NCBI GenBank assembly: GCA_965223905.1
Contig: CBDCXV010000002.1
Coordinates: 480,001-544,000, forward strand
Source: Candidatus Latescibacterota bacterium
Lineage (GTDB): Bacteria > Latescibacterota > UBA2968 > UBA8231
Direction: 5' to 3'
DNA: 64,000 bases
The notes under the pieces: generated by a model
The model's database searches: none
Told to the model about the DNA's origin: nothing
Seen by the model: the letters and a program-made list of their open reading frames with translations, nothing else
Made by a program: the position numbers and the translations under genes
Shown: positions 1 to 64,000 of the stretch, piece by piece
Layout: every line of letters starts with the position of its first letter
How positions within the stretch are numbered: the first letter of the stretch is position 1

Positions 1-240
1 GAGATGCACGGAGGGGGCTGGGCCAACAGCCAGATTCTGGGGGCCACCACCGAGGCCACGTGCGAGTATTTCGAGCGCGGCCTGCTGCACCCCGAAGTCG
101 ACTACGAGACCCCCCCGCCGCATCTGAAGGCGATCTGCGATCCCCTCGATGAGGAGGGCAACGTGATCCTGCCGCAGACGCCCGGTCTCGGGATGGAGTT
201 CAACTGGGACTATATCGAGGACAACCGGGTCCGCGACTGA
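1..240 (+). CDS. Mandelate racemase/muconate lactonizing (enolase superfamily) protein, 3' end only
   Basis: C-terminal motifs 'MHGGG', 'YFERG' and 'LPQTPGLG.E.NWD'; the ORF runs off the window start. Confidence 0.7.
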   Translation, partial: EMHGGGWANSQILGATTEATCEYFERGLLHPEVDYETPPPHLKAICDPLDEEGNVILPQTPGLGMEFNWDYIEDNRVRD

Positions 241-256
241 AGAAACCGGCGCCCGC

Positions 257-694
257 TTACTTGGGCTCGCCGCCGCTCATCAGCACCCCGGCGCGCTCGA
301 CCAGCTCCATCAACACCTCCATCTCGACCTCGGCGAGGCGGCGGAAGCCGATGCTGCTCTTGCCGACCTTGACCCTGCCGAGCCGGCCGGCGTACGCCTC
401 GGTGAGGTAGCGGCGGCCGTCGGCGGCGTTGACGTAGACGCTGTAGTAGTTCTTCTGCCGCGCCAGCCCGACGATGAACCACTCCACCGGCTTTTTGTCG
501 GAGCGCACGTAGGAGTAGTCGCCGTAGCCGATGATGGCCTGTTCGCTGCCGCCCCAGAACACCCCCTCCCACAGGCTGCGCCGGTGACCGGGCAGCGCCG
601 CGGCGATGCGCCGGTCCAGCGCGGTCATGTCGCCGCGGATCTCCTCCGGCAGCGATGCGAGGTATTCGTCGGGTGATGTGGATACGCGTTTCAT
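257..694 (-). CDS. DUF1801 family protein
   Basis: 'IIGYGDYSY', 'WFIVGLARQKNYYSVY' and 'LGRVKVGKSSI.F' are typical of DUF1801. Confidence 0.8.
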   Translation of the reverse strand: MKRVSTSPDEYLASLPEEIRGDMTALDRRIAAALPGHRRSLWEGVFWGGSEQAIIGYGDYSYVRSDKKPVEWFIVGLARQKNYYSVYVNAADGRRYLTEAYAGRLGRVKVGKSSIGFRRLAEVEMEVLMELVERAGVLMSGGEPK

Positions 695-758
695 GCTCGA
701 AACCTACGGCACCGAACCGAGACCATCCGGTCGTTGACGATTGCTGGTCTCCACGTTT

Positions 759-1943
759 CTACTCCGATGTATCCAGGATGGCCAATGCCGCCTCGATATG
801 CCCCACCGCCTTCCGATCCCCATCGAGGGCTTCAGCGATGAGAGCGCGTGCCCTGGCGCGGGCGTCCTCCGGAAAGTTGTCTTCATGCTTCGCTGTATGG
901 CATATCTCGTAAAGCGGCTCCAGCGCATCCAATTCCCGTTCATACTGGGCAGCCGCGGCGTTCAGCTCACCACCCGCTTCCGGGAACATGGCGGCGAGCT
1001 CCCGAAGATATCCCGCGGCACCTTGCCGGCTGGCCCGGATGATCCGGGCGTGAAAATGGGAATGGAAGGGAGAACCATCCTCCGACTCGAGGGCCTCAAT
1101 CCAGAGCTCGTAGGCGGCAAATCCGCGAGCGTCGACATCGTAGACGGCCTCTGACGGATCATAGCGCCTTCCGTTCGCGAAGGCGACGGCATTCCGCAGC
1201 GCGGTGCGGTGCGTTGTCCTTTCGTCGACGTCCGACGGACGGTCGTAAACCATCACGTTGAACAACTCGACCGGGTCGGTATGGCCGATGGCATCATAGC
1301 GAACGGAAAAATCGGACCCTTCCCGGGTTCGCCATTTGTGCCGGACGGTGTACGTCTCGTCGGTGTCGTCGTAGCCGACGAGCATACCCCAGTTGCCCGC
1401 CCCGATACCGCTCGCCTTCTGCTCAGGGCTCATCGCCTGCCAGGCAAGGGCGGGGATTCCCTTCTGCAGGCTCGCCCGAACCGCATCCCTCGCTTCCGCC
1501 TTGAGGGCGGGAAGGTCGACGTCGAGGTCCGCCTTTGTAGCGTGGAAAACACGGAACCGTGCTATCTGCGGGTAGAGATCGTACCAGAGCCACCAATCGA
1601 GGTTGGCGTCGTGCCAGACTTCCCCGCCGCCCTTTCGCATCTCGAAGGCGAAGGCGTGTCCGGTGACGCCGCGTAGACGATCGGTGGACCACTCCGTTTG
1701 TCCGGCGCTCTGCAACATGGGATGGAGGACGGAGATGAGAGTCGAAAGGTTCGGTTGCGAGGGGTGGGCGTCCACGAGGAGAGGCATCGTCCGATCTCCT
1801 TCCGGCGCGGGATCGGTCAGATCTGCGCCCGCTGTGGTTGTGTCGGATACAGCCGGGGCAAGGACACCGGCGCTGGACACGTGGTCGGCGCCCGAGCATG
1901 TCGCCGTCAGCCAAAGGGCAGACAGCACCAGTAAGTACTGCAT
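759..1943 (-). CDS. Exported hypothetical protein, possibly BtrH-N/C39-like fold
   Basis: Signal peptide from MQYLLVL (ATG 1943); 'GVTGHAF', 'VRASLQKGIP' and 'WGMLVGYDD' segments. Confidence 0.5.
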   Translation of the reverse strand: MQYLLVLSALWLTATCSGADHVSSAGVLAPAVSDTTTAGADLTDPAPEGDRTMPLLVDAHPSQPNLSTLISVLHPMLQSAGQTEWSTDRLRGVTGHAFAFEMRKGGGEVWHDANLDWWLWYDLYPQIARFRVFHATKADLDVDLPALKAEARDAVRASLQKGIPALAWQAMSPEQKASGIGAGNWGMLVGYDDTDETYTVRHKWRTREGSDFSVRYDAIGHTDPVELFNVMVYDRPSDVDERTTHRTALRNAVAFANGRRYDPSEAVYDVDARGFAAYELWIEALESEDGSPFHSHFHARIIRASRQGAAGYLRELAAMFPEAGGELNAAAAQYERELDALEPLYEICHTAKHEDNFPEDARARARALIAEALDGDRKAVGHIEAALAILDTSE

Positions 1944-2181
1944 ACCCGATCCCTCGCGACCTTCCGGTAGGCGGGGATACTTGATAGTCCTCATTATGGC
2001 AGTGGGGGAGCTGAAAACGATGGAGGTCGATAGCCCGAGCTCCCCCCGAGCAGTCTCCTGTATTTGGATATTGGTGCCCGATTCCGGCTCGGCTCACGCC
2101 GAGTCTGCGACCGACCCCGGCTTGGTGGTTCCGACCGGGCTGCAGGGCGGCCGAATTCACGCGGAAGTGCGCGCGCAGGAA

Positions 2182-3318
2182 CTAGTGCAGAAGACGGTAC
2201 CTCACGTCCCCGAAGGCCGTGCTGCTCTCCCACACCATAAAGCCGAAAGCCCCCGCGCGGAAGGTCTCGTCGGCAACCTGGTTGACCAGCTTCCCATCGA
2301 CGTACGAGGTCAGAGAGGCACCCCGGGCTGCGATCTGGACCTCGTATTCCTGGCCGGCGTGAAGGGCGTGGTTCACTACGCTCAGCTTGGTTACACCGCG
2401 GTCGACCACCTTGCTGACGGCAACCGCCTGCCATCCCAGGAGGAAATCAAGCATATAGAAGTTCCTCCCGTCCTCTGACAGGCGGAAGGCCGCTTGAGCG
2501 TTCCCTCCGGAGATCGGGGTCACCAGAAAGGAGAGCTCGTAGTCGGACCAGGTCGGCTCCCCGGCGATGAGCAGGGGGGACTCCTCCCCGAGTTCCCTGC
2601 TGTCACCGACGATGGCGTTGCCTTCGACTCTCCAGGTCTTCTCGAGAGCGTCTCGCTCCGCGACCGGATGCGGCCTCCAGGAGGACAGTCCCTCATCGGC
2701 TGGAACCACCTGCCAATTGATGAGCCCCCTCATTCCCCCGATGACGTCGCGGGGGGATGTCTCCGGAGAGGCGGTGGGCTCGTGTGATTTCCTTGCCATG
2801 TCCCGGATCCTTTCTCGCATCAGTCTGCGCGATCTGTGGAGTCGGCTCTTTGCAGTACCGACGGGTATGCCGAGTTGTTCGGCGATTCGATGGAGCTCCA
2901 TACCGGCCAGATAGAAAAGGGTGACGACGGCCCTGTCCGGCGGCGCGAGGCTGTTGACCAGGACCTTGAGCTCTCTGTAGTCGAGGGAGGCCTGCAAGTC
3001 CGATGAGAGCAAATCGTTCCTCAACTCGTACTCTGGAAGGCGTTCCCGCTCGAGCCGCTTTTGCCGCAGCATCTTTCGGGCGACGTTGCGGGCGATGGTG
3101 TGGAGCCATGCCGGGAATTTGCCGGGGTCTTTCAGATCATCGAGGCGCCGGAAGGCCAGGATGAACGCTTCCTGCGCGGCATCCTCGACATCGTCCGGAT
3201 CGCCGAGAAGGGACGAAACCGTTCGAACGACGCTTGCCCAATGCCTGTCCACAAGCAGGCGAAAGGCATCCTGACTGCCCTGGTTGCACCTGGCAACGAG
3301 TTCCTGGTCTGAGAACAC
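2182..3318 (-). CDS. ECF sigma-70 factor fused to a C-terminal DUF1080-like beta-sandwich domain
   Basis: Region 2 'DVEDAAQEAF..AF', 'FPAWLHTIARN'; region 4 'IAEQLGIPVGTAKSRLHR'; C-terminal 'WRVEGNAIVG..WSDYEL..SYVDGKLV..G.FG'. Confidence 0.85.
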   Translation of the reverse strand: MFSDQELVARCNQGSQDAFRLLVDRHWASVVRTVSSLLGDPDDVEDAAQEAFILAFRRLDDLKDPGKFPAWLHTIARNVARKMLRQKRLERERLPEYELRNDLLSSDLQASLDYRELKVLVNSLAPPDRAVVTLFYLAGMELHRIAEQLGIPVGTAKSRLHRSRRLMRERIRDMARKSHEPTASPETSPRDVIGGMRGLINWQVVPADEGLSSWRPHPVAERDALEKTWRVEGNAIVGDSRELGEESPLLIAGEPTWSDYELSFLVTPISGGNAQAAFRLSEDGRNFYMLDFLLGWQAVAVSKVVDRGVTKLSVVNHALHAGQEYEVQIAARGASLTSYVDGKLVNQVADETFRAGAFGFMVWESSTAFGDVRYRLLH

Positions 3319-3495
3319 GCTTCTCCCTCAATCCCGTGCCGGTCGGACCGGATTGCACATTAATGATCCGGGAATTCACCCCGGGTTCACGAAAAATCGA
3401 GGAGTAATTGCGCAGCCTGCACAACCGTGGCCGGTGCCTTTATATTGACGACCGAGGGGAGAACGGATGAATGAACTGCTAGTATTTTTGCGAGC

Positions 3496-3888
3496 GTGTT
3501 TTTCCGCGAGGTATTCCAGCCCGTCCTCGAGTCGGAGTTTCCCGGGGTTCTGACCAAGCTGAGCGCCGGCGTCGTGGGAGGTGGGTCGGACAGTCTGGGA
3601 ACGGACGACGAACTGTCCCGCGATCACGACTGGGGGGTAGGCCGGTGCCGGTTGTGCCTGCCCGAGGATGAGGCAGCGGACAAGGGTCGCGCCATCTCGG
3701 AGGCACTGTCCGCGGCAGTACCTGAAGGATATCTGGGACTGCCGAGGAATGTGCATTCTGAGGGACTGCTGCCGGACGCGAAACCACGCCATGCGATGGG
3801 GGCGTTCGATCTGATCGGGAGCATCGAGTCGGAAGAAATTAAGGATATCGGGCGTGAGCTGGACCCGAATCTGGGACCAGATCTGTAG
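3496..3888 (+). pseudogene. DUF4037-family nucleotidyltransferase-like protein, internally deleted
   Basis: 'AGVVGGGSDSLGTDDELSRDHDWG' N-terminal motif; only 130 aa. Confidence 0.6.
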
Positions 3889-3985
3889 GGAGAGAGACTA
3901 TATTCACTTCCGGTCCCCTCTTTAAGACCGGAGCGCGGGGAAGCCCCATGCCGGATACATCTGGGTTCAAACAGAAGGTGAGTTT

Positions 3986-4078
3986 TTGAAAAAGAGACTG
4001 TTGTTCAACTGTACCCTGTTGTTCGTGTGTGTCCTGTTCGTCCCGAACAGCTTGGCCCAGGACTATACCCGCTGGAGG
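3986..4078 (+). pseudogene. Signal-peptide stub of a secreted (WD40-type) protein, cut at an IS end
   Basis: 'MKKRLLF...SLAQDYTRW' followed at once by the inverted repeat at 4079 and AT-rich sequence. Confidence 0.4.
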
Positions 4079-4347
4079 GGGAATTATATCGATAACTACG
4101 CAAGGGTAACTTTAGTAATATCATCCGCGAATTTAAAGAAATTCTGGTATAATATAGTAGAGAAAATACCAGAGAGAAGGACATCCAGGTCCTCAAGTGT
4201 TTAGCCCCGAACACGGAAGCCATGTCAGATTGACACCGCGCGTAATCGCCGCTGGGGGTGAGGAATCATTCCGGCTGGTTGACAAGCGGGCAAGGAGGAT
4301 AGCTGAGGATTTCTCAGGTGCAGGCTGACGAGAGGCACCGAGCACCG

Positions 4348-4680
4348 GGTTGTCACCTTGCTGACCGTTCGGAAAGATTTCCCGCTTTCATCGACAGACT
4401 CAGTTCGACCGACGATGCGGAAGCGAGGCAACAGGCAGCGGTTGTCACCTTGCTGACCATTCGAGATGAATTCCCGCTTCGATCCACAGACTCAGTTCGA
4501 CCCCCGATGCGAAGAAAGACAGGGTAGGTACCCAGCGGGAAGGTTCCTCATGGACCCGGAGAGCATCCCTGCATCCGGGAAAACAGACGAGCAGGAAACC
4601 GAGGTATGGCCCCTGTTGCAGTCGTTGATTTCACCTGGGGTTTTTCACCTTGCTGACTTTTCGGAAGGATTCGCCCTCCC
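4348..4680. repeat. Two direct repeats of about 80 bp (period 92 bp) plus a third partial copy
   Basis: GGTTGTCACCTTGCTGACC at 4348 and 4440, both with ACAGACTCAGTTCGACC; TCACCTTGCTGAC again near 4645. Confidence 0.8.
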
Positions 4681-5752
4681 TCCACCGATGATGAGTGAAG
4701 GGAGTCGGAGGGACCTCTGTCTCCACCAGATCCCGGTACGTCAGCCGTTTCCGCATCATCCGCGCCGTCAAATACCTCATCTGCTCGTCGGAGTCCAAGT
4801 GGCGAATGTTGAACCTGCCTGTGATCTCGTTGAGGTATCGGGGGAGATACTTGGGTGATACGTGGTGATAGGTCCCGTGATAGGTCCCGTGATAGGTCCC
4901 GTGATAGGTTCCTTCCGCCAGAGCATTAAACGATTCCGCTCCGTTGGTATGGGCGCCGCATCTTACGTATTCACCTTTATTGTGGATTACGGTTACGTGC
5001 ATCCCCGCCACTCCGAAATCGGAATAGGCACTGAACTCGTCGGGGTAAAGGATTGCCCCTGGGACCAGGTTTTTCCTTGCGATTGGGCGCAAGGTCTTGC
5101 GCTTCCTGTCCGGAACCACCTCGGTGCCAACCCTGCCGGTTTCCATGTCAAACACTACGACCCCGATCTTCACGCCCTTCCGCCTGTTGCCGCCAAACTT
5201 CTTGTTGCGGTGCCTGTTATAATCGTTTCCCACGAAAAAGGCTTCGTCCATTTGAACTCTCCTGCTGCGCAGCGGTTCCTGATCCGACCACCCTTCCCGG
5301 ATGCGATGCAGCATAAAAAATGCCGACGAATACGCAAGGCCGGGGTCGCGGGCAAGCTGCCTGGCGCTGATTCCCTTCGGGCGGGATAGGTGCAGGTGGA
5401 TTCCTATGGCCCATTTTTGCCAGGGGATCTTGGAGTGGGACATCACGGTTGGTGATTGGTGCGAACATCGCTTTCGACAGTCGCCACACCAGTAGGGCTG
5501 GGGTTTCCGGTTGGGACATTCCGATATCATGCCGCAGCGGCCGCAGTGCGGGCAGTGTATGTTGACGGGAAGGCCGTCTACTGTCTTTCCCCATCTGAAC
5601 TCTTCAAACCATTTTTCCGCCGTTGAAGGTCTGGAAATTTCCTGAATAATTCGATTAACGAGATACGTTTACCATACTCATCCTTGATAACCTTCGGGCC
5701 GTGGAATACCGAACTTGAGACCAGCGGCCCAAAAAAAATATTGTGATTCACG
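4631..5752 (-). pseudogene. IS1595-family transposase, frameshifted near 5625
   Basis: 'SLIELFRKFPD / STAEKWFEEFRW..CPHCG', 'VQMDEAF', 'HTNGAESF', 'GTYHHVSPKYLPRYLNE..RFN'. Confidence 0.85.
4865..4912. repeat. 12-bp tandem repeat x4 (GTGATAGGTCCC) encoding (GTYH)4
   Basis: Directly visible; the last copy is GTGATAGGTTCC. Confidence 0.95.
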
Positions 5753-6212
5753 CTCCCATAGGGTTCCTTTCGGTTAGTGGGAAGGTGACCTGTCGGCGTT
5801 CACCGACAGATAGGGACTGGGAAGCGGTGGCGGAGCCTGACAGCTTCCCCCTTGCTCTGTGACTAACAAATATTATTGGCTGAATTAAAAAAGCGAATCG
5901 GTGGGAAACTTTATGGAGAGAGGCGGATAAGGGCGGCGAAAAACTTTAATTCCTGAGAGCAGGGGAGGGCGAGCAGGGAAGGGGAGAGGGCTAATCCCCT
6001 GAAAGGTCTATTTCTCGGGGGTCGGGGAAACGAAGTTGAGTTACGGCGGCGGTATCATTTCGGACAGTCGACGCGGAGATACGGGGGTCTCGGATAATCG
6101 AGAGGATGCTGCGCGACGCTTTCCGAGTGGCGAGAATCGGAGGACTGCGGCGACTGCTCGAAACTCAAGGCGAGTCCGCAATCCCCGGGGTAATCCGGGG
6201 CGATTCAGGAAC

Positions 6213-6308
6213 TGCGGATCGAGGTGCCGCTGAGGGATACGACTTGGTGGGGGGCTATTTCTGGACGGCAAGAGCTTCGGCGGCGAGGGTCTGTATCGCC
6301 TGGGAGTG
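6213..6308 (+). mobile_element. IS256-like transposase fragment; related copy at about 9172-9240
   Basis: Encodes 'YDLV..FLDGKSF'; shared 'TCGAGGTGCCGCTGA(A)GGGATACGA.TTGGTGG' at both sites. Confidence 0.45.
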
Positions 6309-6492
6309 GCACCCGCATCAGGGCCGCAACATGAACGGCATGACCCCGCTGCAGGCGTTCAAGAAAGGGCTTGACAACCAACTAGGCTCCGGGAAATTGG
6401 GAAATGGAGGAGAGCAGTGGAGAAAAACGCAGGCTGGAACAATTACTTCGAGGAAAAGGGGGGAGTGCTAGGTAGTTACCATTACTGCACAT
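6309..6492 (+). mobile_element. IS481-like transposase 3' remnant and right end
   Basis: 'PHQGRNMNGMTPLQAFKKG' followed by a '..GGTAGTTACCATTACTGCACA' end-like sequence. Confidence 0.45.
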
Positions 6493-6640
6493 ACCAGACC
6501 CGGAACCCGTCTAATGGATTTACCTTCTTTCTTGGATTGCCTTTTCTGTTTTGTCAAACCGCCGTTGCGGGTATGGTTGCCTCAAATTGGGCAAGAAATT
6601 GATCTACTTCACTGTCGGTAAATCCTTCTTTGTAGACTAC

Positions 6641-7900
6641 CTGGACTTTTGCAAACTCCGCTTTTTTGCACAAGTTTTAGGTGTGCGACGATTCTCTCCT
6701 GCGTCCACCCTACTGTTATGGCCTGTTCGACCGCCCAGGTGATGGTTTTACTGAGCGTTTCTCGCGACACGGCTCGACAGGCTTCGCCAATGGTCGTCAG
6801 CACGGTATGAGCCCAGTCACGCGCACGGCCCTGCCGCCTCCGTGCCCTGAGCAGACTGTGCGTCAGCATCACGAGGTACCTATGCCGGGTCTGGCCCTCG
6901 CCGCTGCGTAACTGACCGTCTCCCATGCCCAGATGGTGCTTGCCGTCCCGATGAAAAGTCTCGGTGCCCGTCCAGCGTTTGCGATAGACGTTCAGAATAC
7001 GACTGATCTCCCAGTGCACGCGATTGGTCAGTAGAAACTTGACCGCTTCCCTGCCGTTCTTGCGATCCCACAGGATCACCAAGCGAACCCGGTGCTTGAG
7101 CTTGGGCAGACGCAGGGTTTTGGTGAAATACCGGTGAAATACCATTGTTTGCGCTTGCCGATGCTGACCTGTTTGCGATCCTCGGGTGGGATCTTCGCAG
7201 CCACTTCCGTGGCCTTCATCAGGCCGCCCTTGAACTCGACCTTGCGGTTGCTCTTCAGGGCCCCTACGTAGCCGCGCTCATGACTATGGATGTGATCGAG
7301 ACACTCGACACTGCTGAAGTAGCAGTCGAAGGCGAAATCGCCCGGGATCTGTCGGTACACGACCCCGTCCACCAGCTCTTTGAACAGCTCGGTATGGCTC
7401 TTGAAGGAGGTGTCCGTCTCCCCTTCCTGGCGCTTGCGAAAGCGACGGAATTCCAACGGATAGTATTTCCCCGAGGTGCACACGTAGTGGGCGATGACGT
7501 AGTCGTGGGCAATCCTATAGCGCTGGTCGGAGTGATCCCAAAACCAACCCACGTCCTCGATCTTGTCTCCGCTGTGGCCGACCAAGGTGTTGTCGATGGC
7601 GATCACCCCGCGCCCCGAATAGCGCGTCGAGGGGCGCTCCTGCAACCATTCCAGGCGGTGTTCGTTGAGCCAATTCCCGTCCCATCGCACCTGCGTAATC
7701 CAGCGGTTCAGGCAGGACTGGTCGGTGGTCTCGACGAACTCGGCGTTGATCGCCGATACATGTTTGCGTTCGGCCACCATCAACCCGGTCAGATACTGGG
7801 CAAAGTGACGGCGCTTCGGGGCGTTGGCGAAGATGCCGCCGAACTCTGCCACCGCTTCTTCAACCACCGTGGGAAAATCAACAATACCTGGCATGAACAA
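6641..7900 (-). pseudogene. IS701-family DDE transposase, frameshifted
   Basis: 'HFAQYLTGL', 'IAIDNT', 'FAFDCYF', 'YRKRWT.TETFHRDGK..LG'; 11-bp tandem duplication GGTGAAATACC at 7122-7143 shifts the frame. Confidence 0.85.
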
Positions 7901-8034
7901 CCTCTCTCATGGCCAGGGGAAACGAAGGCGGGGGATGCCTTCGTCCTACCAAAAATACCAAGTTCCATCGAATTCGCGCTACCCTCTATCCTTGACCGAT
8001 TATCCCAGGAATTCTGCCTTTTGCAAAAGTCCAG
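6641..8034 (-). mobile_element. IS701-family insertion sequence with 15-bp TIRs and a 6-bp target duplication
   Basis: CTGGACTTTTGCAAA (6641-6655) and TTTGCAAAAGTCCAG (8020-8034); GACTAC at 6635-6640 and 8035-8040. Confidence 0.9.
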
Positions 8035-9171
8035 GACTACCACGTGTTCACGCACCATATTTGGCATTTGGGAAATTAGAGCCGTCACATCCGTTTCGTC
8101 TTTTCTCTGGTCTATGACGAATACATGCGTTCCTTCTCGGAAATTATCTGTTAGAACTGTGTTGATTTGTGGGTCTCTAAACGAGAACCCGACGAAAATA
8201 ATAGCATGGGCTTGACGGGCAACTCCTCCAAGGTGGCCATAAAATGTATCAAAAGGGGACTCCAGTAGTTGATCCTTAAACCCTGGATATAAAATGACAT
8301 TATTTGTGGAATCAAAAGGTTGGTTCTGGATGTTTGAAAACTCTATTCTCCCATTGTAGTGTTTCCAGTCTATCGAGCCGTGTAATTTGGTTAGAAGTCC
8401 TGACTTTCCCGATGGATTGTCTTTAGTCCAGTGATCTTCGTTCAAGGTGAAAGCGATCCCTTGCTGGTTCCTCCCATATTCTATGTCAAGATCATTTACA
8501 TTGATAGTTCTTTCCAAAATGGTATCGTAATTTGTAGTGAAAATCTCTACCCTCCGGTTGGCAATGAGACCTTGAATAAACCGGCTCCAACGGTTGTCTT
8601 TATAAAAGGATTCGTCCTCCCTGGCGCCATAAACTTTATGAATTTCTTCATAAATAGAGTTTTTAATTTTGATCAATCCGGGAATAAAAGATGATATTTC
8701 ATTGATGACAATGGTATAATCAACCCGTGATTTGCTTAACATACTATGTATTCTATTACCGGCCATCATCCACCCCAAGGGTCTCCCATCATTTTTCATC
8801 ATTGATGCCTCTTCCAGATAATCATCAATTGCCCACAGCATATGTTCTATATCTATTTTCGGTCCTATGGTGTGGGTTAAGAATCCATGTATTTGATCGT
8901 ACCACATAGATCCAGTAACACTCTTTGGTAGACGGCTAAAAAAGCCGTCTGTGGTAGGGAACTTTCTCTTGTCTATGGCAGCCGATCCGCCCGCACCGAC
9001 GAATAACAAGATCATGATGTTCTTTCTTTCTGAGTTTGTATTTCAGCAACTGATTGACTCCACCCGAAAGCTATTCACCTTTCAGGCATTTTTGGATACT
9101 CCAGGGAGGATTCGTCCTTAATTCAGAATAGGCTGTTTTGCATTCTCTGAGACAGCATCCCTATATCCCAA

Positions 9172-9240
9172 GCGTCGAGGTGCCGCTGAAGGGATACGAG
9201 TTGGTGGCGCTGTTTCTCGAAAGGAAGAGCTCCGCCGCAT
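9172..9240 (+). mobile_element. Second IS256-like fragment
   Basis: 'PLKGYELVALFLERKS'; similar to 6213-6285. Confidence 0.4.
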
Positions 9241-9244
9241 GGAT

Positions 9245-9652
9245 CTAAGTAGCCGAATAAATACCGGTTTGACAAGCTAACCTCAATAATTCTCTTATAA
9301 CGTCCTCGTCATCATTGTCATATCCAGCTATTTCAGAATGTGACTTATCGTTGCACGCAGGGAAGCGGTTAACCTCAAGACAGCAATTATTTTTATTTTC
9401 CACTGCACGAACATCTCCAGCATTCAATTTGGCGAGCTTGGATTTAGGGCTGATCTTGTTAAACTTGGATCGAAGTTTCTCCCTAACTCCTTTGAGTGCG
9501 ATCTTTGAAGAAGAACTAAAATATTCAAGCCAATTAACTGATAGATTTTCCCCCGGACGCAATATAAAGGCATCACTTGTCGGCAGACCGTCTTCTCCAA
9601 TAGTAGCTGCTCTACACCATCGGGTAATGTGGTTACCATCGGGTATTACCAT
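9245..9652 (-). CDS. Small ADP-ribosyltransferase/RES-fold-like protein (cassette A gene 3)
   Basis: Pattern 'ITRW ... AF ... LSVNW ... SHSEI.G'; ATGGTAA 7-nt overlap with the upstream gene; the fold call is inference. Confidence 0.55.
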   Translation of the reverse strand: MVIPDGNHITRWCRAATIGEDGLPTSDAFILRPGENLSVNWLEYFSSSSKIALKGVREKLRSKFNKISPKSKLAKLNAGDVRAVENKNNCCLEVNRFPACNDKSHSEIAGYDNDDEDVIRELLRLACQTGIYSAT

Positions 9653-10344
9653 ACCTCTTCTGTCTCCGGAGGTATGCTGGTATACCCTCGCAAAAAATCT
9701 TGAAAGGCAATTTCCTGTTGTTCCAAGGGGATCAATCCGCCAGGATCTTCACCTGAAAAGGGAGTAGGGATATCCTGTTTTGACATCATAATTTGTTGAT
9801 TCCCTTGAAAAGGGTTTACGGTTTTGATAAACCCCATTCGGCGCAGTATCGGACTCACACTCTCGGCTATATCCTCAGATAGTAAAACTAAATCGTTGGC
9901 ATGCCATTCCTTGGTAGAAGATTGCCCGGAAACTTTAACCTGTTTCAGGGAGAGGAATCTCAAAATTAAAATATCGAACCTGGTAGTTTTCCATTGAGCA
10001 GAAAGAATCCCATTGGCAGCAGTAATATCCTGATAGAGGATTTCTGGATTTTGTTTGAAAAACATCCTAAGTGATTCCTCGGATTCTTTGTCTATAGGGA
10101 GTTCTTCTTCCGGATACTCCGCCACGACCTTTTTCAAATATCTTAACCTATTTTCAACGGCAGTCATGTAATCACCAAATGGCGTAAGTCCTCCAATTTG
10201 AACCCGAATCGAGTCATCATGACAGGTTGCTGAAAGCGACTCAGTCAACTTTTCAAGAATGCCATACTCTCTTGGGGCTTTGGCAATATCGGTCTCGACA
10301 GTCCAGCGCCCTCCCCGGATGAATTTACCCTTAGGACTTTTCAA
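9646..10344 (-). CDS. Hypothetical antitoxin-like protein (cassette A gene 2)
   Basis: Intact 232-aa ORF starting 1 nt after the upstream stop; core 'RLRYL..P..ES...FF...DI...NGILSAQW...LILRF'. Confidence 0.55.
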   Translation of the reverse strand: MKSPKGKFIRGGRWTVETDIAKAPREYGILEKLTESLSATCHDDSIRVQIGGLTPFGDYMTAVENRLRYLKKVVAEYPEEELPIDKESEESLRMFFKQNPEILYQDITAANGILSAQWKTTRFDILILRFLSLKQVKVSGQSSTKEWHANDLVLLSEDIAESVSPILRRMGFIKTVNPFQGNQQIMMSKQDIPTPFSGEDPGGLIPLEQQEIAFQDFLRGYTSIPPETEEVW

Positions 10345-10345
10345 A

Positions 10346-11053
10346 TTAAAAATCTCCTATTATTTCTTTCAGTGAATTCAATACGAACCTCTGGCGTTCC
10401 GGCCATCTACTAATTGCCTCTCGCTGGGCTTCGGCATCAAGTGGACCTTGATGATGAATGTTAATATCGGCGCCTAATACAACAAGTTTGTTTTCTATAA
10501 CCTCACTTACTTTATTTTCCCCAACGTCTCTTCTCCGGGTTACATATACAGCTGGTTCTAATGTCATATTGCATACTACAGCCTCGCCTGCACTTAAAAT
10601 GAATTTTGGGACCACAGAAATCAAGGGGAGGTCTGAAAGATGGGGAGCAAACTGAGAAATAATCCATTGATTAGAGTCTTTCCCCTGGAAATCGAAGTAT
10701 ATTATACAATTTAGTCCGAGCTCCTTATAAGGGGCATGGGGAAATCTTGCAAGGTATGCATCGGCAAGGTCATGGACAAGATAACTGTCCATGACTTCCT
10801 CAGGTTTGTCAACAAACTCCTGTATAATATTGAGCCTGTTCTTATTCATCCTCCATCGAGTTCCATTATCGTAAATATAACCAGCCGCCTCTAATCCAGA
10901 TTCTCCACCAGCTACTTTCCAGTCTTCAGGGACTATCCCATTTTCTGCCAATAAATTTGGCGTAAAGGTTGCCGGACTGAAGCTTTCAGAAACAATGACA
11001 ACACTTGTCGAAATAAGGCTGTATCGAGGGTGTTTTTGTGCAGCATCCTTCAT
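10346..11053 (-). CDS. Hypothetical protein, remote TIGR04255-like (cassette A gene 1)
   Basis: Intact 235 aa with AGGA RBS; 'SVVIV', 'PHAPYKELGLN', 'MTLEP', 'INIHH'. Confidence 0.55.
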   Translation of the reverse strand: MKDAAQKHPRYSLISTSVVIVSESFSPATFTPNLLAENGIVPEDWKVAGGESGLEAAGYIYDNGTRWRMNKNRLNIIQEFVDKPEEVMDSYLVHDLADAYLARFPHAPYKELGLNCIIYFDFQGKDSNQWIISQFAPHLSDLPLISVVPKFILSAGEAVVCNMTLEPAVYVTRRRDVGENKVSEVIENKLVVLGADINIHHQGPLDAEAQREAISRWPERQRFVLNSLKEIIGDF

Positions 11054-11107
11054 ATCATCGTCCTATTTCAATGAGGTTCTTCATCCGATGGGTACGGGCT
11101 GACGAGG

Positions 11108-11514
11108 ATTAGCTCCGGGATGTCACCACGACCTCGTAAGCGCTCTGAATCTCCTGAAACTTTTCCTCCGCCAGCTTGATGATTCCAGGGGGAATCTCCT
11201 CGCCAGTCAGCCTGCGGGTGATATTCCTGACATAGTTCCCGGTATTTCCGTTTCAGTTCCTCGTCCTCCGGCGAGCATCCCAGCGTCTCGTAGGACCCCG
11301 CCAGCACCTGTTCCTCGAACTCCCTCCCAAGCTCCTCGTCCGTTACCGCTTCGCCCTCGGAGCTGACTAACAGGTGTCTGTTGACCAGCCTGGTCAACTC
11401 CAACAGGGTCACCTGATCCTGGCCGCTGAAGATCCTCCTCAGATTTTCGTCCGCTTTTGATCCTTCCCGGGTTTCTCGCGTCCTGTAAATCGTTATCCCC
11501 GATGTATTCTCCAC
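11108..11514 (-). pseudogene. DjlA-like J-domain co-chaperone remnant
   Basis: 'SYETLGC...LKRKYREL.QEYHP', then a frameshift into 'RLTGEEIPPGIIKLAEEKFQEIQSAYE'; the HPD motif is broken. Confidence 0.6.
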
Positions 11515-12299
11515 AGTGCTTCAACTACCTGTGCTCGGGACACCGGCGCGCAGCCAACGATAACAGCTCTCCCAAGGGGGGTAGCCTATTCGGAACCTGG
11601 ATTCCAAGTAAGCAGAGAGGCCGCCTGTTCAGTCATTGTGCTCATCACCTCCGCCTCTTTGCGAGTCGGTGATCGCCCACGAATGATGCTCCATCCGAGG
11701 CATCGCTTCTGACACCGTTCAGGTAGAATACCCGGCGCTCGCGCCACAGTCAAGAACCTATTTGCCCACCTCCTTGGAGGCCCCCGATCCCCAGGTCAAC
11801 CCGGAATGCTGAGGAGTAAGCGGATTGGAACTCAGGATTTCTGCCCGCTCTCAACTCCTATATAGAGTATACGATCTGAGTGTCGGAATTGGGGTTTTTC
11901 CGAACGCCGTAACGTGTTATTTCACAACAGGTTACTTAGAGCCTTCCGCCGGGGATGAAGCCGTTCTGCATGTCGGACAACGATCACAGCTCCGGCCATC
12001 CTGTTTCCCCTCCGTATCAACATGAGCTTGCTGGACCGGAGTCCTTCCTCGGCCCCTGGGCCTGAGAGCGGCCATCATGAGACCGGGAGGGATCACCTTG
12101 TACCGGAACCTACGCCCCTTCTTCATCGGCCTGATCGCGATACTGCACGGGTGAATCGGCAATCGACTTTAAAAAAGGAGATAATTTCTCCATGGAACAG
12201 GAATCGGAAGTGATTGAGACGATCAAAGCAGAAAACTCCGGCCTTTCACTAAAATCTCGCTTGCGTAGTTATCGATATTAATCCCTTTTCGATCGGGCT

Positions 12300-12450
12300 G
12301 CATCTCAGGAAAGTCGGCCTCGTCGTCTATGGGGACGGACGCGGTCAGGACGGTTGGGGCTTCAACCTCCACATCACGAGGTTGAGATCACCGGCGCCGG
12401 ACCCGGGGCGAAACTCCGGACCCGCACCCGGCGATCAGACCGACCACAAC
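12300..12450 (-). pseudogene. 3' fragment of a RES toxin gene (diverged copy of about 20075-20235)
   Basis: Shared 'CGGTCAGGACGGTTGGGGCT..CCACATCACGAGGTTGAGATCA..GCGAAACTCCGGACCCGCA'. Confidence 0.75.
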
Positions 12451-12465
12451 CCGCCCGGGCTCCGG

Positions 12466-15400
12466 TCAACCGCCTGGAACCGGGACCCCTCCCCCCGCCG
12501 TCTCCGCCCCCCCGCCCGCCGCGGAGAAGTGACGGCCGAAAAACCGCCCCATGTCGTCGGTCAGCGAGTACATCACCGGCACGAGGACCAGGGTCAGGAA
12601 GGTGGCGAAGAGGATGCCGACGATCACGGCGATCGCCATCGGGCCCCACCACGCGGCCTGCTCGCCCCCCCAGTACAGGTCCGGATCGAGACTCCCGTAG
12701 AGGCCGAAGAAGTCGAAGTTGAGCCCGATGGCCAGCGGCACCAGGCCGAGGGCGGTGGTGACCGCGGTCAGGATCACCGGCCGCAGGCGCGTGCGCCCGG
12801 CCCGGATGAGGGCGGCCTGGCGCTCGAGACCGTCGCGCCGGCGCAGCAGGTCGATGTAATGGACGAGGACGATGGCGTTGTTGACCACGATCCCGGCCAG
12901 GGAGATGACGCCGACGCCGGTCATGATGATCCCGAAGGGCATGCGGAACACCATGAGCCCGAACAGGACCCCGGCGGTGGACATGATCACCGAGGTGAGG
13001 ATGATGAGGGGCTTGATCACCGAGTTGAACTGGGTCACGAGGATGAAGGCGATCAGGCCCAGGGCGGCCAGGAAGGCGGTGGTCAGGAACTGCATGGCCT
13101 CGGCCTGGTCCTCCTGCTGGCCGGTGTAGCGCACCGTGTAGCCGGGCGGCAGTTCGTTCTCGACGAAAGGTTCCAGGCTCTGCTGCACCTCGGCGAGAAC
13201 GGCGTTCTTGTTGAGGCCGGCGCGCACGTCGGAGCTGATCGTCGCCATGCGGTCCATGTCCTTGCGGCGGATCGAGCCGAGCCCCTCCCCCACCGTCCAG
13301 CGGGCCACGGACACCAGCGGGATGGGCTCGCCCGGACCGTTCTCAACGACCAGGTCGCGCAGCGACTCCAGGTCCTTCCGCCAGGGCTCGGCGAGGCGGA
13401 CGACGATGTCGTACTCGTCGTTGCCGGTGCGGTACTGGCTCGCCTCCGTGCCCTGCACGGCGGTGCGCACCACGCCGGCCACGTCCGCCGTCGACAGCCC
13501 GAACAGGGCGGCCCTCTCGCGGTCGACGTGCACTGCCAGCTCCGGGCGGGCTTCGTCGAGGTCGCTCTCCAGGCCGCTGAGCCGTTCCCCGACCGGGGCG
13601 TTCCTCAGGATCTGCAGCATGCGATCGGACAGGTCCTTGAGCACCCCGGGATCCTTGCCGGCGATCTCGATGTTCACGGGCGCTCCCGCGGGCGGCCCGT
13701 CCACCGGCTTGTCCACCGAGATCTCGGCGCCGGCGATCTCGCGCCCCACCCTTTCCTGCATGTGCGCCAGGGTCAGGAAGCTGTCGAACCGGCGCTCCTG
13801 GTAGTCGATGAAGTTCACCATCAGGCGCGCGTCGTTGGCTCCCTGGGTGCCGCCCATCAGCGGGCTGCCCCCGGCGCCGACGGTGGTCACCGCGGATTCG
13901 GCGTCTTCGTAGCCCTCGACGCCGCGCACCTGCAGCTCCAGCTCGCCGGCGATGCTGTCGAGGAACTCGACGCGCGTGCCTACCGGCGCCTCGACGTCGA
14001 CCCAGACCTGCCGCGGCGGGATGTCCTCGGGGAAGAACACGATGCCGCTGTTGAACAGGGAGAAGGCCACTGCCATGGCCGCCAGCACGGAGAAGGATGC
14101 GGCCACGACGGTGAGACGATGGCCGAGGGCCCAGCCGAGGACGCCCTCGTAGCGGTCGACCAGCCAGGGAAGGCCCGTGCTCTGAAAGCGGCTGGCCAGG
14201 GGACCGAGGATCCACCGGTGGGACAGCGTGGCCGCCAGGGCGGTGGCGATCAGCAGGGCCAGGGTCAAGGCGTTGACCGCGGCCAGCAACGCGGCCCCCA
14301 GAAGGGCCAGGGCGATCAGCACCAGGCGACCCGTCCGCGGCAGCCGGGGCCGGCGTTCCCCCTCCAGGCGCAGCCACCGGCTGCACAGCACGGGGACGAT
14401 CACGAGGGCGACGAACAGGGAGCTGGACAGGGTCACGATCAGGGTCGTGGGCAGGTACTTCATGAACTCGCCGACGGTGCCCGACCAGAACAGCAGCGGA
14501 CCGAAGGCGGCCAGGGTCGTCAGCGTCGAGGCGATGACGGGCAGGGCCACCTCCCCGGTGGCCTTGCGCGCGGCCGCGGCCCGCTCCCAGCCCTCCTCGA
14601 CGTAGCGGTAGGTGTTCTCGACGATGACGATGGCGTTGTCGACCAGCATGCCGAGGGAGAGGATCAGCGAGAACAGGACCACCATGTTCATGGTCACGCC
14701 GAGCAGCCCGAGGAGGAGAAAGGAGAGCAGCATCGACGTCGGGATGGCGACGCCGACGAAGACCGAGGTGCGCACGCCGAGGAAGAACAGGAGCACACCG
14801 ACAATCAGCAGCAGGCCGGAGAGGATGTTGTTCTCCAGGCTGTTGACCATCATGCGGATGTCGCGGGACATGTCCGAGGTCGTCTTCACCACCGTGGCGG
14901 GCGGGAAGTCCGCCTCCATCCGGGCGATCTCCGCGTGCACGGCGTCGGCCGTCTCGATGATGTTCTTACCCGTTCGCTTGATCACGTCGAGGGTCACCAC
15001 CGGCCGGCCGTCGAGACGGGCGTAGCTTTGGCGCTCGGCGAACCCGAAATCGACCTCGGCGACGTCGCGCACGTACACCGGGCGGCCCCCGGGGGCGTCC
15101 ACGACGAGGTCGCCGATCGACAGGGGGTCGTCGATCTCGCCGTCGACGCGGACCAGGAACTTCCGCTCGCCGACGTCGATCGAGCCGCCGGGGATGTTGA
15201 CGTTCTCGTTGCGCACGGTCTCGACCACGTCCTTCAGGGTCAGGCCGTAGTAGAGCAGCCGCGGCAGGGAGACGTCGACCTGCACCTCGCGCTCGCGGCC
15301 TCCGCGCAGGTCGACGCGCAGCACCGACGGGATCTGCTCGAGGCGGTCCTGCAGCTCCTCGCCCACCTGCTTGAGGCGGACCAGCCCGTACTCCCCGGAC

Positions 15401-15882
15401 AGGTTGACCTGCAGGATCGGCAACTCCTGGAAGTCGAACTCGAAGATCCGGGGCTCCTCGGCGTCGGCGGGGAGCTCGGCCTTGGCCAGGTCGACCTTCT
15501 CGCGCACCTGCCGCAGGGCATCGTTCAGGTCGACCTCGGTGCTGAACTCCGCCACCACGCTGGAGTAGCCCTCGACCGAGGTCGAGGTCAGCTCCTTCAG
15601 GTCGGGGATGGTCTTCAGATCCTGCTCCATCACCCGCGTCACCAGCGATTCCATGTCCTTCGGCGACACCCCCGGGTAGAAGGTGTTGACGGCGATCACG
15701 GGGATCTCGATCTCGGGGAAAGCCTCCTTGGGGACGCCGCGGTAGGCCAGGGTGCCGGCCAGGGCGATGATGGCGAACAGCATGAGCACGCTGGTGCCGT
15801 GACGCACCGCCCACGAGGTGACGGGCAGTTCGTTGAAGGCGTCGCCGCCGCCGGGACGATCGGTCGTTTTCGGTCCGTTCAC
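12466..15882 (-). CDS. RND efflux permease (AcrB/AcrD/AcrF family)
   Basis: 'LGMLVDNAIVIVEN', 'GIVVNNAIVL', 'RLRPVILTA.TT.LG..P'; 1138 aa with many TM helices. Confidence 0.95.
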   Translation of the reverse strand: MNGPKTTDRPGGGDAFNELPVTSWAVRHGTSVLMLFAIIALAGTLAYRGVPKEAFPEIEIPVIAVNTFYPGVSPKDMESLVTRVMEQDLKTIPDLKELTSTSVEGYSSVVAEFSTEVDLNDALRQVREKVDLAKAELPADAEEPRIFEFDFQELPILQVNLSGEYGLVRLKQVGEELQDRLEQIPSVLRVDLRGGREREVQVDVSLPRLLYYGLTLKDVVETVRNENVNIPGGSIDVGERKFLVRVDGEIDDPLSIGDLVVDAPGGRPVYVRDVAEVDFGFAERQSYARLDGRPVVTLDVIKRTGKNIIETADAVHAEIARMEADFPPATVVKTTSDMSRDIRMMVNSLENNILSGLLLIVGVLLFFLGVRTSVFVGVAIPTSMLLSFLLLGLLGVTMNMVVLFSLILSLGMLVDNAIVIVENTYRYVEEGWERAAAARKATGEVALPVIASTLTTLAAFGPLLFWSGTVGEFMKYLPTTLIVTLSSSLFVALVIVPVLCSRWLRLEGERRPRLPRTGRLVLIALALLGAALLAAVNALTLALLIATALAATLSHRWILGPLASRFQSTGLPWLVDRYEGVLGWALGHRLTVVAASFSVLAAMAVAFSLFNSGIVFFPEDIPPRQVWVDVEAPVGTRVEFLDSIAGELELQVRGVEGYEDAESAVTTVGAGGSPLMGGTQGANDARLMVNFIDYQERRFDSFLTLAHMQERVGREIAGAEISVDKPVDGPPAGAPVNIEIAGKDPGVLKDLSDRMLQILRNAPVGERLSGLESDLDEARPELAVHVDRERAALFGLSTADVAGVVRTAVQGTEASQYRTGNDEYDIVVRLAEPWRKDLESLRDLVVENGPGEPIPLVSVARWTVGEGLGSIRRKDMDRMATISSDVRAGLNKNAVLAEVQQSLEPFVENELPPGYTVRYTGQQEDQAEAMQFLTTAFLAALGLIAFILVTQFNSVIKPLIILTSVIMSTAGVLFGLMVFRMPFGIIMTGVGVISLAGIVVNNAIVLVHYIDLLRRRDGLERQAALIRAGRTRLRPVILTAVTTALGLVPLAIGLNFDFFGLYGSLDPDLYWGGEQAAWWGPMAIAVIVGILFATFLTLVLVPVMYSLTDDMGRFFGRHFSAAGGGAETAGGGVPVPGG

Positions 15883-16991
15883 AGGCCGCGGCGGGGTACG
15901 ATGCGCAGGCGGTCGCCGTCCGCCACCTGCTCCTGGCCGACGACGATCAGGCGCTCCGCGGGCGACAGGCCGGAGGTGGCCACCACCTCGTCGCCGCCGG
16001 AGGCGCCGAGGGTGACGGGACGCGCCCGGGCGACGGGGCCGTCCACCCCGTCGGCGGCGACGAAGGCGGCGAAGCCCTCCTCGGTGCGCACCAGGGCCTG
16101 GTTCGGCACCACGATGGCCCCCGGGTGGACTTCGAGCACGAGCGTCACCTCGGCGACCATGGCCGGTTTGGCCCCGGCCACCGGACGTTCGAGGTCGAGC
16201 TCGACGGGGAAGGTGCGCTGGCCGCCGTCGACCGCGGCTCCCACGTAGGTCACGGTGGCATCGCAGGTGTCTTCGAGGGCGTCAAAGGCGACGACCGCCT
16301 TGTCTCCGGGGGTCACTTTCGCGGCGTAGCGCTCGGGAACGCCGGCGGTCACCTTCAGCGGCTCCAGGTCGAGGATGCGGGCCACTGGCTGGCCCGGGGA
16401 GACGACCGAGCCGACCTCGACGAGGCGGCGGTCGAGCACGCCGTCGAAGGGGGCGCGCACGACGGCGCGGCGCAGCCGCGCTTCGATCAGATCCAGCCGG
16501 GCCCGGGACTGATCGGCGACGTACCGGGCTTCGACGTACTCCTCTTCGGTGCCGATGCCGTCCTCTTCGTAGAGCCGCTTCCGGCGCCCCCACTGGTCCT
16601 CGTCCAGCGCCGCCCGGGCCTCGGCCTCGTCGCGCTGGGCGCGCAGCAGGTCGTCGTCCAGCCGCACCAGGGCCTGTCCGCGGCGCACCTTCTCTCCCTT
16701 GTCGGCCAGCACCGCGGCCACCGTGCCGCCCTCCTCGGCGGCCACCATCACCTCGCGGTCGGCGCGCACCGTGCCGGTCAGGCGGATCGCGTCGGTGAAG
16801 GGCCGCGGGGCCAGGGTCTCGACTTCGACGTTGACGACGCGGCGGTTGGCGTTCGCGGTCGCCTCCAAGGCAGCGGCCTCGTCGGCGGTCCCGGGCCCGT
16901 CTCCGCAGCCGCCGAGGGCGAGCAGGGCTCCGCCGGCCGCCGGCAGAAGGGCGCCAAGGACGCGGCGCCCCGATGGCAGTTGATTCCTCAC
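15879..16991 (-). CDS. RND periplasmic adaptor (membrane fusion protein), lipoprotein
   Basis: Lipobox 'LGGC', 'G.KVRRGQ.LV.LD', 'VRAPFDG'; 4-nt overlaps with both neighbours. Confidence 0.93.
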   Translation of the reverse strand: MRNQLPSGRRVLGALLPAAGGALLALGGCGDGPGTADEAAALEATANANRRVVNVEVETLAPRPFTDAIRLTGTVRADREVMVAAEEGGTVAAVLADKGEKVRRGQALVRLDDDLLRAQRDEAEARAALDEDQWGRRKRLYEEDGIGTEEEYVEARYVADQSRARLDLIEARLRRAVVRAPFDGVLDRRLVEVGSVVSPGQPVARILDLEPLKVTAGVPERYAAKVTPGDKAVVAFDALEDTCDATVTYVGAAVDGGQRTFPVELDLERPVAGAKPAMVAEVTLVLEVHPGAIVVPNQALVRTEEGFAAFVAADGVDGPVARARPVTLGASGGDEVVATSGLSPAERLIVVGQEQVADGDRLRIVPRRGL

Positions 16992-19063
16992 TCCGTCTCC
17001 TTCCGATCGGTTGCGGCCTCGCCGTCCACCGGGGGCACGCGCCCGACGGCGAGGTCGAGCCGGGCCCGGCCGGCGAGCCGGTCGTGGGCGGCCCGGGCCA
17101 TGTTGAACTCGCTCTGGCGCAGGGCGACCTCGGCGTCGGTCACCTCGAGCTGGCTGCCGAGACCCTCGCGGTAGCGGGCGCTGGCGATCTCGAACCCCCG
17201 CCGGGCCTGCGATACAGCGAGACGCTGGCCCTTCTCGCGCTGGGCGGCTTCGGCAAGCGCCGCCTCCAGGTCCTGGACCTGGACCGCGGCCTCGTCCCGG
17301 GCCATCTGCGCCCGGAGCTGCGCCTGGCGCAGGGCGGCCCGCCTCTGGTCGACGCGGGCGTCCCGCTGCAGGCCGGAGAACAGGGGCAGCTCCAGGGACA
17401 CGCCGGCGATCTTGCTAATGGCGCGATTGTCGGCGCTGCCGAAGAAGTCGAGCCTTCCGTTCTGCTGCGCCTGCACGTCCCAGGTGGCGAACAGGGAGAC
17501 CGTGGGCAGGTACTCCACCTGCTCGAGCCGCACCTGTTCCCGGCTCAGCTCGGCGGTCTGTTCGAACTGGCGCACGTCGGAGCGGTGAGCCAGCGCCGTC
17601 TGCACGAGATCCCCTGCAGGAAGCCCCGGACCGGACTCCGCGGCGGTGAGGGTTGCGCTCCCGGACAGCCGCAGTCGGCCGGGGTCGTCGAGGACCAGCT
17701 CCAGGCCCAGCCGTCGTCGCGCCGAGGCCCCGGCGTTGCGGGCGAGCAGCAGCTGCGGCTCGAGGTTGGCCAGCTCGACCTCGAGACGCAGCACGTCGTA
17801 ATCGGAAGCCAGGCCGGCCCGCGCCCGGCCGCGCGTCTCCTCGAGGGCCTTCCGCAGGCGCTCCAGGGACCGCTCGGTCAGGCGCACCTCCTCGCCGCGC
17901 AGCAGCAGCTCGTAGCACAGGAGGCGCACCCGCGTCGCCACCTGCTGGGAGCGGCCGCGGACCATCTCCTGCCGCAGCCGCCGGAAGTTGCCGGCGGCGC
18001 CGAGGCCGACAAGGCCTCTCGGGTCGAACAGGGGCTGCCGCAGGGTGAGGGCGCTCTGCCAGCTGTTGTCGGCCCCGAACTCCAGGGACAGGAACTCCCC
18101 CGGCCGGGCCGCGGGATTGAAGATCCTCGCCGGCATGAAGAAGACGGGCGGCGAGATGTTGCGGACGTAGCTGGCGGAGAAGTCGAGGCGCGGAAAGATC
18201 TCCCCCCGGGCCTCCGAAACCTGCTCCTCGGCCTCGGTCAGGAGCAGCCGCGCCTCGGCCAGCTCGCGGCTGCGGTCCAGGGCGAGGTCGACCACCTCGT
18301 CGATGCTCAGGAGCAGCTCCGCGCCCGGCGGTGCCGTGTCCGCGTCGGCGGTCGCCCCGCCCCAGGCCAGCAGGATCCAGGCCAGCCCGGTCGCCAAACC
18401 AGTGCGCAGGCGACCCCTGCCACCGGATGCGGCCGCCGCCTCTGCCCGGGAGAGGTCCTCGATAGCGCGGTCCATCTCGGCCTCGTAGCCGGGGGTGGCC
18501 ATGCCGGTGATGGTCCGCCGGCTCGAGGCTCCGTAGTGGCGGCGGAACTCCCCGGGGTCCATGTGCAGGCAGCCGCGCAGGTAGATGGAGATCAGGCCGT
18601 GGGCGTGGGCCCACAGGGTGACGGACACGTCGTCGGGATCGAGGGGCTGGAAGAGGCCGGCGTCGATGCACTCGCGCACGCGGTCGTTGAAGAAGCGCCC
18701 GACGCTGGCGACCTGCTCCGTCACCTGCTCGGGGAACTCCTCCGCCCCGAGGGTGTGGGAGGGGGTGTAGAGCATCTCGTAGTACTTCGGCTGATCGAGG
18801 GCGAAGTCGAGATAGGCCTGCCCCGCCAGGTACAGCCGCTGTGCTGGGGTACGCCCGGAGAGGGCTCCGTAGAGCCGCTCGCTCAGCCGCCGGTAGGCTT
18901 CGGCGACGACGTCGAGGAGCATCTCCTCGCGGCTGTGGTAGTGGCGGTAGAGGGCCGGCGCCGTAACCCCGAGATCGCGGGCCAGCCGGCGCATGGACAC
19001 GGCTTCGGCGCCGCCCTCGAGGTAGAGCTCGCAGGCTCTCGTGAGAATATCGGTGCGGTCCAT
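16988..19063 (-). CDS. In-frame TetR regulator + TolC outer-membrane factor
   Basis: N-terminal 'VSMRRLARDLGVTAPALYRHY' HTH; C-terminal OEP repeats 'A.ARYREGLGSQLEV.DAE'; hydrophobic signal-like segment between them. Confidence 0.88.
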   Translation of the reverse strand: MDRTDILTRACELYLEGGAEAVSMRRLARDLGVTAPALYRHYHSREEMLLDVVAEAYRRLSERLYGALSGRTPAQRLYLAGQAYLDFALDQPKYYEMLYTPSHTLGAEEFPEQVTEQVASVGRFFNDRVRECIDAGLFQPLDPDDVSVTLWAHAHGLISIYLRGCLHMDPGEFRRHYGASSRRTITGMATPGYEAEMDRAIEDLSRAEAAAASGGRGRLRTGLATGLAWILLAWGGATADADTAPPGAELLLSIDEVVDLALDRSRELAEARLLLTEAEEQVSEARGEIFPRLDFSASYVRNISPPVFFMPARIFNPAARPGEFLSLEFGADNSWQSALTLRQPLFDPRGLVGLGAAGNFRRLRQEMVRGRSQQVATRVRLLCYELLLRGEEVRLTERSLERLRKALEETRGRARAGLASDYDVLRLEVELANLEPQLLLARNAGASARRRLGLELVLDDPGRLRLSGSATLTAAESGPGLPAGDLVQTALAHRSDVRQFEQTAELSREQVRLEQVEYLPTVSLFATWDVQAQQNGRLDFFGSADNRAISKIAGVSLELPLFSGLQRDARVDQRRAALRQAQLRAQMARDEAAVQVQDLEAALAEAAQREKGQRLAVSQARRGFEIASARYREGLGSQLEVTDAEVALRQSEFNMARAAHDRLAGRARLDLAVGRVPPVDGEAATDRKETE

Positions 19064-19065
19064 GA

Positions 19066-19100
19066 GTTAACGATGTTAACCGATGTTCCCGGTTTGTCAA
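19066..19100 (-). promoter_or_regulatory. sigma70 promoter with overlapping TetR operator, probably leaderless
   Basis: Minus strand TTGACA (19100-19095), 16 nt, TAACAT; palindrome GTTAAC-N3-GTTAAC at 19066-19080, 2 nt from the ATG. Confidence 0.7.
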
Positions 19101-19455
19101 CAGGGACGGGGGAACATTCGGTGAACCATGTTATGGGACGGCCCGGAAGGGGGGGCTCCGCTTCAGGAGCAAGCGGCGGTGGGGAAACGGTATTCCAGGT
19201 TGCGGGGCGGGCGCTCTGAACTACGGGGGCTGAATTGAACTATGCCCGAATTGCCTGGCTCCGTGCGGTTTGGAGCCTCGTGCTCGTCTAGTCGCGGGGG
19301 CCGGCTCCAAAGTGGGACATGCAGATTGGACCGGCCCTCTCCGGGCTGATGTTTGCGTCAGTCGTTACGTGATCTGAACAGGACGTGAACGGCGAAAGCG
19401 CGTTGGTCTATAGTGGCTGTACTGCGAAACCCGGTTATAGCCTTTTCCAATCGAG

Positions 19456-19776
19456 TCATCGGGATTCAGGATACTTGCCGGCGAACAGCTCTTCCCATTC
19501 GGATTTTTCCACGTACGAGATTCCGGGGACGCCGGGTACTCCCATCTCTGCCACCTCCTGCCAGACGCGAGCGGATAGGCCAAGAGTCCAACCGGGATCC
19601 AGGTTTTTCTGGTCGCCGTCGAATACGACGTAAATCTTCAGGTATTCGTCACCGTCGTGGTCGATTTCGGGTTCAACGATGATCGGATCGAACACGAACT
19701 CGTCCCGAAATCGCTCCGTCAGCAAGTCCTTGACCATGCCGGCAACTTTATCGGGAATGTCGGCGTCGATTGTCAT
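19456..19776 (-). CDS. Small nucleotidyltransferase-like (MNT-type antitoxin-like) protein
   Basis: 'EIDHDGDEYLKIYVVFDG...P.ISYVEKSE'; the downstream partner ('LNPDD..') looks decayed. Confidence 0.5.
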   Translation of the reverse strand: MTIDADIPDKVAGMVKDLLTERFRDEFVFDPIIVEPEIDHDGDEYLKIYVVFDGDQKNLDPGWTLGLSARVWQEVAEMGVPGVPGISYVEKSEWEELFAGKYPESR

Positions 19777-20066
19777 CGTAACGTCTCCTCGCTCGCCCAC
19801 GAGGGCAACCACAGGCAGGTCAGGCTCGGGGGCATGGGATTGACGGGTCGGGCCAAGCCCATGGCCCAAATACCCTGTTGATGCAACTAACTATTCGGAT
19901 AATACTCCCGCAAGTGGCGCGACGCTGTCCCAGATGGGTGGTATTCATCTCCAGAGGTAACACACCTCGTCCGGCATGGCTTCGTTCAGTGGGGCACATG
20001 GAGATCCGATATTGCCGGGCGTGGATCGCCTCTCTGCGCCGGCCGGTCGGCACGACTCCTTGTCAA

Positions 20067-20576
20067 TCAGGCTGGGTCTCCTGAGAGCCGACCTTCGTCG
20101 TCGATATGGACGACTCGGTCAGGACGGTTGGGGCTCCACTTCCACATCACGAGGTTGAGATCATTGGCGCCAGACCCGGCGGCGAAACTCCGGACCCGCA
20201 TGCCGGCATAACCTGCGGCGATCAGGCGGTCGGCCAGCGCCTGCGAGGCAGGGACCGACCCGGCCAGCATCTGCGCTTCCCAAGTGGGGCATGCGAGATC
20301 GGAATCGTCAACGCCCAAGGACCGGCACTGCTCTTCGTCCAGCGCATCGAAGACGGGCTCCGCATCGACCTCATAGGCGCAAAGGGTGATCGGCTGCAAT
20401 GTCCGGCCCAGCGGCTGCGCTTCGCGTACGGCAGTCAACAGCGCCAGCGAGGTATAGAGCGCGGGAATTCCACGCCGATTGAAGCGGCCGCCGTACCGGC
20501 GCGCGCCCTCGCCCGACAACGGCGTCCAGGACCACTGGGGATTGTGCGCCCGGTAAACCATCCCCCGGAATCGCAT
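20067..20576 (-). CDS. RES-domain toxin
   Basis: 'VYRAH', 'GGRFN', 'ALYTS....A.RE', 'SQALA', 'VRSFA', 'NLV.W'. Confidence 0.9.
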   Translation of the reverse strand: MRFRGMVYRAHNPQWSWTPLSGEGARRYGGRFNRRGIPALYTSLALLTAVREAQPLGRTLQPITLCAYEVDAEPVFDALDEEQCRSLGVDDSDLACPTWEAQMLAGSVPASQALADRLIAAGYAGMRVRSFAAGSGANDLNLVMWKWSPNRPDRVVHIDDEGRLSGDPA

Positions 20577-20591
20577 CAGGACAGCAGGGAC

Positions 20592-20942
20592 TCAGGCATA
20601 GCCGCCTGCCATGATCCGGTCCAGGTAGGCACGCACTTGATCGGCCCTGCCTTCGCGCAGCAGCTGATCCGGGGTGGCGCCACCAAAGCCGGGCAGCGGC
20701 TCGGAGCGGAACCAGGCGTAGGCGGCTAGGGGGGATCCAGTTTCCTCTTCAACGCGGTTCAGGATCTCCAGCATCTGGCGCAGACGGATCTGCGTCTTGC
20801 GCGCCCGAACCCGGGATGCGCGCGTGAATGCGTCCTTTCCGAGGCCCAACGTGCCGGCGATCTCCGACTTGGTGGTGCGCAGGGCGTCGGCGACGAGCGT
20901 CGGTGAAAACACCTGATCCTCGACGAATTCATGGAATCGCAT
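20592..20942 (-). CDS. Xre/MbcA/ParS-type antitoxin
   Basis: 'AYAWFRSEPLPGFGGATP.QLL..G....V..YL'; directly upstream of RES. Confidence 0.9.
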   Translation of the reverse strand: MRFHEFVEDQVFSPTLVADALRTTKSEIAGTLGLGKDAFTRASRVRARKTQIRLRQMLEILNRVEEETGSPLAAYAWFRSEPLPGFGGATPDQLLREGRADQVRAYLDRIMAGGYA

Positions 20943-21051
20943 AACTACACCTCACAGTTTATGACATAATATAGCGAGATAAAATGTGTCAATCCAGGGT
21001 CATTGGGAGGTGCTGACGACGCCGTAATGGGAGTCAAGCCACAACATGCCC

Positions 21052-21067
21052 TTGACAACATATGTTG
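21052..21067 (+). promoter_or_regulatory. -35 box with a 12-bp palindromic operator
   Basis: TTGACA at 21052 overlapping CAACATATGTTG (21056-21067), upstream of the XRE gene. Confidence 0.5.
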
Positions 21068-21165
21068 CCGAAGACACCGTCCATGAGCGCCTTCGATCCG
21101 GCCCGCAAGGCCGACGAGCCATTTGACCGGAACCTGGCCCGGCTCGCAAACACAGGAGGTTCCTG

Positions 21166-21519
21166 ATGCCTTTGAACGTGGAAGAAAAGATCGCGAGGCT
21201 CGATCCTGCCCGGCGCCGCAAGGTCGAGGATCGGGCGGCAGAGCTCATTGCCGAGGAGATGAGCCTGCGCCAGCTTCGCAAGGCCCGGCAGCTCACCCAG
21301 GCGCACGTCGCGCACCAACTGGGGATCTCGCAGGACGGGGTCTCCCGGCTCGAGCAACGAAGTGATCTATTGCTTTCGACGTTGCGCAAGACGGTGGAAG
21401 CCATGGGCGGCAGCCTGTCGCTCATCGCCAGATTCCCGGATCGTCCGCCGGTCGAGCTGTCCGGCATCGCCGACGGAAGCCCTCCAGCGGCGACCTCCGC
21501 GGCCAAGCCCAATGCCTGA
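21166..21519 (+). CDS. XRE-family HTH antitoxin (HigA-like); cognate toxin reduced to a C-terminal stub
   Basis: 'LRQLRKARQLTQ.HVA..LGISQ..VSRLEQRSDLLLSTL'; upstream remnant 'ARKADEPFDRNLARL'. Confidence 0.85.
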   Translation: MPLNVEEKIARLDPARRRKVEDRAAELIAEEMSLRQLRKARQLTQAHVAHQLGISQDGVSRLEQRSDLLLSTLRKTVEAMGGSLSLIARFPDRPPVELSGIADGSPPAATSAAKPNA

Positions 21520-21581
21520 CGACCGCCGCCCGAATTCTCAGCGGCAGATCCCTTCGTCAGCGTGACGGTCGGAGCAAGAGC

Positions 21582-22601
21582 GTGAAGACGGTTGCATTCT
21601 TCAACAACAAGGGAGGAGTGGGCCAGACCTCTCTCGTCTACCATCTGGCGTGGATGTTCGCCGAGCGGGGCCGCAGGGTCATTGCGGCAGACCTGGACCC
21701 TCAGGCCAATCTGAGCGGAATGTTCCTGACCGAAGAAACGTTGGAGGAGATGTCGAACGATCCGGCCAGGAAGACGATCAACGACGACATCGCGCCGCTC
21801 TTCGACGGGACCGGAGACATCGCCTCCGCTCCCCACGTCGAAGAGATCGGCGAAAGGATCGGGCTGCTCACCGGCGATCTCGGCCTGTCCGGACAGGAGG
21901 ATGACCTTTCGAGTCAATGGCCCCTCTGCCTGGACCGAAATCCACGAGCCTTCCGCGTAACCACGGCGTTCGCCCGACTCATTTGCCGCGCCGGAACAGG
22001 GTTCGACGCCGACCTCGCTCTTGTGGACGTGGCACCCAATCTGGGCGCCCTGAACCGGGCCTCTCTGGTGGCGTGCGACCACGTGATCGTTCCACTTGCG
22101 CCCGATCTGTTCTCCCTGCAGGGACTGCGCAACGTCGGGCCGACCCTGAGGATATGGCGGGAAGCCTGGTCCGAGCGGCGTGCAAAGAAGCCGGAAGACC
22201 TGGAGTTGGATCTGCCGCCAGGATCGATGCAGCCGGCCGGCTACGTCATCGTGCGGCACTCGATCAGGAACTACCGGCCGGCCAAGACCTTCGCGCGGAT
22301 TGAAGAGATCCCCGGGGAGTATCGGCAATCCGTCGTGCAGGCGGGTGACTGCAGCGCTGACTCCGCCTCCGTCGACCCCCACCTCCTCGCCCACCTGAAA
22401 GACTACCGCGCCCTGATGCCGCTGGCTCAGGAGGCGAGCAAACCCATGTTCATGCTGGTATCCGCCGACGGAGCCATCGGCGGATACCAGACGGCGGTCC
22501 AGGATTGCTACCGCGAGTTCAGGGACCTGGCACTGAAGATCGAAGACCGCATCGGTGTGGCCGATGACAGCGGAGACCCACGCGGTCCTTCGGCAGGATG
22601 A
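21582..22601 (+). CDS. ParA/Soj-like ATPase with a variant Walker A
   Basis: 'FNNKGGVGQTS', 'DLDPQANLS', 'LVDVAPNLG.LN', 'PDLFSLQGL'. Confidence 0.85.
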   Translation: MKTVAFFNNKGGVGQTSLVYHLAWMFAERGRRVIAADLDPQANLSGMFLTEETLEEMSNDPARKTINDDIAPLFDGTGDIASAPHVEEIGERIGLLTGDLGLSGQEDDLSSQWPLCLDRNPRAFRVTTAFARLICRAGTGFDADLALVDVAPNLGALNRASLVACDHVIVPLAPDLFSLQGLRNVGPTLRIWREAWSERRAKKPEDLELDLPPGSMQPAGYVIVRHSIRNYRPAKTFARIEEIPGEYRQSVVQAGDCSADSASVDPHLLAHLKDYRALMPLAQEASKPMFMLVSADGAIGGYQTAVQDCYREFRDLALKIEDRIGVADDSGDPRGPSAG

Positions 22602-22723
22602 GCCGCCCAACCGGGAGCTCTTGGGCCGCCAGATTCCCAGATCGTCCGCCAGTCGAACTGTCCGGCATCGCCGACGGCGACCCCCGCGACTGCCGCCGCC
22701 GTCGGTCCACTGAAGAGGTGACC

Positions 22724-22981
22724 ATGACCGCAACTAACAGAATGTCGCCGGTGCATCCCGGGGAGATCCTGCGGGACGAGATGGACGAGCGCGACCTTTC
22801 CGCCAACGCACTGGCCCAGGCGCTCGACATCCCCGCAAACCGGATCACCGCCATCCTCAACGGGCAGCGGGGTGTCACGCATGACACCGCACGCCGACTG
22901 TCCCGGTACTTCGGGACCACGCCAGAACTCTGGCTCAATCTGCAGAAGACCTGGGAGCTCCGCCGCGCCGAGATCGGGTGA
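22724..22981 (+). CDS. higA: HigA addiction-module antitoxin (orphan)
   Basis: 'PVHPGEILRDE...LAQAL.IPANRIT.ILNG.RGVT.DTA.RL.RYFGTTPE.WLNLQ'; GAGG RBS. Confidence 0.88.
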   Translation: MTATNRMSPVHPGEILRDEMDERDLSANALAQALDIPANRITAILNGQRGVTHDTARRLSRYFGTTPELWLNLQKTWELRRAEIG

Positions 22982-23009
22982 GGTACCTGCCCTGACGGGA
23001 CATCTTCCA

Positions 23010-24908
<1,899 letters not shown>

Positions 24909-25029
24909 GGCGTGCTGTCCGGAAGTCCGGCCCGGTGGCGGGGCACCCATCGCGTCCTACGGGATGTCCAATGTTGATCTTCGAAATAAGAATACATACT
25001 GTTTCAGTACGTATTGAAAGGAGGGTGAC

Positions 25030-25251
25030 ATGGAAGCTACACTCTCTCAGAGAGGGCAGGTGACCATTCCGAAGCCCTGCCGCGACAAGCTCGGGCTCAA
25101 GAAGGGCACGGTCCTGAATTTCGAGGCCAGGGACGGGATCCTCGTGGTGCGCAAGGTTCAACCTGAGGACGTGTTCCGCAAGTGGAGGGGTCGCGGCCGG
25201 CTTCCGGCCGGGCTTGGAGTCGACGAATACCTCGACGAAGTACGGGGATGA
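25030..25251 (+). CDS. AbrB/MazE-type antitoxin
   Basis: 'LSQRGQVTIPK..R.KLGL..G..L.F'; ATGA overlap with the PIN gene. Confidence 0.88.
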   Translation: MEATLSQRGQVTIPKPCRDKLGLKKGTVLNFEARDGILVVRKVQPEDVFRKWRGRGRLPAGLGVDEYLDEVRG

Positions 25252-25661
25252 TTTCGGCCGTCGACTCATCCGTCATTCTGGACGTCGTCACTGCCGACCC
25301 CCGTCACGCCGATGAGTCCGAAGGGGTCCTGCTCCGCGCGTCACGGGAAGGGCAGGTCATCGCCTGTGAATGCGTCCTCGCCGAGATCCATCCGGCATTC
25401 GACGGTCCGGACTCCTTCGAGGAGTTCCTCACCGACTGGCAGGTGGAGTTCGTGCCATCCTCACGGCAGAGCGCGATCCTGGCCGGCCGCCACTTCGCCG
25501 CATATCTGCAACGGGGAGGCGCACGCCGTCGAATCGTGGCCGACTTCCTGATCGGCGCCCACGCGCAGACGCTGGCCGACCGCCTCGTGGCGCGCGACCG
25601 GGGATACCTGCGGGACTATTTCTCCGGGCTCAAGTTGCTCGATCCCTCCTCACCGGGTTGA
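25248..25661 (+). CDS. vapC: PIN-domain (VapC) toxin
   Basis: 'AVDSSVILD', 'VLAE', 'ADFLIGAHA', 'L.ARDRG'. Confidence 0.88.
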   Translation: MISAVDSSVILDVVTADPRHADESEGVLLRASREGQVIACECVLAEIHPAFDGPDSFEEFLTDWQVEFVPSSRQSAILAGRHFAAYLQRGGARRRIVADFLIGAHAQTLADRLVARDRGYLRDYFSGLKLLDPSSPG

Positions 25662-25673
25662 CCCCATCGCCGG

Positions 25674-26502
<829 letters not shown>

Positions 26503-26513
<11 letters not shown>

Positions 26514-27789
26514 AGGCTCAACAGGAACTTCGGAAATGCCGCCCGGATGGCGGATCAGCCCTGTAGGGGAGGTCGTTGGGGTTCATAAGGAACAGGTTAC
26601 GCCTGAATTCCATCCAACCAGGCAATTCCATCACTTCTCGATTCCTGCCTACGACGAAAACAATGGACCTGTGATGGAGTCAGGTCGAGATATCGGCAGC
26701 AATAAGACCACGGTCCCACCCAATTCAGTACTCGTCTCAAAACTCAACCCACGAATACCAAGGGTGTGGATGCCGGAAATTGAAGAACGGCACCATGCCA
26801 TTGCCTCAACGGAATTCCTGGTCCTTCGACCAACGCATATTGATCGTGGCTTCTTGAAGCACCTGTTCCTCTCTCCACTCATGTCCTCGGAACTAGTGGC
26901 GCGAGCAACCGGGACAACTCGTAGCCATCAGAGGGTTCGTGCTCCTGATGTCCTTGCCATCCCAGTAGGTCTTCCTCCCCTTCCCGAGCAGCGAAAAATT
27001 GCCGCAATCCTCTCCTCAGTGGACGACGCCATCGAGAAGACCCAGGCGGTCATCGACCAGGTGCAGGTCGCCAAGCGCGGCCTGATGCAGGAGCTGCTCA
27101 CGCGGGGCCTGCCGGGCGGGCACACGCGGTTCAAGCAAACGGAGATCGGTGCAATACCCGTATGCTGGCAACTTGCATTGCTTGCCGAAGTGCTTGACGG
27201 AATAGATGCAGGATGGAGCCCTAAGTGTGAAGGGCGACCAGCAGCACTTAGCGAGTGGGGGGTGCTAAAGGTTAGCAGTATTTCGAGTGGACACTTCAAG
27301 CCTCACGAGAACAAGGTTCTCGCTGAGGGGTTGGAAACACGTGTTCAGCTTGAAGTAATGGAGGGCGATGTCTTGGTTGCTCGCGCCAGTGGTGTGCTGG
27401 GCCTTGTTGGACGTTCTGCGTTTGTGCACGGAACCAGACCGAGACTAATGCTGTCCGATAAGACACTGCGCCTGAAAGCCAAGGAATCTGTATTGCGGCC
27501 AATGTTTCTCAGTCTTCTCTTGGAAGATCCGCGAGTTCGGCGACAAATCCTTATGCGGACGACCGGCAGTCACATGAGAAATATTTCGCAACAGGCGCTC
27601 CGACGAGTGCTGGTTCCGGTTCCGTCATTAGATGAGCAAGAACGCATTGAAGTACTGGAAGTTTACGCCGGGACCCGATTGGAAGAGGAGAGGAAATCCC
27701 AAGATCAGTTGGAAGCAGTCAAAAGGACACTCATGTCCGTCCTCCTCACCGGCGAGCTCCGGCTCACCCCTGACACCGAAGTCGCATGA
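26503..27789 (+). CDS. hsdS: Type I restriction-modification specificity subunit S
   Basis: Two AT-richer TRDs and conserved 'LPPLPEQRKIAAILSSVD..I', 'PSLDEQ', 'LM..LLTG'. Confidence 0.93.
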
Positions 27790-27829
27790 CCCCCAAGGCA
27801 ACCGGCTGGGCCGAGCTGCACCTCGCGGG
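27786..27829 (+). repeat. Stub of the hsdR 5' end (copy 1)
   Basis: ATGACCCCCAAGGCAACCGGCTGGGCCGAGCTGCACCTCGCGG, matching the hsdR start at 31759. Confidence 0.85.
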
Positions 27830-27933
27830 GTGCGGCTCGATCAGGCAGGCGCCGTGGAGACGGGTAGTGTATAGCGCAAAATGAGGCAGGGTGGGACAGA
27901 AACCCCAATGGCTGAGACAGGGGAGAGACAGAA

Positions 27934-28821
27934 ATAGCGTTTTCGACAGCGACAAAAGAGGCCGTGCGTAAGAGTTCATGGTTCGCATGTTGCCTGTGCA
28001 GAAAAATCAGCATGGGACTCGAAGTGCATCACATCGTGCCCAAAGCAGAGGGCGGGTCTGACTCAGAGGACAATGCCGCACCGTTGTGTCCGACTTGCCA
28101 CAGGATTTTCGGAGGTAACCCTGAACTGCGCTCTCGAATACGCGGTATGCGGAATTGGTGGTACAAGGCCTGCGAGTGTTTGTTCGCAGAGCGCGAACCT
28201 GGGCAGGTGTTCCGTTCGATTCACGAACTCTTCTCTACAGATGAGCTGGAACGATTGACGATCCACAACCCAACCTATGTACTCGGTACGGCCGGTGAAG
28301 GACTCGGGTCAACAAGGTTCTCTTTTCATGGGGAGGAGTATGTTCATCCGTTGATCGTCAAGGAACTACTCGGGTGGATTTCGGACAGCAACGAGACAGT
28401 TGTTGGGGTTGATTTGAAATCGGCCCACCGAAGCAACAGGTTTTCCGGAGACTTTTCGGTGCAGGACGATGAAGCGAGTACAATGGTTGAATGGCGGGAC
28501 GAGAGAGAGTCGTTCAAGTACAGGCATGTGGCAACCACGCCGTCTGGCATAGAGATAGTAGAGTGCTACGATTGGGGAGGAGGCAGTGGGGTATTCGGGA
28601 CGGTCGCCTTGTTCTGCCTTGAACTAGATCGAGCAGCAGAAGCTGTTGGTGGATCACTCTCCTCCCGTGATCGTCATGTACTTAAAATCCTTGGCCAGTT
28701 CGGGCTTGGTGATCGGTATAGCGGCGACATTCAGTATGGGAACGGCGTGCTTGAGGTTGGGCCGGATCGGGGATGGTTCAGAAGGGGAAGGGAAGCGGCA
28801 TGGCGACTACCCGTCCTGTAA
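27934..28821 (+). CDS. HNH endonuclease with an uncharacterised C-terminal domain
   Basis: 'CCLC...LEVHHIVP...GG.D..DNA.PLCPTCH'; in-frame ATA at 27934 after GGAGAG, first standard start GTG at 27964. Confidence 0.75.
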   Translation: MAFSTATKEAVRKSSWFACCLCRKISMGLEVHHIVPKAEGGSDSEDNAAPLCPTCHRIFGGNPELRSRIRGMRNWWYKACECLFAEREPGQVFRSIHELFSTDELERLTIHNPTYVLGTAGEGLGSTRFSFHGEEYVHPLIVKELLGWISDSNETVVGVDLKSAHRSNRFSGDFSVQDDEASTMVEWRDERESFKYRHVATTPSGIEIVECYDWGGGSGVFGTVALFCLELDRAAEAVGGSLSSRDRHVLKILGQFGLGDRYSGDIQYGNGVLEVGPDRGWFRRGREAAWRLPVL

Positions 28822-28934
28822 TTTGAGTCAGATGGCAGTGAGGGGTTGTTGTTCTGGTGGCTGCTTTCCTTATCCGAGACGCGGCGTACGAAATTGCTAC
28901 CCGCCATCCGGTACCAGGCAGAACTCAGCCGATA

Positions 28935-29202
28935 TCAAGCGATCGATGAGTCGGCTGGCGACCCTCGACCGTTGATGAAGACGTTTCGGAATGGGGGCCT
29001 TCGGGACCTTCGAGCCGAGCCAGACTCAGCCGCAACTGGAACGGCTTGAGCAACCGGTTCAACGTGGCCTGCGTCGGGTTGTGCCGCGGGTGAATCGCAC
29101 GCAGGACCTTCGGACCCGCCATCCCCGCTCGCTCGCCGAACTCCTTGACGCCTCATTGCCCGAATCACCTTTCCAAGGGCGGTCTGGACCGGCAGTTCCT
29201 CA
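28935..29202. pseudogene. Fused antitoxin fragments (HI1420-like piece on +, copy of 29720-29915 on -)
   Basis: 'IDESAGDPRPLMKTFRN' matches the 31186 protein; 'LRAIHPRHNPTQATLNRLL' matches the 29716 protein. Confidence 0.75.
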
Positions 29203-29463
29203 TCAGCACGGACCAACCGACCAGGGATCGATGACCTTGATTCGCGTGTCCTCGAAATCCCGCACGTTGCGCGTCACCAGGGCAGCGTCCCGGGAGCGGC
29301 ATATGGCCGCGATCTGGCAGTCGGCCTCGCCGATCGGCCCGCCCGCGCGGCGGCGGTCGGCCGCGATCTCCGCGTAGGCTCGGTCGGCGGCGCTGTCGAA
29401 CGGCAGAATCCGTTCTCTGAAGCCTTGTTCGAGCCACCGGTTCATGGCAAACATGCCGGCCGC
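29203..29463 (-). pseudogene. FitB/VapC PIN toxin with the N-terminus deleted
   Basis: 'RILPFD..A...YA', 'ADCQIAAI', 'LVTRNVRDF'; no N-terminal LDTN motif. Confidence 0.8.
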
Positions 29464-29709
29464 TCAGGAGAAATCCGGAGGCTTGCGCATCGGGCCGCGC
29501 GGGGGGAGTTCGAGCTCCACGCCGCCAAGGGACGCGAAGCACTCGCGGGTGAACTTCGCCAGGTCGGGGGGACCGGTCCGCCCATCATTGACAGCGTCAC
29601 GCAGGATGATGCGCACCTCTTCCTCCATCGAACGGTGATTCTCGGCGGCGCGCACGCGCAGTCGCGTCCTCACGTCGTCGTCGAGATTGCGGATCGTGAT
29701 GGTCGCCAT
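29464..29709 (-). CDS. FitA/StbC-type ribbon-helix-helix antitoxin
   Basis: 'MATITIRNLDDDV..RLRVRAA...RSMEEEVR.IL'. Confidence 0.88.
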   Translation of the reverse strand: MATITIRNLDDDVRTRLRVRAAENHRSMEEEVRIILRDAVNDGRTGPPDLAKFTRECFASLGGVELELPPRGPMRKPPDFS

Positions 29710-29715
29710 TGGCCG

Positions 29716-30009
29716 TTAGGGACCTTCGAGCCGAGCCAGACTCAGCCGTAGCTGAAACCGCTTGAGCAACCGGTTCAACGTGGCCTGTGTCGGGTTGTGC
29801 CGCGGGTGAATCGCACGCAAGACGTTCGGACCCGCCATCCCCGCGCGCTCGCCGAACTCCTTGACGCCCATGGCCCGAATCACCTTTCCAAGGGCGGTCT
29901 GGACCGGCAGTCCCTCATCCATGGCTGCAAGAAGGAATTCGCGTGCGAACTCCGGGTCGCGCAGGTCCTGCGCCAGTCCTTCGTTCCAATCTCGACTGCG
30001 TCGTGCCAT
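29716..30009 (-). CDS. Addiction-module antidote / DNA-binding protein (orphan)
   Basis: 'LRDPEFA.EFL..A.DEG....AL..VIRA.GV.....RA....NPT..TL'; AGAGG RBS. Confidence 0.8.
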   Translation of the reverse strand: MARRSRDWNEGLAQDLRDPEFAREFLLAAMDEGLPVQTALGKVIRAMGVKEFGERAGMAGPNVLRAIHPRHNPTQATLNRLLKRFQLRLSLARLEGP

Positions 30010-30149
30010 GTCACGTCCTCTCCGGATAGTCTCGCCAATAGTCCTGAGCGCGGCGGATCCGGCAACCGGAACCCCCGGATTGGGGACGGTAACGAAGATC
30101 GCTTCGGCCTGCGGGGTGACGCTGCGGTTCGTACAGCGGGGATCCATGA

Positions 30150-30232
30150 GCTGAAAGCCGTCTCAGTTACTCCTGAACTCGAACCCCCATGACCTGCAAG
30201 ACCACCGGCTGGGACGAGCTGCACCTCGCGGA
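30150..30232 (+). repeat. Stub of the hsdS 3'/hsdR 5' junction (copy 2)
   Basis: '..VTPELEPP*' overlapping ATGACCTGCAAGACCACCGGCTGGGACGAGCTGCACCTCGCGG at 30189. Confidence 0.8.
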
Positions 30233-30624
30233 CGGGCAAGCGACGGGACAGACTTGAGCCAATAATTGGCTTTATTTGGTTACGGTTCGGTAAGTTTTGC
30301 TTTTTGCGTCCCACTCATAATGACCAATGGTTGGAACGAGCCTTTCATTCTTTCCCCTGGAGACTTCTCTCGATCTTCGCTCTACTGGCGCGCCTTCCTG
30401 CTGCACAGTCCTTTTGGATGGTTCTCGTTTTCTTGCCATAATTCTTCCTCCTTAACGTACCATTCCGATCAGTCGCTTTTCACAAAAGGTTCAATATTTT
30501 GGCCGAGCATATGCCTACAGAAAGGCCTGGCAGATTTTGCCCAAAAACAACATTGGGCCAATAAGCGGTTATCTGTTTTATAAAGTTGCTCCAGTTCATT
30601 GATTTGGGTGGACCTGATTACTCT

Positions 30625-30845
30625 TCAAGGTGTAGAGGCCGCCCTGCGGGCGATACCGGCACGTTTGGCGGTCGTTAGCCTTGCAGGACGGGCTTTAGCC
30701 AACCATGTCGCCGAGCTATTCGGGCGAGATCTGACAGTTTGCGGAGACTCTTCGATTTTCGCCCGTGACGACCTTTGCGGCGTGTATGGAGCAGCCGATG
30801 ACGTCGGCTGGCCGTTTCTGGCCTTGGGGCTCTGCAGGGATGGCC
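30625..30845 (-). pseudogene. Remnant of a small basic transposase-associated protein
   Basis: 'PQGQKRPADVIGC.....K..TGE / IEE...KAR.ARLT..KR..IARRAA' across a frameshift. Confidence 0.4.
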
Positions 30846-31062
30846 GCCCCCCCACCGGGTTTGACGGGGGGCCTAAAATAAAGAGTTCCCAAAGGCAGAT
30901 CACCGATTTTTATCGCGGTTCCCCTCTCATTGTCAAGGCTTTTGCGTTGCCATGTCAAGGGCGTATGAGCAAATTTTTCGCAAAATCCGTGCCATAGCCA
31001 GTCGGATTGGATTTCAAATGGAGATAACTACCGGTGATCGCAAGATCCGACGCGAATGCTAC

Positions 31063-31093
31063 TTGACGTAGTGTAGCCAAACGGCTACACAAT
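31063..31093 (+). promoter_or_regulatory. TA operon promoter/operator
   Basis: TTGACG followed by the inverted repeat GTGTAGCC-AAAC-GGCTACAC (31071-31090). Confidence 0.6.
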
Positions 31094-31185
31094 TGTATGG
31101 GATCGGGATCGTCCACTAAGTTGCCGCTGACGGTACGATCCCGTTCGATGCATGGTTCCGAAGACGTACAGACAGGAGAAAAGGC

Positions 31186-31485
31186 ATGTCCGTCAGAGCT
31201 CATGATGCCAGCGAATACCTCCGGACCCCGGAGGATGTCGCGGCGTACCTCAACGCCGCGATCGAGGAATCGGATGGCGACCCGCGCCTCTTGATGAAGG
31301 CGTTTCGGAACGTCGCCGCGGCCCAGGGTGGTGTTTCCGCCATGGCGCGGAGAGCCGAGGTAGACCGCGTGGCTCTCTCCCGCGGCTTGTCGGGAAACCG
31401 GGACCCCCGATTGGGGACGGTGACGAAGATCGCCGCGGCCTGCGGCGTGACCCTGCGGTTCGAGCAGCGTGGATCCACGGGTTGA
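31186..31485 (+). CDS. Addiction-module antidote (HI1420-like); upstream HigB-like toxin reduced to a stub
   Basis: 'DASEYL.TPED.AAYL.AA.E..GDP.L...A...VA.A.GG.S..AR'; upstream 'IVH*VAADGTIPFDAWF'. Confidence 0.85.
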   Translation: MSVRAHDASEYLRTPEDVAAYLNAAIEESDGDPRLLMKAFRNVAAAQGGVSAMARRAEVDRVALSRGLSGNRDPRLGTVTKIAAACGVTLRFEQRGSTG

Positions 31486-31508
31486 ACCTTATATGAGGAG
31501 ACCAAGAC

Positions 31509-31736
31509 ATGGCGATATCAATTAAACTTCCTGCTGACGCAGAGCAACGGCTTGAATTTCTGGCGCAGCAAACCGGGCGCACCAAGGATGTCTGCCTGCG
31601 CGAGACTATCGCACGGGGTCTTGATGACATGGAGGACTACTATCTCGGTGCCGAAGTCCTGAAGCGCGTCCGAGACGGTGGGGAGCAGGTATATTCCGCT
31701 GCCGAGGTGAAGAAGTCGCTTTGTCTGGACGATTGA
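31509..31736 (+). CDS. RelB/TraY-like RHH antitoxin; RelE partner truncated
   Basis: 'SIKLP...EQRL..LA..TGRTK....RE.I...L.D.EDYYL'; overlapping 'WTIEYT*' stub. Confidence 0.82.
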   Translation: MAISIKLPADAEQRLEFLAQQTGRTKDVCLRETIARGLDDMEDYYLGAEVLKRVRDGGEQVYSAAEVKKSLCLDD

Positions 31737-31758
31737 GTACACCTAGACTGCCACCCCC

Positions 31759-34769
<3,011 letters not shown>

Positions 34770-34773
<4 letters not shown>

Positions 34774-35498
34774 CCGGAAGCCTGGAAACTTCGGAGATCG
34801 CCTGGGGGGATTCGCGGCTGACCTATGCCATCCGGCGTAGCGCCCGGCGGAAGAAGACCGTGGCAGTGACGGTGGATCCGGCCGGCGGGGTGTTGCTGGT
34901 GGCCCCGGAGCAGATCAGCACCAGCCGACTGGATGCGATGGTCCGGCGGAAGGCACCGTGGATCGTGAAGCGGCTCCGGGGGGTGGAGTCGGGGGATCCT
35001 CCTCCGCCGCGGGAGTTCGTCAGCGGGGAGAGCGTGATGTACCTGGGACGGCACTACCGGCTGAAGGTTGATTCCGGGGGGCCGGGGGAGGCGAAGCTGC
35101 GCGGCGGCTGGCTGCACGTTCCCGCGCCAGCGGGGGAGGGGCAGCGGGATCAGGTGCGAGCGGCGTTGGTCTCGTGGCTGCGGGGGCACGCCGAGGTGCG
35201 GTTGCCGGAACGGGTGGAGATGTGGCGGCCGAAGGTGGGCGTGGAGATGCCCCAGGTGGTGATCTCAGACCAGCAGAAGAGGTGGGGTAGCTGCGACCGC
35301 AGCGGGACCATTCGGCTGAACTGGCGCATCATCCAGGCCCCGATGCGGTTGGTTGACTACGTTGTGGTTCACGAGTTGGTGCATCTGCGGCACCGGGGGC
35401 ACGGCCGGGACTACTGGCAGGCCCTTGGGCGGATTATGCCGGATTATGAGCGCCGGCGGGAGGATCTGCGGCACCGGGGGCTAGGATTCGCGTGGTAG
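34770..35498 (+). CDS. M48/YgjP (DUF45) zinc metallopeptidase-like protein
   Basis: 'RWGSC', 'LNW', 'DYVVVHELVHL..H'; ATGA overlap with hsdR. Confidence 0.9.
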
Positions 35499-35579
35499 CT
35501 ACCGTGTAAGTCCTCCCAGATTTCCTTGGCAAACCCCACTTGCGCACCTCTCTCCCACCCTCCCTTGCGGATGAGGCCT

Positions 35580-36880
35580 CTAACCCATCAGTTCCTCCAT
35601 CATGCGGAATTCTTCCGCAAAACTCCCGCTTTCATCCGCATCGGCCTGCTCCCGAGCCAATTCCATGGCCCTTTCACGATCAACGGACTTCGGAATCAGC
35701 GCCAGAGCATACTTCCGAATATCCACCTCCTCCCGCTCCAGCAGCCGACGAAGGTCGATATAATCCAGCATTACTCCACAGTCCACGAGCCTTTCGATCG
35801 CGTCGCAGGTCTCCCCGACTCCACTATCCCCCTCAACTGCCTCAACAATCGCAGGGAGTACGGATTCCGTTCCCACGGTTCTCACCTTGCCATTCGCACA
35901 GTCGTCCAGATAACCTATTTCGCACTCAACTAGGAATCTGGGGAAGGTAGAGGTCAAGAACCCACTAGCCGTCCCAATAATCGTCTTTAGGCTAGCAACC
36001 GGCTCAATTGAGGCATCGTTCATCGTGACAAGATATGTTGGAATTCGCAACGCACACTGCCGACAGATATCTAGCAGATCCGGATCTCGGAGGGAGGTTC
36101 CGACAAAGATCGCCACATCCACATCCTTGGCAACATTTCGCAATTCTGTAGTCAAGTCAGGATACGGCGGCAAGGTAGTACGCTTTTCTCGCGTTGGAAG
36201 AATCATGGCGCTTCTCATTTTGGGGCCAACATACGATAGGTTATCAACAACCGAAAGGGCAAGATTCCCGTATAGAGGCATGGGGTGCCTTAGCTTGTAC
36301 ACGGCTCCATCGTCGCCCATATACCAGTCTGTTGAACCGTGCACTTTCAACAGTCTCAGCATGCCTTTCTGTGCGACATTCATTCCCCTCCACGTAGCAG
36401 TCTCCATTTCCCCAAACTCATAAAACCCGTCGTCAACCGGAGTCTCAAAACACCTACAGGCAATTTCGATGGCCCTATCGTAATTACTGGTCGCTATACA
36501 CAATTGGTGGTCCCCCATTTTCCTCACGACCACTCCCCAAAGACTTTTGGCGTGTACATCCCTAAGACGTTCACACACATGTTGGACAAACCACTCAGCC
36601 TCCCACCGCATCATCCGACTTGAGTTGAGGAGGTCTTCATCGACGGGGAAACCAAGTTTGCGATGGATGTCTTGCCCTTTCTCCAAACCTTCGACGGTCT
36701 CAATCAGCTCTTCCATGTCGTACTCCGATTGAGACAGCATTTGCTCCAACTTCTCAAGAACTCTTCCGGTCCATTCGAGGTTTGCCAAATGAGCATGGAA
36801 TTCCTCCACCATTCGACGCATTGCGGGAATACCTAGTTCTACCGAAGCACCCGCGCACCGGCAAAAAGCAGTATTTTCAA
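35580..36880 (-). pseudogene. SIR2-family protein with a helical C-terminus; +2 frameshift in the GAGAS motif
   Basis: TTG at 36880 'MKILLFAGA[cg]GASVELGIP'; 'ATSNYD', 'LKVHGS.DW', 'FVGTSLRD'. Confidence 0.85.
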
Positions 36881-38580
36881 CTTATTGTCTCCATCAAATA
36901 CTGCCGCCTAATGGGTCCCAGTTTCCCGGTCTTCTTCGGTGACTTTGACAGTATATTTGCGATCTGTTGGGCATGTTCCTTACCATACTCTTTACAGCCA
37001 ATCCACAGTCCAATGTGGCCTTCGTTTCTACGGCAAATGGTCCGTACGATCTCCTTCCCTCCTTCATGGTCAATGTTAATCCAGATCTCGTCGCCAACCG
37101 GGAGGAGTGCTGCCGCACCCTGTCCTAGCCGGACAAGCTGCACGTTCGGCTTGTGGTCAAATACGGTTGCAACAGCTTCGCGCCCAACGACATCATTGGC
37201 GACGGCTTCAACCTGAACTAGTCTTGGAAGGAGCCCCTGGAAGTGATTCACGAGCAAGTCCCCCGTAGACGCACCTACGAAACTGGTTTCCCGGAGGAAT
37301 TGCGGCTCTCGATCAACACCTTGGACTACAAGGTGACCGCTATTCCTAAGCACCCGGACGGCTTGTTGCGTTACTTGGTTCGCTCTTGCTAGATTTAGGG
37401 GCGCAATATAGAGCTCATCCTTTTCGAGCGCCTCTATATCCCGAATAGATACTTCACTGCTTTGTTGACCTGGCTCCAGGAGACGAAATGCTTTTCTGTG
37501 GCGAAACTCCTCATCCCATAGTCTTGCTACCTTTTCGTATGGGCCAGTGCGGGGGACCGCAAGCCATATGGTTACCCAACGGCGGAGAGACCAACTTCGT
37601 GTTGTCTCATCGCTTAGCACTTAGCGTACGCATTCAATCGCACGCTCAAGTACAGCAGGGTGATAAGATCTCAACACAGGTTCGAGTTCAGCCTGTAAGC
37701 TGTCGCCTACGAATCCCTCTCGATTGAGTTTGGGCCGAAAGTGCTTGGGATCAACATGAATTGCACCTTCTATCGCCCAGAGTTGCTTTATGGCAACGGA
37801 GGCAACGAATACACCGCGATAGAGGATGTCGACATGAGCAGAGCCGTCGAAACTGTCCCAAGAATTGAATAATACGGGTGGACCAACATGAGCAGTTTGT
37901 ATCCAATCTGGCGTCAACACTGAAATAGGCCTTATTTCTCTGCTGATTCCGCCTTGGTCGATTTGTTTTCCTCCAGGGTCCTCCGTTGCCGTTAGTCCCT
38001 CCACGTCGCGAATCCAATGTGGGAATTTTTCCACTATCTGTTCAAAGGCCGACTCTTTGTCCACGAACAATATCAGATCCGTTCCTTGTTCTTTCCTACG
38101 AGGCTCAAGGGAAATCGCTTTGGTCGTTGCGTCCAACATGCCCCGGTTGAACTCCAAGCCCAAGGACTCGTTACCCGGCTTCAGAGTAAAGAGCTGGAAT
38201 TGTTCGCAAACTAGGAAGTAACTCAGGACCCCGATCCCAAACTCACCCACGGCGTTGTATTCGCCCTCCGCGGCTTTCGCTGCGACCCTAGACGCAGAGG
38301 CCCCAATTCGAGAGAAGAGTTCCACCATCTGATCTCTCCCCATGCCATCGCCATTGTCCGAGATAGTTACAGTGCGTGATTGGCGATCAAAGACTACTGA
38401 AATCTGGGGATTGACCGATGGATCTGTGGCTTGCCTACGACCCACCGCGTCAATGGAGTTCAGAATCGCCTCCCGTATTGATGCGTCCACGCTCGAATAG
38501 AAGGTTTCTCCAGTAAAGAGCTCCAGGATCGACTCCTGGTCGATAGTAAACCTTGGCGGCCAATCCGTGGTAGCATTCAT
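36877..38580 (-). pseudogene. Hsp90-like GHKL ATPase protein split by one in-frame TAA (37621-37623)
   Basis: 'IREAILNSIDA', 'DNGDGM', 'GEFGIG', 'GT'; ORFs 37621-38580 and 36877-37620 abut in the same frame. Confidence 0.85.
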
Positions 38581-38719
38581 GTAATGACTCCTGAGGGCAT
38601 TGGCCCCTCTATCGAGTTCGTTAGGCGAAATGTCCGGTAGGCCGTTTTTTCCAGCCGTATGACGCTTGGGGCTTCAGACCGGCTCAGGACCATTCTCCCC
38701 CCTACCTCCACCTGCCAAC

Positions 38720-39330
38720 CCTCACCCATACACCACCTCCACCAACGCCCGCATATACCCGATCGCATACGCCTTCCCATGCAACGCCCCATATACCGGC
38801 CCAAAGGACGGGGTGTGGACTATAAGGTACGGTCCGTTGAATCCGTTGTCCCCGGTAGACCTCCATTTCCGGCCGCAAGTCCACCTCGCCCTCGGCGATG
38901 AAGACCTCGGGGAACCGCCGCAACTGGCCCCCGACGTTGCGGAAGTGTACCCAGGCTATCTGTCTTTGAGGCCATCTTTGCGATGGCGTCGTAGACCTTC
39001 TCCGGTCCCAGCAGCTCGGTCATGCAGCCCTGGCAAAAGAGCATTCAGCTGGTGTCGATCGGGGTGACTTGAAGAAGATTCGGCGGAACTGCACCAGGGA
39101 GGAACAGATCTGCGCCACGCCGGGAAGGGGGCTGGGGCATCGGCGGGTCGTCCGGGTGCAGGGCAATTCGCACGCCCGCTTTCTCGGGCGCGGGGACCGC
39201 AGCTGCCAGGAAGCGCTCCATGCGCTTCCACATCCGGGCCTCGTCCACGGGGGAATCGTGGGGCTCGGGCCGGTTCCAAGGGGCGGTTTTGAAGGTGGCT
39301 GATCCCCTTGGTACATTCCGCGTGAATCCC
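38720..39330 (-). pseudogene. uxuA: Mannonate dehydratase remnant (copy 1)
   Basis: 'AGVRIALHPDDPP', 'FCQG', 'VHFRNV', 'F..EGEVD', 'AYAIGYM' across frameshifts. Confidence 0.75.
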
Positions 39331-39457
39331 CGACTCCAAAGGGACACCTTTCTTACGGGACTGCTCACCTTCGACAGAATGCGTATCTGAGCAGCGGGGC
39401 AGAGGATCCTTCCCTTTGCCCTCCCCACTCTCGTCGTCTTAGGCCAAGCGCGCGCCC

Positions 39458-39992
39458 ATGGACTTCTATGAGGCCGCCGCAGACCTCTACGACCACACCT
39501 TCGGACGGGCCGAGTTGGAGGGCGAGCGCGGTGACGTGGCTTTCTATGTACAGGAGGCTCGGCAGGCCAGGTTTTCGCCGGTCCTGGAGCTGGCCTGCGG
39601 CACCGGGCGGGTCCTGATCCCGATCGCCCATGCCGGGGTGCCGGTGGTGGGCTTGGACAGCTCGCCGGTGATGCTCTCGGCGGCCCGGAAGAAGGTCGCC
39701 CGGCTCCGGGAAGCGACGCGACAGCGCATCGAGCTGGTCGCCCTCGTCATCATTCCCTTCCGCTCTTTCCTGCACCTGATGACCCCGGCCGACCAGCGCC
39801 GGGCCCTGGGCCGGATCCGCGACCACCTGACCGAAGACGGCCGCCTCGTGTTCAACATCTTCGACCCGCGGCTGGACATGATCGCCTCCCATCTCGGGAC
39901 ACCGCGGGCTCGCCGTGGAGGCGCTCTACGGCGGCTTTGACCGCGGGCCCTTCCGCCACGGCGGCGAGCAGGTCTGGGTAGCGCGGAGGGGG
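39458..39992 (+). pseudogene. Internally deleted copy of the SAM methyltransferase at 40943
   Basis: Near-identical start and end, with two internal deletions. Confidence 0.88.
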
Positions 39993-40008
39993 CACTTGGT
40001 TGCTGACT

Positions 40009-40464
40009 TCAAGCCCCAGATGGATAGGGGAAGAATGAGTCCGATACCTTTACCTCGAATGAAAGATGGTTTTCTTGCGGAGAGTAGACCATCTTCCAAT
40101 TGCTCAGAATGTCACGGCCCAGGAGCGAAGGATACTGCATGTACTCTTCCAAGGGTTCCAGGAACAGAATGGGCAACTGGTATACGTAGATCTTGCTGCT
40201 GCCGCCAAAACACAGAATGGCCGGTTCTTCATATGCCCTCGCCTCTCCTCCAATTCCAGTGATCCCTTGTGGATTCTCCAGCGCACCATAATCGACTCCG
40301 ATCCTGTGCCCATCGTTCGGAGCTATCGTAGTGACAGAAGCCCCGGTATCGACCAGAAATGATATATCGCTTGGGGGTACGTTGGGAAATTGGCTCTCGA
40401 TCGAGATAACACTCTCAACATAGGGGCTTTGCGATGTGTCTCCATACCTACCGGAGATCGCCAT
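40009..40464 (-). CDS. Retropepsin-like aspartyl protease
   Basis: 'FLVDTGAS.T' and 'LLGRDIL'. Confidence 0.85.
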   Translation of the reverse strand: MAISGRYGDTSQSPYVESVISIESQFPNVPPSDISFLVDTGASVTTIAPNDGHRIGVDYGALENPQGITGIGGEARAYEEPAILCFGGSSKIYVYQLPILFLEPLEEYMQYPSLLGRDILSNWKMVYSPQENHLSFEVKVSDSFFPYPSGA

Positions 40465-40474
40465 ATTGGCACCA

Positions 40475-40744
40475 TCACAGAATCATGGTACGAGGCTCGG
40501 ACTCGATATACCTGATGATGGCTTGCGCCCGAGAGTACCCTCCTGCATCCAGGGCCTGCAAGACGGACTCGAATGTCGGGCCATGTGCCCGCACCTTTCC
40601 CGAGTGAATCCCGATCCACTCATCCGGGTATTCCTCGATCATGCGAGGATTCTCCGATGACAGCAGGGTCACACTCTCGCGGTAAGCCTCCATTTGCTCG
40701 GCGATCTTGCCAGGATCGCCGATGATTTTCTCAACATCTGCCAT
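40475..40744 (-). CDS. DUF5678-like small protein
   Basis: 'EEYPDEWIGIHSGKV.A.G.....VL'; GGAG RBS; directly upstream of the protease. Confidence 0.65.
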   Translation of the reverse strand: MADVEKIIGDPGKIAEQMEAYRESVTLLSSENPRMIEEYPDEWIGIHSGKVRAHGPTFESVLQALDAGGYSRAQAIIRYIESEPRTMIL

Positions 40745-40942
40745 TTGGTGCTCTCCCTTGGTGCGGGGTCTATGGTTTCTGGTTTTCTTCTATTCCAAAC
40801 GAGCGCCGGCCCGAATGTACGGGTCATGGATGACCGGTCAATTCAGCGCCGGATCACAGCGCAACTCGTCGCTGTCATTGTCGTCCTTTTTGCACTCCCC
40901 ACTCTCGTCGCCTTAGGCCAAGCGGGCTCAGCAGCACCGCCC

Positions 40943-41752
40943 ATGGACTTCTACGAGGCCGCCGCGAACCTCTACGACCACACCCTCGGGCGGGCCGAGC
41001 TGGAGGGCGAGCGCGGCGACGTGGCCTTCTATGTACAGGAGGCCCGGCAGGCCGGGTCGCCGGTCCTGGAGCTGGCCTGCGGCACCGGGCGCGTCCTGAT
41101 CCCGATCGCCCATGCCGGGGTGCCGGTGGTGGGCTTGGACAGCTCGCCGGCGATGCTCGCCACGGCCCGGAAGAAGGTCGCCCGGCTCCGCGAAGCGACG
41201 CGGCAGTGCATCGAGCTGGTCGAGGGGGACATGCGCTCCTTCTCCCTCGACCGGCGCTTCGACCTCGTCATCATCCCCTTCCGGTCGTTCCTGCACCTGA
41301 TGACCCCGGCCGACCAGCGCCGGGCCCTGGGCCGCATCCGCGAGCACCTGACCGACGACGGCCGCCTGGTGTTCAACATCTTCGACCCTCGGCTGGACAT
41401 GATCGCTTCCCATCTCGGACACCGCGGCCACCCCCTGGAGAAAGAGAGCGAGTTCACCCATCCGGAAACGGGGCGGCAGGTGGTCGAATGGGTGAGGCGC
41501 CGCTACGACGCGGCGAACCAGACGATCGACGAGGAGCGGATCCTCGAGGAGCTGGACGGCGGACAGGTCGTTTCCAGGACCCCTGCGACGCTCGCCCTGC
41601 GCTGGGTCTACCGCTACGAGATGGAGCACCTCCTGGAGCTTAGCGGCTTCGCCGTGGAGGCGCTCTACGGCGGCTTCGACCGCGGACCCTTCCACCACGG
41701 CGGCGAGCAGGTCTGGGTAGCGCGGAGGGCGTCAAGCCCACCCTGCCGGTGA
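40943..41752 (+). CDS. Class I SAM-dependent methyltransferase
   Basis: 'VLELACGTGR', 'GLDSS..ML', 'GDMR.F.L..RFDLV'. Confidence 0.9.
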   Translation: MDFYEAAANLYDHTLGRAELEGERGDVAFYVQEARQAGSPVLELACGTGRVLIPIAHAGVPVVGLDSSPAMLATARKKVARLREATRQCIELVEGDMRSFSLDRRFDLVIIPFRSFLHLMTPADQRRALGRIREHLTDDGRLVFNIFDPRLDMIASHLGHRGHPLEKESEFTHPETGRQVVEWVRRRYDAANQTIDEERILEELDGGQVVSRTPATLALRWVYRYEMEHLLELSGFAVEALYGGFDRGPFHHGGEQVWVARRASSPPCR

Positions 41753-41784
41753 ACTGACCTCTCCCATCGCATCAAGGTCGGCTA

Positions 41785-41990
41785 AGGGGCCGCCTATTTC
41801 GGCTTGGCGGCCGTGGAGTCGATGGTGCAGATCTACCTGTTCAACTTCAACAAGTCGTCTTCGGGTTGCCGGCGCTCTACACCGGCCTGGCGCTGGCCCT
41901 GGCCATTGTCTGGGATGCCGTCAGGGACCCCATCATTGGGGGAATCTCCGACTGTTCCCCGCTGGGCTGCCGCCACCGGGGCCCCCGCCT
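41785..41990 (+). pseudogene. GPH/MFS sugar transporter N-terminal fragment
   Basis: 'GLALALAIVWDAV.DPIIG.ISD'. Confidence 0.55.
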
Positions 41991-42031
41991 GCTGGCCGGT
42001 TTCTTCCGTTCTGGACTGGGCGCCCGAAGGA

Positions 42032-42225
42032 CTATCGCTGCCCAACCTCTGGAACCGATAACCTCCGACATATCCGGCGGGCAAGGTGGTTGGCTATTTC
42101 ACCATGGCGAGGAACGGTCTCGACGGCACCAGTATTGGGGTTGCACCACAGCGAATGAGAGCGCCTTCCCGTTTGAGGTAACAACCGTGCCTCCGAAGGT
42201 GGCGAAGCAAACTGCCCCGTTTCAC
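42032..42225 (-). pseudogene. hicA: HicA toxin with a 1-nt deletion
   Basis: 'VKRGSLLRHLRRHGC.LKREG / SHSLWCNPNTG....VPRH.EI...LAR.ICR.L'; GTGA overlap with hicB. Confidence 0.85.
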
Positions 42226-42437
42226 GGGACAGTGATCATTTCTCGGATGGCGTCAGCCGGCACACCGCGCAACCCCTCCTCCCGACGGTCCTCAAGGATG
42301 AGCGCTACGGCCTCAGCCAGATTCTCGCGTGCTTCCTCCTTGGTTTTGCCCTGACCGTTTGCCCCGGGGATCTCGGGGCAATAGGCGATATGCCATTCCC
42401 CATCCTGCTCGATAATCGCCGTAAACTCGTTTTTCAT
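42222..42437 (-). CDS. hicB: HicB antitoxin
   Basis: 'FTAIIEQDG.W.IAYCPEIPGANGQGKT.EEA..NL.EA'. Confidence 0.9.
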   Translation of the reverse strand: MKNEFTAIIEQDGEWHIAYCPEIPGANGQGKTKEEARENLAEAVALILEDRREEGLRGVPADAIREMITVP

Positions 42438-42503
42438 TGTGTGTTTCCACCCTCTTTGTCTTGCGTATTGCCTTCGGATGACAGTAGGCTCACCCGCTAA
42501 ATC

Positions 42504-43006
42504 TTAGGAATAATCCTGAGCCCACTCGTCCTTAATACTTAGCGTGCTGCACATTGCAATCCGCATTGCGTTGTTCATCACACGACAACGTTCAAGATTT
42601 CTCTCGATTTCAACCAACTCGGTGAGCAATCCCATACGCCCTTCGGTCGACTCAAGCCCGGAATTACGCTCTAGAAAGAAGCGATGGACCAGATAGTTCC
42701 GCTGATCTAGGGCGGTGGAAAACCCTTCCTCAACAGAATCTTCCTTGATCGTTACACGTTGTCGCACTTTGTTGAGAAGTTGCCCCATGGTCATCTTTTT
42801 GCCAAGGTCATCGATACTTAATGAATCTGAGGCGATCTGTTGTACATTTTCAAGAATCTCGTGAGGCTTTGTTCAAATAGTTGAGAATGCTGGACAGCAG
42901 AGCCAAAGCACGCGAAGACTGCATTGAGTTGCCCTTCTTCAGTCTCCAGTATCTTGAGTGACTCGGTGGTGTATCCGCGTTGCATATTATCGATTCCCTT
43001 TTTCAT
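42504..43006 (-). pseudogene. HEPN-like (RxxxxH) protein, frameshifted near 42838
   Basis: 'G.AV..SQLFEQ.L', 'TMGQL', 'RNYLVH'. Confidence 0.6.
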
Positions 43007-43131
43007 CTTTTAGCATCCTCCAACTCTATTTTGCCACTCTTGGATCCTCGGTGCGTGATCAGGAGCAAGATTGGTCGGTGGGGTTCCAAGGGCATGGCAT
43101 GGACGTAGGCGCCTGACAGCTGCCCAAGGGT

Positions 43132-43772
43132 TCAGGTTTCTGGGGAATTTGGGCAGGAGAGTCCGCAATGTGACCCGAGAATCGAACTGACGACATTGTG
43201 CAGATCTTGAAAGTGGGTGAAATACTCAAAGGTGGCGTTTTGAAGGACGTGGTTGGCGAAATCAGCCTTCCGGTTTTTTGGGAACTCACGTCCCAGCAAC
43301 CTGCCGTCGTTGTCCACCTTGCTGATCGAGATTGGCTCCAAGATCCTCTCGTCATAGGTATTCTCGATGCCGTTGCGGGCGATCACGTTGTCTTGTCGCC
43401 TCCTGAACGCGAACGGTGTGACCTTGGCAGCACCGGGCAGTTCCTTGCGCAAGTTATCCGCCTGGTCCGCGGCGTCACCATCCCACACGATTACAAAGTG
43501 CGTGTTCGTGTTCATCCTTCCGAGCAGCCGGCCGTATGCGAGTAACTGGCTGGCGCTGCTGTGTTGAGAAAGATCTTCGAAAACATGGACATTCTGTGGA
43601 AAACTCAACTGCACCCATTTCTTGAGGTGCCGGGCGTTATGTCCCTCAGTCAGTATAGTCACCTTCGCTTCGTCGTACGCTGCGATCCTTAGTCCCAGGT
43701 CCACCGTTGCGAGGCCTTCTGAAAGTTCGTTGATGGCTTCCGACTTGGTGGTGCGAGCGACGTTGAGGCGGG
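43132..43772 (-). pseudogene. TOPRIM domain (OLD-like) 3' fragment
   Basis: 'ILTEG', 'VWDGD', 'GIEN', 'K..FA'; the 5' part is replaced by the M48 duplicate. Confidence 0.6.
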
Positions 43773-44313
43773 GTGGATCGTGAAGCGGCTCCGGGGGGTG
43801 GAGTCGGGGGATCCTCCTCCGCCGCGGGAGTTTGTCAGCGGCGAGAGCGTGATGTACCTGGGGCGTCACTACCGACTGAAGGTTGATTCCAGCGGGACTG
43901 GGGAGGCGAAGCTGCGCGGCGGCTGGCTGGACGTGCCGGCGCCGGCGGGGGAGGGGCAGCGGGATCATGTGCGAGCGGCTCTAGTGGGGTGGCTGCGGCG
44001 GCACGCCGCGGAGCGGCTGCCGGAACGGGTGGAGGCGTGGCGGTCTAAGGCCGGGGTGGCGATGCCTCGGGTGGTTATCGCGGACCAGCAGAAGCGGTGG
44101 GGGAGCTGCGACCGCAGCGGGACCATTCGGCTGAACTGGCGGATCATCCAGGCCCCGATGCGTCTGGTGGACTACGTGGTCGTCCACGAGCTGGTACACC
44201 TGCGCCATCGGGGCCACGACCGCGACTACTGGCAGGCGCTCGGGCGGATCATGCCGGACTATGAGCGCCGCCGCGAGGATCTGCGGCAACGGGGGGTGGG
44301 GTTGGCGTGGTAG
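43773..44313 (+). pseudogene. Duplicated 3' three-quarters of the M48/YgjP gene (copy of 34958-35498)
   Basis: Colinear high identity with many substitutions; no N-terminus. Confidence 0.92.
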
Positions 44314-44578
44314 CGTCGTCGAGGGTGAGGGCCCGGTAGTTGGCGGCTAGGTCTGAGCCGCCATAACCATGCGAGGTAAGGTACGAGCTCAAGCCTCGCG
44401 GAAGCCCGAGGGTGCGGTCCGTGCCTCCCCTCTCTCTGTAGCAGGTGGGGGCGGTCGATCTGCGGCAGAGAGTCACAGTGGGTATCCTAGGCTCCGGTGA
44501 AGCCGGGGCGCCCGGTGGTCCTTGCTGGTTAGGGCTGGATGTCGGGAGCTACAGTACGGGGCTATTGGCCTTAGAGGA

Positions 44579-44977
44579 TTACGGCCGTGGCATCCATGAT
44601 GCCGCATTAGCAAGCGCCTGCAAATGCTCATTCACTTTATCGGGATCATTCATATCCGCGCAGGGCAACCGAACATCAGCATGGTAGGGATTGCAGCATG
44701 TGGGGGATGCAACTACGCATCGCCCGTCTTGAGATGCGATTTCCGCTTTCACCACAGCCCATCCCCGGAAGTTCCTGCCTCGCATCCTGTCCCTCTTGTC
44801 AGCGATTGAGGCAACCTCGTCAATCCACGAGTCGCACAAGCGGTCGAACGATACGCCGCCTTCGTCTAACCTAAAATCCCTATGGCGAAAAATCCCCCTC
44901 CTTGCCTTTCTCGCGCTCGAGTCGGAAGCGATACTCCGGCCCAATTTGCAATCCCCGCTGATGTCCTTTGTCACCAT
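44579..44977 (-). CDS. Small ADP-ribosyltransferase/RES-fold-like protein (cassette B gene 3)
   Basis: 'LGRS ... DF ... VSFDR ... NPYHADV'; ATGGTGA 7-nt overlap with the upstream gene; the fold call is inference. Confidence 0.55.
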   Translation of the reverse strand: MVTKDISGDCKLGRSIASDSSARKARRGIFRHRDFRLDEGGVSFDRLCDSWIDEVASIADKRDRMRGRNFRGWAVVKAEIASQDGRCVVASPTCCNPYHADVRLPCADMNDPDKVNEHLQALANAASWMPRP

Positions 44978-45804
44978 GTCCATCCATCGGTCATTTCATC
45001 CAGTCTCAACAAAGCCATGCGAAGAAAACCATCGGGCAGTTGGCCCGACTCCTCCGGCGTATAGGATCTGCTACGTTCGGGAATCCCTGGGACATCAACA
45101 AGGCAAAGTGCCCCTCCGTTTGACCTGCATAACAGAATCACTGAACTGCCTCTTCTGTTCGGAAGGCTAATGGCAATCTCTCGATCATGAGTAGTGTATA
45201 TGTCATATTGCCTGGGGAGGATGTCGAACATCTCTCTGAGCAGGCGATCGGCGTTTGTCTTTGCCAAGTCCGAAGGAAGCTCGAAACCTTCTTCTAATGC
45301 GTCCTTGTCGACTTCGTTCAATTCATCCAAGAGTTCCTGGAATCGGCTATCTGTCTCGGAGGGCCTGGAAGACTCCACAAAAGCCCAAATAGGGACAAGC
45401 GGCTTGTTCAAATCGCCATAGACTGTATGTCTGCCTCTACGAGAATTGCAACCTGCGAATGTGCTGTAAGCAGCGCGCCCTACTTCGGGCGTAGAGGAAA
45501 CGTCAAGATAGCCAGAGGAATCTTTCCAAAAAGCAAGCGAGAACTGCTCTCTGCCCTGATCCCAGGCGCTGGTGTGGGGATTATTTCTGAAAAACTGCTC
45601 TTGCCCCTGTCTCCATTTCTCCAATATGGAAAGGTTCTCCAGGAGGACAGCATCGGTCGTTCCAGTTTCCTGATTCTCGTCCCCCTGTTCCCAAGTCGTC
45701 CAGCCAGCAGTGTCAGGATCAGCCATAGGGTTCCGTGGTGCACGGAACAATGCTCGATCCCGTGTTGGTGTCCGGGGCTTAGAAGCGGCTTGAGTCATTT
45801 CCAT
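44971..45804 (-). CDS. Hypothetical antitoxin-like protein (cassette B gene 2)
   Basis: Polar N-terminus and core 'LDEL...A.EEG...PS..A..NA..LL.....DIY...D.EIAI'. Confidence 0.55.
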   Translation of the reverse strand: MEMTQAASKPRTPTRDRALFRAPRNPMADPDTAGWTTWEQGDENQETGTTDAVLLENLSILEKWRQGQEQFFRNNPHTSAWDQGREQFSLAFWKDSSGYLDVSSTPEVGRAAYSTFAGCNSRRGRHTVYGDLNKPLVPIWAFVESSRPSETDSRFQELLDELNEVDKDALEEGFELPSDLAKTNADRLLREMFDILPRQYDIYTTHDREIAISLPNRRGSSVILLCRSNGGALCLVDVPGIPERSRSYTPEESGQLPDGFLRMALLRLDEMTDGWTW

Positions 45805-46451
45805 TGGTCAAAACAATCGATGAAGTCAAAAGTATTCTTCCACACTTCAGCAAATCGACTATTCAAATCCAAGTGGTCGCGGATCTCTTCTGTGTCGAGA
45901 TGGACATTCGTGCTAATGAAGATTTTTGGAGTTTCAAGGTCTTGGAGGCGAGGCTCGATGGTAACGATGAACTTTCTATTTCTATCGTCCCCTGTATAGT
46001 ACATCTTGCATCCACCACCAGAAAGCTCCCAGTCCTTGAAAGACTCTCTCTTAGGAAAGATCCGCGAGGCGATATAGAGGCCGGCCGGCGAGCGTACCTC
46101 ATTAACTTGGGCAGGGGTATACACAACCTCCATGTTGAATCCAATCGCCGTAAGTGGCTGACTTTCGAGGTCGTCGGTATAGGACATTGCCTTTGTGGCG
46201 ACATCTACTAATTGGGCAAGGTCTTCGTCCGAAGATAGATAGTCTCTTTGAACAATCGACCGCTCGCTGGATAAATCCAGCGAGATCCTATGCTTGTTGA
46301 TGATATGATTTCTTGAGCCGCCGGTCACAATGGTGGTCAATTCATCATCAATGGAAAACTGAAACTGCCTTTGTTGCTCCGGTGTATTGAGTAGGTCTAT
46401 CCCCAAAAGCACCATGTTTACCCTTATCACTTCAAATGGAGAACTGTCCAT
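45795..46451 (-). CDS. Hypothetical protein, remote TIGR04255-like (cassette B gene 1)
   Basis: GAAGGA RBS before ATG 46451; 'NMVLL', 'AIGFN', 'VTIEP', 'TNVH'. Confidence 0.55.
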   Translation of the reverse strand: MDSSPFEVIRVNMVLLGIDLLNTPEQQRQFQFSIDDELTTIVTGGSRNHIINKHRISLDLSSERSIVQRDYLSSDEDLAQLVDVATKAMSYTDDLESQPLTAIGFNMEVVYTPAQVNEVRSPAGLYIASRIFPKRESFKDWELSGGGCKMYYTGDDRNRKFIVTIEPRLQDLETPKIFISTNVHLDTEEIRDHLDLNSRFAEVWKNTFDFIDCFDQWK

Positions 46452-46874
46452 GATTCCTTCTCCCCTCAATGCTCTGCGTGCGTGGTGGGCCCCTGGCTTG
46501 GGCTCCTCATGGCAGAATCCGGCGCCGGCCCCACTTGCACCAGTGTTCATCCGTAGCCCTGCTATGCCCGCGTGGAACCTATGAGTGCCGATGACGGCCT
46601 GTCAACTCTCAGCCTTGCTCGTTTCGTGCAAGGCTAGTCCTCTCGGGCTCCGTCCTCCCCTCGCCAGGGCCCGCGCTGCGGCCATGCCACAAAGACTTCC
46701 AGAGGTATTTGCCTAAGCAACTCTGATACACATGGGACCACCATGCAAGACTTGGGACATGCCCTTCGCCCAACGAATCCTGGTCCCGCACTCCCCGAAC
46801 CGTCACCGCTGATGAGCTGTACCCCTTCCTCGCCAGTCCTTTGCGTCCCTCTCACCCTCACCCGAAAACCACCA

Positions 46875-47150
46875 CCACCACCAGCTCCCGGATATATCCG
46901 ATCGCAAAAGCCTTCCAGGCAGGGGGTCGAACCCCGCCCAAAGGAAGGTGTTTGGTCCATTATGTACGGCCCGTTGAACCCGTTGGCCCGGAGACCTCAA
47001 TCGCCCACTGCATGTCCACCTCGCCCTCGTCGAAGAAGATTTGGGGGAACTGCTCCAGGGTGGAGCAGATCTGGGCAACTCCGGCCAGGGGCTCGGGGAA
47101 TCGGCGTGTCGTCGGGGTGCAGAGCTATCCGCACTCCCGCTTTCTGGCCG
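46875..47150 (-). pseudogene. uxuA: Mannonate dehydratase remnant (copy 2)
   Basis: 'KAGVRIALHPDD', 'FFDEGEVD', 'NGFNGPY', 'AFAIGYI'. Confidence 0.7.
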
Positions 47151-47196
47151 CGACGGGTGGTGATGAGGTCCGACGACGGTCTATGGTAGAACAATC

Positions 47197-47391
47197 TCAA
47201 ATGGCATCTGCCGGCACACCGCGCAACCCGTCCTCCCGGCGGTCCTCAAGGATGAGCGCTACGGCCTCAGCCAGATTCTCGCGTGCTTCCTCCTTGGTTT
47301 TGCCCTGACCGTTTGCCCCGGGGATCTCGGGGCAGTAGGCGATATGCCATTCCCCGTCCTGCTCGATAATCGCCGTAAACTCGTTTTTCAT
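47197..47391 (-). CDS. hicB: HicB antitoxin, second copy, 3'-truncated and without hicA
   Basis: Nearly identical to 42222-42437, including the upstream RBS. Confidence 0.85.
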   Translation of the reverse strand: MKNEFTAIIEQDGEWHIAYCPEIPGANGQGKTKEEARENLAEAVALILEDRREDGLRGVPADAI

Positions 47392-47409
47392 TGTGTGTTT
47401 CCACCCTCT

Positions 47410-47943
47410 TTAGTTTTGCCTATTGCCCTCGGACGGGGTAGGGGTTGGGCTGTTCTGGCGCAATGCGACTTTCACAGCCCCCCAACTGCGTGCCTGCACT
47501 CCCGTCGATATCCCTTCCACCTGTACATGGAAGTACGCCGGCTCGGATTCCACCGGCCCGTCATCGGTATTCTGCACCGTCGTGACCGCCCACAGAGTGT
47601 GCGTGTCGCTGTCCAGGGTAGCGACCACGACCCTGACGACAGGCTCCATAGGGCCGATGATGCCCCACGACACGAGGGCAGTCTTGGGAGAATCCAGCTC
47701 TACCAGGTTGCCCTGTTCATCGAGGCCCACAGTGACCGCTATCTCCCGGTAAATCCGGTATCCGTCCGCTCCCTCCACCGCATTCCAGGTCACGAGGATG
47801 AAGCCGCCCTGGTCGCCCTGGTTCTCCGGCGGGTTGTATGGCACTGCCACCACCGAGTCGGGCGGCGCAGGCAGGGCCAGACCCGCGTTCACGGACAGCA
47901 GCAGGGCAAGTATCGCCAGCGTCACTTTCTTCGCATGTCTCAT
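47410..47943 (-). CDS. Secreted Fn3-like protein with a C-terminal 'SWG.VK' tail
   Basis: Signal peptide 'MRHAKKVTLAILALLL..AGLA'; 'VTWNAV.GADGYRIYR'; 'TGVQARSWGAVK'. Confidence 0.7.
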   Translation of the reverse strand: MRHAKKVTLAILALLLSVNAGLALPAPPDSVVAVPYNPPENQGDQGGFILVTWNAVEGADGYRIYREIAVTVGLDEQGNLVELDSPKTALVSWGIIGPMEPVVRVVVATLDSDTHTLWAVTTVQNTDDGPVESEPAYFHVQVEGISTGVQARSWGAVKVALRQNSPTPTPSEGNRQN

Positions 47944-47982
47944 GGGTAGCCTCCTGACGTAAGGGATCTGTATTGAAGAAAC

Positions 47983-48020
47983 AGTTGACAATGGGCCTGT
48001 CAACTCTATTTTATAGAGAA
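47983..48020. promoter_or_regulatory. Divergent promoter region with inverted repeats
   Basis: AGTTGACA-N7-TGTCAACT (TTGACA on both strands) and CTCTA-N5-TAGAG. Confidence 0.55.
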
Positions 48021-48116
48021 CTCTGCACGAGTTGGGAAAACTCGGCAGCCTTACCAAATGGAAAGGGCCGCCGCCCCCTCGGCTCCCGGGACGGCAGCCG
48101 CGAAAGGAGACTCCCA

Positions 48117-48704
48117 ATGGAACCCAACGTGACGCAGAAGCTCGAAGAGGACGTGTCCTTCGTCCGCCAGGCGGTGGAGCAGCGGGATGAGGGACAGTAC
48201 CGCTACCTGGGGATCACCGTCCTGTGGGCGGTGATCATCGCCGCCGGGTACGCTCTCAACGATTTCGCCATGGAGTACGCCCCCGTGTACTGGATGGTCG
48301 CCCCGGCCGCAGGCTTCCTGGTCAGCCTCGGCCTGGGCACCCGGCAGGAGAGGAAGCGGGGACTCCGCAGGCCCGGTCTGGGCGCCAGGAATGCCCTGCA
48401 CTGGGGCTGCATCTTTTTCGGCGGAGTGGCGGTGATGTCCATCGCTTTCTCCCACCGGTTCGACGGCTGGGTAATCGGTCAGCTCTTCGCCCTTCTCTCC
48501 GGCGCCGTGCTCTTCCTGGGCGGTCTGCACCTCGACCGGCGCACCCTCTGGCCGGGGGTCCTGCTCATCTGCGGATCGGCCGCGGTCGACCACATCCCGG
48601 CCTGGCCTTGGACTATCGTCGGACTGGCCACGGCGGCCGCCCTGGTGGCCAGCGCCCTGTGGATGAAACCGAGGGATGATGAAGAAGCCGTCGCAACCGG
48701 CTGA
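48117..48704 (+). CDS. Six-TM membrane protein
   Basis: AAGGAG RBS; hydrophobic helices; coupled to the winged-helix gene. Confidence 0.75.
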   Translation: MEPNVTQKLEEDVSFVRQAVEQRDEGQYRYLGITVLWAVIIAAGYALNDFAMEYAPVYWMVAPAAGFLVSLGLGTRQERKRGLRRPGLGARNALHWGCIFFGGVAVMSIAFSHRFDGWVIGQLFALLSGAVLFLGGLHLDRRTLWPGVLLICGSAAVDHIPAWPWTIVGLATAAALVASALWMKPRDDEEAVATG

Positions 48705-49011
48705 GGTCACCTCCGGGGGCCTGGTTCGGCTGGACAAGCTGCTGGAACACCGCAGCCGCCTCGGCGCCTGCGTGCTGCTGGCCGACGTCGACGCCATGAC
48801 TTTCACCAGCCTGAAGCAGCTCCTCCAGGAGACAGACGGCAACCTGGGGGCGCACCTGCGCAAGCTGGAGGACGCCGGCTACCTCGGCGTGACCAAGCGC
48901 TTCGAGAACCGCAGGCCGGTGACCTGGTACCGCCTCACCAAAAAAGGCGCCAAGGCCCTGCAGACTCACCTCGAGGCCCTGCAGACGGTGATCGCCGGCG
49001 CCAGGCTCTGA
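48676..49011 (+). CDS. Winged-helix transcriptional regulator (HTH_34)
   Basis: 'RL....LL....F..LK..L..TDGNL..HLRKLE.AGY....K.F..RRP.T.Y.LT..G'. Confidence 0.88.
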   Translation: MMKKPSQPAEVTSGGLVRLDKLLEHRSRLGACVLLADVDAMTFTSLKQLLQETDGNLGAHLRKLEDAGYLGVTKRFENRRPVTWYRLTKKGAKALQTHLEALQTVIAGARL

Positions 49012-49012
49012 G

Positions 49013-51229
49013 ATGCGCGCGCGAGTGCTGGCTCTCCTTTTCGGCGCCTGTTTCTCCTTGCCGGCCCTGGCGCAGAGCAGGGCTTTGGTCCAGGGACAGG
49101 TCGTCGACGAATCACAGCAGCCGATGGCCTTCGTCAACGTGCAGATCGTCGACACCACCGACGGCGCCATAACGGGCCGCGACGGCCGTTTCGCCTTTTC
49201 CACCCGGCACCTCGGACGGCGCGGCCTGGCCGCCACCTTCATCGGCTTCGAACCGGCCCGGCAGACCCTGCACCTGGCCGCGGGCGATACCGCGACGGTT
49301 CGCCTGGTGCTGCGGCAAGCCCTCATCGAGCTCGGCGAAACCGTCGTCACGGCCAGCACCTACACCACCGGGGAGGACGAGGCCGTCACCCTTTCCCCGC
49401 TCGATGTGGTCACGACGCCGGGGGCTTCCGCCGACATCTTCCGCGCCTTCAAGACCTTCCCCGGCGTGGCCACCGTGGATGACGGCGCCGGTCTTTTCGT
49501 CCGCGGCGGCGACGTGAGCGAGACCGTCGTTCTGCTCGACCAGGCCACGGTGGTCCATCCCTACCGGTACGAATCCCCTACCGGCGGGGTGTTCGGCACG
49601 ATCCCTCCGTTCATGGTCAAGGGCACGGCCTTTTCCACGGGTGGATTCTCCGCCCGCTACGGCAACGCGCTTTCCGCGGTGCTGGCGATGGAGAGCCTGG
49701 ACATGCCGGTGCAACGGAGCTATACGCTCGGTCTGGGCCTTGCCGCCGGCTCCGTGGGACTCGACCTGCCCCTTGTCGAGGACAAGCTCGGCCTGCGCTT
49801 CACGGGGAATCTCAGCCTTACCGATCTCATGTTCCGCGTCAACGGCCACCGCGACGGATTCGTCGTCACTCCGCGGGGGCGCGACGGCAACCTCAACCTG
49901 GTCTACCAGTACTCGCCGACCGGACGCCTCAAGCTCTTCAGCTTCAACGGGGGGGACGAGATCGGCGTGCGCGTGGCCGAGCCTTCGTTCGACGGCCATT
50001 ACCGGGGCCGCAGCGACAACTCACTGCACAATCTCCAGTGGACGGATGTATGGGCGGACTGGTCCATCCGCACCAGCGCCTCGCTCAACCGGCACTCCGC
50101 CCGGCGGCAACTGGGCAACCTCGACCTGACCCCCAGCGACCTGACCGGCAAGATTCGCACGGACTGGGAACGCTTCCTCGGTGCATTCGGCATCCTGCGC
50201 CTCGGGACCGAAGTGGAGCACGCCGGCAACCGCTTCGTGGGCAGCATCCCCCAGGGGGACATCCTCGACCCGGAGGCAGAGGTGTTCGAGCTCGACGCTT
50301 CCTACAGCGCGCGGCGTACCGGCGCTTGGTTCGAGGTCGATTTCAAACCAGGGCGCCGCATCGTCGCCAATGCCGGTATGCGCGCCGACCGCCACAGCCT
50401 GGGCCGCGGTCTGGTCGTGGACCCGCGCCTGTCGGCGCGATACCAGTTCTCGCAAGACACGAACGCCCGGCTCGCCTGGGGCATCTACCACCAGTTCCCC
50501 GCCCCGTTCGCATACAACCCCACCAGCGGCAACCCGAATCTGGGACCCCAGCGCGCCCAACACTGGATCGGCGGCCTGCACCACGAACGCGGGCGGTTCC
50601 TGGTGCGGCTGGAGGGGTACTACAAACCCTACCGCAATCTGGTGCTGGATGACCCCGTCCTGAACCTTGCAAATACAGGTAGCGGGAGGGCCTCCGGTGT
50701 CGACCTCTTCTGCAAGTACGGCGCCTTTCTCGACACGCGCTTCAGCGGCTGGATGGCCTACAGTCTGCTGCGCTCGCGCCGGATGCAGGTGCGCCACCTG
50801 GGGTTTGAGACGCTGCGCGAAGAAGCTCCTTCACCGTTCGATATCACCCACAATCTGACTTGGGTCGCGAAAATGCGGATCGTCCGCACCTTGAGCGGCG
50901 GCCTGACCCTGAGATACGCCAGCGGCCGTCCCATCACCCCGGTCGTCGATGCCGTCCCCGTGGCGGGCAGAGGCTACTACCTGCCGGTGGAAGGACCGGT
51001 CGGCTCGGAACGGCTGCCCTCCTTTCAACAGATGGATGGGCAGTTGAGCTATCTGCTGTTCTTCGGCTCCGGGCACCGGGCGGTCTTCTACTTCGCTGTC
51101 AACAACCTGCTCAACCGCGCCAACGTGCTCGACTACGATTACAGCATCGACTATACCCGGCGCCGGCCGCGCATCTCTCTCTTTCGCCGGTCCGTTTACT
51201 TCGGCACCACCGTCTCCCTGAACTACTGA
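49013..51229 (+). CDS. TonB-dependent receptor with an N-terminal carboxypeptidase-regulatory-like domain
   Basis: 'G.VVD...QP..FVNV', plug 'LFVRGG', 'GGFSARYG', 'NNLLNR.N'; aromatic C-terminus. Confidence 0.9.
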   Translation: MRARVLALLFGACFSLPALAQSRALVQGQVVDESQQPMAFVNVQIVDTTDGAITGRDGRFAFSTRHLGRRGLAATFIGFEPARQTLHLAAGDTATVRLVLRQALIELGETVVTASTYTTGEDEAVTLSPLDVVTTPGASADIFRAFKTFPGVATVDDGAGLFVRGGDVSETVVLLDQATVVHPYRYESPTGGVFGTIPPFMVKGTAFSTGGFSARYGNALSAVLAMESLDMPVQRSYTLGLGLAAGSVGLDLPLVEDKLGLRFTGNLSLTDLMFRVNGHRDGFVVTPRGRDGNLNLVYQYSPTGRLKLFSFNGGDEIGVRVAEPSFDGHYRGRSDNSLHNLQWTDVWADWSIRTSASLNRHSARRQLGNLDLTPSDLTGKIRTDWERFLGAFGILRLGTEVEHAGNRFVGSIPQGDILDPEAEVFELDASYSARRTGAWFEVDFKPGRRIVANAGMRADRHSLGRGLVVDPRLSARYQFSQDTNARLAWGIYHQFPAPFAYNPTSGNPNLGPQRAQHWIGGLHHERGRFLVRLEGYYKPYRNLVLDDPVLNLANTGSGRASGVDLFCKYGAFLDTRFSGWMAYSLLRSRRMQVRHLGFETLREEAPSPFDITHNLTWVAKMRIVRTLSGGLTLRYASGRPITPVVDAVPVAGRGYYLPVEGPVGSERLPSFQQMDGQLSYLLFFGSGHRAVFYFAVNNLLNRANVLDYDYSIDYTRRRPRISLFRRSVYFGTTVSLNY

Positions 51230-51256
51230 TCTTCATCTTCACCAAAGAGGCCAACT

Positions 51257-52027
51257 ATGAAACGCTTTCCGCTCTCCCTCGCTTTCATGCTCTCGATCGC
51301 CTGTCCCGCCTTCACCCAATCGGCGGATTCTCTTCTCGTCAGTGGAAGACGGATGCTGCATGCCGGAGAAAACCAGGGGTCCCTCGATGCGATGTACGCG
51401 GCCCGGGCGACGTTCGAGCGCGCCCTGGCCGATACCAGCCTGGCCGCGTGGGCGCACTACTACATCGCCCTGGCCGATTTCCGCATCGTCAACCTTCTGT
51501 TGGGCGCCGGCGAGAAAAACAAGGACGCCGCATCCGAACATCTCGATAGCGCGGTGGGGCATCTGAAGGAAGCGACCCGGATCGATCCGGAGGCGGCGGA
51601 AGCCTATGCCCTGCTTTCAAGCGCGTACGGCCGCCAGATCGGCCTGAGTCCTGTCAAAGGCATGTTCATCGGACCCAAGGCCGGGAAGGCCATCAAGAAG
51701 GCCATGGAGCTCGCCCCCGACAATCCGCGCGTGGTGCTGAGCGCGGCCATCGGCGATTTCAACACTCCCAGGATGTTCGGAGGCAACAAGGAAAGTGCCA
51801 TGCAGGGATTTCAGCGGGCCGCGGAGCTCTTTGCCCTGGAAAAGCCTGCCGAACCCGTCGAGCCTGTATGGGGGCACAGCGAAGCCTACGCCTGGCTCGG
51901 CCTCGCCTATATGGACAGGGACGAAAGGGAGCCGGCGGGAATGGCCTTTGAGAAAGCGCTCGAGATCGATCCGGATTTCGGGTGGGTGAAGTACGTGCTG
52001 CTGCCGGAATTGGAAGAGGAGAATTAG
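51257..52027 (+). CDS. Exported TPR protein
   Basis: Signal peptide; 'A.ELAPDNPR', 'FEKALEIDPDF'. Confidence 0.8.
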   Translation: MKRFPLSLAFMLSIACPAFTQSADSLLVSGRRMLHAGENQGSLDAMYAARATFERALADTSLAAWAHYYIALADFRIVNLLLGAGEKNKDAASEHLDSAVGHLKEATRIDPEAAEAYALLSSAYGRQIGLSPVKGMFIGPKAGKAIKKAMELAPDNPRVVLSAAIGDFNTPRMFGGNKESAMQGFQRAAELFALEKPAEPVEPVWGHSEAYAWLGLAYMDRDEREPAGMAFEKALEIDPDFGWVKYVLLPELEEEN

Positions 52028-52239
52028 CGGCAGGTCTCGGTCCGGACTTCGGGACGGTCGTGGGCAAGCCAGGTTGGCCGGAAGGCCAGGGCGCGACCAG
52101 CCCCGTAGCGCGAACCGTGCTGTTACATGACGTGATTCATCATGTCAGTCTGGCGAGCAATCGTCGATTCCGCATTCCCTGAAGCCACCTGGCAAATATG
52201 CAGTCTTCCATGGTGCCTCCTGGTCAGTGGTGGTGGGGG

Positions 52240-52890
52240 TTACCGCTTGTAGTAGTGCCTGATCTTCGGGTCGCGGAACCGAACGACAGAGTCGTTACCC
52301 CAAACAGCCAGGCCAGCGGCACCGCGCGGCACCCCCGGCAGTGTCAACCGATTGATCAGAACACCGTCGACGTAGCTCGTCACCGAGTGATCCCGGACCT
52401 TGAGGACAAGGTCATATTCCCGACCAGGCTCCATAACGAAGTCGACGACATCGAGTTTGACGTCCTCACGAGTCTCCTCGTTCCGACGGACAATGACCAT
52501 GGTCTTCCAACCGGTCAGATAGGTCAGGAAGTGCGAGGAAATCCCGTCGTCCGAGATTCCGAACACGAGCTGCGGACCGGCCCATCCCTTCTCTATGGTG
52601 GCCTGTACCTTGAATTCATAGGCAGCCCACGTCTCATCTCCCTGGACGAGCCGCCCGCGGCTGGCCTGTCCTGTGTCGGCGATGATTGCGTCACCCTCGC
52701 GGCGCCATACGGAAGGGGTAAAAGGACCTTCACTGGCGTGCCATCCAAAGAGGCCCTGACCGTCTATCATGGACTCCCACGGCTTGCCGATATCGGCGCG
52801 GCCGTAGTCGTTCTCGAAAGAAGGAGACTCGCCAGTGGCACTCATGGCAGTAAGCAGGCCGACGGAAATTGCATGGTGAATGCGCTCCAT
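52240..52890 (-). CDS. DUF1080-like protein
   Basis: 'GL.GW', 'WRREG.AI', 'TW..YE', 'SYVDG', 'VRFRD'; similar to the C-domain of the sigma factor at 2182. Confidence 0.7.
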   Translation of the reverse strand: MERIHHAISVGLLTAMSATGESPSFENDYGRADIGKPWESMIDGQGLFGWHASEGPFTPSVWRREGDAIIADTGQASRGRLVQGDETWAAYEFKVQATIEKGWAGPQLVFGISDDGISSHFLTYLTGWKTMVIVRRNEETREDVKLDVVDFVMEPGREYDLVLKVRDHSVTSYVDGVLINRLTLPGVPRGAAGLAVWGNDSVVRFRDPKIRHYYKR

Positions 52891-52900
52891 TGGAATGGTC

Positions 52901-53545
52901 TCAGGAATCGGCGCCGAACCGGAACGGCGGGTACCTGTCGGTGGTGAGCAGGAAGGCGTAGGTCCCGACCCTCAGGCCCCAGCGCAGCGTCCCCTCCACG
53001 AACAGGAACAGCTCCCTCGGGTAGCGGCCGGCGATCAGGATCGCGAACCAGGCGATGACGGTCACGGCCACCGCCAGACTCCCTACGACCGCCAGGGCGA
53101 TGTAGTGCGGAATCGCCAGGATCCACTTGACCAGGGGCAGGAACCGGCTCAGCTCGCCTTCCACGTCGGGGTACGGGATGTCGAGGTGGACCCCCTGCGG
53201 TTCGTCGGTGGACGGGTAGTCGTCCCGGAGCAGCATCAGGTAGGCCGTTACCCTGGTCGCGAAGCGAGCCAGCTCCAGGTTCCAGTCGAACCACCAGCGC
53301 GGGTACTTCCGGCGGATCAGGACCATCAGCATCGGGGCAAGCCACAACACCCCACCCGTCAAGAGCGGAGCCGTCCACTCGTAGTCGGTCGCGTCGTCCG
53401 CGGGGACGGAGCCGCTCACCAGACCGAGAAGGATGAGGATCGGGATCGCCAGGACGATCCGGAAGAAGGCCGTGAGTCTGCGGCTGGACCCGGGGTAGTC
53501 GATCGAGAACTCAACGGGGTACGGGGCGGGTTGTTCCGGCGTCAT
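52901..53545 (-). CDS. DUF4389 membrane protein
   Basis: Two repeats, 'LAIP...KYPR...RV.AY..LL.D.YP'. Confidence 0.85.
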   Translation of the reverse strand: MTPEQPAPYPVEFSIDYPGSSRRLTAFFRIVLAIPILILLGLVSGSVPADDATDYEWTAPLLTGGVLWLAPMLMVLIRRKYPRWWFDWNLELARFATRVTAYLMLLRDDYPSTDEPQGVHLDIPYPDVEGELSRFLPLVKWILAIPHYIALAVVGSLAVAVTVIAWFAILIAGRYPRELFLFVEGTLRWGLRVGTYAFLLTTDRYPPFRFGADS

Positions 53546-53675
53546 CGGTTTTCTCCGTGTCGGAAGAGGGATCTCACGGGTGTGCGGCGGCAGGCACCAG
53601 CGCAGAATTGCGGTGTCAGGCGTTGCGCCGTGCTGTTCGTGAATGGTAGGATATTGGCTGCACACAAAACAGCGC

Positions 53676-55415
53676 ATGAGCCTGAATCCCTTCAAACCGT
53701 TCGCCTCCTACCTCCGCCCCTACCGCTGGGCCCTGGCCGCCGGCCTGGCCTTTCTGCTGGGGGAACAGTTCGTTTCCGTCTCCATTCCCTTCGTCCTCGA
53801 ACGCGCCATCACCCGGGCCAGCCTCGATCAGGCGGCACCGGACCTGACCTTCCTGACACACTACGCCGCCCTCATCGTCGGCCTCGGTCTGGCGCAGTGG
53901 GGCATGGCTTTCGGCATGCGCTGGCACCTGGCCGCCACCTCCTACCGCGTCGAGCGCGACATACGGCAGCGCTACTTCGACCACCTTCTCACCTTGCCCC
54001 TGGGCTATTTCCAGCAGGCCCGCACCGGGGATCTTATGGCCCGGGCGACCAACGACGTCGAAGCCGTGCAGCGCTACCTCAGCCACGGCTTCCGCATGTT
54101 CCTGAGCGCCCTGCTCGGCTTCGGCTTCAGCATGGCAGCCATGTGTTATTTCGACTGGGAGCTGGCCCTCTACGCCCTGTTGCCCATGCCCGTAATGACG
54201 GTGATCCTGCGCCTGGTGGGCGGCAAGGTGCGCTGGCGCTACCGCAGGGTCCAGGAGCAGTTCGCCGCCATCAGCACCTGCCTGCAGGAGAACCTGTCGG
54301 GCGTGCGCGTGGTCAAGGCGTTTGCCCGCGGCCGCGGCGAGATCGACCGCTTCACCCGGCTCAACGACGAGTACGTCGAGCGCAACCGCCGCCTGATCTA
54401 CCTCTACAGCACGTTCTTCCCCTTCACCTTCCTCATCAGCGGCCTGTCCATGGTGTTCATCCTGTGGCTGGGCGGCATCCGCGTCGTCGAAGGCACGCTC
54501 ACCCTGGGGGCCTTCGTCGCCTTCAACGCCTACCTGATCCGCATCAGCCGCCCGATGATGATGATGGGCCGCATCGTCGACGAGTACCAGCGCGCCATGG
54601 CTTCGATGATGCGCATCGAGTCGGTGTTCCAGGAAAAGCCCCAGCCCGATCATCACCGGGACGACGGCCTGGCGATCAGAGGGGAAATCGAGTTCCGCGG
54701 CGCCTTCTTTGCGTACGACGGCCAACCGGTGCTGCGCGACATCGACGTTCACATTCCGGCAGGCAGCACCCTGGCCATCGTCGGCCGCGTCGGCTCGGGC
54801 AAGAGCACGCTGGCCCGGCTCATCCCCCGCCTCATCCAGGCCGGCGAGGGTCAGATTCTCATCGACGGCAAACCGATCGAACAGATGCCGCTGCGCGCCT
54901 TCCGCGACGCCATCGGCTACGTGCCGCAGGACACCTTCCTGTTCTCCGAGAGCATCCGCGACAACATCGCCCTCGACTCGGCGGCCGCGGACGAGGTGGA
55001 ACGCGCCATCGAGGTGGCCCAACTGACCGCGGACCTCGACACCTTTCCCCAGGGGCTGGAGACCGTCGTCGGCGAGCGCGGCGTCACCCTGTCGGGCGGC
55101 CAGAAGCAGCGCACCGCCCTGGCCCGTTCGGTCGTGCGGAAACCGAAGATTCTCATCCTCGACGACGCCCTGGCCAGCGTCGATACCCGCACCGAAGAGC
55201 AGATCCTCGAGCGCCTGCGCGGCGTCATGGCCGCGCGCACCACCATCCTCATCGCCCACCGCGTCTCCACCGTCATGGCCGCCGATCACATCATCGTGCT
55301 CGAGGAGGGGCGCATCGTCGAAGAGGGCACCCACGACCGATTGCTCGCGCGCGACGGCCACTACGCGGAGATGTACCGCCGCCAGCACCTCACCGAGGAA
55401 CTGGGCGACCTCTGA
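53676..55415 (+). CDS. ABC transporter ATP-binding/permease (heterodimer subunit 1)
   Basis: TMD, 'GRVGSGKS', 'LSGGQKQR', 'ILDD'. Confidence 0.93.
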   Translation: MSLNPFKPFASYLRPYRWALAAGLAFLLGEQFVSVSIPFVLERAITRASLDQAAPDLTFLTHYAALIVGLGLAQWGMAFGMRWHLAATSYRVERDIRQRYFDHLLTLPLGYFQQARTGDLMARATNDVEAVQRYLSHGFRMFLSALLGFGFSMAAMCYFDWELALYALLPMPVMTVILRLVGGKVRWRYRRVQEQFAAISTCLQENLSGVRVVKAFARGRGEIDRFTRLNDEYVERNRRLIYLYSTFFPFTFLISGLSMVFILWLGGIRVVEGTLTLGAFVAFNAYLIRISRPMMMMGRIVDEYQRAMASMMRIESVFQEKPQPDHHRDDGLAIRGEIEFRGAFFAYDGQPVLRDIDVHIPAGSTLAIVGRVGSGKSTLARLIPRLIQAGEGQILIDGKPIEQMPLRAFRDAIGYVPQDTFLFSESIRDNIALDSAAADEVERAIEVAQLTADLDTFPQGLETVVGERGVTLSGGQKQRTALARSVVRKPKILILDDALASVDTRTEEQILERLRGVMAARTTILIAHRVSTVMAADHIIVLEEGRIVEEGTHDRLLARDGHYAEMYRRQHLTEELGDL

Positions 55416-57193
55416 TGCCGCCGGCCCTCCGCGACGAGCGGGAAATCGACCAGAAGTCCATCGACCTCCGCCTGGTGGCCAGGCTTCTCGGTTTCCTGCG
55501 GCCGTATCTGCCCTGGGCGGTCTCGACCTTGCTGCTCATCCTCGCCGCCTCGCTGGCCCGCCAGGCCGGTCCCGTGCTGACCAAGATTGCCGTCGACGAG
55601 CACATCGTGCCGGGCAACCTGGACGGCCTGGGCACCCTCGTCCTTCTCTTCGCCGGGCTGCTGGTAGCTCAGTTCGCCATCGGCTACGCCCAGAGCTGGA
55701 TCACCAGCATGGTGGGCCAGTGGACGATGCGCGACGTGCGCCTGAACATCTTCGCCTGCCTGCAGCGCCTGCCGCTCAAGTTCTTCGACCGCACCCCCAT
55801 CGGCCGGCTGATGGCGCGCAATACCAGCGACGTCGACGCGCTCAACGAGTTCTTCACCTACGGCGCCGTCTCCCTGGTGACCGAAACCGTCACCGTCGGC
55901 TCCATCCTGTTCTTCATCTTCTTCTACCTCGATTTCGAGCTGGGCCTGATCACCTGCGCCTTTCTGCCGGTGGCCTTCGGCGCCACCCTGTGGCTGCAGA
56001 ACCGCACCTTCCAGGCCTTCCGCCAGGCCCGCACCCGCTTTGCCCGCTTCAGCGCCGACCTGCAGGAAACCCTGTCCGGTATCGAGGTGGTCAAGCTGTT
56101 CAACTGCGAGCCGCGCAGCGCCCGCCGCTTTCACCAGGGCACCGACGAATACCTCGACGCCCGCCTGGTGCGCACCCGCTACCACTCGGCCTACTTCCCC
56201 TTCATGGAAATGTGCGGCTCCGCCCTGATAGCGCTGGTGCTGTGGTACGGCGTCGGCCAGGTGCTGCGCGAGGAAATCGCCTGGGGCGTTCTGGTGGCGA
56301 TGCTGCAATACGTGCCCCGCTTCTTCATGCCCATCCGCAACCTCGCCGAGGAGTACGCCACCGTGCAGGTGGCCATGGCCTCCTCCGAGCGCATCTTCGA
56401 GCTGATGGATGCCGAGCCGGAGCCGGCCGGCGGTCCCGTGTCCCGGGAGCGCATCGACGGCGCCATCGAGTTCCGCGGGGTGTGGTTCGCCTACGAAGGG
56501 GAAGAGTGGGTCCTGCGCGACGTTTCCTTCCGCGCCGAGCCGGGGCAGAGCCTGGCGCTGGTGGGGGCAACCGGCTCGGGCAAGACCACCATCGTCAGCC
56601 TGCTGTGCCGCTTTTACGAGATTCAGCGGGGGCAGATCCTGGTCGACGGCATCGACGTCCGCGAGTGGAATGTGGAAGCGCTCAGGCGCCGCTTCGGCCT
56701 GGTGCAGCAGGACGTCTTTCTGTTTGCCGGCGACATTGCCGGCAACATCCGTTTCGGTGCCCCCGGGCTGTCGGACGAGGCGGTCGCGCAGGCGGCCCGC
56801 TACGTCAACGCCGACCGCTTCATCGACCGCCTGCCCAACACCTACCGTCACGACGTGCAGGAGCGCGGCGCCGCCCTGTCCGGGGGGCAGCGCCAGCTCC
56901 TGTCCTTTGCCCGCGCCCTGGCCGCCGACCCGGACATCCTGGTGCTCGACGAAGCCACCGCCCACATCGACACCGAGACCGAGGGCTGGATCCAGGAGGC
57001 CGTGGAAAAACTGATGCGCGACCGCACCTCCATCGTCATCGCCCACCGCCTGTCCACCATCCGCAGCGCCGACAAGATCCTCGTGCTGCACCGGGGCCGG
57101 TTGCGCGAAGAGGGCCGCCACGAAGAGCTTCTGGCCCGGGACGGCATCTACGCCCGCCTGCATCAGTTGCAGTACAACGAGGCCCTCATCTAG
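55415..57193 (+). CDS. ABC transporter ATP-binding/permease (heterodimer subunit 2)
   Basis: TGATG overlap; 'GATGSGKT', 'LSGGQRQL', 'LDEAT'. Confidence 0.93.
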   Translation: MPPALRDEREIDQKSIDLRLVARLLGFLRPYLPWAVSTLLLILAASLARQAGPVLTKIAVDEHIVPGNLDGLGTLVLLFAGLLVAQFAIGYAQSWITSMVGQWTMRDVRLNIFACLQRLPLKFFDRTPIGRLMARNTSDVDALNEFFTYGAVSLVTETVTVGSILFFIFFYLDFELGLITCAFLPVAFGATLWLQNRTFQAFRQARTRFARFSADLQETLSGIEVVKLFNCEPRSARRFHQGTDEYLDARLVRTRYHSAYFPFMEMCGSALIALVLWYGVGQVLREEIAWGVLVAMLQYVPRFFMPIRNLAEEYATVQVAMASSERIFELMDAEPEPAGGPVSRERIDGAIEFRGVWFAYEGEEWVLRDVSFRAEPGQSLALVGATGSGKTTIVSLLCRFYEIQRGQILVDGIDVREWNVEALRRRFGLVQQDVFLFAGDIAGNIRFGAPGLSDEAVAQAARYVNADRFIDRLPNTYRHDVQERGAALSGGQRQLLSFARALAADPDILVLDEATAHIDTETEGWIQEAVEKLMRDRTSIVIAHRLSTIRSADKILVLHRGRLREEGRHEELLARDGIYARLHQLQYNEALI

Positions 57194-57416
57194 CGAGCAC
57201 AACCAGCCAGTAACCAGATCAGGGAAATCAACGCGAAGGCCGAGCCCGCCTGCTCCGGGCATCCGACGGGCCTGGTCGTTACCACATGGTGAACGCCCCA
57301 TCCAGTGGCCTGAGCCGCCCATTGATTCCAGGGCAGGCAGCTGTATGGAAGCCGCGGCGAAACCGGCTTTCGGCCTTCGCACCGCTGAGCTTTCCCCTCA
57401 CAGAAAGGACTTTTTC

Positions 57417-58433
57417 ATGCCCGTCATTCCCGCCACCGACCGCCGCCTGACCTGGAGCGGCGCCGTCTCCCTCGAAGAGGGGCCGGGCTGGGTCAAGCCC
57501 TGGCGCATTCCCCATCGAGATCCGGACCTGTACTCGCCCGGGGAGAACGGCCTTGCCGGGCGGGCCGAGATGCCTTCGGGCGTGCGCGTGCGCCTGGCCA
57601 CCGACGCCGAGGAGCTGATCGTCCGCTGCGAGCCGCTGGCCGGGGAGGGCCGCTTCGACCTGTGCATCGGCGGGAAGATCGCCGCCACCGTTCCGTATGC
57701 GGCCGGCGCGACCGAGGTCCGCTTCGAGGGCTTGCCTGCGGGCGGGAAGTCCCTGGAGATCTGGCTGTCGCCGGCCATGCCCGTCGCCCTGCGCCACGTA
57801 GAATTGCCCGGGGGAACAGATTGCGAAAAAAGCGAAGATACCCGGCCGAAATGGATTACCTATGGCAGCTCCATCACCCACTGCCGCACCGCGGGATCGC
57901 CCGCCACCACCTGGCCGGGAGTGGTAGCCCGCGCCCGGGACTTCAACCTCACTTCGCTGGGCTACGGCGGCCAGTGCCACGCCGACCCGTTCGTCGCCCG
58001 GCTGATCCGCGGCCTGCCCGCGGACTTCGTCTCGGTCAAGATCGGCATCAACATCTACGGCGCCGCCAGCCTCGGCCCGCGCGCCTTCCGCCCGGCCGTC
58101 CTCGGCACCATTGCCACCATCCGCGACGGCCATCCCCACACCCCGTTGGCGGTCTGCTCGCCGATCTGGGGCCACGACCGCGAGACCGCGCCCAATGCGG
58201 TCGGCCTGACCCTGCAACAGATGCGCGTCGAGGTAGCCGAAGCCGTGGAGGCGTTCAAAAAGCGCGGCGACGGCAACATCCATTACGTCGACGGCCTGAA
58301 GCTCTTCGACGAAAGCCTCGCCGAATATCTGCCGGACAACCTCCACCCGGACGCCACCGGGTACGAGCGCATGGGGCAGAACTTCCTCGAAGAAGTGTTT
58401 TCAGTGCAGGGGGTGCAGGTGGGGAATCGGTAG
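57417..58433 (+). CDS. SGNH/GDSL hydrolase
   Basis: 'YGSSIT', 'LGYGG', 'GIN', 'DNLHP'. Confidence 0.88.
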   Translation: MPVIPATDRRLTWSGAVSLEEGPGWVKPWRIPHRDPDLYSPGENGLAGRAEMPSGVRVRLATDAEELIVRCEPLAGEGRFDLCIGGKIAATVPYAAGATEVRFEGLPAGGKSLEIWLSPAMPVALRHVELPGGTDCEKSEDTRPKWITYGSSITHCRTAGSPATTWPGVVARARDFNLTSLGYGGQCHADPFVARLIRGLPADFVSVKIGINIYGAASLGPRAFRPAVLGTIATIRDGHPHTPLAVCSPIWGHDRETAPNAVGLTLQQMRVEVAEAVEAFKKRGDGNIHYVDGLKLFDESLAEYLPDNLHPDATGYERMGQNFLEEVFSVQGVQVGNR

Positions 58434-58573
58434 TCGGTACGGCTCGGCTGAGGTACTGCGCTCGTTGCCGGATCCCGAATCCGGTTGGCGCTGAAGGAAC
58501 ACCGGGTATGCGGGAAACAGCTACGGTCAGCTTGGTGTATTCGGTGAACCGTTGCGGCAGGCGGCAGCCGGCG

Positions 58574-59200
58574 TCAGAAATACACCAGCGCCGTCATCTC
58601 CGTCTGGAAGGTCTCGAGGGACCACTCCCACTCGCGGTTGAGGTCCTCTTTCTCGTAGCGATAGCTCAGGTCCAGTCCGGTCTGGCCGCTCAGGCTGATG
58701 CGCTGGAACGGGAACCAGTCGGCACCCAAGCCCACTGCCAGCCCCAGATCGCGCTCGGTTCGGGTGCGCTGTTTCACGGAATCGCTGCCGAATCCCCTAT
58801 CCCAAATAGCAATACCTGCGTGGGCTTTATAAATAACAAAGGGGGCGACCTCGTTGTGCAGAGGGCGGAAGTGCTTGATGGCAGGACGCAGTTGCAGACT
58901 TAGAGACCGATACGGTATTCGGATATCGTCTCGGTCAAGGTTATCCAGGTCGTGTATGGTGCTTTCGCGGTAAAGCGATGACAAACCTATTTCAAGGCCG
59001 AAGGCAGTGACGGGAGAGCGTACTTTCCACAGGCTGATGCTGCGTTCGCTGCTGGAAGGCAGGGGCACGCCCAACGCCCAGCCGCCCCGGTCCGCCAGGG
59101 GGCCTTCAGCAGAGGCCGCGGCGCCTGTCAACAGGATCAGGGAGAGCAACGATTTAGCCAGCATGAGCTTCGGGATCCCATAGCCTGTGGCGGTATTCAT
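58574..59200 (-). CDS. Outer-membrane beta-barrel protein
   Basis: Signal peptide, alternating strands, C-terminal 'VYF'. Confidence 0.7.
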   Translation of the reverse strand: MNTATGYGIPKLMLAKSLLSLILLTGAAASAEGPLADRGGWALGVPLPSSSERSISLWKVRSPVTAFGLEIGLSSLYRESTIHDLDNLDRDDIRIPYRSLSLQLRPAIKHFRPLHNEVAPFVIYKAHAGIAIWDRGFGSDSVKQRTRTERDLGLAVGLGADWFPFQRISLSGQTGLDLSYRYEKEDLNREWEWSLETFQTEMTALVYF

Positions 59201-59295
59201 CGGGAAAAAGAACCGCTGACAGCAAGACCAAAATTAAAAAGAGGCATTGTGTTAATTGCGGGTTGTGGAGTGGTGAGAGGAGCCATCGTCTTTGG

Positions 59296-59898
59296 TCAGA
59301 AATACATCAATGCCTTCAATTGCGATTGGAAGGTCCGCAAGTACAGGTTCCAACTGGTTTGGGAGGTGTTGGAATCAATCCCCCTGGAATCGTGCTGAAA
59401 GTAGCGGTACCCCAGTCTCAGCCCGGTCTGACCGCCCAGGCTGATGCGTGGAAAGGGGAACCATTCGACTCCCAAACCAAATCCTATCCCTATGTTGCCT
59501 CCGCTGCTGCCCTGCGAATTCAGACCATATTCCCGTTCGTGTCCCGAAAAACCGGCTTCAACCTGGCTGTAGGTAAAGGAGGCGACCCGATTGTTCAGCG
59601 GCCGATACCTCTTGATTGTGGGACTCAGCCGCAGGCTCAGGTAATGGCTATTGATGGCTGCTGAACCGGGGTCATCCGCGTTGGCGGTGGAGTCGCGGAG
59701 GCTCCACGAAACCCTTGTTTCCAGGCCCAGGGCGGTGGTGGGAGAGCGGATCTTCCACACGCTGAAGCTGCTTCCGCCGCCCGAAGGCAGGGCTACCCCC
59801 AGCCCCCAGTTCCCGCGGCCGGCCAGGGGGCCTTCCTGGTGGGCGGAGGCGATGCCGCTGGTCATCAGGACGATCCAGATCAGACGGGAGACGGACAT
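59296..59898 (-). CDS. Outer-membrane beta-barrel protein, paralog of 58574-59200
   Basis: Shared 'EGPLA.RG.W.LGV.LPS', 'WFPF.RISL.GQTGL', C-terminal 'MYF'. Confidence 0.7.
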   Translation of the reverse strand: MSVSRLIWIVLMTSGIASAHQEGPLAGRGNWGLGVALPSGGGSSFSVWKIRSPTTALGLETRVSWSLRDSTANADDPGSAAINSHYLSLRLSPTIKRYRPLNNRVASFTYSQVEAGFSGHEREYGLNSQGSSGGNIGIGFGLGVEWFPFPRISLGGQTGLRLGYRYFQHDSRGIDSNTSQTSWNLYLRTFQSQLKALMYF

Positions 59899-60323
59899 GG
59901 GAGCTTCTCCTGAAGGCGCCGTGGGACGACGGAAGGGGATCCTTTGTATTGCAATACCCGAAAAAACCCAGACGCGCAACCCCTCCGTTCATCCCTGGTG
60001 GACCGACCGGCCCGCCGGAAGGGAGCCGGAGCTGGCGGAACATGCGGGATTTGCGTTGTCCGCGAACACCGCCCGGGGATCGCTCAGCTTCCCGGTTCCT
60101 GCGATTCCGAGCGTTTGGAAACTCACCGTCTCTCAGGTTCTCACGATTACGGGCATGCGGAAGATTCTATTCGGCCGGCTCCTGCGACCGCCGATGAGCA
60201 CGTCCAGCGCCCTGACAGGGAATCCTCGGAAGGGGCTTATCTTTACTTTATGTACATGATGAACCTGCTCGAAGCGCACCAACCTCACGAGCAAGCCTGA
60301 ACCCGGAGTTCATACAGAACGAG

Positions 60324-61688
60324 ATGTCATTTTCGAAGCGACTGGAATCCTGCTCCCTCGAACGCATTACCCGGATGAAGGATGTGGTAGTGCAGGAGAT
60401 CGACCGCATCGACCGTCAGCTGGCCGCCGAAGAGAGGGAGATCGACGCCATGACGGAACAAGTGGAGACGGTCAGTCTGAGCAAAAGGCACGGCCAGTAC
60501 GAGCTGGGCCTCGACAAGGCGGAATCGCGGATCTCCAGGCTGAACGAGGAAAAGGAGAAGCTGCAGGACAAGGCCCGGATCCTCGAGCAGGCGCGCCAGA
60601 GGAAACACCTGATGGACGAGCAGGCCAGGGTGCTGGGCAGCGTCGGCAGGGTGAGAGCCAAGGACCTGCTCATCTTCGTTCTCATCCTATTCCTGATAAC
60701 AATCCTGGTCGTCGACCTGCTCGGCATCGGCGCCATCGGCGGCGGCGCTGTTGCCCAGGCGGAAGTGGAGGACGGGAAAATAAGCGAGATCGTCATCCTG
60801 AACGGGGGAGAAGGGTTTGAGCGGGTGAACATTCACATAACCGATGAGGAAGGTTCGCACGCCCTTGCTTCAGGGCAGGTGGTCGGGGGAAAGCTGAAGC
60901 AGGTGAAGATCATCGACAGCGGAGAGAACTATACCGATCCCGTCGTGGAGATACTGCCGCACTTTGCCGTGAGTACGTTGTGGATATTCTGGATCATCGA
61001 CGTGATATGCTGCGGCCTATTCATGGCCAACTTCGTCTTCGAGCACAGGCTTGCCGATTCAAAGAAGTGGTACTGGAAGAACAACTGGATCGACTTCATA
61101 ACCTCCATACCGCTTCCCCCGGTGCAGGTCATCGCCGCCTCCGGCGACCTGGGCGTCGTTCGCCTGGGGCGTCTGCTCCGGGCGGTGCGCATCCTGAGGG
61201 CGCTGAGGTTGTTCCGCATCGGGCTGTTCTTCTGGCGCGGCATGGACCACCTGAGCTCCACCCTCGACGTGAGACTCCTCAAGCGGTCCCTTCTCTACGG
61301 CCTGCTGTCCCTCGTGTTCGGCGCCTGCATTTTCATGGGCCTGGAGCGCCTCGAGTCCGGCTCGGGGTTCTGGCCCAGCCTCTGGTGGAGCTTCACCACC
61401 CTGGTCACCGGCGGGTACGCCGACATCCACAATCCGCAGACCGCTTCCGGGAAAATCCTCACGGTTTTCCTGGTGATTACGGGCATGGTCCTGGTGGGGG
61501 TCTTTACCGCCACCCTGACCAGTGTGCTGGTGAAGGACGAGGATTCCGTCCAGGCCGAGGAGCTGGAGGAGCAGGTCGCCATCGCGACGAAAATCCAGAA
61601 GGACGTGAAGGAGGCCAACGAGCGCCTGGACCGGCTCGAGGGCAGCATCGGCGAAATCCGGGACGCCATGTCTGACCGGGGGAAGTAG
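60324..61688 (+). CDS. Voltage-gated potassium-channel-like ion transporter
   Basis: 'WIDFITSIP', S4 'RLGRLLRAVRILRALRLFR', pore 'WWSFTTLVTGGYAD..P.T..GK'. Confidence 0.85.
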   Translation: MSFSKRLESCSLERITRMKDVVVQEIDRIDRQLAAEEREIDAMTEQVETVSLSKRHGQYELGLDKAESRISRLNEEKEKLQDKARILEQARQRKHLMDEQARVLGSVGRVRAKDLLIFVLILFLITILVVDLLGIGAIGGGAVAQAEVEDGKISEIVILNGGEGFERVNIHITDEEGSHALASGQVVGGKLKQVKIIDSGENYTDPVVEILPHFAVSTLWIFWIIDVICCGLFMANFVFEHRLADSKKWYWKNNWIDFITSIPLPPVQVIAASGDLGVVRLGRLLRAVRILRALRLFRIGLFFWRGMDHLSSTLDVRLLKRSLLYGLLSLVFGACIFMGLERLESGSGFWPSLWWSFTTLVTGGYADIHNPQTASGKILTVFLVITGMVLVGVFTATLTSVLVKDEDSVQAEELEEQVAIATKIQKDVKEANERLDRLEGSIGEIRDAMSDRGK

Positions 61689-61704
61689 GAGCTTCGGGCG
61701 GTCC

Positions 61705-64000
61705 TTGTTTCCGGCCCCGGCCTTTCGGAAGGCCATCGCCCTGCTCGCCGTGCTGGCCGGCTGCTTCAGCCTGCCCCGTCCGCTGTTTGCCGAGCGGTTG
61801 CTGATCAACGAACTGATGTCGAACAACCAGTCCTGCTGTGCGGACCGGTACGGCCAGTTCGACGACTGGATTGAGATACACAACGCGGGCGGCCGCGCGG
61901 TGAACATCGGCGGCATGTTCATCACCGACGACCTCACCGATCCAGGGGCCTTCCAGTTCCCCACGGATGACCGCAAAGCCACCACGATCCCGGCCGGTGG
62001 ATACATCCTGCTGTGGGCGGACGAAGACCACGACCAGCCGGGGTTCCATCTGAATTTCGGGCTCTCTTCGAACGGCGAGCAGCTGGGGTTGTTCGCTTCG
62101 GACGGCACCACGCTCGTCGATTCAGTGACATTCGGTCCACTGCGGCCCGACGTTTCCTACGCCCGGGTACCGGACGGAAAAGGCTGGTTCCTTGTGGACG
62201 AGCCCTCCCCGGGGAGGAAGAACGATTCCTCCGGGAAGCGCCGCCATTCCCAGGCTCCCTCGTACTCGCACGAGAGCGGCCGCTACGACTATCCCTTCAC
62301 CGTTATCTTGAGCCACCCGGATCCCAAAACCCGCATCTTCTTCTCTACCGATGGCAGCATCCCCACGGGGAAGAAGCGTTACGACGGGATCGGGGTCCGT
62401 ATCGAAACCACGACAGTCCTGCGGTCAGTCGCGGTCGCGAAAGGCCTTCTCCCCAGTGACGTGATGACTCGCACCTACTTTGTCGGTGACGAGGTCAGCC
62501 TGCCGACTGTTTCGCTTGCTGTCGACCCGGAGCATCTCTGGGGCGACAAACTGGGGATCTATGTCGAGGGGGATCGCAGGAACTTCACCCGCGACTGGGA
62601 ACGCCCCGCCCATATCGAATTTTACGATGTGGCGGGGGGTCTGGAATTCTCCCAGGACGTGGGCGTGAAGCTTCACGGCGGCTGGTCCCGCAACCAGCCG
62701 CAGAAGTCGATCGCCGTACGCGCCCGCCGGGGATACGGCAACGAGGCCATATACTACCCTCTCTTCCCCGACAAACCTTTAACCCGATACAAGGGTTTCG
62801 TCCTGCGCAACTCCGGCAATGACTGGACGTACACGCTCCTTCGCGACGCGATCATGCAGGCCCTGGTCAAGGGTCGCATGGACATCGACTACCAGGCCTA
62901 CAGACCCGTCGTTCTCTTTCTCAACGGCCAGTACTGGGGTATCCACAACATGCGCGAGCGCATTTCGGTCGACTATCTAACGGATAACCACGGATTCGGA
63001 TCGGACGAAATCGATTACCTCGTCAACGATTCAGAGGCGAGGGCAGGAGACGCCGAACACTATCAGTCGTTTCTCAGCTTCTTCGAGAGCAGCGATCTGC
63101 AGGAAGCCGGCGCCATTGAGGAGATACGGGCAAGCATGGATCTCGATGAATTCCTCAACTACCAGATTGCCGAAATCTACTCCGTGAACACCGATTGGCC
63201 CGGCAACAATTGGGAATTCTGGCGTCCCCGCAGCGCGGACGGCCGCTGGCGATGGATATTCTTCGATCTGGACTACGGGTTCAACTTGCCTCTGGCATTG
63301 AACCCCAGCCCTCCCGAGCTCGACATGGTGGCATGGGCGACCACTCCCGGTGAGGATTGGTGGAATCCCCCCTGGGCCACGTTCCTCATGCAAAGGCTTC
63401 TCGAGATCGATGAAGTCAGGCAGGATTTCATTCAACGGTTCGCGAGCCATCTGAACACCACTTTCGAAAGGACCCGGGTCGAGGCCGTTATCGACAGCAT
63501 GAGGAACGCCGTTGCGGAGGAGATACCCCGGCATTCCGAACGGTGGGCCCCCTACCCTTCCCCTTTCTATGGAAATGCGTTCGCTTCGATAGAGGAGTGG
63601 GATGCCAATCTCGAGGTGATGCGGTCCTTCGCCCGGGTGAGGGCAGGCCATGTATGGGGTCACCTGCAGAACAAATTCTCCCTTGGGGGCCGATCCACGC
63701 TTTCGCTCGAGGTCGAGCCCGAGGGGGCGGGTACCGTCTTTGTAAACACCGTACCGGTAACGGTTTCCCGTTCATCCGGTCTCTACTTCAACGGGGTGCC
63801 CATCGATGTGGTGGCGGTTGCGGCACCCGGGTTCGAGTTCGACAGCTGGTCGGATCCGGTCTCGGAAACCTCCCGCGCCAGGCTGGCCATCGAGGGGAAC
63901 TACGGGATTGCCGCCCGGTTCACATCCTCGGGACAGGAGCCCGTTTCACCCGGGCAGCCGCCCGTTGTGATCAACGAGATCAACTACAATTCGGGTGAGG
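61705..64000 (+). CDS. CotH kinase-family protein with lamin-tail and chitobiase/Fn3-like domains, runs off the window
   Basis: Open frame absent from the ORF track: 'LLINELMSNN..DWIEI.N', 'FSTDGS.P', 'LRNSGND', 'LNGQYWGI.N.RE', 'DWPGNN', 'DLDYGF', 'VVINEINYN'; the start is uncertain. Confidence 0.88.
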   Translation, partial: MFPAPAFRKAIALLAVLAGCFSLPRPLFAERLLINELMSNNQSCCADRYGQFDDWIEIHNAGGRAVNIGGMFITDDLTDPGAFQFPTDDRKATTIPAGGYILLWADEDHDQPGFHLNFGLSSNGEQLGLFASDGTTLVDSVTFGPLRPDVSYARVPDGKGWFLVDEPSPGRKNDSSGKRRHSQAPSYSHESGRYDYPFTVILSHPDPKTRIFFSTDGSIPTGKKRYDGIGVRIETTTVLRSVAVAKGLLPSDVMTRTYFVGDEVSLPTVSLAVDPEHLWGDKLGIYVEGDRRNFTRDWERPAHIEFYDVAGGLEFSQDVGVKLHGGWSRNQPQKSIAVRARRGYGNEAIYYPLFPDKPLTRYKGFVLRNSGNDWTYTLLRDAIMQALVKGRMDIDYQAYRPVVLFLNGQYWGIHNMRERISVDYLTDNHGFGSDEIDYLVNDSEARAGDAEHYQSFLSFFESSDLQEAGAIEEIRASMDLDEFLNYQIAEIYSVNTDWPGNNWEFWRPRSADGRWRWIFFDLDYGFNLPLALNPSPPELDMVAWATTPGEDWWNPPWATFLMQRLLEIDEVRQDFIQRFASHLNTTFERTRVEAVIDSMRNAVAEEIPRHSERWAPYPSPFYGNAFASIEEWDANLEVMRSFARVRAGHVWGHLQNKFSLGGRSTLSLEVEPEGAGTVFVNTVPVTVSRSSGLYFNGVPIDVVAVAAPGFEFDSWSDPVSETSRARLAIEGNYGIAARFTSSGQEPVSPGQPPVVINEINYNSGE

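What the first reader, a model, noticed from the sequence alone, without database searches (positions are those of the whole stretch)
34770..47440. Two tandem versions of one variable slot carrying different cargo
Seen: the order M48 3' end | minus-strand cargo | uxuA remnant | hicB occurs twice. Unit 1 is 34958-42490 with Hsp90-ATPase+SIR2 cargo. Unit 2 is 43773-47440 with cassette B cargo. The flanking copies differ by many substitutions and by different deletions. Inference: alternative alleles of a hypervariable defence slot downstream of the type I RM operon were stacked by recombination through conserved flanks, with no integrase in the window. Other cargo in this slot in relatives would be candidate defence systems.
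Basis: partly seen in the sequence, partly recalled or inferred. Interest (0 to 1): 0.72.

Follow-up and report, generated by a model that had tools for sequence, protein, structure and literature searches.

The report
Stacked defence islands beside a restriction operon
Two versions of a gene-swapping "defence slot" behind a type I restriction operon sit in tandem, apparently because a second whole restriction island was stacked on the first and then lost its restriction genes by deletion, which shows one way defence islands can grow without an integrase.

Summary
The ygjP-like 3' end (34958-35499 vs 43773-44314, 88%), a uxuA remnant and hicB (42241-42478 vs 47195-47433, 95%) each occur twice in the same order around different low-GC cargo.

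In 9 relatives with the orthologous hsdR-ygjP, homology breaks at the ygjP stop. All 10 of their slots hold different cargo, including Menshen, Dsr1, GmrSD and a bSEFIR fragment. No integrase was found among the window ORFs scanned.

The mechanism needs revising. The unexplained 42480-43772 piece matches a cassette that in relative G020 lies upstream of hsdM. Its ATPase-Toprim-like gene (627 aa in G020) is cut to about 207 aa exactly where the 5'-truncated ygjP copy begins. Unit 2 therefore looks like the remnant of a second whole restriction island whose hsdM-S-R was deleted. G020 carries an independent stack with the same head-to-head truncation scar.

Cargo A is a conserved GHKL-ATPase+SIR2 pair, and its ATPase here carries a nonsense codon. 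Cargo B is an antitoxin-like gene plus a gene with an ADP-ribosyltransferase-like predicted fold, plus a third gene.

No listed read contig bridged junction 43773.

The parts
31759..34773 (+). hsdR of the type I restriction operon (left anchor)
   Evidence: Pfam SWI2_SNF2 2e-81, HSDR_N, T1RH-like_C. 88-93% nt identity to 7 relatives.
34770..35498 (+). Full-length YgjP-like metallopeptidase gene. Its stop codon is the left edge of the variable slot.
   Evidence: PF01863 1e-59. Homology with every relative ends at 35497-35501.
34958..35499 (+). Repeat copy 1 of the ygjP 3' end
   Evidence: 88.0% over 542 nt to 43773-44314.
36877..38580 (-). Cargo A gene 1: GHKL/HSP90-like ATPase, a 566-aa family, broken here by an in-frame TAA at 37621-37623 (codon 320)
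   Evidence: HATPase_c_3 4e-10. NCBIfam HSP90 family 3e-21, below cut-off. Read-through query: most of the best 120 listed hits are about 566 aa with about 99% coverage. 20 of 20 aligned homologues have E or D at the stop. A run X1 contig covering 35444-37777 shows 0 differences.
35580..36821 (-). Cargo A gene 2: SIR2-like protein (413 aa)
   Evidence: SIR2_2 1e-7. PADLOC SIR2 models down to 3e-12. A homologue lies directly downstream of the ATPase homologue in 7 of 8 loci; the eighth locus is too short to tell.
38718..39428 (-). uxuA remnant of unit 1
   Evidence: Pfam UxuA 4e-9. 84-85% to the 3' end of full or partial uxuA beside the slot in G019, G012, G161 and G165.
39415..39990 (+). Truncated methyltransferase copy, a duplicate of part of 40694-41752
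   Evidence: 84-94% to 40889-41729. Methyltransf_12/25.
40009..40464 (-). Retropepsin-like aspartyl protease gene. With 40445-40780 it may be cargo of a third, older unit.
   Evidence: gag-asp_proteas 2e-7. 40445-40780 abuts the uxuA 3' end in G019. A 40780->38723 joint is seen in contigs of runs X1 and X3.
40694..41752 (+). Class I SAM methyltransferase (flank gene in G019/G165)
   Evidence: Methyltransf_25 7e-18. 86-90% to G019 and G165, about 12 kb beyond uxuA there.
42032..42437 (-). hicA-like and hicB-like pair (copy a)
   Evidence: HicA_toxin 4e-4 and HicB_lk_antitox 1e-4, both below cut-off. 92.5% to G020, where the pair precedes the right flank.
42480..43772 (-). Remnant of an 'upstream-of-hsdM' cassette. 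A 164-aa gene is split by a frameshift (42504-43006), and only the C-terminal ~207 aa of an ATPase-Toprim-like gene remain (43132-43770).
   Evidence: 86% nt to G020 (L052 10479-11837), directly upstream of hsdM there. G020 has intact 164-aa and 627-aa genes; the 627-aa gene hits AAA_15/AAA_21 and PADLOC ATPase-Toprim_I-B 2e-20. A 618-aa protein from another assembly is 96.7% identical from exactly residue 67 of the window ORF.
43773..44314 (+). Repeat copy 2: 5'-truncated ygjP (last 177 codons), forming the deletion junction with the truncated ATPase gene
   Evidence: PF01863 6e-49, profile 40-206. In the junction alignment about 6 nt cannot be assigned to either side, and there is no shared repeat.
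44579..46550 (-). Cargo B: three overlapping genes. B1 is 45795-46451 (218 aa from M34), B2 is 44971-45804 and B3 is 44579-44983.
   Evidence: No Pfam, PADLOC or NCBIfam hit. B2's C-terminal ~120 aa is shared with 89 other proteins, some carrying an N-terminal RelB domain. A B3 homologue lies directly downstream of the B2-like gene in 8 of 10 metagenome loci. The B3 model has pLDDT 90, and its best structural matches are ADP-ribosyltransferase-fold proteins, Z up to 7.3. The B1 family has 220 representatives, and its model shows a TBP-like fold as a weak lead.
46854..47152 (-). uxuA remnant of unit 2 (shorter, with an internal deletion)
   Evidence: 75-82% to 38718-39192. 79-90% to uxuA of G019 and G012.
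47195..47433 (-). hicB-like copy b (no hicA), contiguous with the right flank
   Evidence: 95% to 42241-42478. 47195-48172 is collinear with G020 at 91%.
47465..52000 (+). Right anchor (conserved ORFs and a TonB-dependent receptor)
   Evidence: 96% to G002 and 85% to G004, starting exactly at 47465. TonB_dep_Rec 9e-19.

Best explanation
The type I restriction operon (hsdM...hsdR-ygjP) and what follows it form an integrase-less defence island. The position just after the ygjP stop codon is a cargo slot that is exchanged between lineages, together with the end of ygjP.

In this strain a second, diverged copy of the whole island was placed in tandem behind the first. That copy had the order upstream ATPase-Toprim cassette, hsdM-S-R, ygjP, cargo B, uxuA remnant, hicB. 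The join lies at 42478/42480, between hicB(a) and the cassette. A later deletion then ran from inside the divergently transcribed ATPase-Toprim gene to codon ~65 of the second ygjP. It removed the redundant restriction genes and kept cargo B. Unit 1 shows signs of an even older round of the same process (methyltransferase duplication, aspartyl-protease block).

The net effect is accretion of defence cargo. Cargo A is a GHKL-ATPase plus a SIR2 effector, presumably NAD+-depleting, and is now disabled by a nonsense codon. Cargo B is an antitoxin-like gene plus an ADP-ribosyltransferase-fold toxin-like gene and a third gene.

Shown: the repeats, the two junctions, the double truncation, the variable cargo in relatives, and a second stacked genome. 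Inferred: the order of events, the way the tandem arose (homologous recombination with a circular or linear copy from a relative), and all cargo functions.
For: 1. The repeats are real and ordered.

2. Slot variability. Orthologous ygjP (81-91% aa) occurs in 9 of 75 other genomes of the family. Homology ends at the ygjP stop in all 9. Their 10 slots all differ. PADLOC recognises Menshen NsnABC (1e-113, 1e-102, 2e-109), Dsr1, a GmrSD-type enzyme (5e-131) and a bSEFIR fragment.

3. Window 42480-43766 matches G020 at 86%, in a position directly upstream of hsdM. G020's gene is 627 aa with AAA_15/AAA_21. The window keeps only the last ~207 aa, cut at the base where ygjP' begins. One deletion in the G020 gene order reproduces this junction.

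4. Close relatives of this gene exist in both forms in other assemblies. Full-length or longer forms are 618 aa (96.7% identical), 655 aa, and 258 aa (99%, running past the breakpoint). The same 190-aa truncated form, with one residue different, is on 3 further contigs.

5. G020, a one-contig genome of another genus, has its own stack. The hsdR 3' 1.1 kb plus ygjP is duplicated at 86-90%. The minus-strand gene abutting the truncated hsdR lacks about 169 N-terminal residues relative to a 399-aa paralogue.

6. In three other metagenome runs from two further studies, 38670-43525 and cargo B are both covered at similar depth. Contigs starting at 42449 carry hicB(a)-type bases into the cassette.

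7. The two ygjP 3' copies differ from each other (88%) as much as each differs from the same-genus orthologue (89.6% and 90.2%). This fits import from a diverged lineage, not a recent in-place duplication.

8. No integrase or recombinase domain was found in the window ORFs scanned.
Against: - No listed contig bridges 43525-44241 or spans the whole stretch. Only assembled short contigs were available, and that table was cut. The key junction therefore rests on the deposited assembly plus indirect evidence.
- In run X1 (0 differences from the window, so probably the source sample), cargo A has depth 8.7, cargo B 14.7 and the flank 19. This shows strain mixture, and a chimera cannot be excluded from depth alone.
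- The intact ancestor (cassette, hsdMSR, ygjP, cargo B on one molecule) was not seen. Co-residence of the full-length ATPase gene with cargo B genes is inferred only from equal contig lengths (74,845; 488,803).
- The 177-aa ygjP' protein was found on the window's contig only.
- The join hicB(a)|cassette has no homology that would explain how the tandem formed.
- Cargo functions are untested. The best structural Z for B3 (7.3) lies in the range that the tool warns can reflect only a common arrangement.
Confidence: 0.68

Rival explanations
1. One reading: only the slot alleles (ygjP 3' end ... hicB) were stacked, by unequal or homologous recombination through the conserved flanks. No second restriction island was ever present.
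For: Both units are bounded by the same two repeats. The relatives show that these flanks are conserved around variable cargo.
Against: The unit-to-unit junction is not inside a shared flank. Between hicB(a) and ygjP' lie 1.3 kb that in G020 belong upstream of hsdM, ending in a gene truncated at the junction. Flank-to-flank recombination would give hicB directly joined to flank or ygjP sequence.
Confidence: 0.12
2. One-step import by homology-facilitated illegitimate recombination. Linear DNA from a relative (...ygjP-cargo A...hicAB-cassette fragment) was anchored by homology in hsdR/ygjP. Its other end was joined illegitimately inside the resident ygjP, so no separate deletion occurred.
For: The topology fits: an intact gene, then new DNA, then a 5'-truncated resident copy. 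At most a few bases of ambiguity lie at the junction. The same topology is seen at hsdM (24069-24900 vs 25675-26505).
Against: The donor would need hicB next to the cassette, an adjacency that itself implies tandem or circular islands. It does not explain why the cassette keeps the same divergent orientation to the operon fragment as in G020. Strains in runs X3, X5 and X6 carry the cassette and cargo B but not cargo A, so the cassette-ygjP' region does not depend on cargo A's arrival.
Confidence: 0.12
3. Assembly artefact: two co-occurring strains with different slot alleles were joined into one contig.
For: The genome comes from a mixed sample (contamination 5.1%). Depths differ between cargo A and cargo B in run X1, and no listed contig bridges 43525-44241.
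Against: No repeat at 43772/43773 could mislead an assembler. The junction is what one deletion in a real gene order would produce. The identical truncated 190-aa gene call occurs on 3 other contigs. The cassette and cargo B co-occur at similar depth in 3 other runs. G020, a single-contig genome, shows the same kind of stack.
Confidence: 0.05

Closest known systems
Enterobacterial immigration control region (E. coli hotspot #36) and other integrase-less defence hotspots such as the P. aeruginosa core defence hotspots
   Same: A type I restriction locus sits between conserved anchor genes, with content replaced between strains, additional defence systems present, and no evident mobilising enzyme. 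Sources: passages of PMC12707154 section 60 and of PMC10121019 Results, read with 'find'.
   Different: Here the exchange point is inside the operon's own last gene (ygjP 3' end). The island sits at different chromosomal sites in different relatives. Alleles are not only replaced but stacked in tandem, with deletion scars. I saw no description of such stacking in the passages read; I did not read the whole papers or their supplements.
Tandem accretion of genomic islands at tRNA/tmRNA or gene 3' ends by site-specific integrases (recalled knowledge, not from a call)
   Same: An intact target gene is followed by new DNA and then a displaced 3' fragment of the same gene. Repeated rounds give arrays.
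   Different: No integrase was found. The duplicated segments are long (540 bp here, 1.8 kb in G020), of different extent in the two genomes, and 86-90% identical. The junction cuts two genes, so it is not an att site.
SIR2-based NAD+-depleting defence systems (SIR2-HerA, DSR1/2, Thoeris ThsA)
   Same: Cargo A encodes a SIR2-family protein with an ATPase partner in a conserved, patchily distributed two-gene cassette. SIR2 effectors deplete NAD+ (abstract listings).
   Different: The partner is a 566-aa GHKL/HSP90-like ATPase, not HerA. PADLOC has no model for it. Three literature searches found no paper describing a SIR2 plus GHKL/HATPase pair as a defence system. Here the ATPase is a pseudogene.
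Toxin-antitoxin pairs with ADP-ribosyltransferase-fold toxins (DarTG, ParST, Xre-RES/MbcTA)
   Same: Cargo B2-B3 is a conserved, overlapping two-gene pair with the antitoxin-like gene first. Relatives of B2 carry a RelB DNA-binding domain. The B3 model aligns best with Tpt1, Tse2, DarT, ParT, RES and MbcT chains.
   Different: There is no sequence membership in DarT, RES or ParT families. The Z scores are only middling. B2 here has a unique 150-aa N-terminus. A third gene, B1, is present and is not found beside B2-B3 relatives.

Membership tests
Integrase-less defence hotspot bounded by conserved anchors | Conserved flanks with sharp homology breaks in relatives | tested here: met
   The left break is at the ygjP stop in 9 of 9 relatives. 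The right flank starts at 47465 in G002 and G004, and at hicB in G020.
Integrase-less defence hotspot bounded by conserved anchors | Content differs between relatives and includes known defence systems | tested here: met
   10 of 10 relatives' slots differ from each other and from the window. Menshen, Dsr1, GmrSD-type and a bSEFIR fragment are recognised in 4 of the 10.
Integrase-less defence hotspot bounded by conserved anchors | No site-specific recombinase in or beside the locus | tested here: met
   No integrase or recombinase Pfam hit in the window ORFs scanned. Only two IS transposases were found, at 4631-5530 and 7076-7900. ORFs under about 100 aa outside the finding were not scanned.
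Integrase-driven island at a gene 3' end | Integrase gene plus short direct att repeats at both ends | tested here: not met
   No integrase was found. The repeats are 540 bp at 88%, and the junction lies inside two genes.
YgjP-like metallopeptidase linked to type I restriction (PF01863) | Full-length PF01863 domain, with the gene coupled to hsdR | tested here: met
1e-59 over profile 1-206. The start overlaps the hsdR stop at 34770-34773.
SIR2-HerA / DSR / Thoeris | SIR2 domain protein | tested here: met
   SIR2_2 1e-7 and PADLOC SIR2 3e-12.
SIR2-HerA / DSR / Thoeris | Defining partner or architecture (HerA ATPase; long DSR C-terminal region; ThsB TIR) | tested here: not met
   The partner is a HATPase_c_3 protein. 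There is no HerA, TIR or DSR model hit.
SIR2-HerA / DSR / Thoeris | NADase activity and phage protection | not testable with these tools
   This needs an experiment. The ATPase is broken in this strain.
ART-fold toxin-antitoxin (DarTG, ParST, Xre-RES) | Conserved adjacent gene pair | tested here: met
   A B3 homologue lies directly downstream of the B2-like gene in 8 of 10 loci. L062 and L063 look like the same sequence.
ART-fold toxin-antitoxin (DarTG, ParST, Xre-RES) | Toxin with ADP-ribosyltransferase fold | tested here: inconclusive
   Foldseek found nothing at E <= 1e-3. In the VIA wide search the top Z is 7.3 and 7.2, and about 30 of 50 rows are ART or NAD-utilising proteins by their titles. 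The tool warns that Z under 8 may be a common arrangement only.
ART-fold toxin-antitoxin (DarTG, ParST, Xre-RES) | Sequence membership in DarT, RES or ParT families | tested here: not met
   No Pfam hit even at E 10, and no PADLOC or NCBIfam hit.
ART-fold toxin-antitoxin (DarTG, ParST, Xre-RES) | Antitoxin binds and neutralises the toxin | not testable with these tools
HicAB | HicB and HicA domain matches above Pfam's threshold | tested here: inconclusive
   HicB_lk_antitox scored 22.9 and 21.7 bits against a cut-off of 27. HicA_toxin scored 20.7 against 27.
OLD-like ATPase-Toprim defence proteins | ABC-type ATPase domain followed by a Toprim domain | tested here: inconclusive
   The G020 full-length gene hits AAA_15 and AAA_21 and PADLOC ATPase-Toprim_I-B 2e-20, but over the ATPase part only. 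Toprim for the retained C-terminus rests only on an Atlas lead: OLD-like_TOPRIM in 14-16% of cluster members. Pfam gives no hit.

The most novel reading that the evidence does not exclude
Type I restriction islands in this bacterial family may work as self-stacking cargo collectors. On this reading, a whole diverged island enters by homologous recombination (possibly as a circle whose ends are hicB and the upstream cassette) and forms a tandem. Selection then removes the redundant or conflicting second restriction core by deletion and keeps its downstream defence cargo. Repeated rounds would build multi-system defence islands without any recombinase. Two of the collected cargoes would be undescribed systems: a GHKL-ATPase+SIR2 pair, and a RelB-related antitoxin plus ART-fold toxin module.
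Probability: 0.3. Interest if true: 0.65.

Novelty: new variant of a known kind. Interest (0 to 1): 0.55.

Why it matters
How defence islands accumulate systems when no integrase or transposase is present is still unclear. The E. coli hotspot paper says, in passages read, that the mode of mobilisation "could not be readily determined" for many hotspots.

This locus offers a concrete, sequence-level trace of one route: tandem stacking of homologous islands followed by reductive deletion. Two independent examples (the window and G020) carry the same head-to-head truncation scar.

It also defines a slot whose content in 9 relatives includes Menshen, Dsr1 and GmrSD. The unannotated cargo found there is therefore reasonable material for defence-system discovery. 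That cargo includes the three-gene cassette B, the GHKL-SIR2 pair, DUF7689 with two unknown genes in G004, and the 423-aa and 484-aa proteins in G019 and G012.

Tried and rejected
- Read support for junction 43773. Only Logan contigs of 4 metagenome runs could be laid. The listed pieces stop at 43525 and resume at 44241-44293, the table was cut, and the cap (1 call) was used. The junction is therefore neither confirmed nor refuted by reads.
- Polarising which ygjP 3' copy is native. Both copies are about equally distant from the same-genus orthologue (89.6% vs 90.2%), so there is no answer.
- A 242-aa protein from another assembly (P0370) was tested as the possible full-length form of copy 2. 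It is a third allele, about 90% identical to both copies.
- G020 slot 1 was compared with all loci. Only an IS is shared.
- An att-like repeat was sought at the hicB|cassette and hicB|flank joins. None was evident.
- B1 looked like an orphan by the word-indexed search, with 1 hit, itself. The exhaustive search overturned this with 220 representatives. A B1-family HMM found no member in any fetched locus, so B1 is not a regular partner of B2-B3.
- X3 remnant: a PDB sequence search gave nothing meaningful, and Pfam at E 10 gave nothing.
- Foldseek for B3 found no match at E <= 1e-3.
- Cargo A ATPase within the phylum: only distant, HtpG-sized matches (26-36% identity) in 8 of 167 other genomes.
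- Complex prediction for B2 (150-277) with B3: the queue was full and then the tool was declared unavailable. Nothing was folded.
- Earlier findings of the scan: nothing by place, sequence or words.
- Supplementary tables of the hotspot papers were closed and might list similar stacked loci.

Full report
**1. Observation**

- 34958-35499 matches 43773-44314 (542 nt, 88.0%).
- 42241-42478 matches 47195-47433 (239 nt, 95.0%).
- 38718-38918 matches 46854-47053 (75.5%), and 39071-39192 matches 47032-47152 (82%).

Pfam identifies the pieces.
- hsdR is 31759-34773.
- A full YgjP-like peptidase gene is 34770-35498.
- A 5'-truncated copy of it is 43780-44313 (profile positions 40-206).
- A UxuA fragment is 39045-39428(-).
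- HicB-like ORFs lie in both copies of the last repeat. Their scores are below Pfam's cut-off.

Between the repeats lie two unrelated minus-strand gene blocks of 49-56% GC, in a 67-70% GC background. The window is C2:480001-544000 of a 7.92-Mb, 11-contig genome (completeness 93.6%, contamination 5.1%).

**2. The slot in relatives**

An orthologous ygjP (81-91% aa identity) was found in 9 of 75 other genomes of the family, spread over 5 of 18 genera. The restriction operon is therefore itself accessory. In all 9, nucleotide homology with the window runs through hsdR-ygjP and stops at the ygjP stop codon.

What follows differs every time.

| Genome | Content after ygjP |
|---|---|
| G002 | ParA-like gene split by an IS, plus unknown genes |
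| G001 | DNA methyltransferase, a 960-aa kinase/ORC-CDC6-like protein and a further protein |
| G004 | DUF7689 plus two unknown genes |
| G019 | 423-aa unknown protein |
| G012 | 484-aa unknown protein |
| G013 | trypsin-like protease (contig end) |
| G161 | 262-aa unknown protein plus Dsr1 (in two ORFs) |
| G165 | GmrSD-type enzyme (PADLOC 5e-131) |
| G020, slot 1 | 395-aa protein, a bSEFIR fragment and IS copies |
| G020, slot 2 | complete Menshen NsnABC (1e-113, 1e-102, 2e-109) |

None of the window's cargo proteins has a blastp match among the ORFs of the seven relatives fetched first. blastn shows no cargo match in G161 or G165.

The right anchor (47465 onward) adjoins the slot in G002 and G004. 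In G020 it follows hicAB. In G001, G012, G019, G161 and G165 it lies about 2 Mb from the operon. In G019, G012, G161 and G165 the slot is followed by uxuA, which is full-length in three of them. The two uxuA remnants in the window are therefore scars of that other chromosomal context, carried along with the cargo.

The last 540 bp of ygjP are more diverged between genomes (82-90%) than the 1.27 kb before them (87-95%). This is expected if exchange breakpoints fall inside ygjP.

**3.

Window 42480-43766 matches G020 at 86%. There it lies directly upstream of hsdM and is transcribed divergently from it. G020 has two intact genes in that position.
- A 164-aa gene. In the window it is split into 42818-43006 and 42504-42794. 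Other strains carry an extra T after 42837 (table 4).
- A 627-aa gene with AAA_15/AAA_21 domains and PADLOC hits to ATPase-Toprim, AriA, PtuA and Old models.

The window keeps only the last ~207 codons of the second gene. The homology stops at 43770-43772, the very place where the 5'-truncated ygjP starts on the other strand. About 6 nt at the join cannot be assigned to either side, and there is no repeat. A single deletion in the G020 order (cassette, hsdM, hsdS..., hsdR, ygjP) produces this head-to-head double truncation.

The cluster look-up shows both states in other assemblies.
- Longer forms: proteins of 618 aa (96.7% identical, aligned from exactly residue 67 of the window ORF), 655 aa, and 258 aa (99% identical, continuing 46 residues past the breakpoint).
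- Truncated form: the same 190-aa gene call, with one residue different, on three other contigs.

By equal contig lengths, which is an inference only, the full-length forms share contigs with cargo B proteins (74,845 with B1; 488,803 with B2), and the truncated form shares one with B2 (84,511).

**4. A second example**

G020, a single-contig genome of another genus, carries hsdR-ygjP followed 7 kb later by a copy of the last 1.1 kb of hsdR plus ygjP (86-90% identical). Each copy has its own cargo. The minus-strand ORF abutting the truncated hsdR aligns with residues 170-397 of a 399-aa paralogue elsewhere in G020. It is therefore 5'-truncated at the junction too. The extent of the duplication differs from the window's, which argues against a site-specific mechanism.

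**5. Read evidence**

Six metagenome runs from three studies hold the stretch, and four were laid as assembled contigs.
- X1 matches the window without differences and covers all 30 bins. It is probably the source sample, so it is not independent. Cargo A is at depth 8.7, cargo B at 14.7 and the flank at 19.
- X3, X5 and X6 cover 38670-43525 and cargo B at similar depths (17.8 vs 21.5; 13.2 vs 18.5; 12.6-16.3 vs 12.2). They have essentially no cargo A (35568-38669).
- Contigs in X3 and X6 begin at 42449 and run into the cassette, so the hicB(a)-cassette adjacency is seen outside the source sample.
- No listed contig crosses 43525-44241. The table was cut, so the 43773 junction is not directly verified.
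- A joint 40780->38723 in X1 and X3 reproduces the arrangement in G019, where the homologue of 40445-40780 abuts the uxuA 3' end. Strains without cargo A therefore probably have the aspartyl-protease block next to uxuA'.

**6. Model**

I read the locus as follows.
- Island 1 comprises hsdM through hicB(a). It contains cargo A and an older layer marked by the methyltransferase duplication 39415-39990 vs 40889-41729.
- Island 2 follows it at 42480. Only the end of its upstream cassette and the part from ygjP codon ~65 onward survive.

How the tandem formed is not shown. A single homologous crossover with a circularised copy of a relative's island would give it in one step and would create the hicB|cassette join. 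Homology-facilitated illegitimate recombination is an alternative.

The divergence of the repeated parts (88%, 95%, 75-82%) equals or exceeds that between species of the genus. The second island was therefore imported and not duplicated in place.

No integrase was detected among the ORFs scanned. Two IS transposases lie far upstream.

**7. Cargo A**

The HATPase_c_3 ORF (37621-38580) and the next ORF (36877-37620) are one reading frame interrupted by TAA. Read through with X, the product matches a family of about 566-aa proteins over 99-100% of its length, with the best hit at 86% identity. In 20 of 20 aligned homologues the interrupted position is Glu or Asp. A SIR2 homologue follows the ATPase gene in 7 of 8 loci from Gamma- and Alphaproteobacteria, Nitrospirales and Acidobacteria, and the eighth locus is too short to tell.

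Within the window's phylum only distant matches exist. PADLOC has no model for the ATPase. Three literature searches found no description of a SIR2+GHKL pair (search listings, plus 'find' passages of PMC13069673 and of one preprint).

By analogy with SIR2-HerA and DSR, I propose an ATPase sensor controlling an NAD+-consuming effector. In this strain the system is probably dead.

**8. Cargo B**

Three overlapping genes make up this block.
- B2's last ~120 residues form a conserved domain. It is found in 89 other proteins, some with an N-terminal RelB antitoxin domain or DUF7662.
- In 8 of 10 metagenome loci a B3 homologue follows the B2-like gene directly.
- The B3 model is confident (pLDDT 90). 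Foldseek finds nothing significant. The exhaustive aligner ranks Tpt1-type and Tse2 chains first (Z 7.3 and 7.2), and about 30 of the 50 rows are ADP-ribosyltransferase or NAD-using proteins, including DarT, ParT, RES and MbcT.
- B1 belongs to a 220-representative family of about 223-aa proteins. Its model gives a TBP-like fold as a weak lead. It is not found beside other B2-B3 pairs.

I propose a toxin-antitoxin-like module with an ART-fold toxin. This is inference.

**9. Comparison and verdict**

The closest known thing is the enterobacterial immigration control region and similar hotspots without evident mobilisation. The new elements are:
- the exchange point inside ygjP;
- the tandem stacking with deletion of the second restriction core, seen twice independently;
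- two uncharacterised cargo cassettes.

I rate the finding a new variant of a known kind, of moderate interest.

Noticed in passing
window 22872-26513: The same 'intact gene, insert, 5'-truncated copy' pattern occurs at hsdM. Full hsdM (22872-24908) is followed by a PIN-domain gene (25182-25661) and then a copy of the last 830 bp of hsdM (24069-24900 vs 25675-26505, 94.7%) fused to hsdS. G004 and G020 have a single hsdM directly followed by hsdS.
   Followed up: partly
L066 (G001:C3:3339000-3358999), reverse-complemented positions 1138-4481: About 15 kb from the TonB-flank homologue, G001 holds a degraded island remnant. It has the hsdM 3' end, PIN and the start of hsdM' (window 24621-25751, 96%) joined directly to the methyltransferase (40943-41837, 91%). 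A 675-bp segment homologous to window 52900-53573 is inserted, with 41758-41837 present on both sides of it.
   Followed up: no
window 52900-53573; L067 (G019): This ~650-bp segment sits at different places in different genomes. In G019 it lies between the Xre antitoxin homologue (window 20590-20942) and the 47470 flank. In G001 it lies inside the methyltransferase region. It may be a small mobile or rearrangement-prone element.
   Followed up: no
window 28996-29204 / 29711-29919 and 30049-30232 / 31381-31802: Further internal duplications (94% and 83-88%) occur among small toxin-antitoxin-type genes between hsdS and hsdR. This suggests the same layering inside the operon.
   Followed up: no
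window 7789-11514: A second SIR2_2 gene (7789-9015, minus strand, 1e-13) is followed by low-GC3 ORFs without Pfam hits. It lies next to an IS (DDE_5, 7076-7900) that is 94% identical to the IS splitting the ParA-like cargo gene in G002. This may be another defence patch.
   Followed up: no
window 20067-20942: A RES toxin (2e-27) and an Xre/MbcA/ParS-type antitoxin (8e-11) form a pair at the left side of the island. The antitoxin homologue is also at G019's site that lacks the island.
   Followed up: no
L049 (G161) 13026-16713: The Dsr1 homologue in G161's slot is split into 238-aa and 1025-aa ORFs that together cover the PADLOC profile. This could be a frameshifted defence gene or an ORF-calling artefact.
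   Followed up: no
window 38723-40780: Contigs in runs X1 and X3 join 40780 back to 38723. Several other skips (38767->39333, 39206->39905, 41793->41977) show that co-occurring strains differ by rearrangements inside unit 1.
   Followed up: partly

Follow-up and report, generated by a model that had tools for sequence, protein, structure and literature searches.

A three-gene cassette led by a protein with predicted tandem TBP-like domains in a genomic island of a Candidatus Latescibacterota bacterium

The window, by which we mean the whole 64,000-nucleotide stretch of the Candidatus Latescibacterota contig that was analysed, contains three co-directional, overlapping open reading frames of 218, 275 to 277 and 132 aa at 44579–46451 on the minus strand, here called cassette B. 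The cassette is an intact operon of three overlapping genes, none of which has an assigned function. Gene 1 (45795–46451, minus strand, 218 aa) belongs to a large unnamed family and is predicted to contain two tandem TBP-like domains. Gene 2 (44971–45804, minus strand) encodes 277 aa, or 275 aa with a start at 45798, and gene 3 (44579–44977, minus strand) encodes a small orphan protein of 132 aa, in the position of a putative effector. In their longest forms the same frames, again on the minus strand, run from 45795 to 46550 (251 aa), 44971 to 45804 (277 aa) and 44579 to 44983 (134 aa). For gene 1, the first possible start gives the 251-aa product; we prefer the start at 46451, which gives 218 aa, because the Shine-Dalgarno-like purine-rich stretch GAGGGGAGAAGGA (46455–46467, minus strand, read from the sequence) lies directly 5' of that ATG, and because 100 of 100 aligned relatives begin at the corresponding column.

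The stop codon of gene 1, TGA, falls within the start region of gene 2, in the overlap ATGGAAATGA (45795–45804, minus strand). Use of the second ATG in this overlap creates the classic ATGA junction with the gene 1 stop and the 275-aa form of gene 2, so that the two genes overlap by 4 to 10 nt depending on the start; an ATGA overlap between genes 1 and 2 also occurs in four of the nine relatives described below (L001, L003, L005 and L009). Gene 2 ends ...GGA TGG ACA TGG TGA, and the ATG of ATGGTGA (44977–44971, minus strand) opens gene 3 with Met-Val, giving a 7-nt overlap of Trp-stop over Met-Val. Gene 3 could alternatively start at an ATG located 6 nt further upstream or at a GTG that would overlap gene 2 by 4 nt; the database protein P0207, a variant of B gene 3, begins MVTKD. 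Scans around cassette B revealed no promoter or terminator above shuffled expectation, and no operator-like repeat was found above chance upstream of gene 1.

The flanks of cassette B recur elsewhere in the window. On its left, a YgjP-like metallopeptidase gene (43780–44313, plus strand; Pfam PF01863, E = 6e-49) is N-terminally truncated and convergent with the cassette, and the stretch 43773–44314 is 88% identical to 34958–35499, which holds the full YgjP-like gene after hsdR. On its right, a non-coding or decayed segment (46854–47050, with no strand assigned) is held in common with the sister unit, showing 76.6% identity over 201 nt to 38718–38915; the sister copy of this flank adjoins a UxuA fragment (PF03786, E = 3.9e-9). 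The cargo of the slot in the sister unit (35580–38580, minus strand) consists of genes for a SIR2_2 protein, an unnamed 247-aa protein and a HATPase_c_3 protein, and is matched by PADLOC SIR2 models with E values down to 3.2e-12. A reading of the locus from its sequence only had placed cassette B in the slot that an Hsp90 and SIR2 operon (here, HATPase and SIR2) occupies in the sister unit, and the two flanks, 88% and 77% identical, confirm this placement. The GC content of cassette B is 50.6%, versus 67 to 71% in the flanking genes, and foreign origin through horizontal acquisition is therefore the best explanation of its presence. The island around it also carries hsdM, hsdS, hsdR, HNH, RES, HicB-like and SIR2 genes, and the neighbourhood is rich in decayed duplicates, including the truncated YgjP gene, UxuA fragments, and fragment copies of a methyltransferase gene and of hsdM.

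When B gene 1 was used as the query of a word-indexed search of proteins, only the protein itself was returned; relatives emerged from an exhaustive search of 1.84 billion representatives, which yielded 221 at E <= 1e-3 and 131 at E <= 1e-10, with a best non-self match of 1.6e-31 and alignments spanning the full length of the protein (residues ~7 to 216). B gene 1 retains 24 of the 29 positions that are conserved in at least 80% of 100 relatives. By these comparisons it is a member of a large unnamed family of ~220-aa proteins with 221 representative clusters. The family has no model in Pfam, NCBIfam or PADLOC, no consistent Pfam domain was found over 101 of its members, and searches of the family libraries detected no helix-turn-helix in gene 1. 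An identity as TIGR04255 was considered and dropped, as it rested on the automatic name of an Atlas cluster (score 0.93) alone; the NCBIfam TIGR04255 model matched none of the six window proteins, none of nine A-type members and none of 101 B-type members, and the term was absent from the literature searched. Profiles of gene 1, of the C-terminal part of gene 2 and of gene 3 were compared with PDB sequences and had no match with an E value under 0.25, and tblastn against plasmid and phage collections, with gene 1 of B and gene 3 of A as queries, gave no match.

The AlphaFold2 (AF2) model of gene 1 has a pLDDT of 93.3 and a pTM of 0.89, and consists of two beta-alpha-beta4-alpha repeats. When compared with the PDB by Foldseek, TBP chains from eukaryotes and archaea ranked best (probability 1.00, E from 1.4e-5), with TM-scores of only 0.3 to 0.44. 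Two tandem TBP-like domains are thereby predicted with high confidence. The likeness to TBP itself lies in the predicted repeats and in these PDB matches; the low TM-scores set gene 1 apart from TBP, as does the Pfam TBP model, which matched neither B gene 1 nor any of 101 family members. According to a 2013 survey, the characterised TBP domains other than TBP are single copies in multidomain proteins (PMC3597702). Two such domains are described for RnlA of the anti-phage RnlAB toxin-antitoxin system, where they bind substrate RNA (PMC8266594). B gene 1 resembles RnlA/LsoA in its two (predicted) TBP-like domains, which RnlA carries in an anti-phage toxin-antitoxin setting; it differs in that those of RnlA are fused to a HEPN RNase, whereas B gene 1 is free-standing and lacks HEPN. 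No RnlA chain was among the PDB matches listed by Foldseek for gene 1.

The sequence-only reading had described cassette B as a second, highly diverged copy of a cassette elsewhere in the window, cassette A (9245–11053, minus strand), which we used as the comparison copy and whose gene 1 belongs to family A1. Translation bore out the same gene order and similar sizes (218/277/132 aa in B vs 235/232/135 aa in A), and both cassettes share their strand logic and form inserts of low GC content next to SIR2 or RM genes; a DnaJ-like fragment, frameshifted, adjoins cassette A and not B. The 7-nt Trp-stop/Met-Val overlap that had been pointed out in both is likewise present, as ATGGTGA in B and as ATGGTAA in A (9646–9652), where gene 2 ends ...GTA TGG TAA. 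This common junction may be a coincidence, however, because it is present in none of the nine relatives of cassette B and because ATGGTRA occurs 12 times on both strands of the 64-kb window. Further, the absence of DNA-level similarity between the cassettes proved correct, with a best blastn E value of 0.12 and a best tblastx E value of 1.9.

That A and B are nonetheless versions of one cassette had also been claimed, and here the answer is mixed. Gene 1 of A and gene 1 of B, 11% identical in alignment, appear to be distant homologues: profile-profile comparison with hhalign, the check that had been proposed, gave E = 8.5e-4 over 128 colinear columns, and the A-type family HMM, run against 150 B-type gene 1 members, reached 9.7e-8 per comparison. 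A bridge between the cassettes is provided by the relative L008, in which a B-type gene 1 precedes a gene 2 and a gene 3 that are homologues of the A genes (BLASTP 3e-6 and 5e-14). In contrast, direct comparison of genes 2 and 3 between A and B showed no significant similarity; A gene 3 belongs firmly to a 15-sequence subfamily (E = 2.9e-27), whereas B gene 3 falls in no subfamily. The view that A and B are the same kind of cassette is therefore supported indirectly, through the gene 1 profiles and L008, and not through a likeness of their downstream genes.

We fetched nine loci that encode relatives of B gene 1, using seven sequences that share one conserved stretch, a biased sample that represents one variant of the motif and consists entirely of Chloroflexota (MAGs). 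In all nine loci, gene 1 is followed on the same strand by a gene of 229 to 362 aa and then by one of 125 to 165 aa, with overlaps or gaps of no more than ~12 nt between the genes; no fourth gene was conserved across them. The downstream pairs differ from one locus to another. In four of the nine (L002, L004, L005 and L009), the pair matches PDC-M32A (E down to 7e-34) and PDC-M32B (E down to 1.8e-49), the former over the C-terminal ~120 residues of the model and the latter over its full length. PDC models matched neither the pairs of the remaining five loci nor the gene 1 protein of any of the nine. In one of these five, L006, gene 2 encodes HEAT repeats and gene 3 is of a different kind, and in the gene 1 tree L004, with its PDC-M32-like pair, groups with L006 (support 92/98), apart from the other PDC-M32-like loci. 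We propose from these comparisons that the downstream genes are exchangeable, co-varying pairs and that gene 1 is the constant part.

PDC-M32, a PADLOC candidate for phage defence, comes from a set of 145 candidates that were found as genes lying within BREX, DISARM or type I RM loci; the available text of that preprint does not name M32 (bioRxiv 10.1101/2024.01.29.577857). PADLOC matches to PDC-M32 have been reported in Sinorhizobium prophages (PMC12429752). The relatives of cassette B resemble PDC-M32 both in the four matching pairs and in their arrangement, a larger protein followed by one of ~125 aa, within or beside RM loci (L002 and L004). They differ in that gene 2 of the relatives has no counterpart to the first ~250 residues of PDC-M32A, a 376-aa model, and that gene 1, with no match among nine proteins, does not belong to PDC-M32; in cassette B itself, neither model matches gene 2 or gene 3 at E <= 1.

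The downstream genes of cassette B proved more difficult to place. None of the six A and B proteins had a match in Pfam, PADLOC or NCBIfam, and for B genes 2 and 3 PADLOC gave none even at E <= 1; BLASTP of these two proteins against those of the relatives returned none of 10 and none of 61, respectively, at E < 0.5. The first 80 aa of gene 2 consist of 75 to 85% polar residues, which upholds the long polar N-terminus noted in the sequence-only reading; nothing supports its suggestion of a degron or chaperone-binding segment, and the N-terminal part is the portion of gene 2 that is unconserved among the relatives. By eye, the C-terminal part resembles a module common to the relatives, a likeness without statistical support (hhalign E = 0.34). 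Gene 3 aligns with those of the relatives at marginal hhalign values (E = 0.063 to 0.22), the lowest being with the four PDC-M32B-like relatives, whose subfamily HMM gives it 3.1 bits. No known toxin or nuclease fold was recognised. A HEPN-like Rx4-6H motif seen by eye in gene 3 was dropped, since its Arg is not conserved across subfamilies, and Pfam over 61 members of the gene 3 family gave nothing consistent; the commonest match, VMAP-M20 in 4 of 61 with a best E value of 0.018, we take as noise. That 62 matches form a single gene 3 superfamily is likewise not established, the hhalign links from subfamily to subfamily being weak (0.18, 0.039 and 0.0079). The predicted complex of the gene 2 and gene 3 proteins scored 0.21, with the mark at 0.32, and gives no verdict either way.

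Such results raise the question of whether gene 1 alone works in cassette B, genes 2 and 3 being what remains of an earlier, now decaying pair, or else chance reading frames kept open by composition. This account would fit (i) the lack of a significant homologue of either gene in any collection searched, (ii) the poor AF2 model of gene 3 (pLDDT 51.9 from an alignment of 61 sequences, too low for a fold search), (iii) the database variant P0207, which departs from gene 3 after residue 85 and stops at 88 aa, and which could reflect decay in a sister genome, and (iv) surroundings full of the decayed duplicates described above. Conversely, both genes are uninterrupted, with lengths like those of all nine relatives and upstream overlaps like those in relatives, and gene 3 retains the Ser and the His that are invariant in the gene 3 proteins of the relatives when it is aligned to the family. 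In addition, it scores 0.95 to three unnamed Atlas clusters of 133 to 138 aa, a level that shuffled proteins reach in ~1 of 100 cases, and its score against the closest subfamily, the PDC-M32B-like one, was equalled by 3 of 1000 shuffles. On balance we regard decay as the least probable of the broader alternatives and quite unlikely.

The surroundings of the relatives bear on whether the cassette belongs to defence at all. Four of the nine have RM, Cas3 or HEPN neighbours: L001 adjoins an MmeI-type domain and Fic, L002 sits between hsdM and hsdS, L003 adjoins HEPN and Cas3, and L004 adjoins an N6_Mtase/HsdS pair. The other five lie in metabolic or transport surroundings with no RM or Cas neighbour within 5 kb. 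The sequence-only reading had taken the slot of cassette B as support for a defence role; the defence neighbours of four relatives and the PDC-M32-like pairs of four strengthen that argument, while the five loci placed elsewhere and the lack of a PADLOC match to any B protein weaken it, and we consider a defence role plausible. It could instead be that the three genes form a conserved operon outside conflict (acting, for instance, in nucleic-acid or small-molecule metabolism or in stress response) that merely rides mobile islands. Beyond the five loci without RM or Cas neighbours, this explanation can draw on the failure of defence models to match gene 1 in any of the nine relatives or any B protein, and on further Foldseek matches of gene 1, which include AdoMetDC and McsB arginine kinase. 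The exchange of unrelated-looking pairs behind a constant gene 1 is typical of conflict systems, however, and would be odd for a metabolic pathway; four of the nine relatives carry a pair that was originally found embedded in RM, BREX or DISARM loci, and the islands that contain A and B are low in GC and adjoin SIR2 and RM genes. An operon of this kind therefore seems to us improbable.

Another explanation retains the toxin-antitoxin character of the cassette and dispenses with phage defence. Cassette B could be a three-part addiction module of regulator, antitoxin and toxin, like PaaR-PaaA-ParE, in which gene 1 would bind DNA and repress the operon and genes 2 and 3 would be an ordinary type II pair that stabilises the island. 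TBP-like domains are a classical DNA-binding fold, gene 1 leads the operon in all nine loci, and a larger protein followed by a small one with an overlap is the typical order of antitoxin and toxin. VapBC-type PIN pairs, further, are found near L001, L002 and L005, and a PADLOC model of an HTH-WYL regulator weakly matches two relatives of gene 1 (E = 1e-3 and 8e-3). Against this account stand the translational coupling of genes 1 and 2 (ATGA, in B and four of nine relatives), an uncommon arrangement for a repressor, of which little is needed, and the region upstream of gene 1, with neither an operator-like repeat nor a promoter above chance. Nor was there a helix-turn-helix or a known antitoxin or toxin domain: searches of Pfam, NCBIfam and PADLOC recognised none in genes 2 and 3 of B, A or the nine relatives, apart from the PDC-M32 models. 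Unlike toxin-antitoxin-chaperone (TAC) systems, the three B proteins contain no SecB or other chaperone domain. We consider a pure addiction module unlikely, to about the same degree as an operon outside conflict.

For cassette B, the gene structure, the gene 1 family, the three-gene order, the fold prediction, the slot and its context are established, whereas toxicity, neutralisation, sensing and an anti-phage role are inferred. We postulate, tentatively and at somewhat less than even chances, that it is a toxin-antitoxin-like or abortive-infection module in which a TBP-fold sensor or regulator precedes an exchangeable pair of neutraliser and effector. The module would be lodged in a variable slot beside type I restriction genes, its three genes translationally coupled. 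The beta-sheet face of gene 1 would bind nucleic acid or another infection-related ligand, and the ligand-bound protein would release or regulate the pair encoded downstream. Gene 3 would be the toxic effector, a small protein whose invariant Ser and His are candidates for active-site residues, and gene 2, made just before it from an overlapping frame, would be its cognate neutraliser or adaptor. Since B genes 2 and 3 have no significant relatives, these two roles are assigned by position alone. PDC-M32 would then be one such pair, with A carrying another and B its own.

A more specific and more speculative version, which we think rather improbable, would have gene 1, as a free-standing protein, act as a common sensor or switch for interchangeable pairs, PDC-M32 included, in a system that protects type I restriction loci much as PrrC does: its saddle would bind phage nucleic acid or an anti-restriction product and so unleash the Ser/His protein. 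PrrC is an anticodon nuclease that lies within a type IC RM locus and guards that locus (PMC12707154). The likeness is one of position, L002 lying between hsdM and hsdS and cassette B beside the remnant of an hsdR-linked YgjP gene. In other respects the two differ: cassette B has no sequence or domain similarity to PrrC, no ABC ATPase and no anticodon-nuclease domain, and its products are three small proteins, where PrrC is a single large one. If true, this version would add a new modular abortive-infection family and would show the TBP fold in a role new to bacterial immunity.

If our preferred reading of cassette B as a sensor or regulator with an exchangeable neutraliser-effector pair is true, PDC-M32, so far a two-gene candidate known as a PADLOC model, would represent one form of a broader three-gene system of modular build. 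What stays constant in it would be a protein with a double TBP-like fold, for which there are at least 221 sequence clusters but no family model, and of which we found no description in the sources searched. A single genome would hold two highly different forms of the system, in cassettes A and B, and cassette B would be evidence that a duplicated slot beside a type I restriction system can receive different cargo. Gene 1, used as a search anchor, would then offer a route to further effector pairs.

Cassette B (44579-46451, minus strand) is real and was correctly described by the sequence-only reading. Translated from the starts chosen there, it consists of three consecutive ORFs of 218, 277 and 132 aa, and the ORFs, their translation and the junctions agree in every detail with the gene order, the sizes and the overlap that had been claimed, in which gene 2 ends in Trp-stop while ATGGTGA opens gene 3 with Met-Val. 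The start of gene 1 at 46451 is preceded by the purine-rich GAGGGGAGAAGGA; because a single start column is shared by 100 of 100 aligned relatives, a 251-aa reading of this gene is unlikely. At the next junction, ATGGAAATGA contains the gene 1 stop and permits gene 2 to overlap it by either 10 nt or 4 nt (ATGA). The classic 4-nt overlap, yielding a gene 2 product of 275 aa, is more likely, and ATGA is found at the same junction in four of nine database loci that hold relatives of gene 1 (L001-L009). Cassette A, the comparison copy (9245-11053, minus strand), carries ATGGTAA in the position matching ATGGTGA of cassette B. As the Trp-stop/Met-Val junction occurs in none of the nine relatives, and hence is not a family trait, its presence in both cassettes may be a coincidence.

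None of the six proteins of the two cassettes matched a model in Pfam, PADLOC or NCBIfam, and a word-indexed protein search with B gene 1 returned only the query itself. An exhaustive search at E <= 1e-3 recovered 221 representative clusters, 131 of them at <= 1e-10, with relatives of 210-230 aa that match end to end. We aligned B gene 1 with 100 of the 149 relatives among the matches listed, dropping fragments, two-stretch matches and rows that covered the query only in part; the protein retains 24 of the 29 positions conserved in at least 80% of these 100. From this alignment, AlphaFold2 predicted (pLDDT 93.3, pTM 0.89) two successive beta-alpha-beta4-alpha units. Foldseek searches of the PDB placed chains of TATA-box-binding protein (TBP) best, followed by AdoMetDC, RepDE and McsB (E from 1.4e-5, TM 0.3-0.44), and giant-virus TBPs were among the matches to viral models. 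An unnamed viral protein of 202 aa, BFVD A0A515MGR4, covers the whole predicted fold (TM 0.63/0.67, E=1.9e-9, 15% identity); because it matches far better than every PDB entry, gene 1 may have a homologue or mimic in a virus or phage. The name of an Atlas protein cluster suggested the identity TIGR04255, a model that matched none of the 6, 9 or 101 proteins tested.

The nine loci, obtained from seven query sequences that have one stretch in common, all belong to Chloroflexota MAGs and are a biased sample. In every one, a gene of 229-362 aa and then one of 125-165 aa come after gene 1 on its strand, each overlapping its predecessor, or separated from it, by a few bases; no fourth gene recurs among the nine. 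The two downstream genes come in co-varying kinds. In L002, L004, L005 and L009 they match PDC-M32A and PDC-M32B, the two proteins of a PADLOC phage defence candidate, with the match to PDC-M32A (E to 7e-34) confined to the C-terminal ~120 residues of a 376-aa model and that to PDC-M32B (E to 1.8e-49) spanning the full length. L001, L003 and L007 share a second kind and L008 has a third, while L006 (5633-7183, plus strand) has a possible fourth, with a 346-aa gene 2 bearing a weak HEAT-repeat match and a 165-aa gene 3 unlike the other kinds. PDC models matched none of the nine gene 1 proteins. In a gene 1 tree of 11 rows only, in which the A and B branches are long, L004 groups with L006 (92/98) and apart from the other PDC-M32-like loci, which suggests that pairs have been exchanged behind a constant gene 1.

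The PDC systems are 145 candidates whose defining feature is that their genes lie inside BREX, DISARM or type I RM loci (bioRxiv 10.1101/2024.01.29.577857); M32 was not found by name in the accessible part of that text. A full-text literature search turned up PDC-M32 by name in a single paper, as PADLOC matches in Sinorhizobium prophages (PMC12429752). Clear restriction or Cas neighbours lie within 5 kb of four of our nine loci: HsdM on one side of L002 and an HsdS-domain gene on the other; a SNF2 helicase on one side of L003, with a nucleotidyltransferase-HEPN gene and Cas3 on the other; an HSDR_N/N6_Mtase gene and an HsdS-domain gene, directly ahead of which L004 lies; and an MmeI target-recognition domain, Fic and two PIN genes near L001. 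Over the same distance L005 has a PIN gene only, and L006, L007, L008 and L009 have metabolic, transport or transposase genes; a function outside conflict is one rival reading of the cassette. Searches of the plasmid and phage collections yielded no relatives.

Cassette B had been called a second, diverged copy of cassette A, which is right in spirit: gene 1 and synteny bear it out, but the downstream pair of B is a kind of its own. No DNA likeness had been seen between the cassettes, and none emerged (best E = 0.12 by blastn, 1.9 by tblastx). Direct protein comparison supports gene 1 only (BLASTP E = 0.003, with 2 of 300 shuffles reaching the observed score), as against genes 2 (0.37; 98 of 300) and 3 (0.31; 85 of 300). 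The gene 1 link holds in comparisons of family profiles: hhalign aligned the A-type profile, built from nine sequences, with the B-type profile over 128 colinear columns (E = 8.5e-4), and the G-x-N and N-x-H motifs of the two line up. Scored with the A-type HMM, the best B-type member reached 9.7e-8 in a single comparison (~1.5e-5 corrected for the 150 tested); the reverse direction was weak (best 0.0025 among 9). The firmest bridge is L008, where a B-type gene 1 stands ahead of homologues of A genes 2 and 3 (BLASTP 3e-6 and 5e-14); A gene 3 is a firm member of the L008-type subfamily (E = 2.9e-27). Given this bridge and the family-level link, the two cassettes look like versions of a single modular system, tied together by gene 1 and synteny.

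For the pair in cassette B, BLASTP gave no match for gene 2 against 10 gene 2 sequences (best E = 2.7) or for gene 3 against 61 gene 3 sequences (best E = 0.56). Comparisons with relatives by hhalign gave E = 0.34 for gene 2 and 0.22, 0.063 and 0.022-0.13 for gene 3, whose subfamilies are themselves loosely tied to each other (0.18, 0.039, 0.0079). Gene 3 scored 3.1 bits against an HMM of the PDC-M32B-like subfamily, a level attained by 3 of 1000 shuffles, and 1.2 bits against one of all 59 gene 3 sequences, attained by 35 of 1000. It keeps Ser43 and His99, the sole invariant residues of the joint gene 3 alignment, which is weak evidence because that alignment included B. The database protein P0207 has the same first 85 residues as B gene 3 but a different ending, and is 88 aa long; it reflects either an assembly error or a frameshift in the copy that a related assembly carries. 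This short variant, a poor AlphaFold2 model of gene 3 and the lack of detected homologues for either gene would fit decay of genes 2 and 3, but we consider decay improbable: both ORFs are uninterrupted and of the expected sizes, they are coupled like their counterparts in relatives, and three unnamed Atlas clusters, whose proteins are 133-138 aa long, resemble gene 3 at a score of 0.95. The polar N-terminus noticed in gene 2 is present, 75-85% of its first 80 residues being polar or disorder-promoting; among relatives this region is conserved in neither length nor sequence, and the degron or chaperone-binding role suggested for it gained no support.

Cassette B was said to occupy the slot that in the sister unit, a duplicated slot at ~35-39 kb, holds an operon with SIR2, and the flanks confirm this. 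A truncated YgjP-like gene (43773-44314) is 88% identical to 34958-35499, the complete gene that follows hsdR, and 46854-47050 is 77% identical to 38718-38915; between these flanks lie SIR2_2, an unnamed protein and HATPase_c_3 in the sister unit, and cassette B here. The unnamed 247-aa middle gene (36877-37620, minus strand) has no Pfam or PADLOC match. Neither has a 278-aa ORF (43132-43968, minus strand) that overlaps the truncated YgjP-like gene; the C-terminal half of this ORF, judged by eye, may be similar to Toprim/OLD-type proteins. Around the slot (20-47 kb) are a RES toxin, hsdM, hsdS, HNH, hsdR and HicB-like genes and many decayed duplicates. The RES-domain gene (20067-20576, minus strand; PF08808, E=2.4e-27) sits at the edge of the restriction island, and the HicB-like antitoxin gene occurs twice (42241-42457 and 47195-47411, 96%). 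A class I methyltransferase is accompanied by a broken copy of itself (39415-39990 and 40889-41729, 90-95% identical). The type I RM region of the window has been rearranged repeatedly; part of hsdM is duplicated (24088-24387 and 25693-25992, 96%), and a 63-nt stretch spanning the hsdR start is present in three copies, 73-81% identical (27766-27828, 30169-30231 and 31739-31801).

Both cassettes look imported, since their GC (50.6% in B, 42.4% in A) is below that of flanking genes (67-71%). Directly upstream of cassette A, an ORF of the same low GC (11068-11514, minus strand) carries the beginning of a J domain (DnaJ, PF00226; E=3.9e-4, under the cutoff); this fragment looks frameshifted, as the remaining J-domain consensus runs on in another frame. 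After cassette A, on the same strand, a SIR2_2 gene (7789-9015, minus strand) follows at a 229-nt gap with the same ~43% GC, matches PADLOC SIR2 models to 4.5e-19 and runs at its 3' end into an IS-like ORF pair with a DDE_5 transposase (6609-7900, minus strand).

The most economical reading of the cassette is an effector, a partner and a controlling TBP-fold protein. Gene 3 would encode a small effector and gene 2 its cognate partner, translated from the overlapping frame, while the constant gene 1 protein would bind nucleic acid or another ligand and control the pair. A plain regulator-antitoxin-toxin addiction module is a rival to this three-part reading. RnlA, which binds its substrate RNA through TBP-like domains (PMC8266594), is a precedent for such domains in this biology, gene 1 being predicted to have a TBP fold, and PrrC (PMC12707154) sets one for a guard system residing within a type I RM locus. 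A free-standing bacterial protein with two TBP domains, as modelled here, would be unusual by the account of a 2013 superfamily survey, in which the characterised domains outside TBP are single and in multidomain proteins (PMC3597702). Cassette B is best filed as a three-gene variant related to the existing candidate PDC-M32, and is led by an undescribed gene with a predicted TBP fold.
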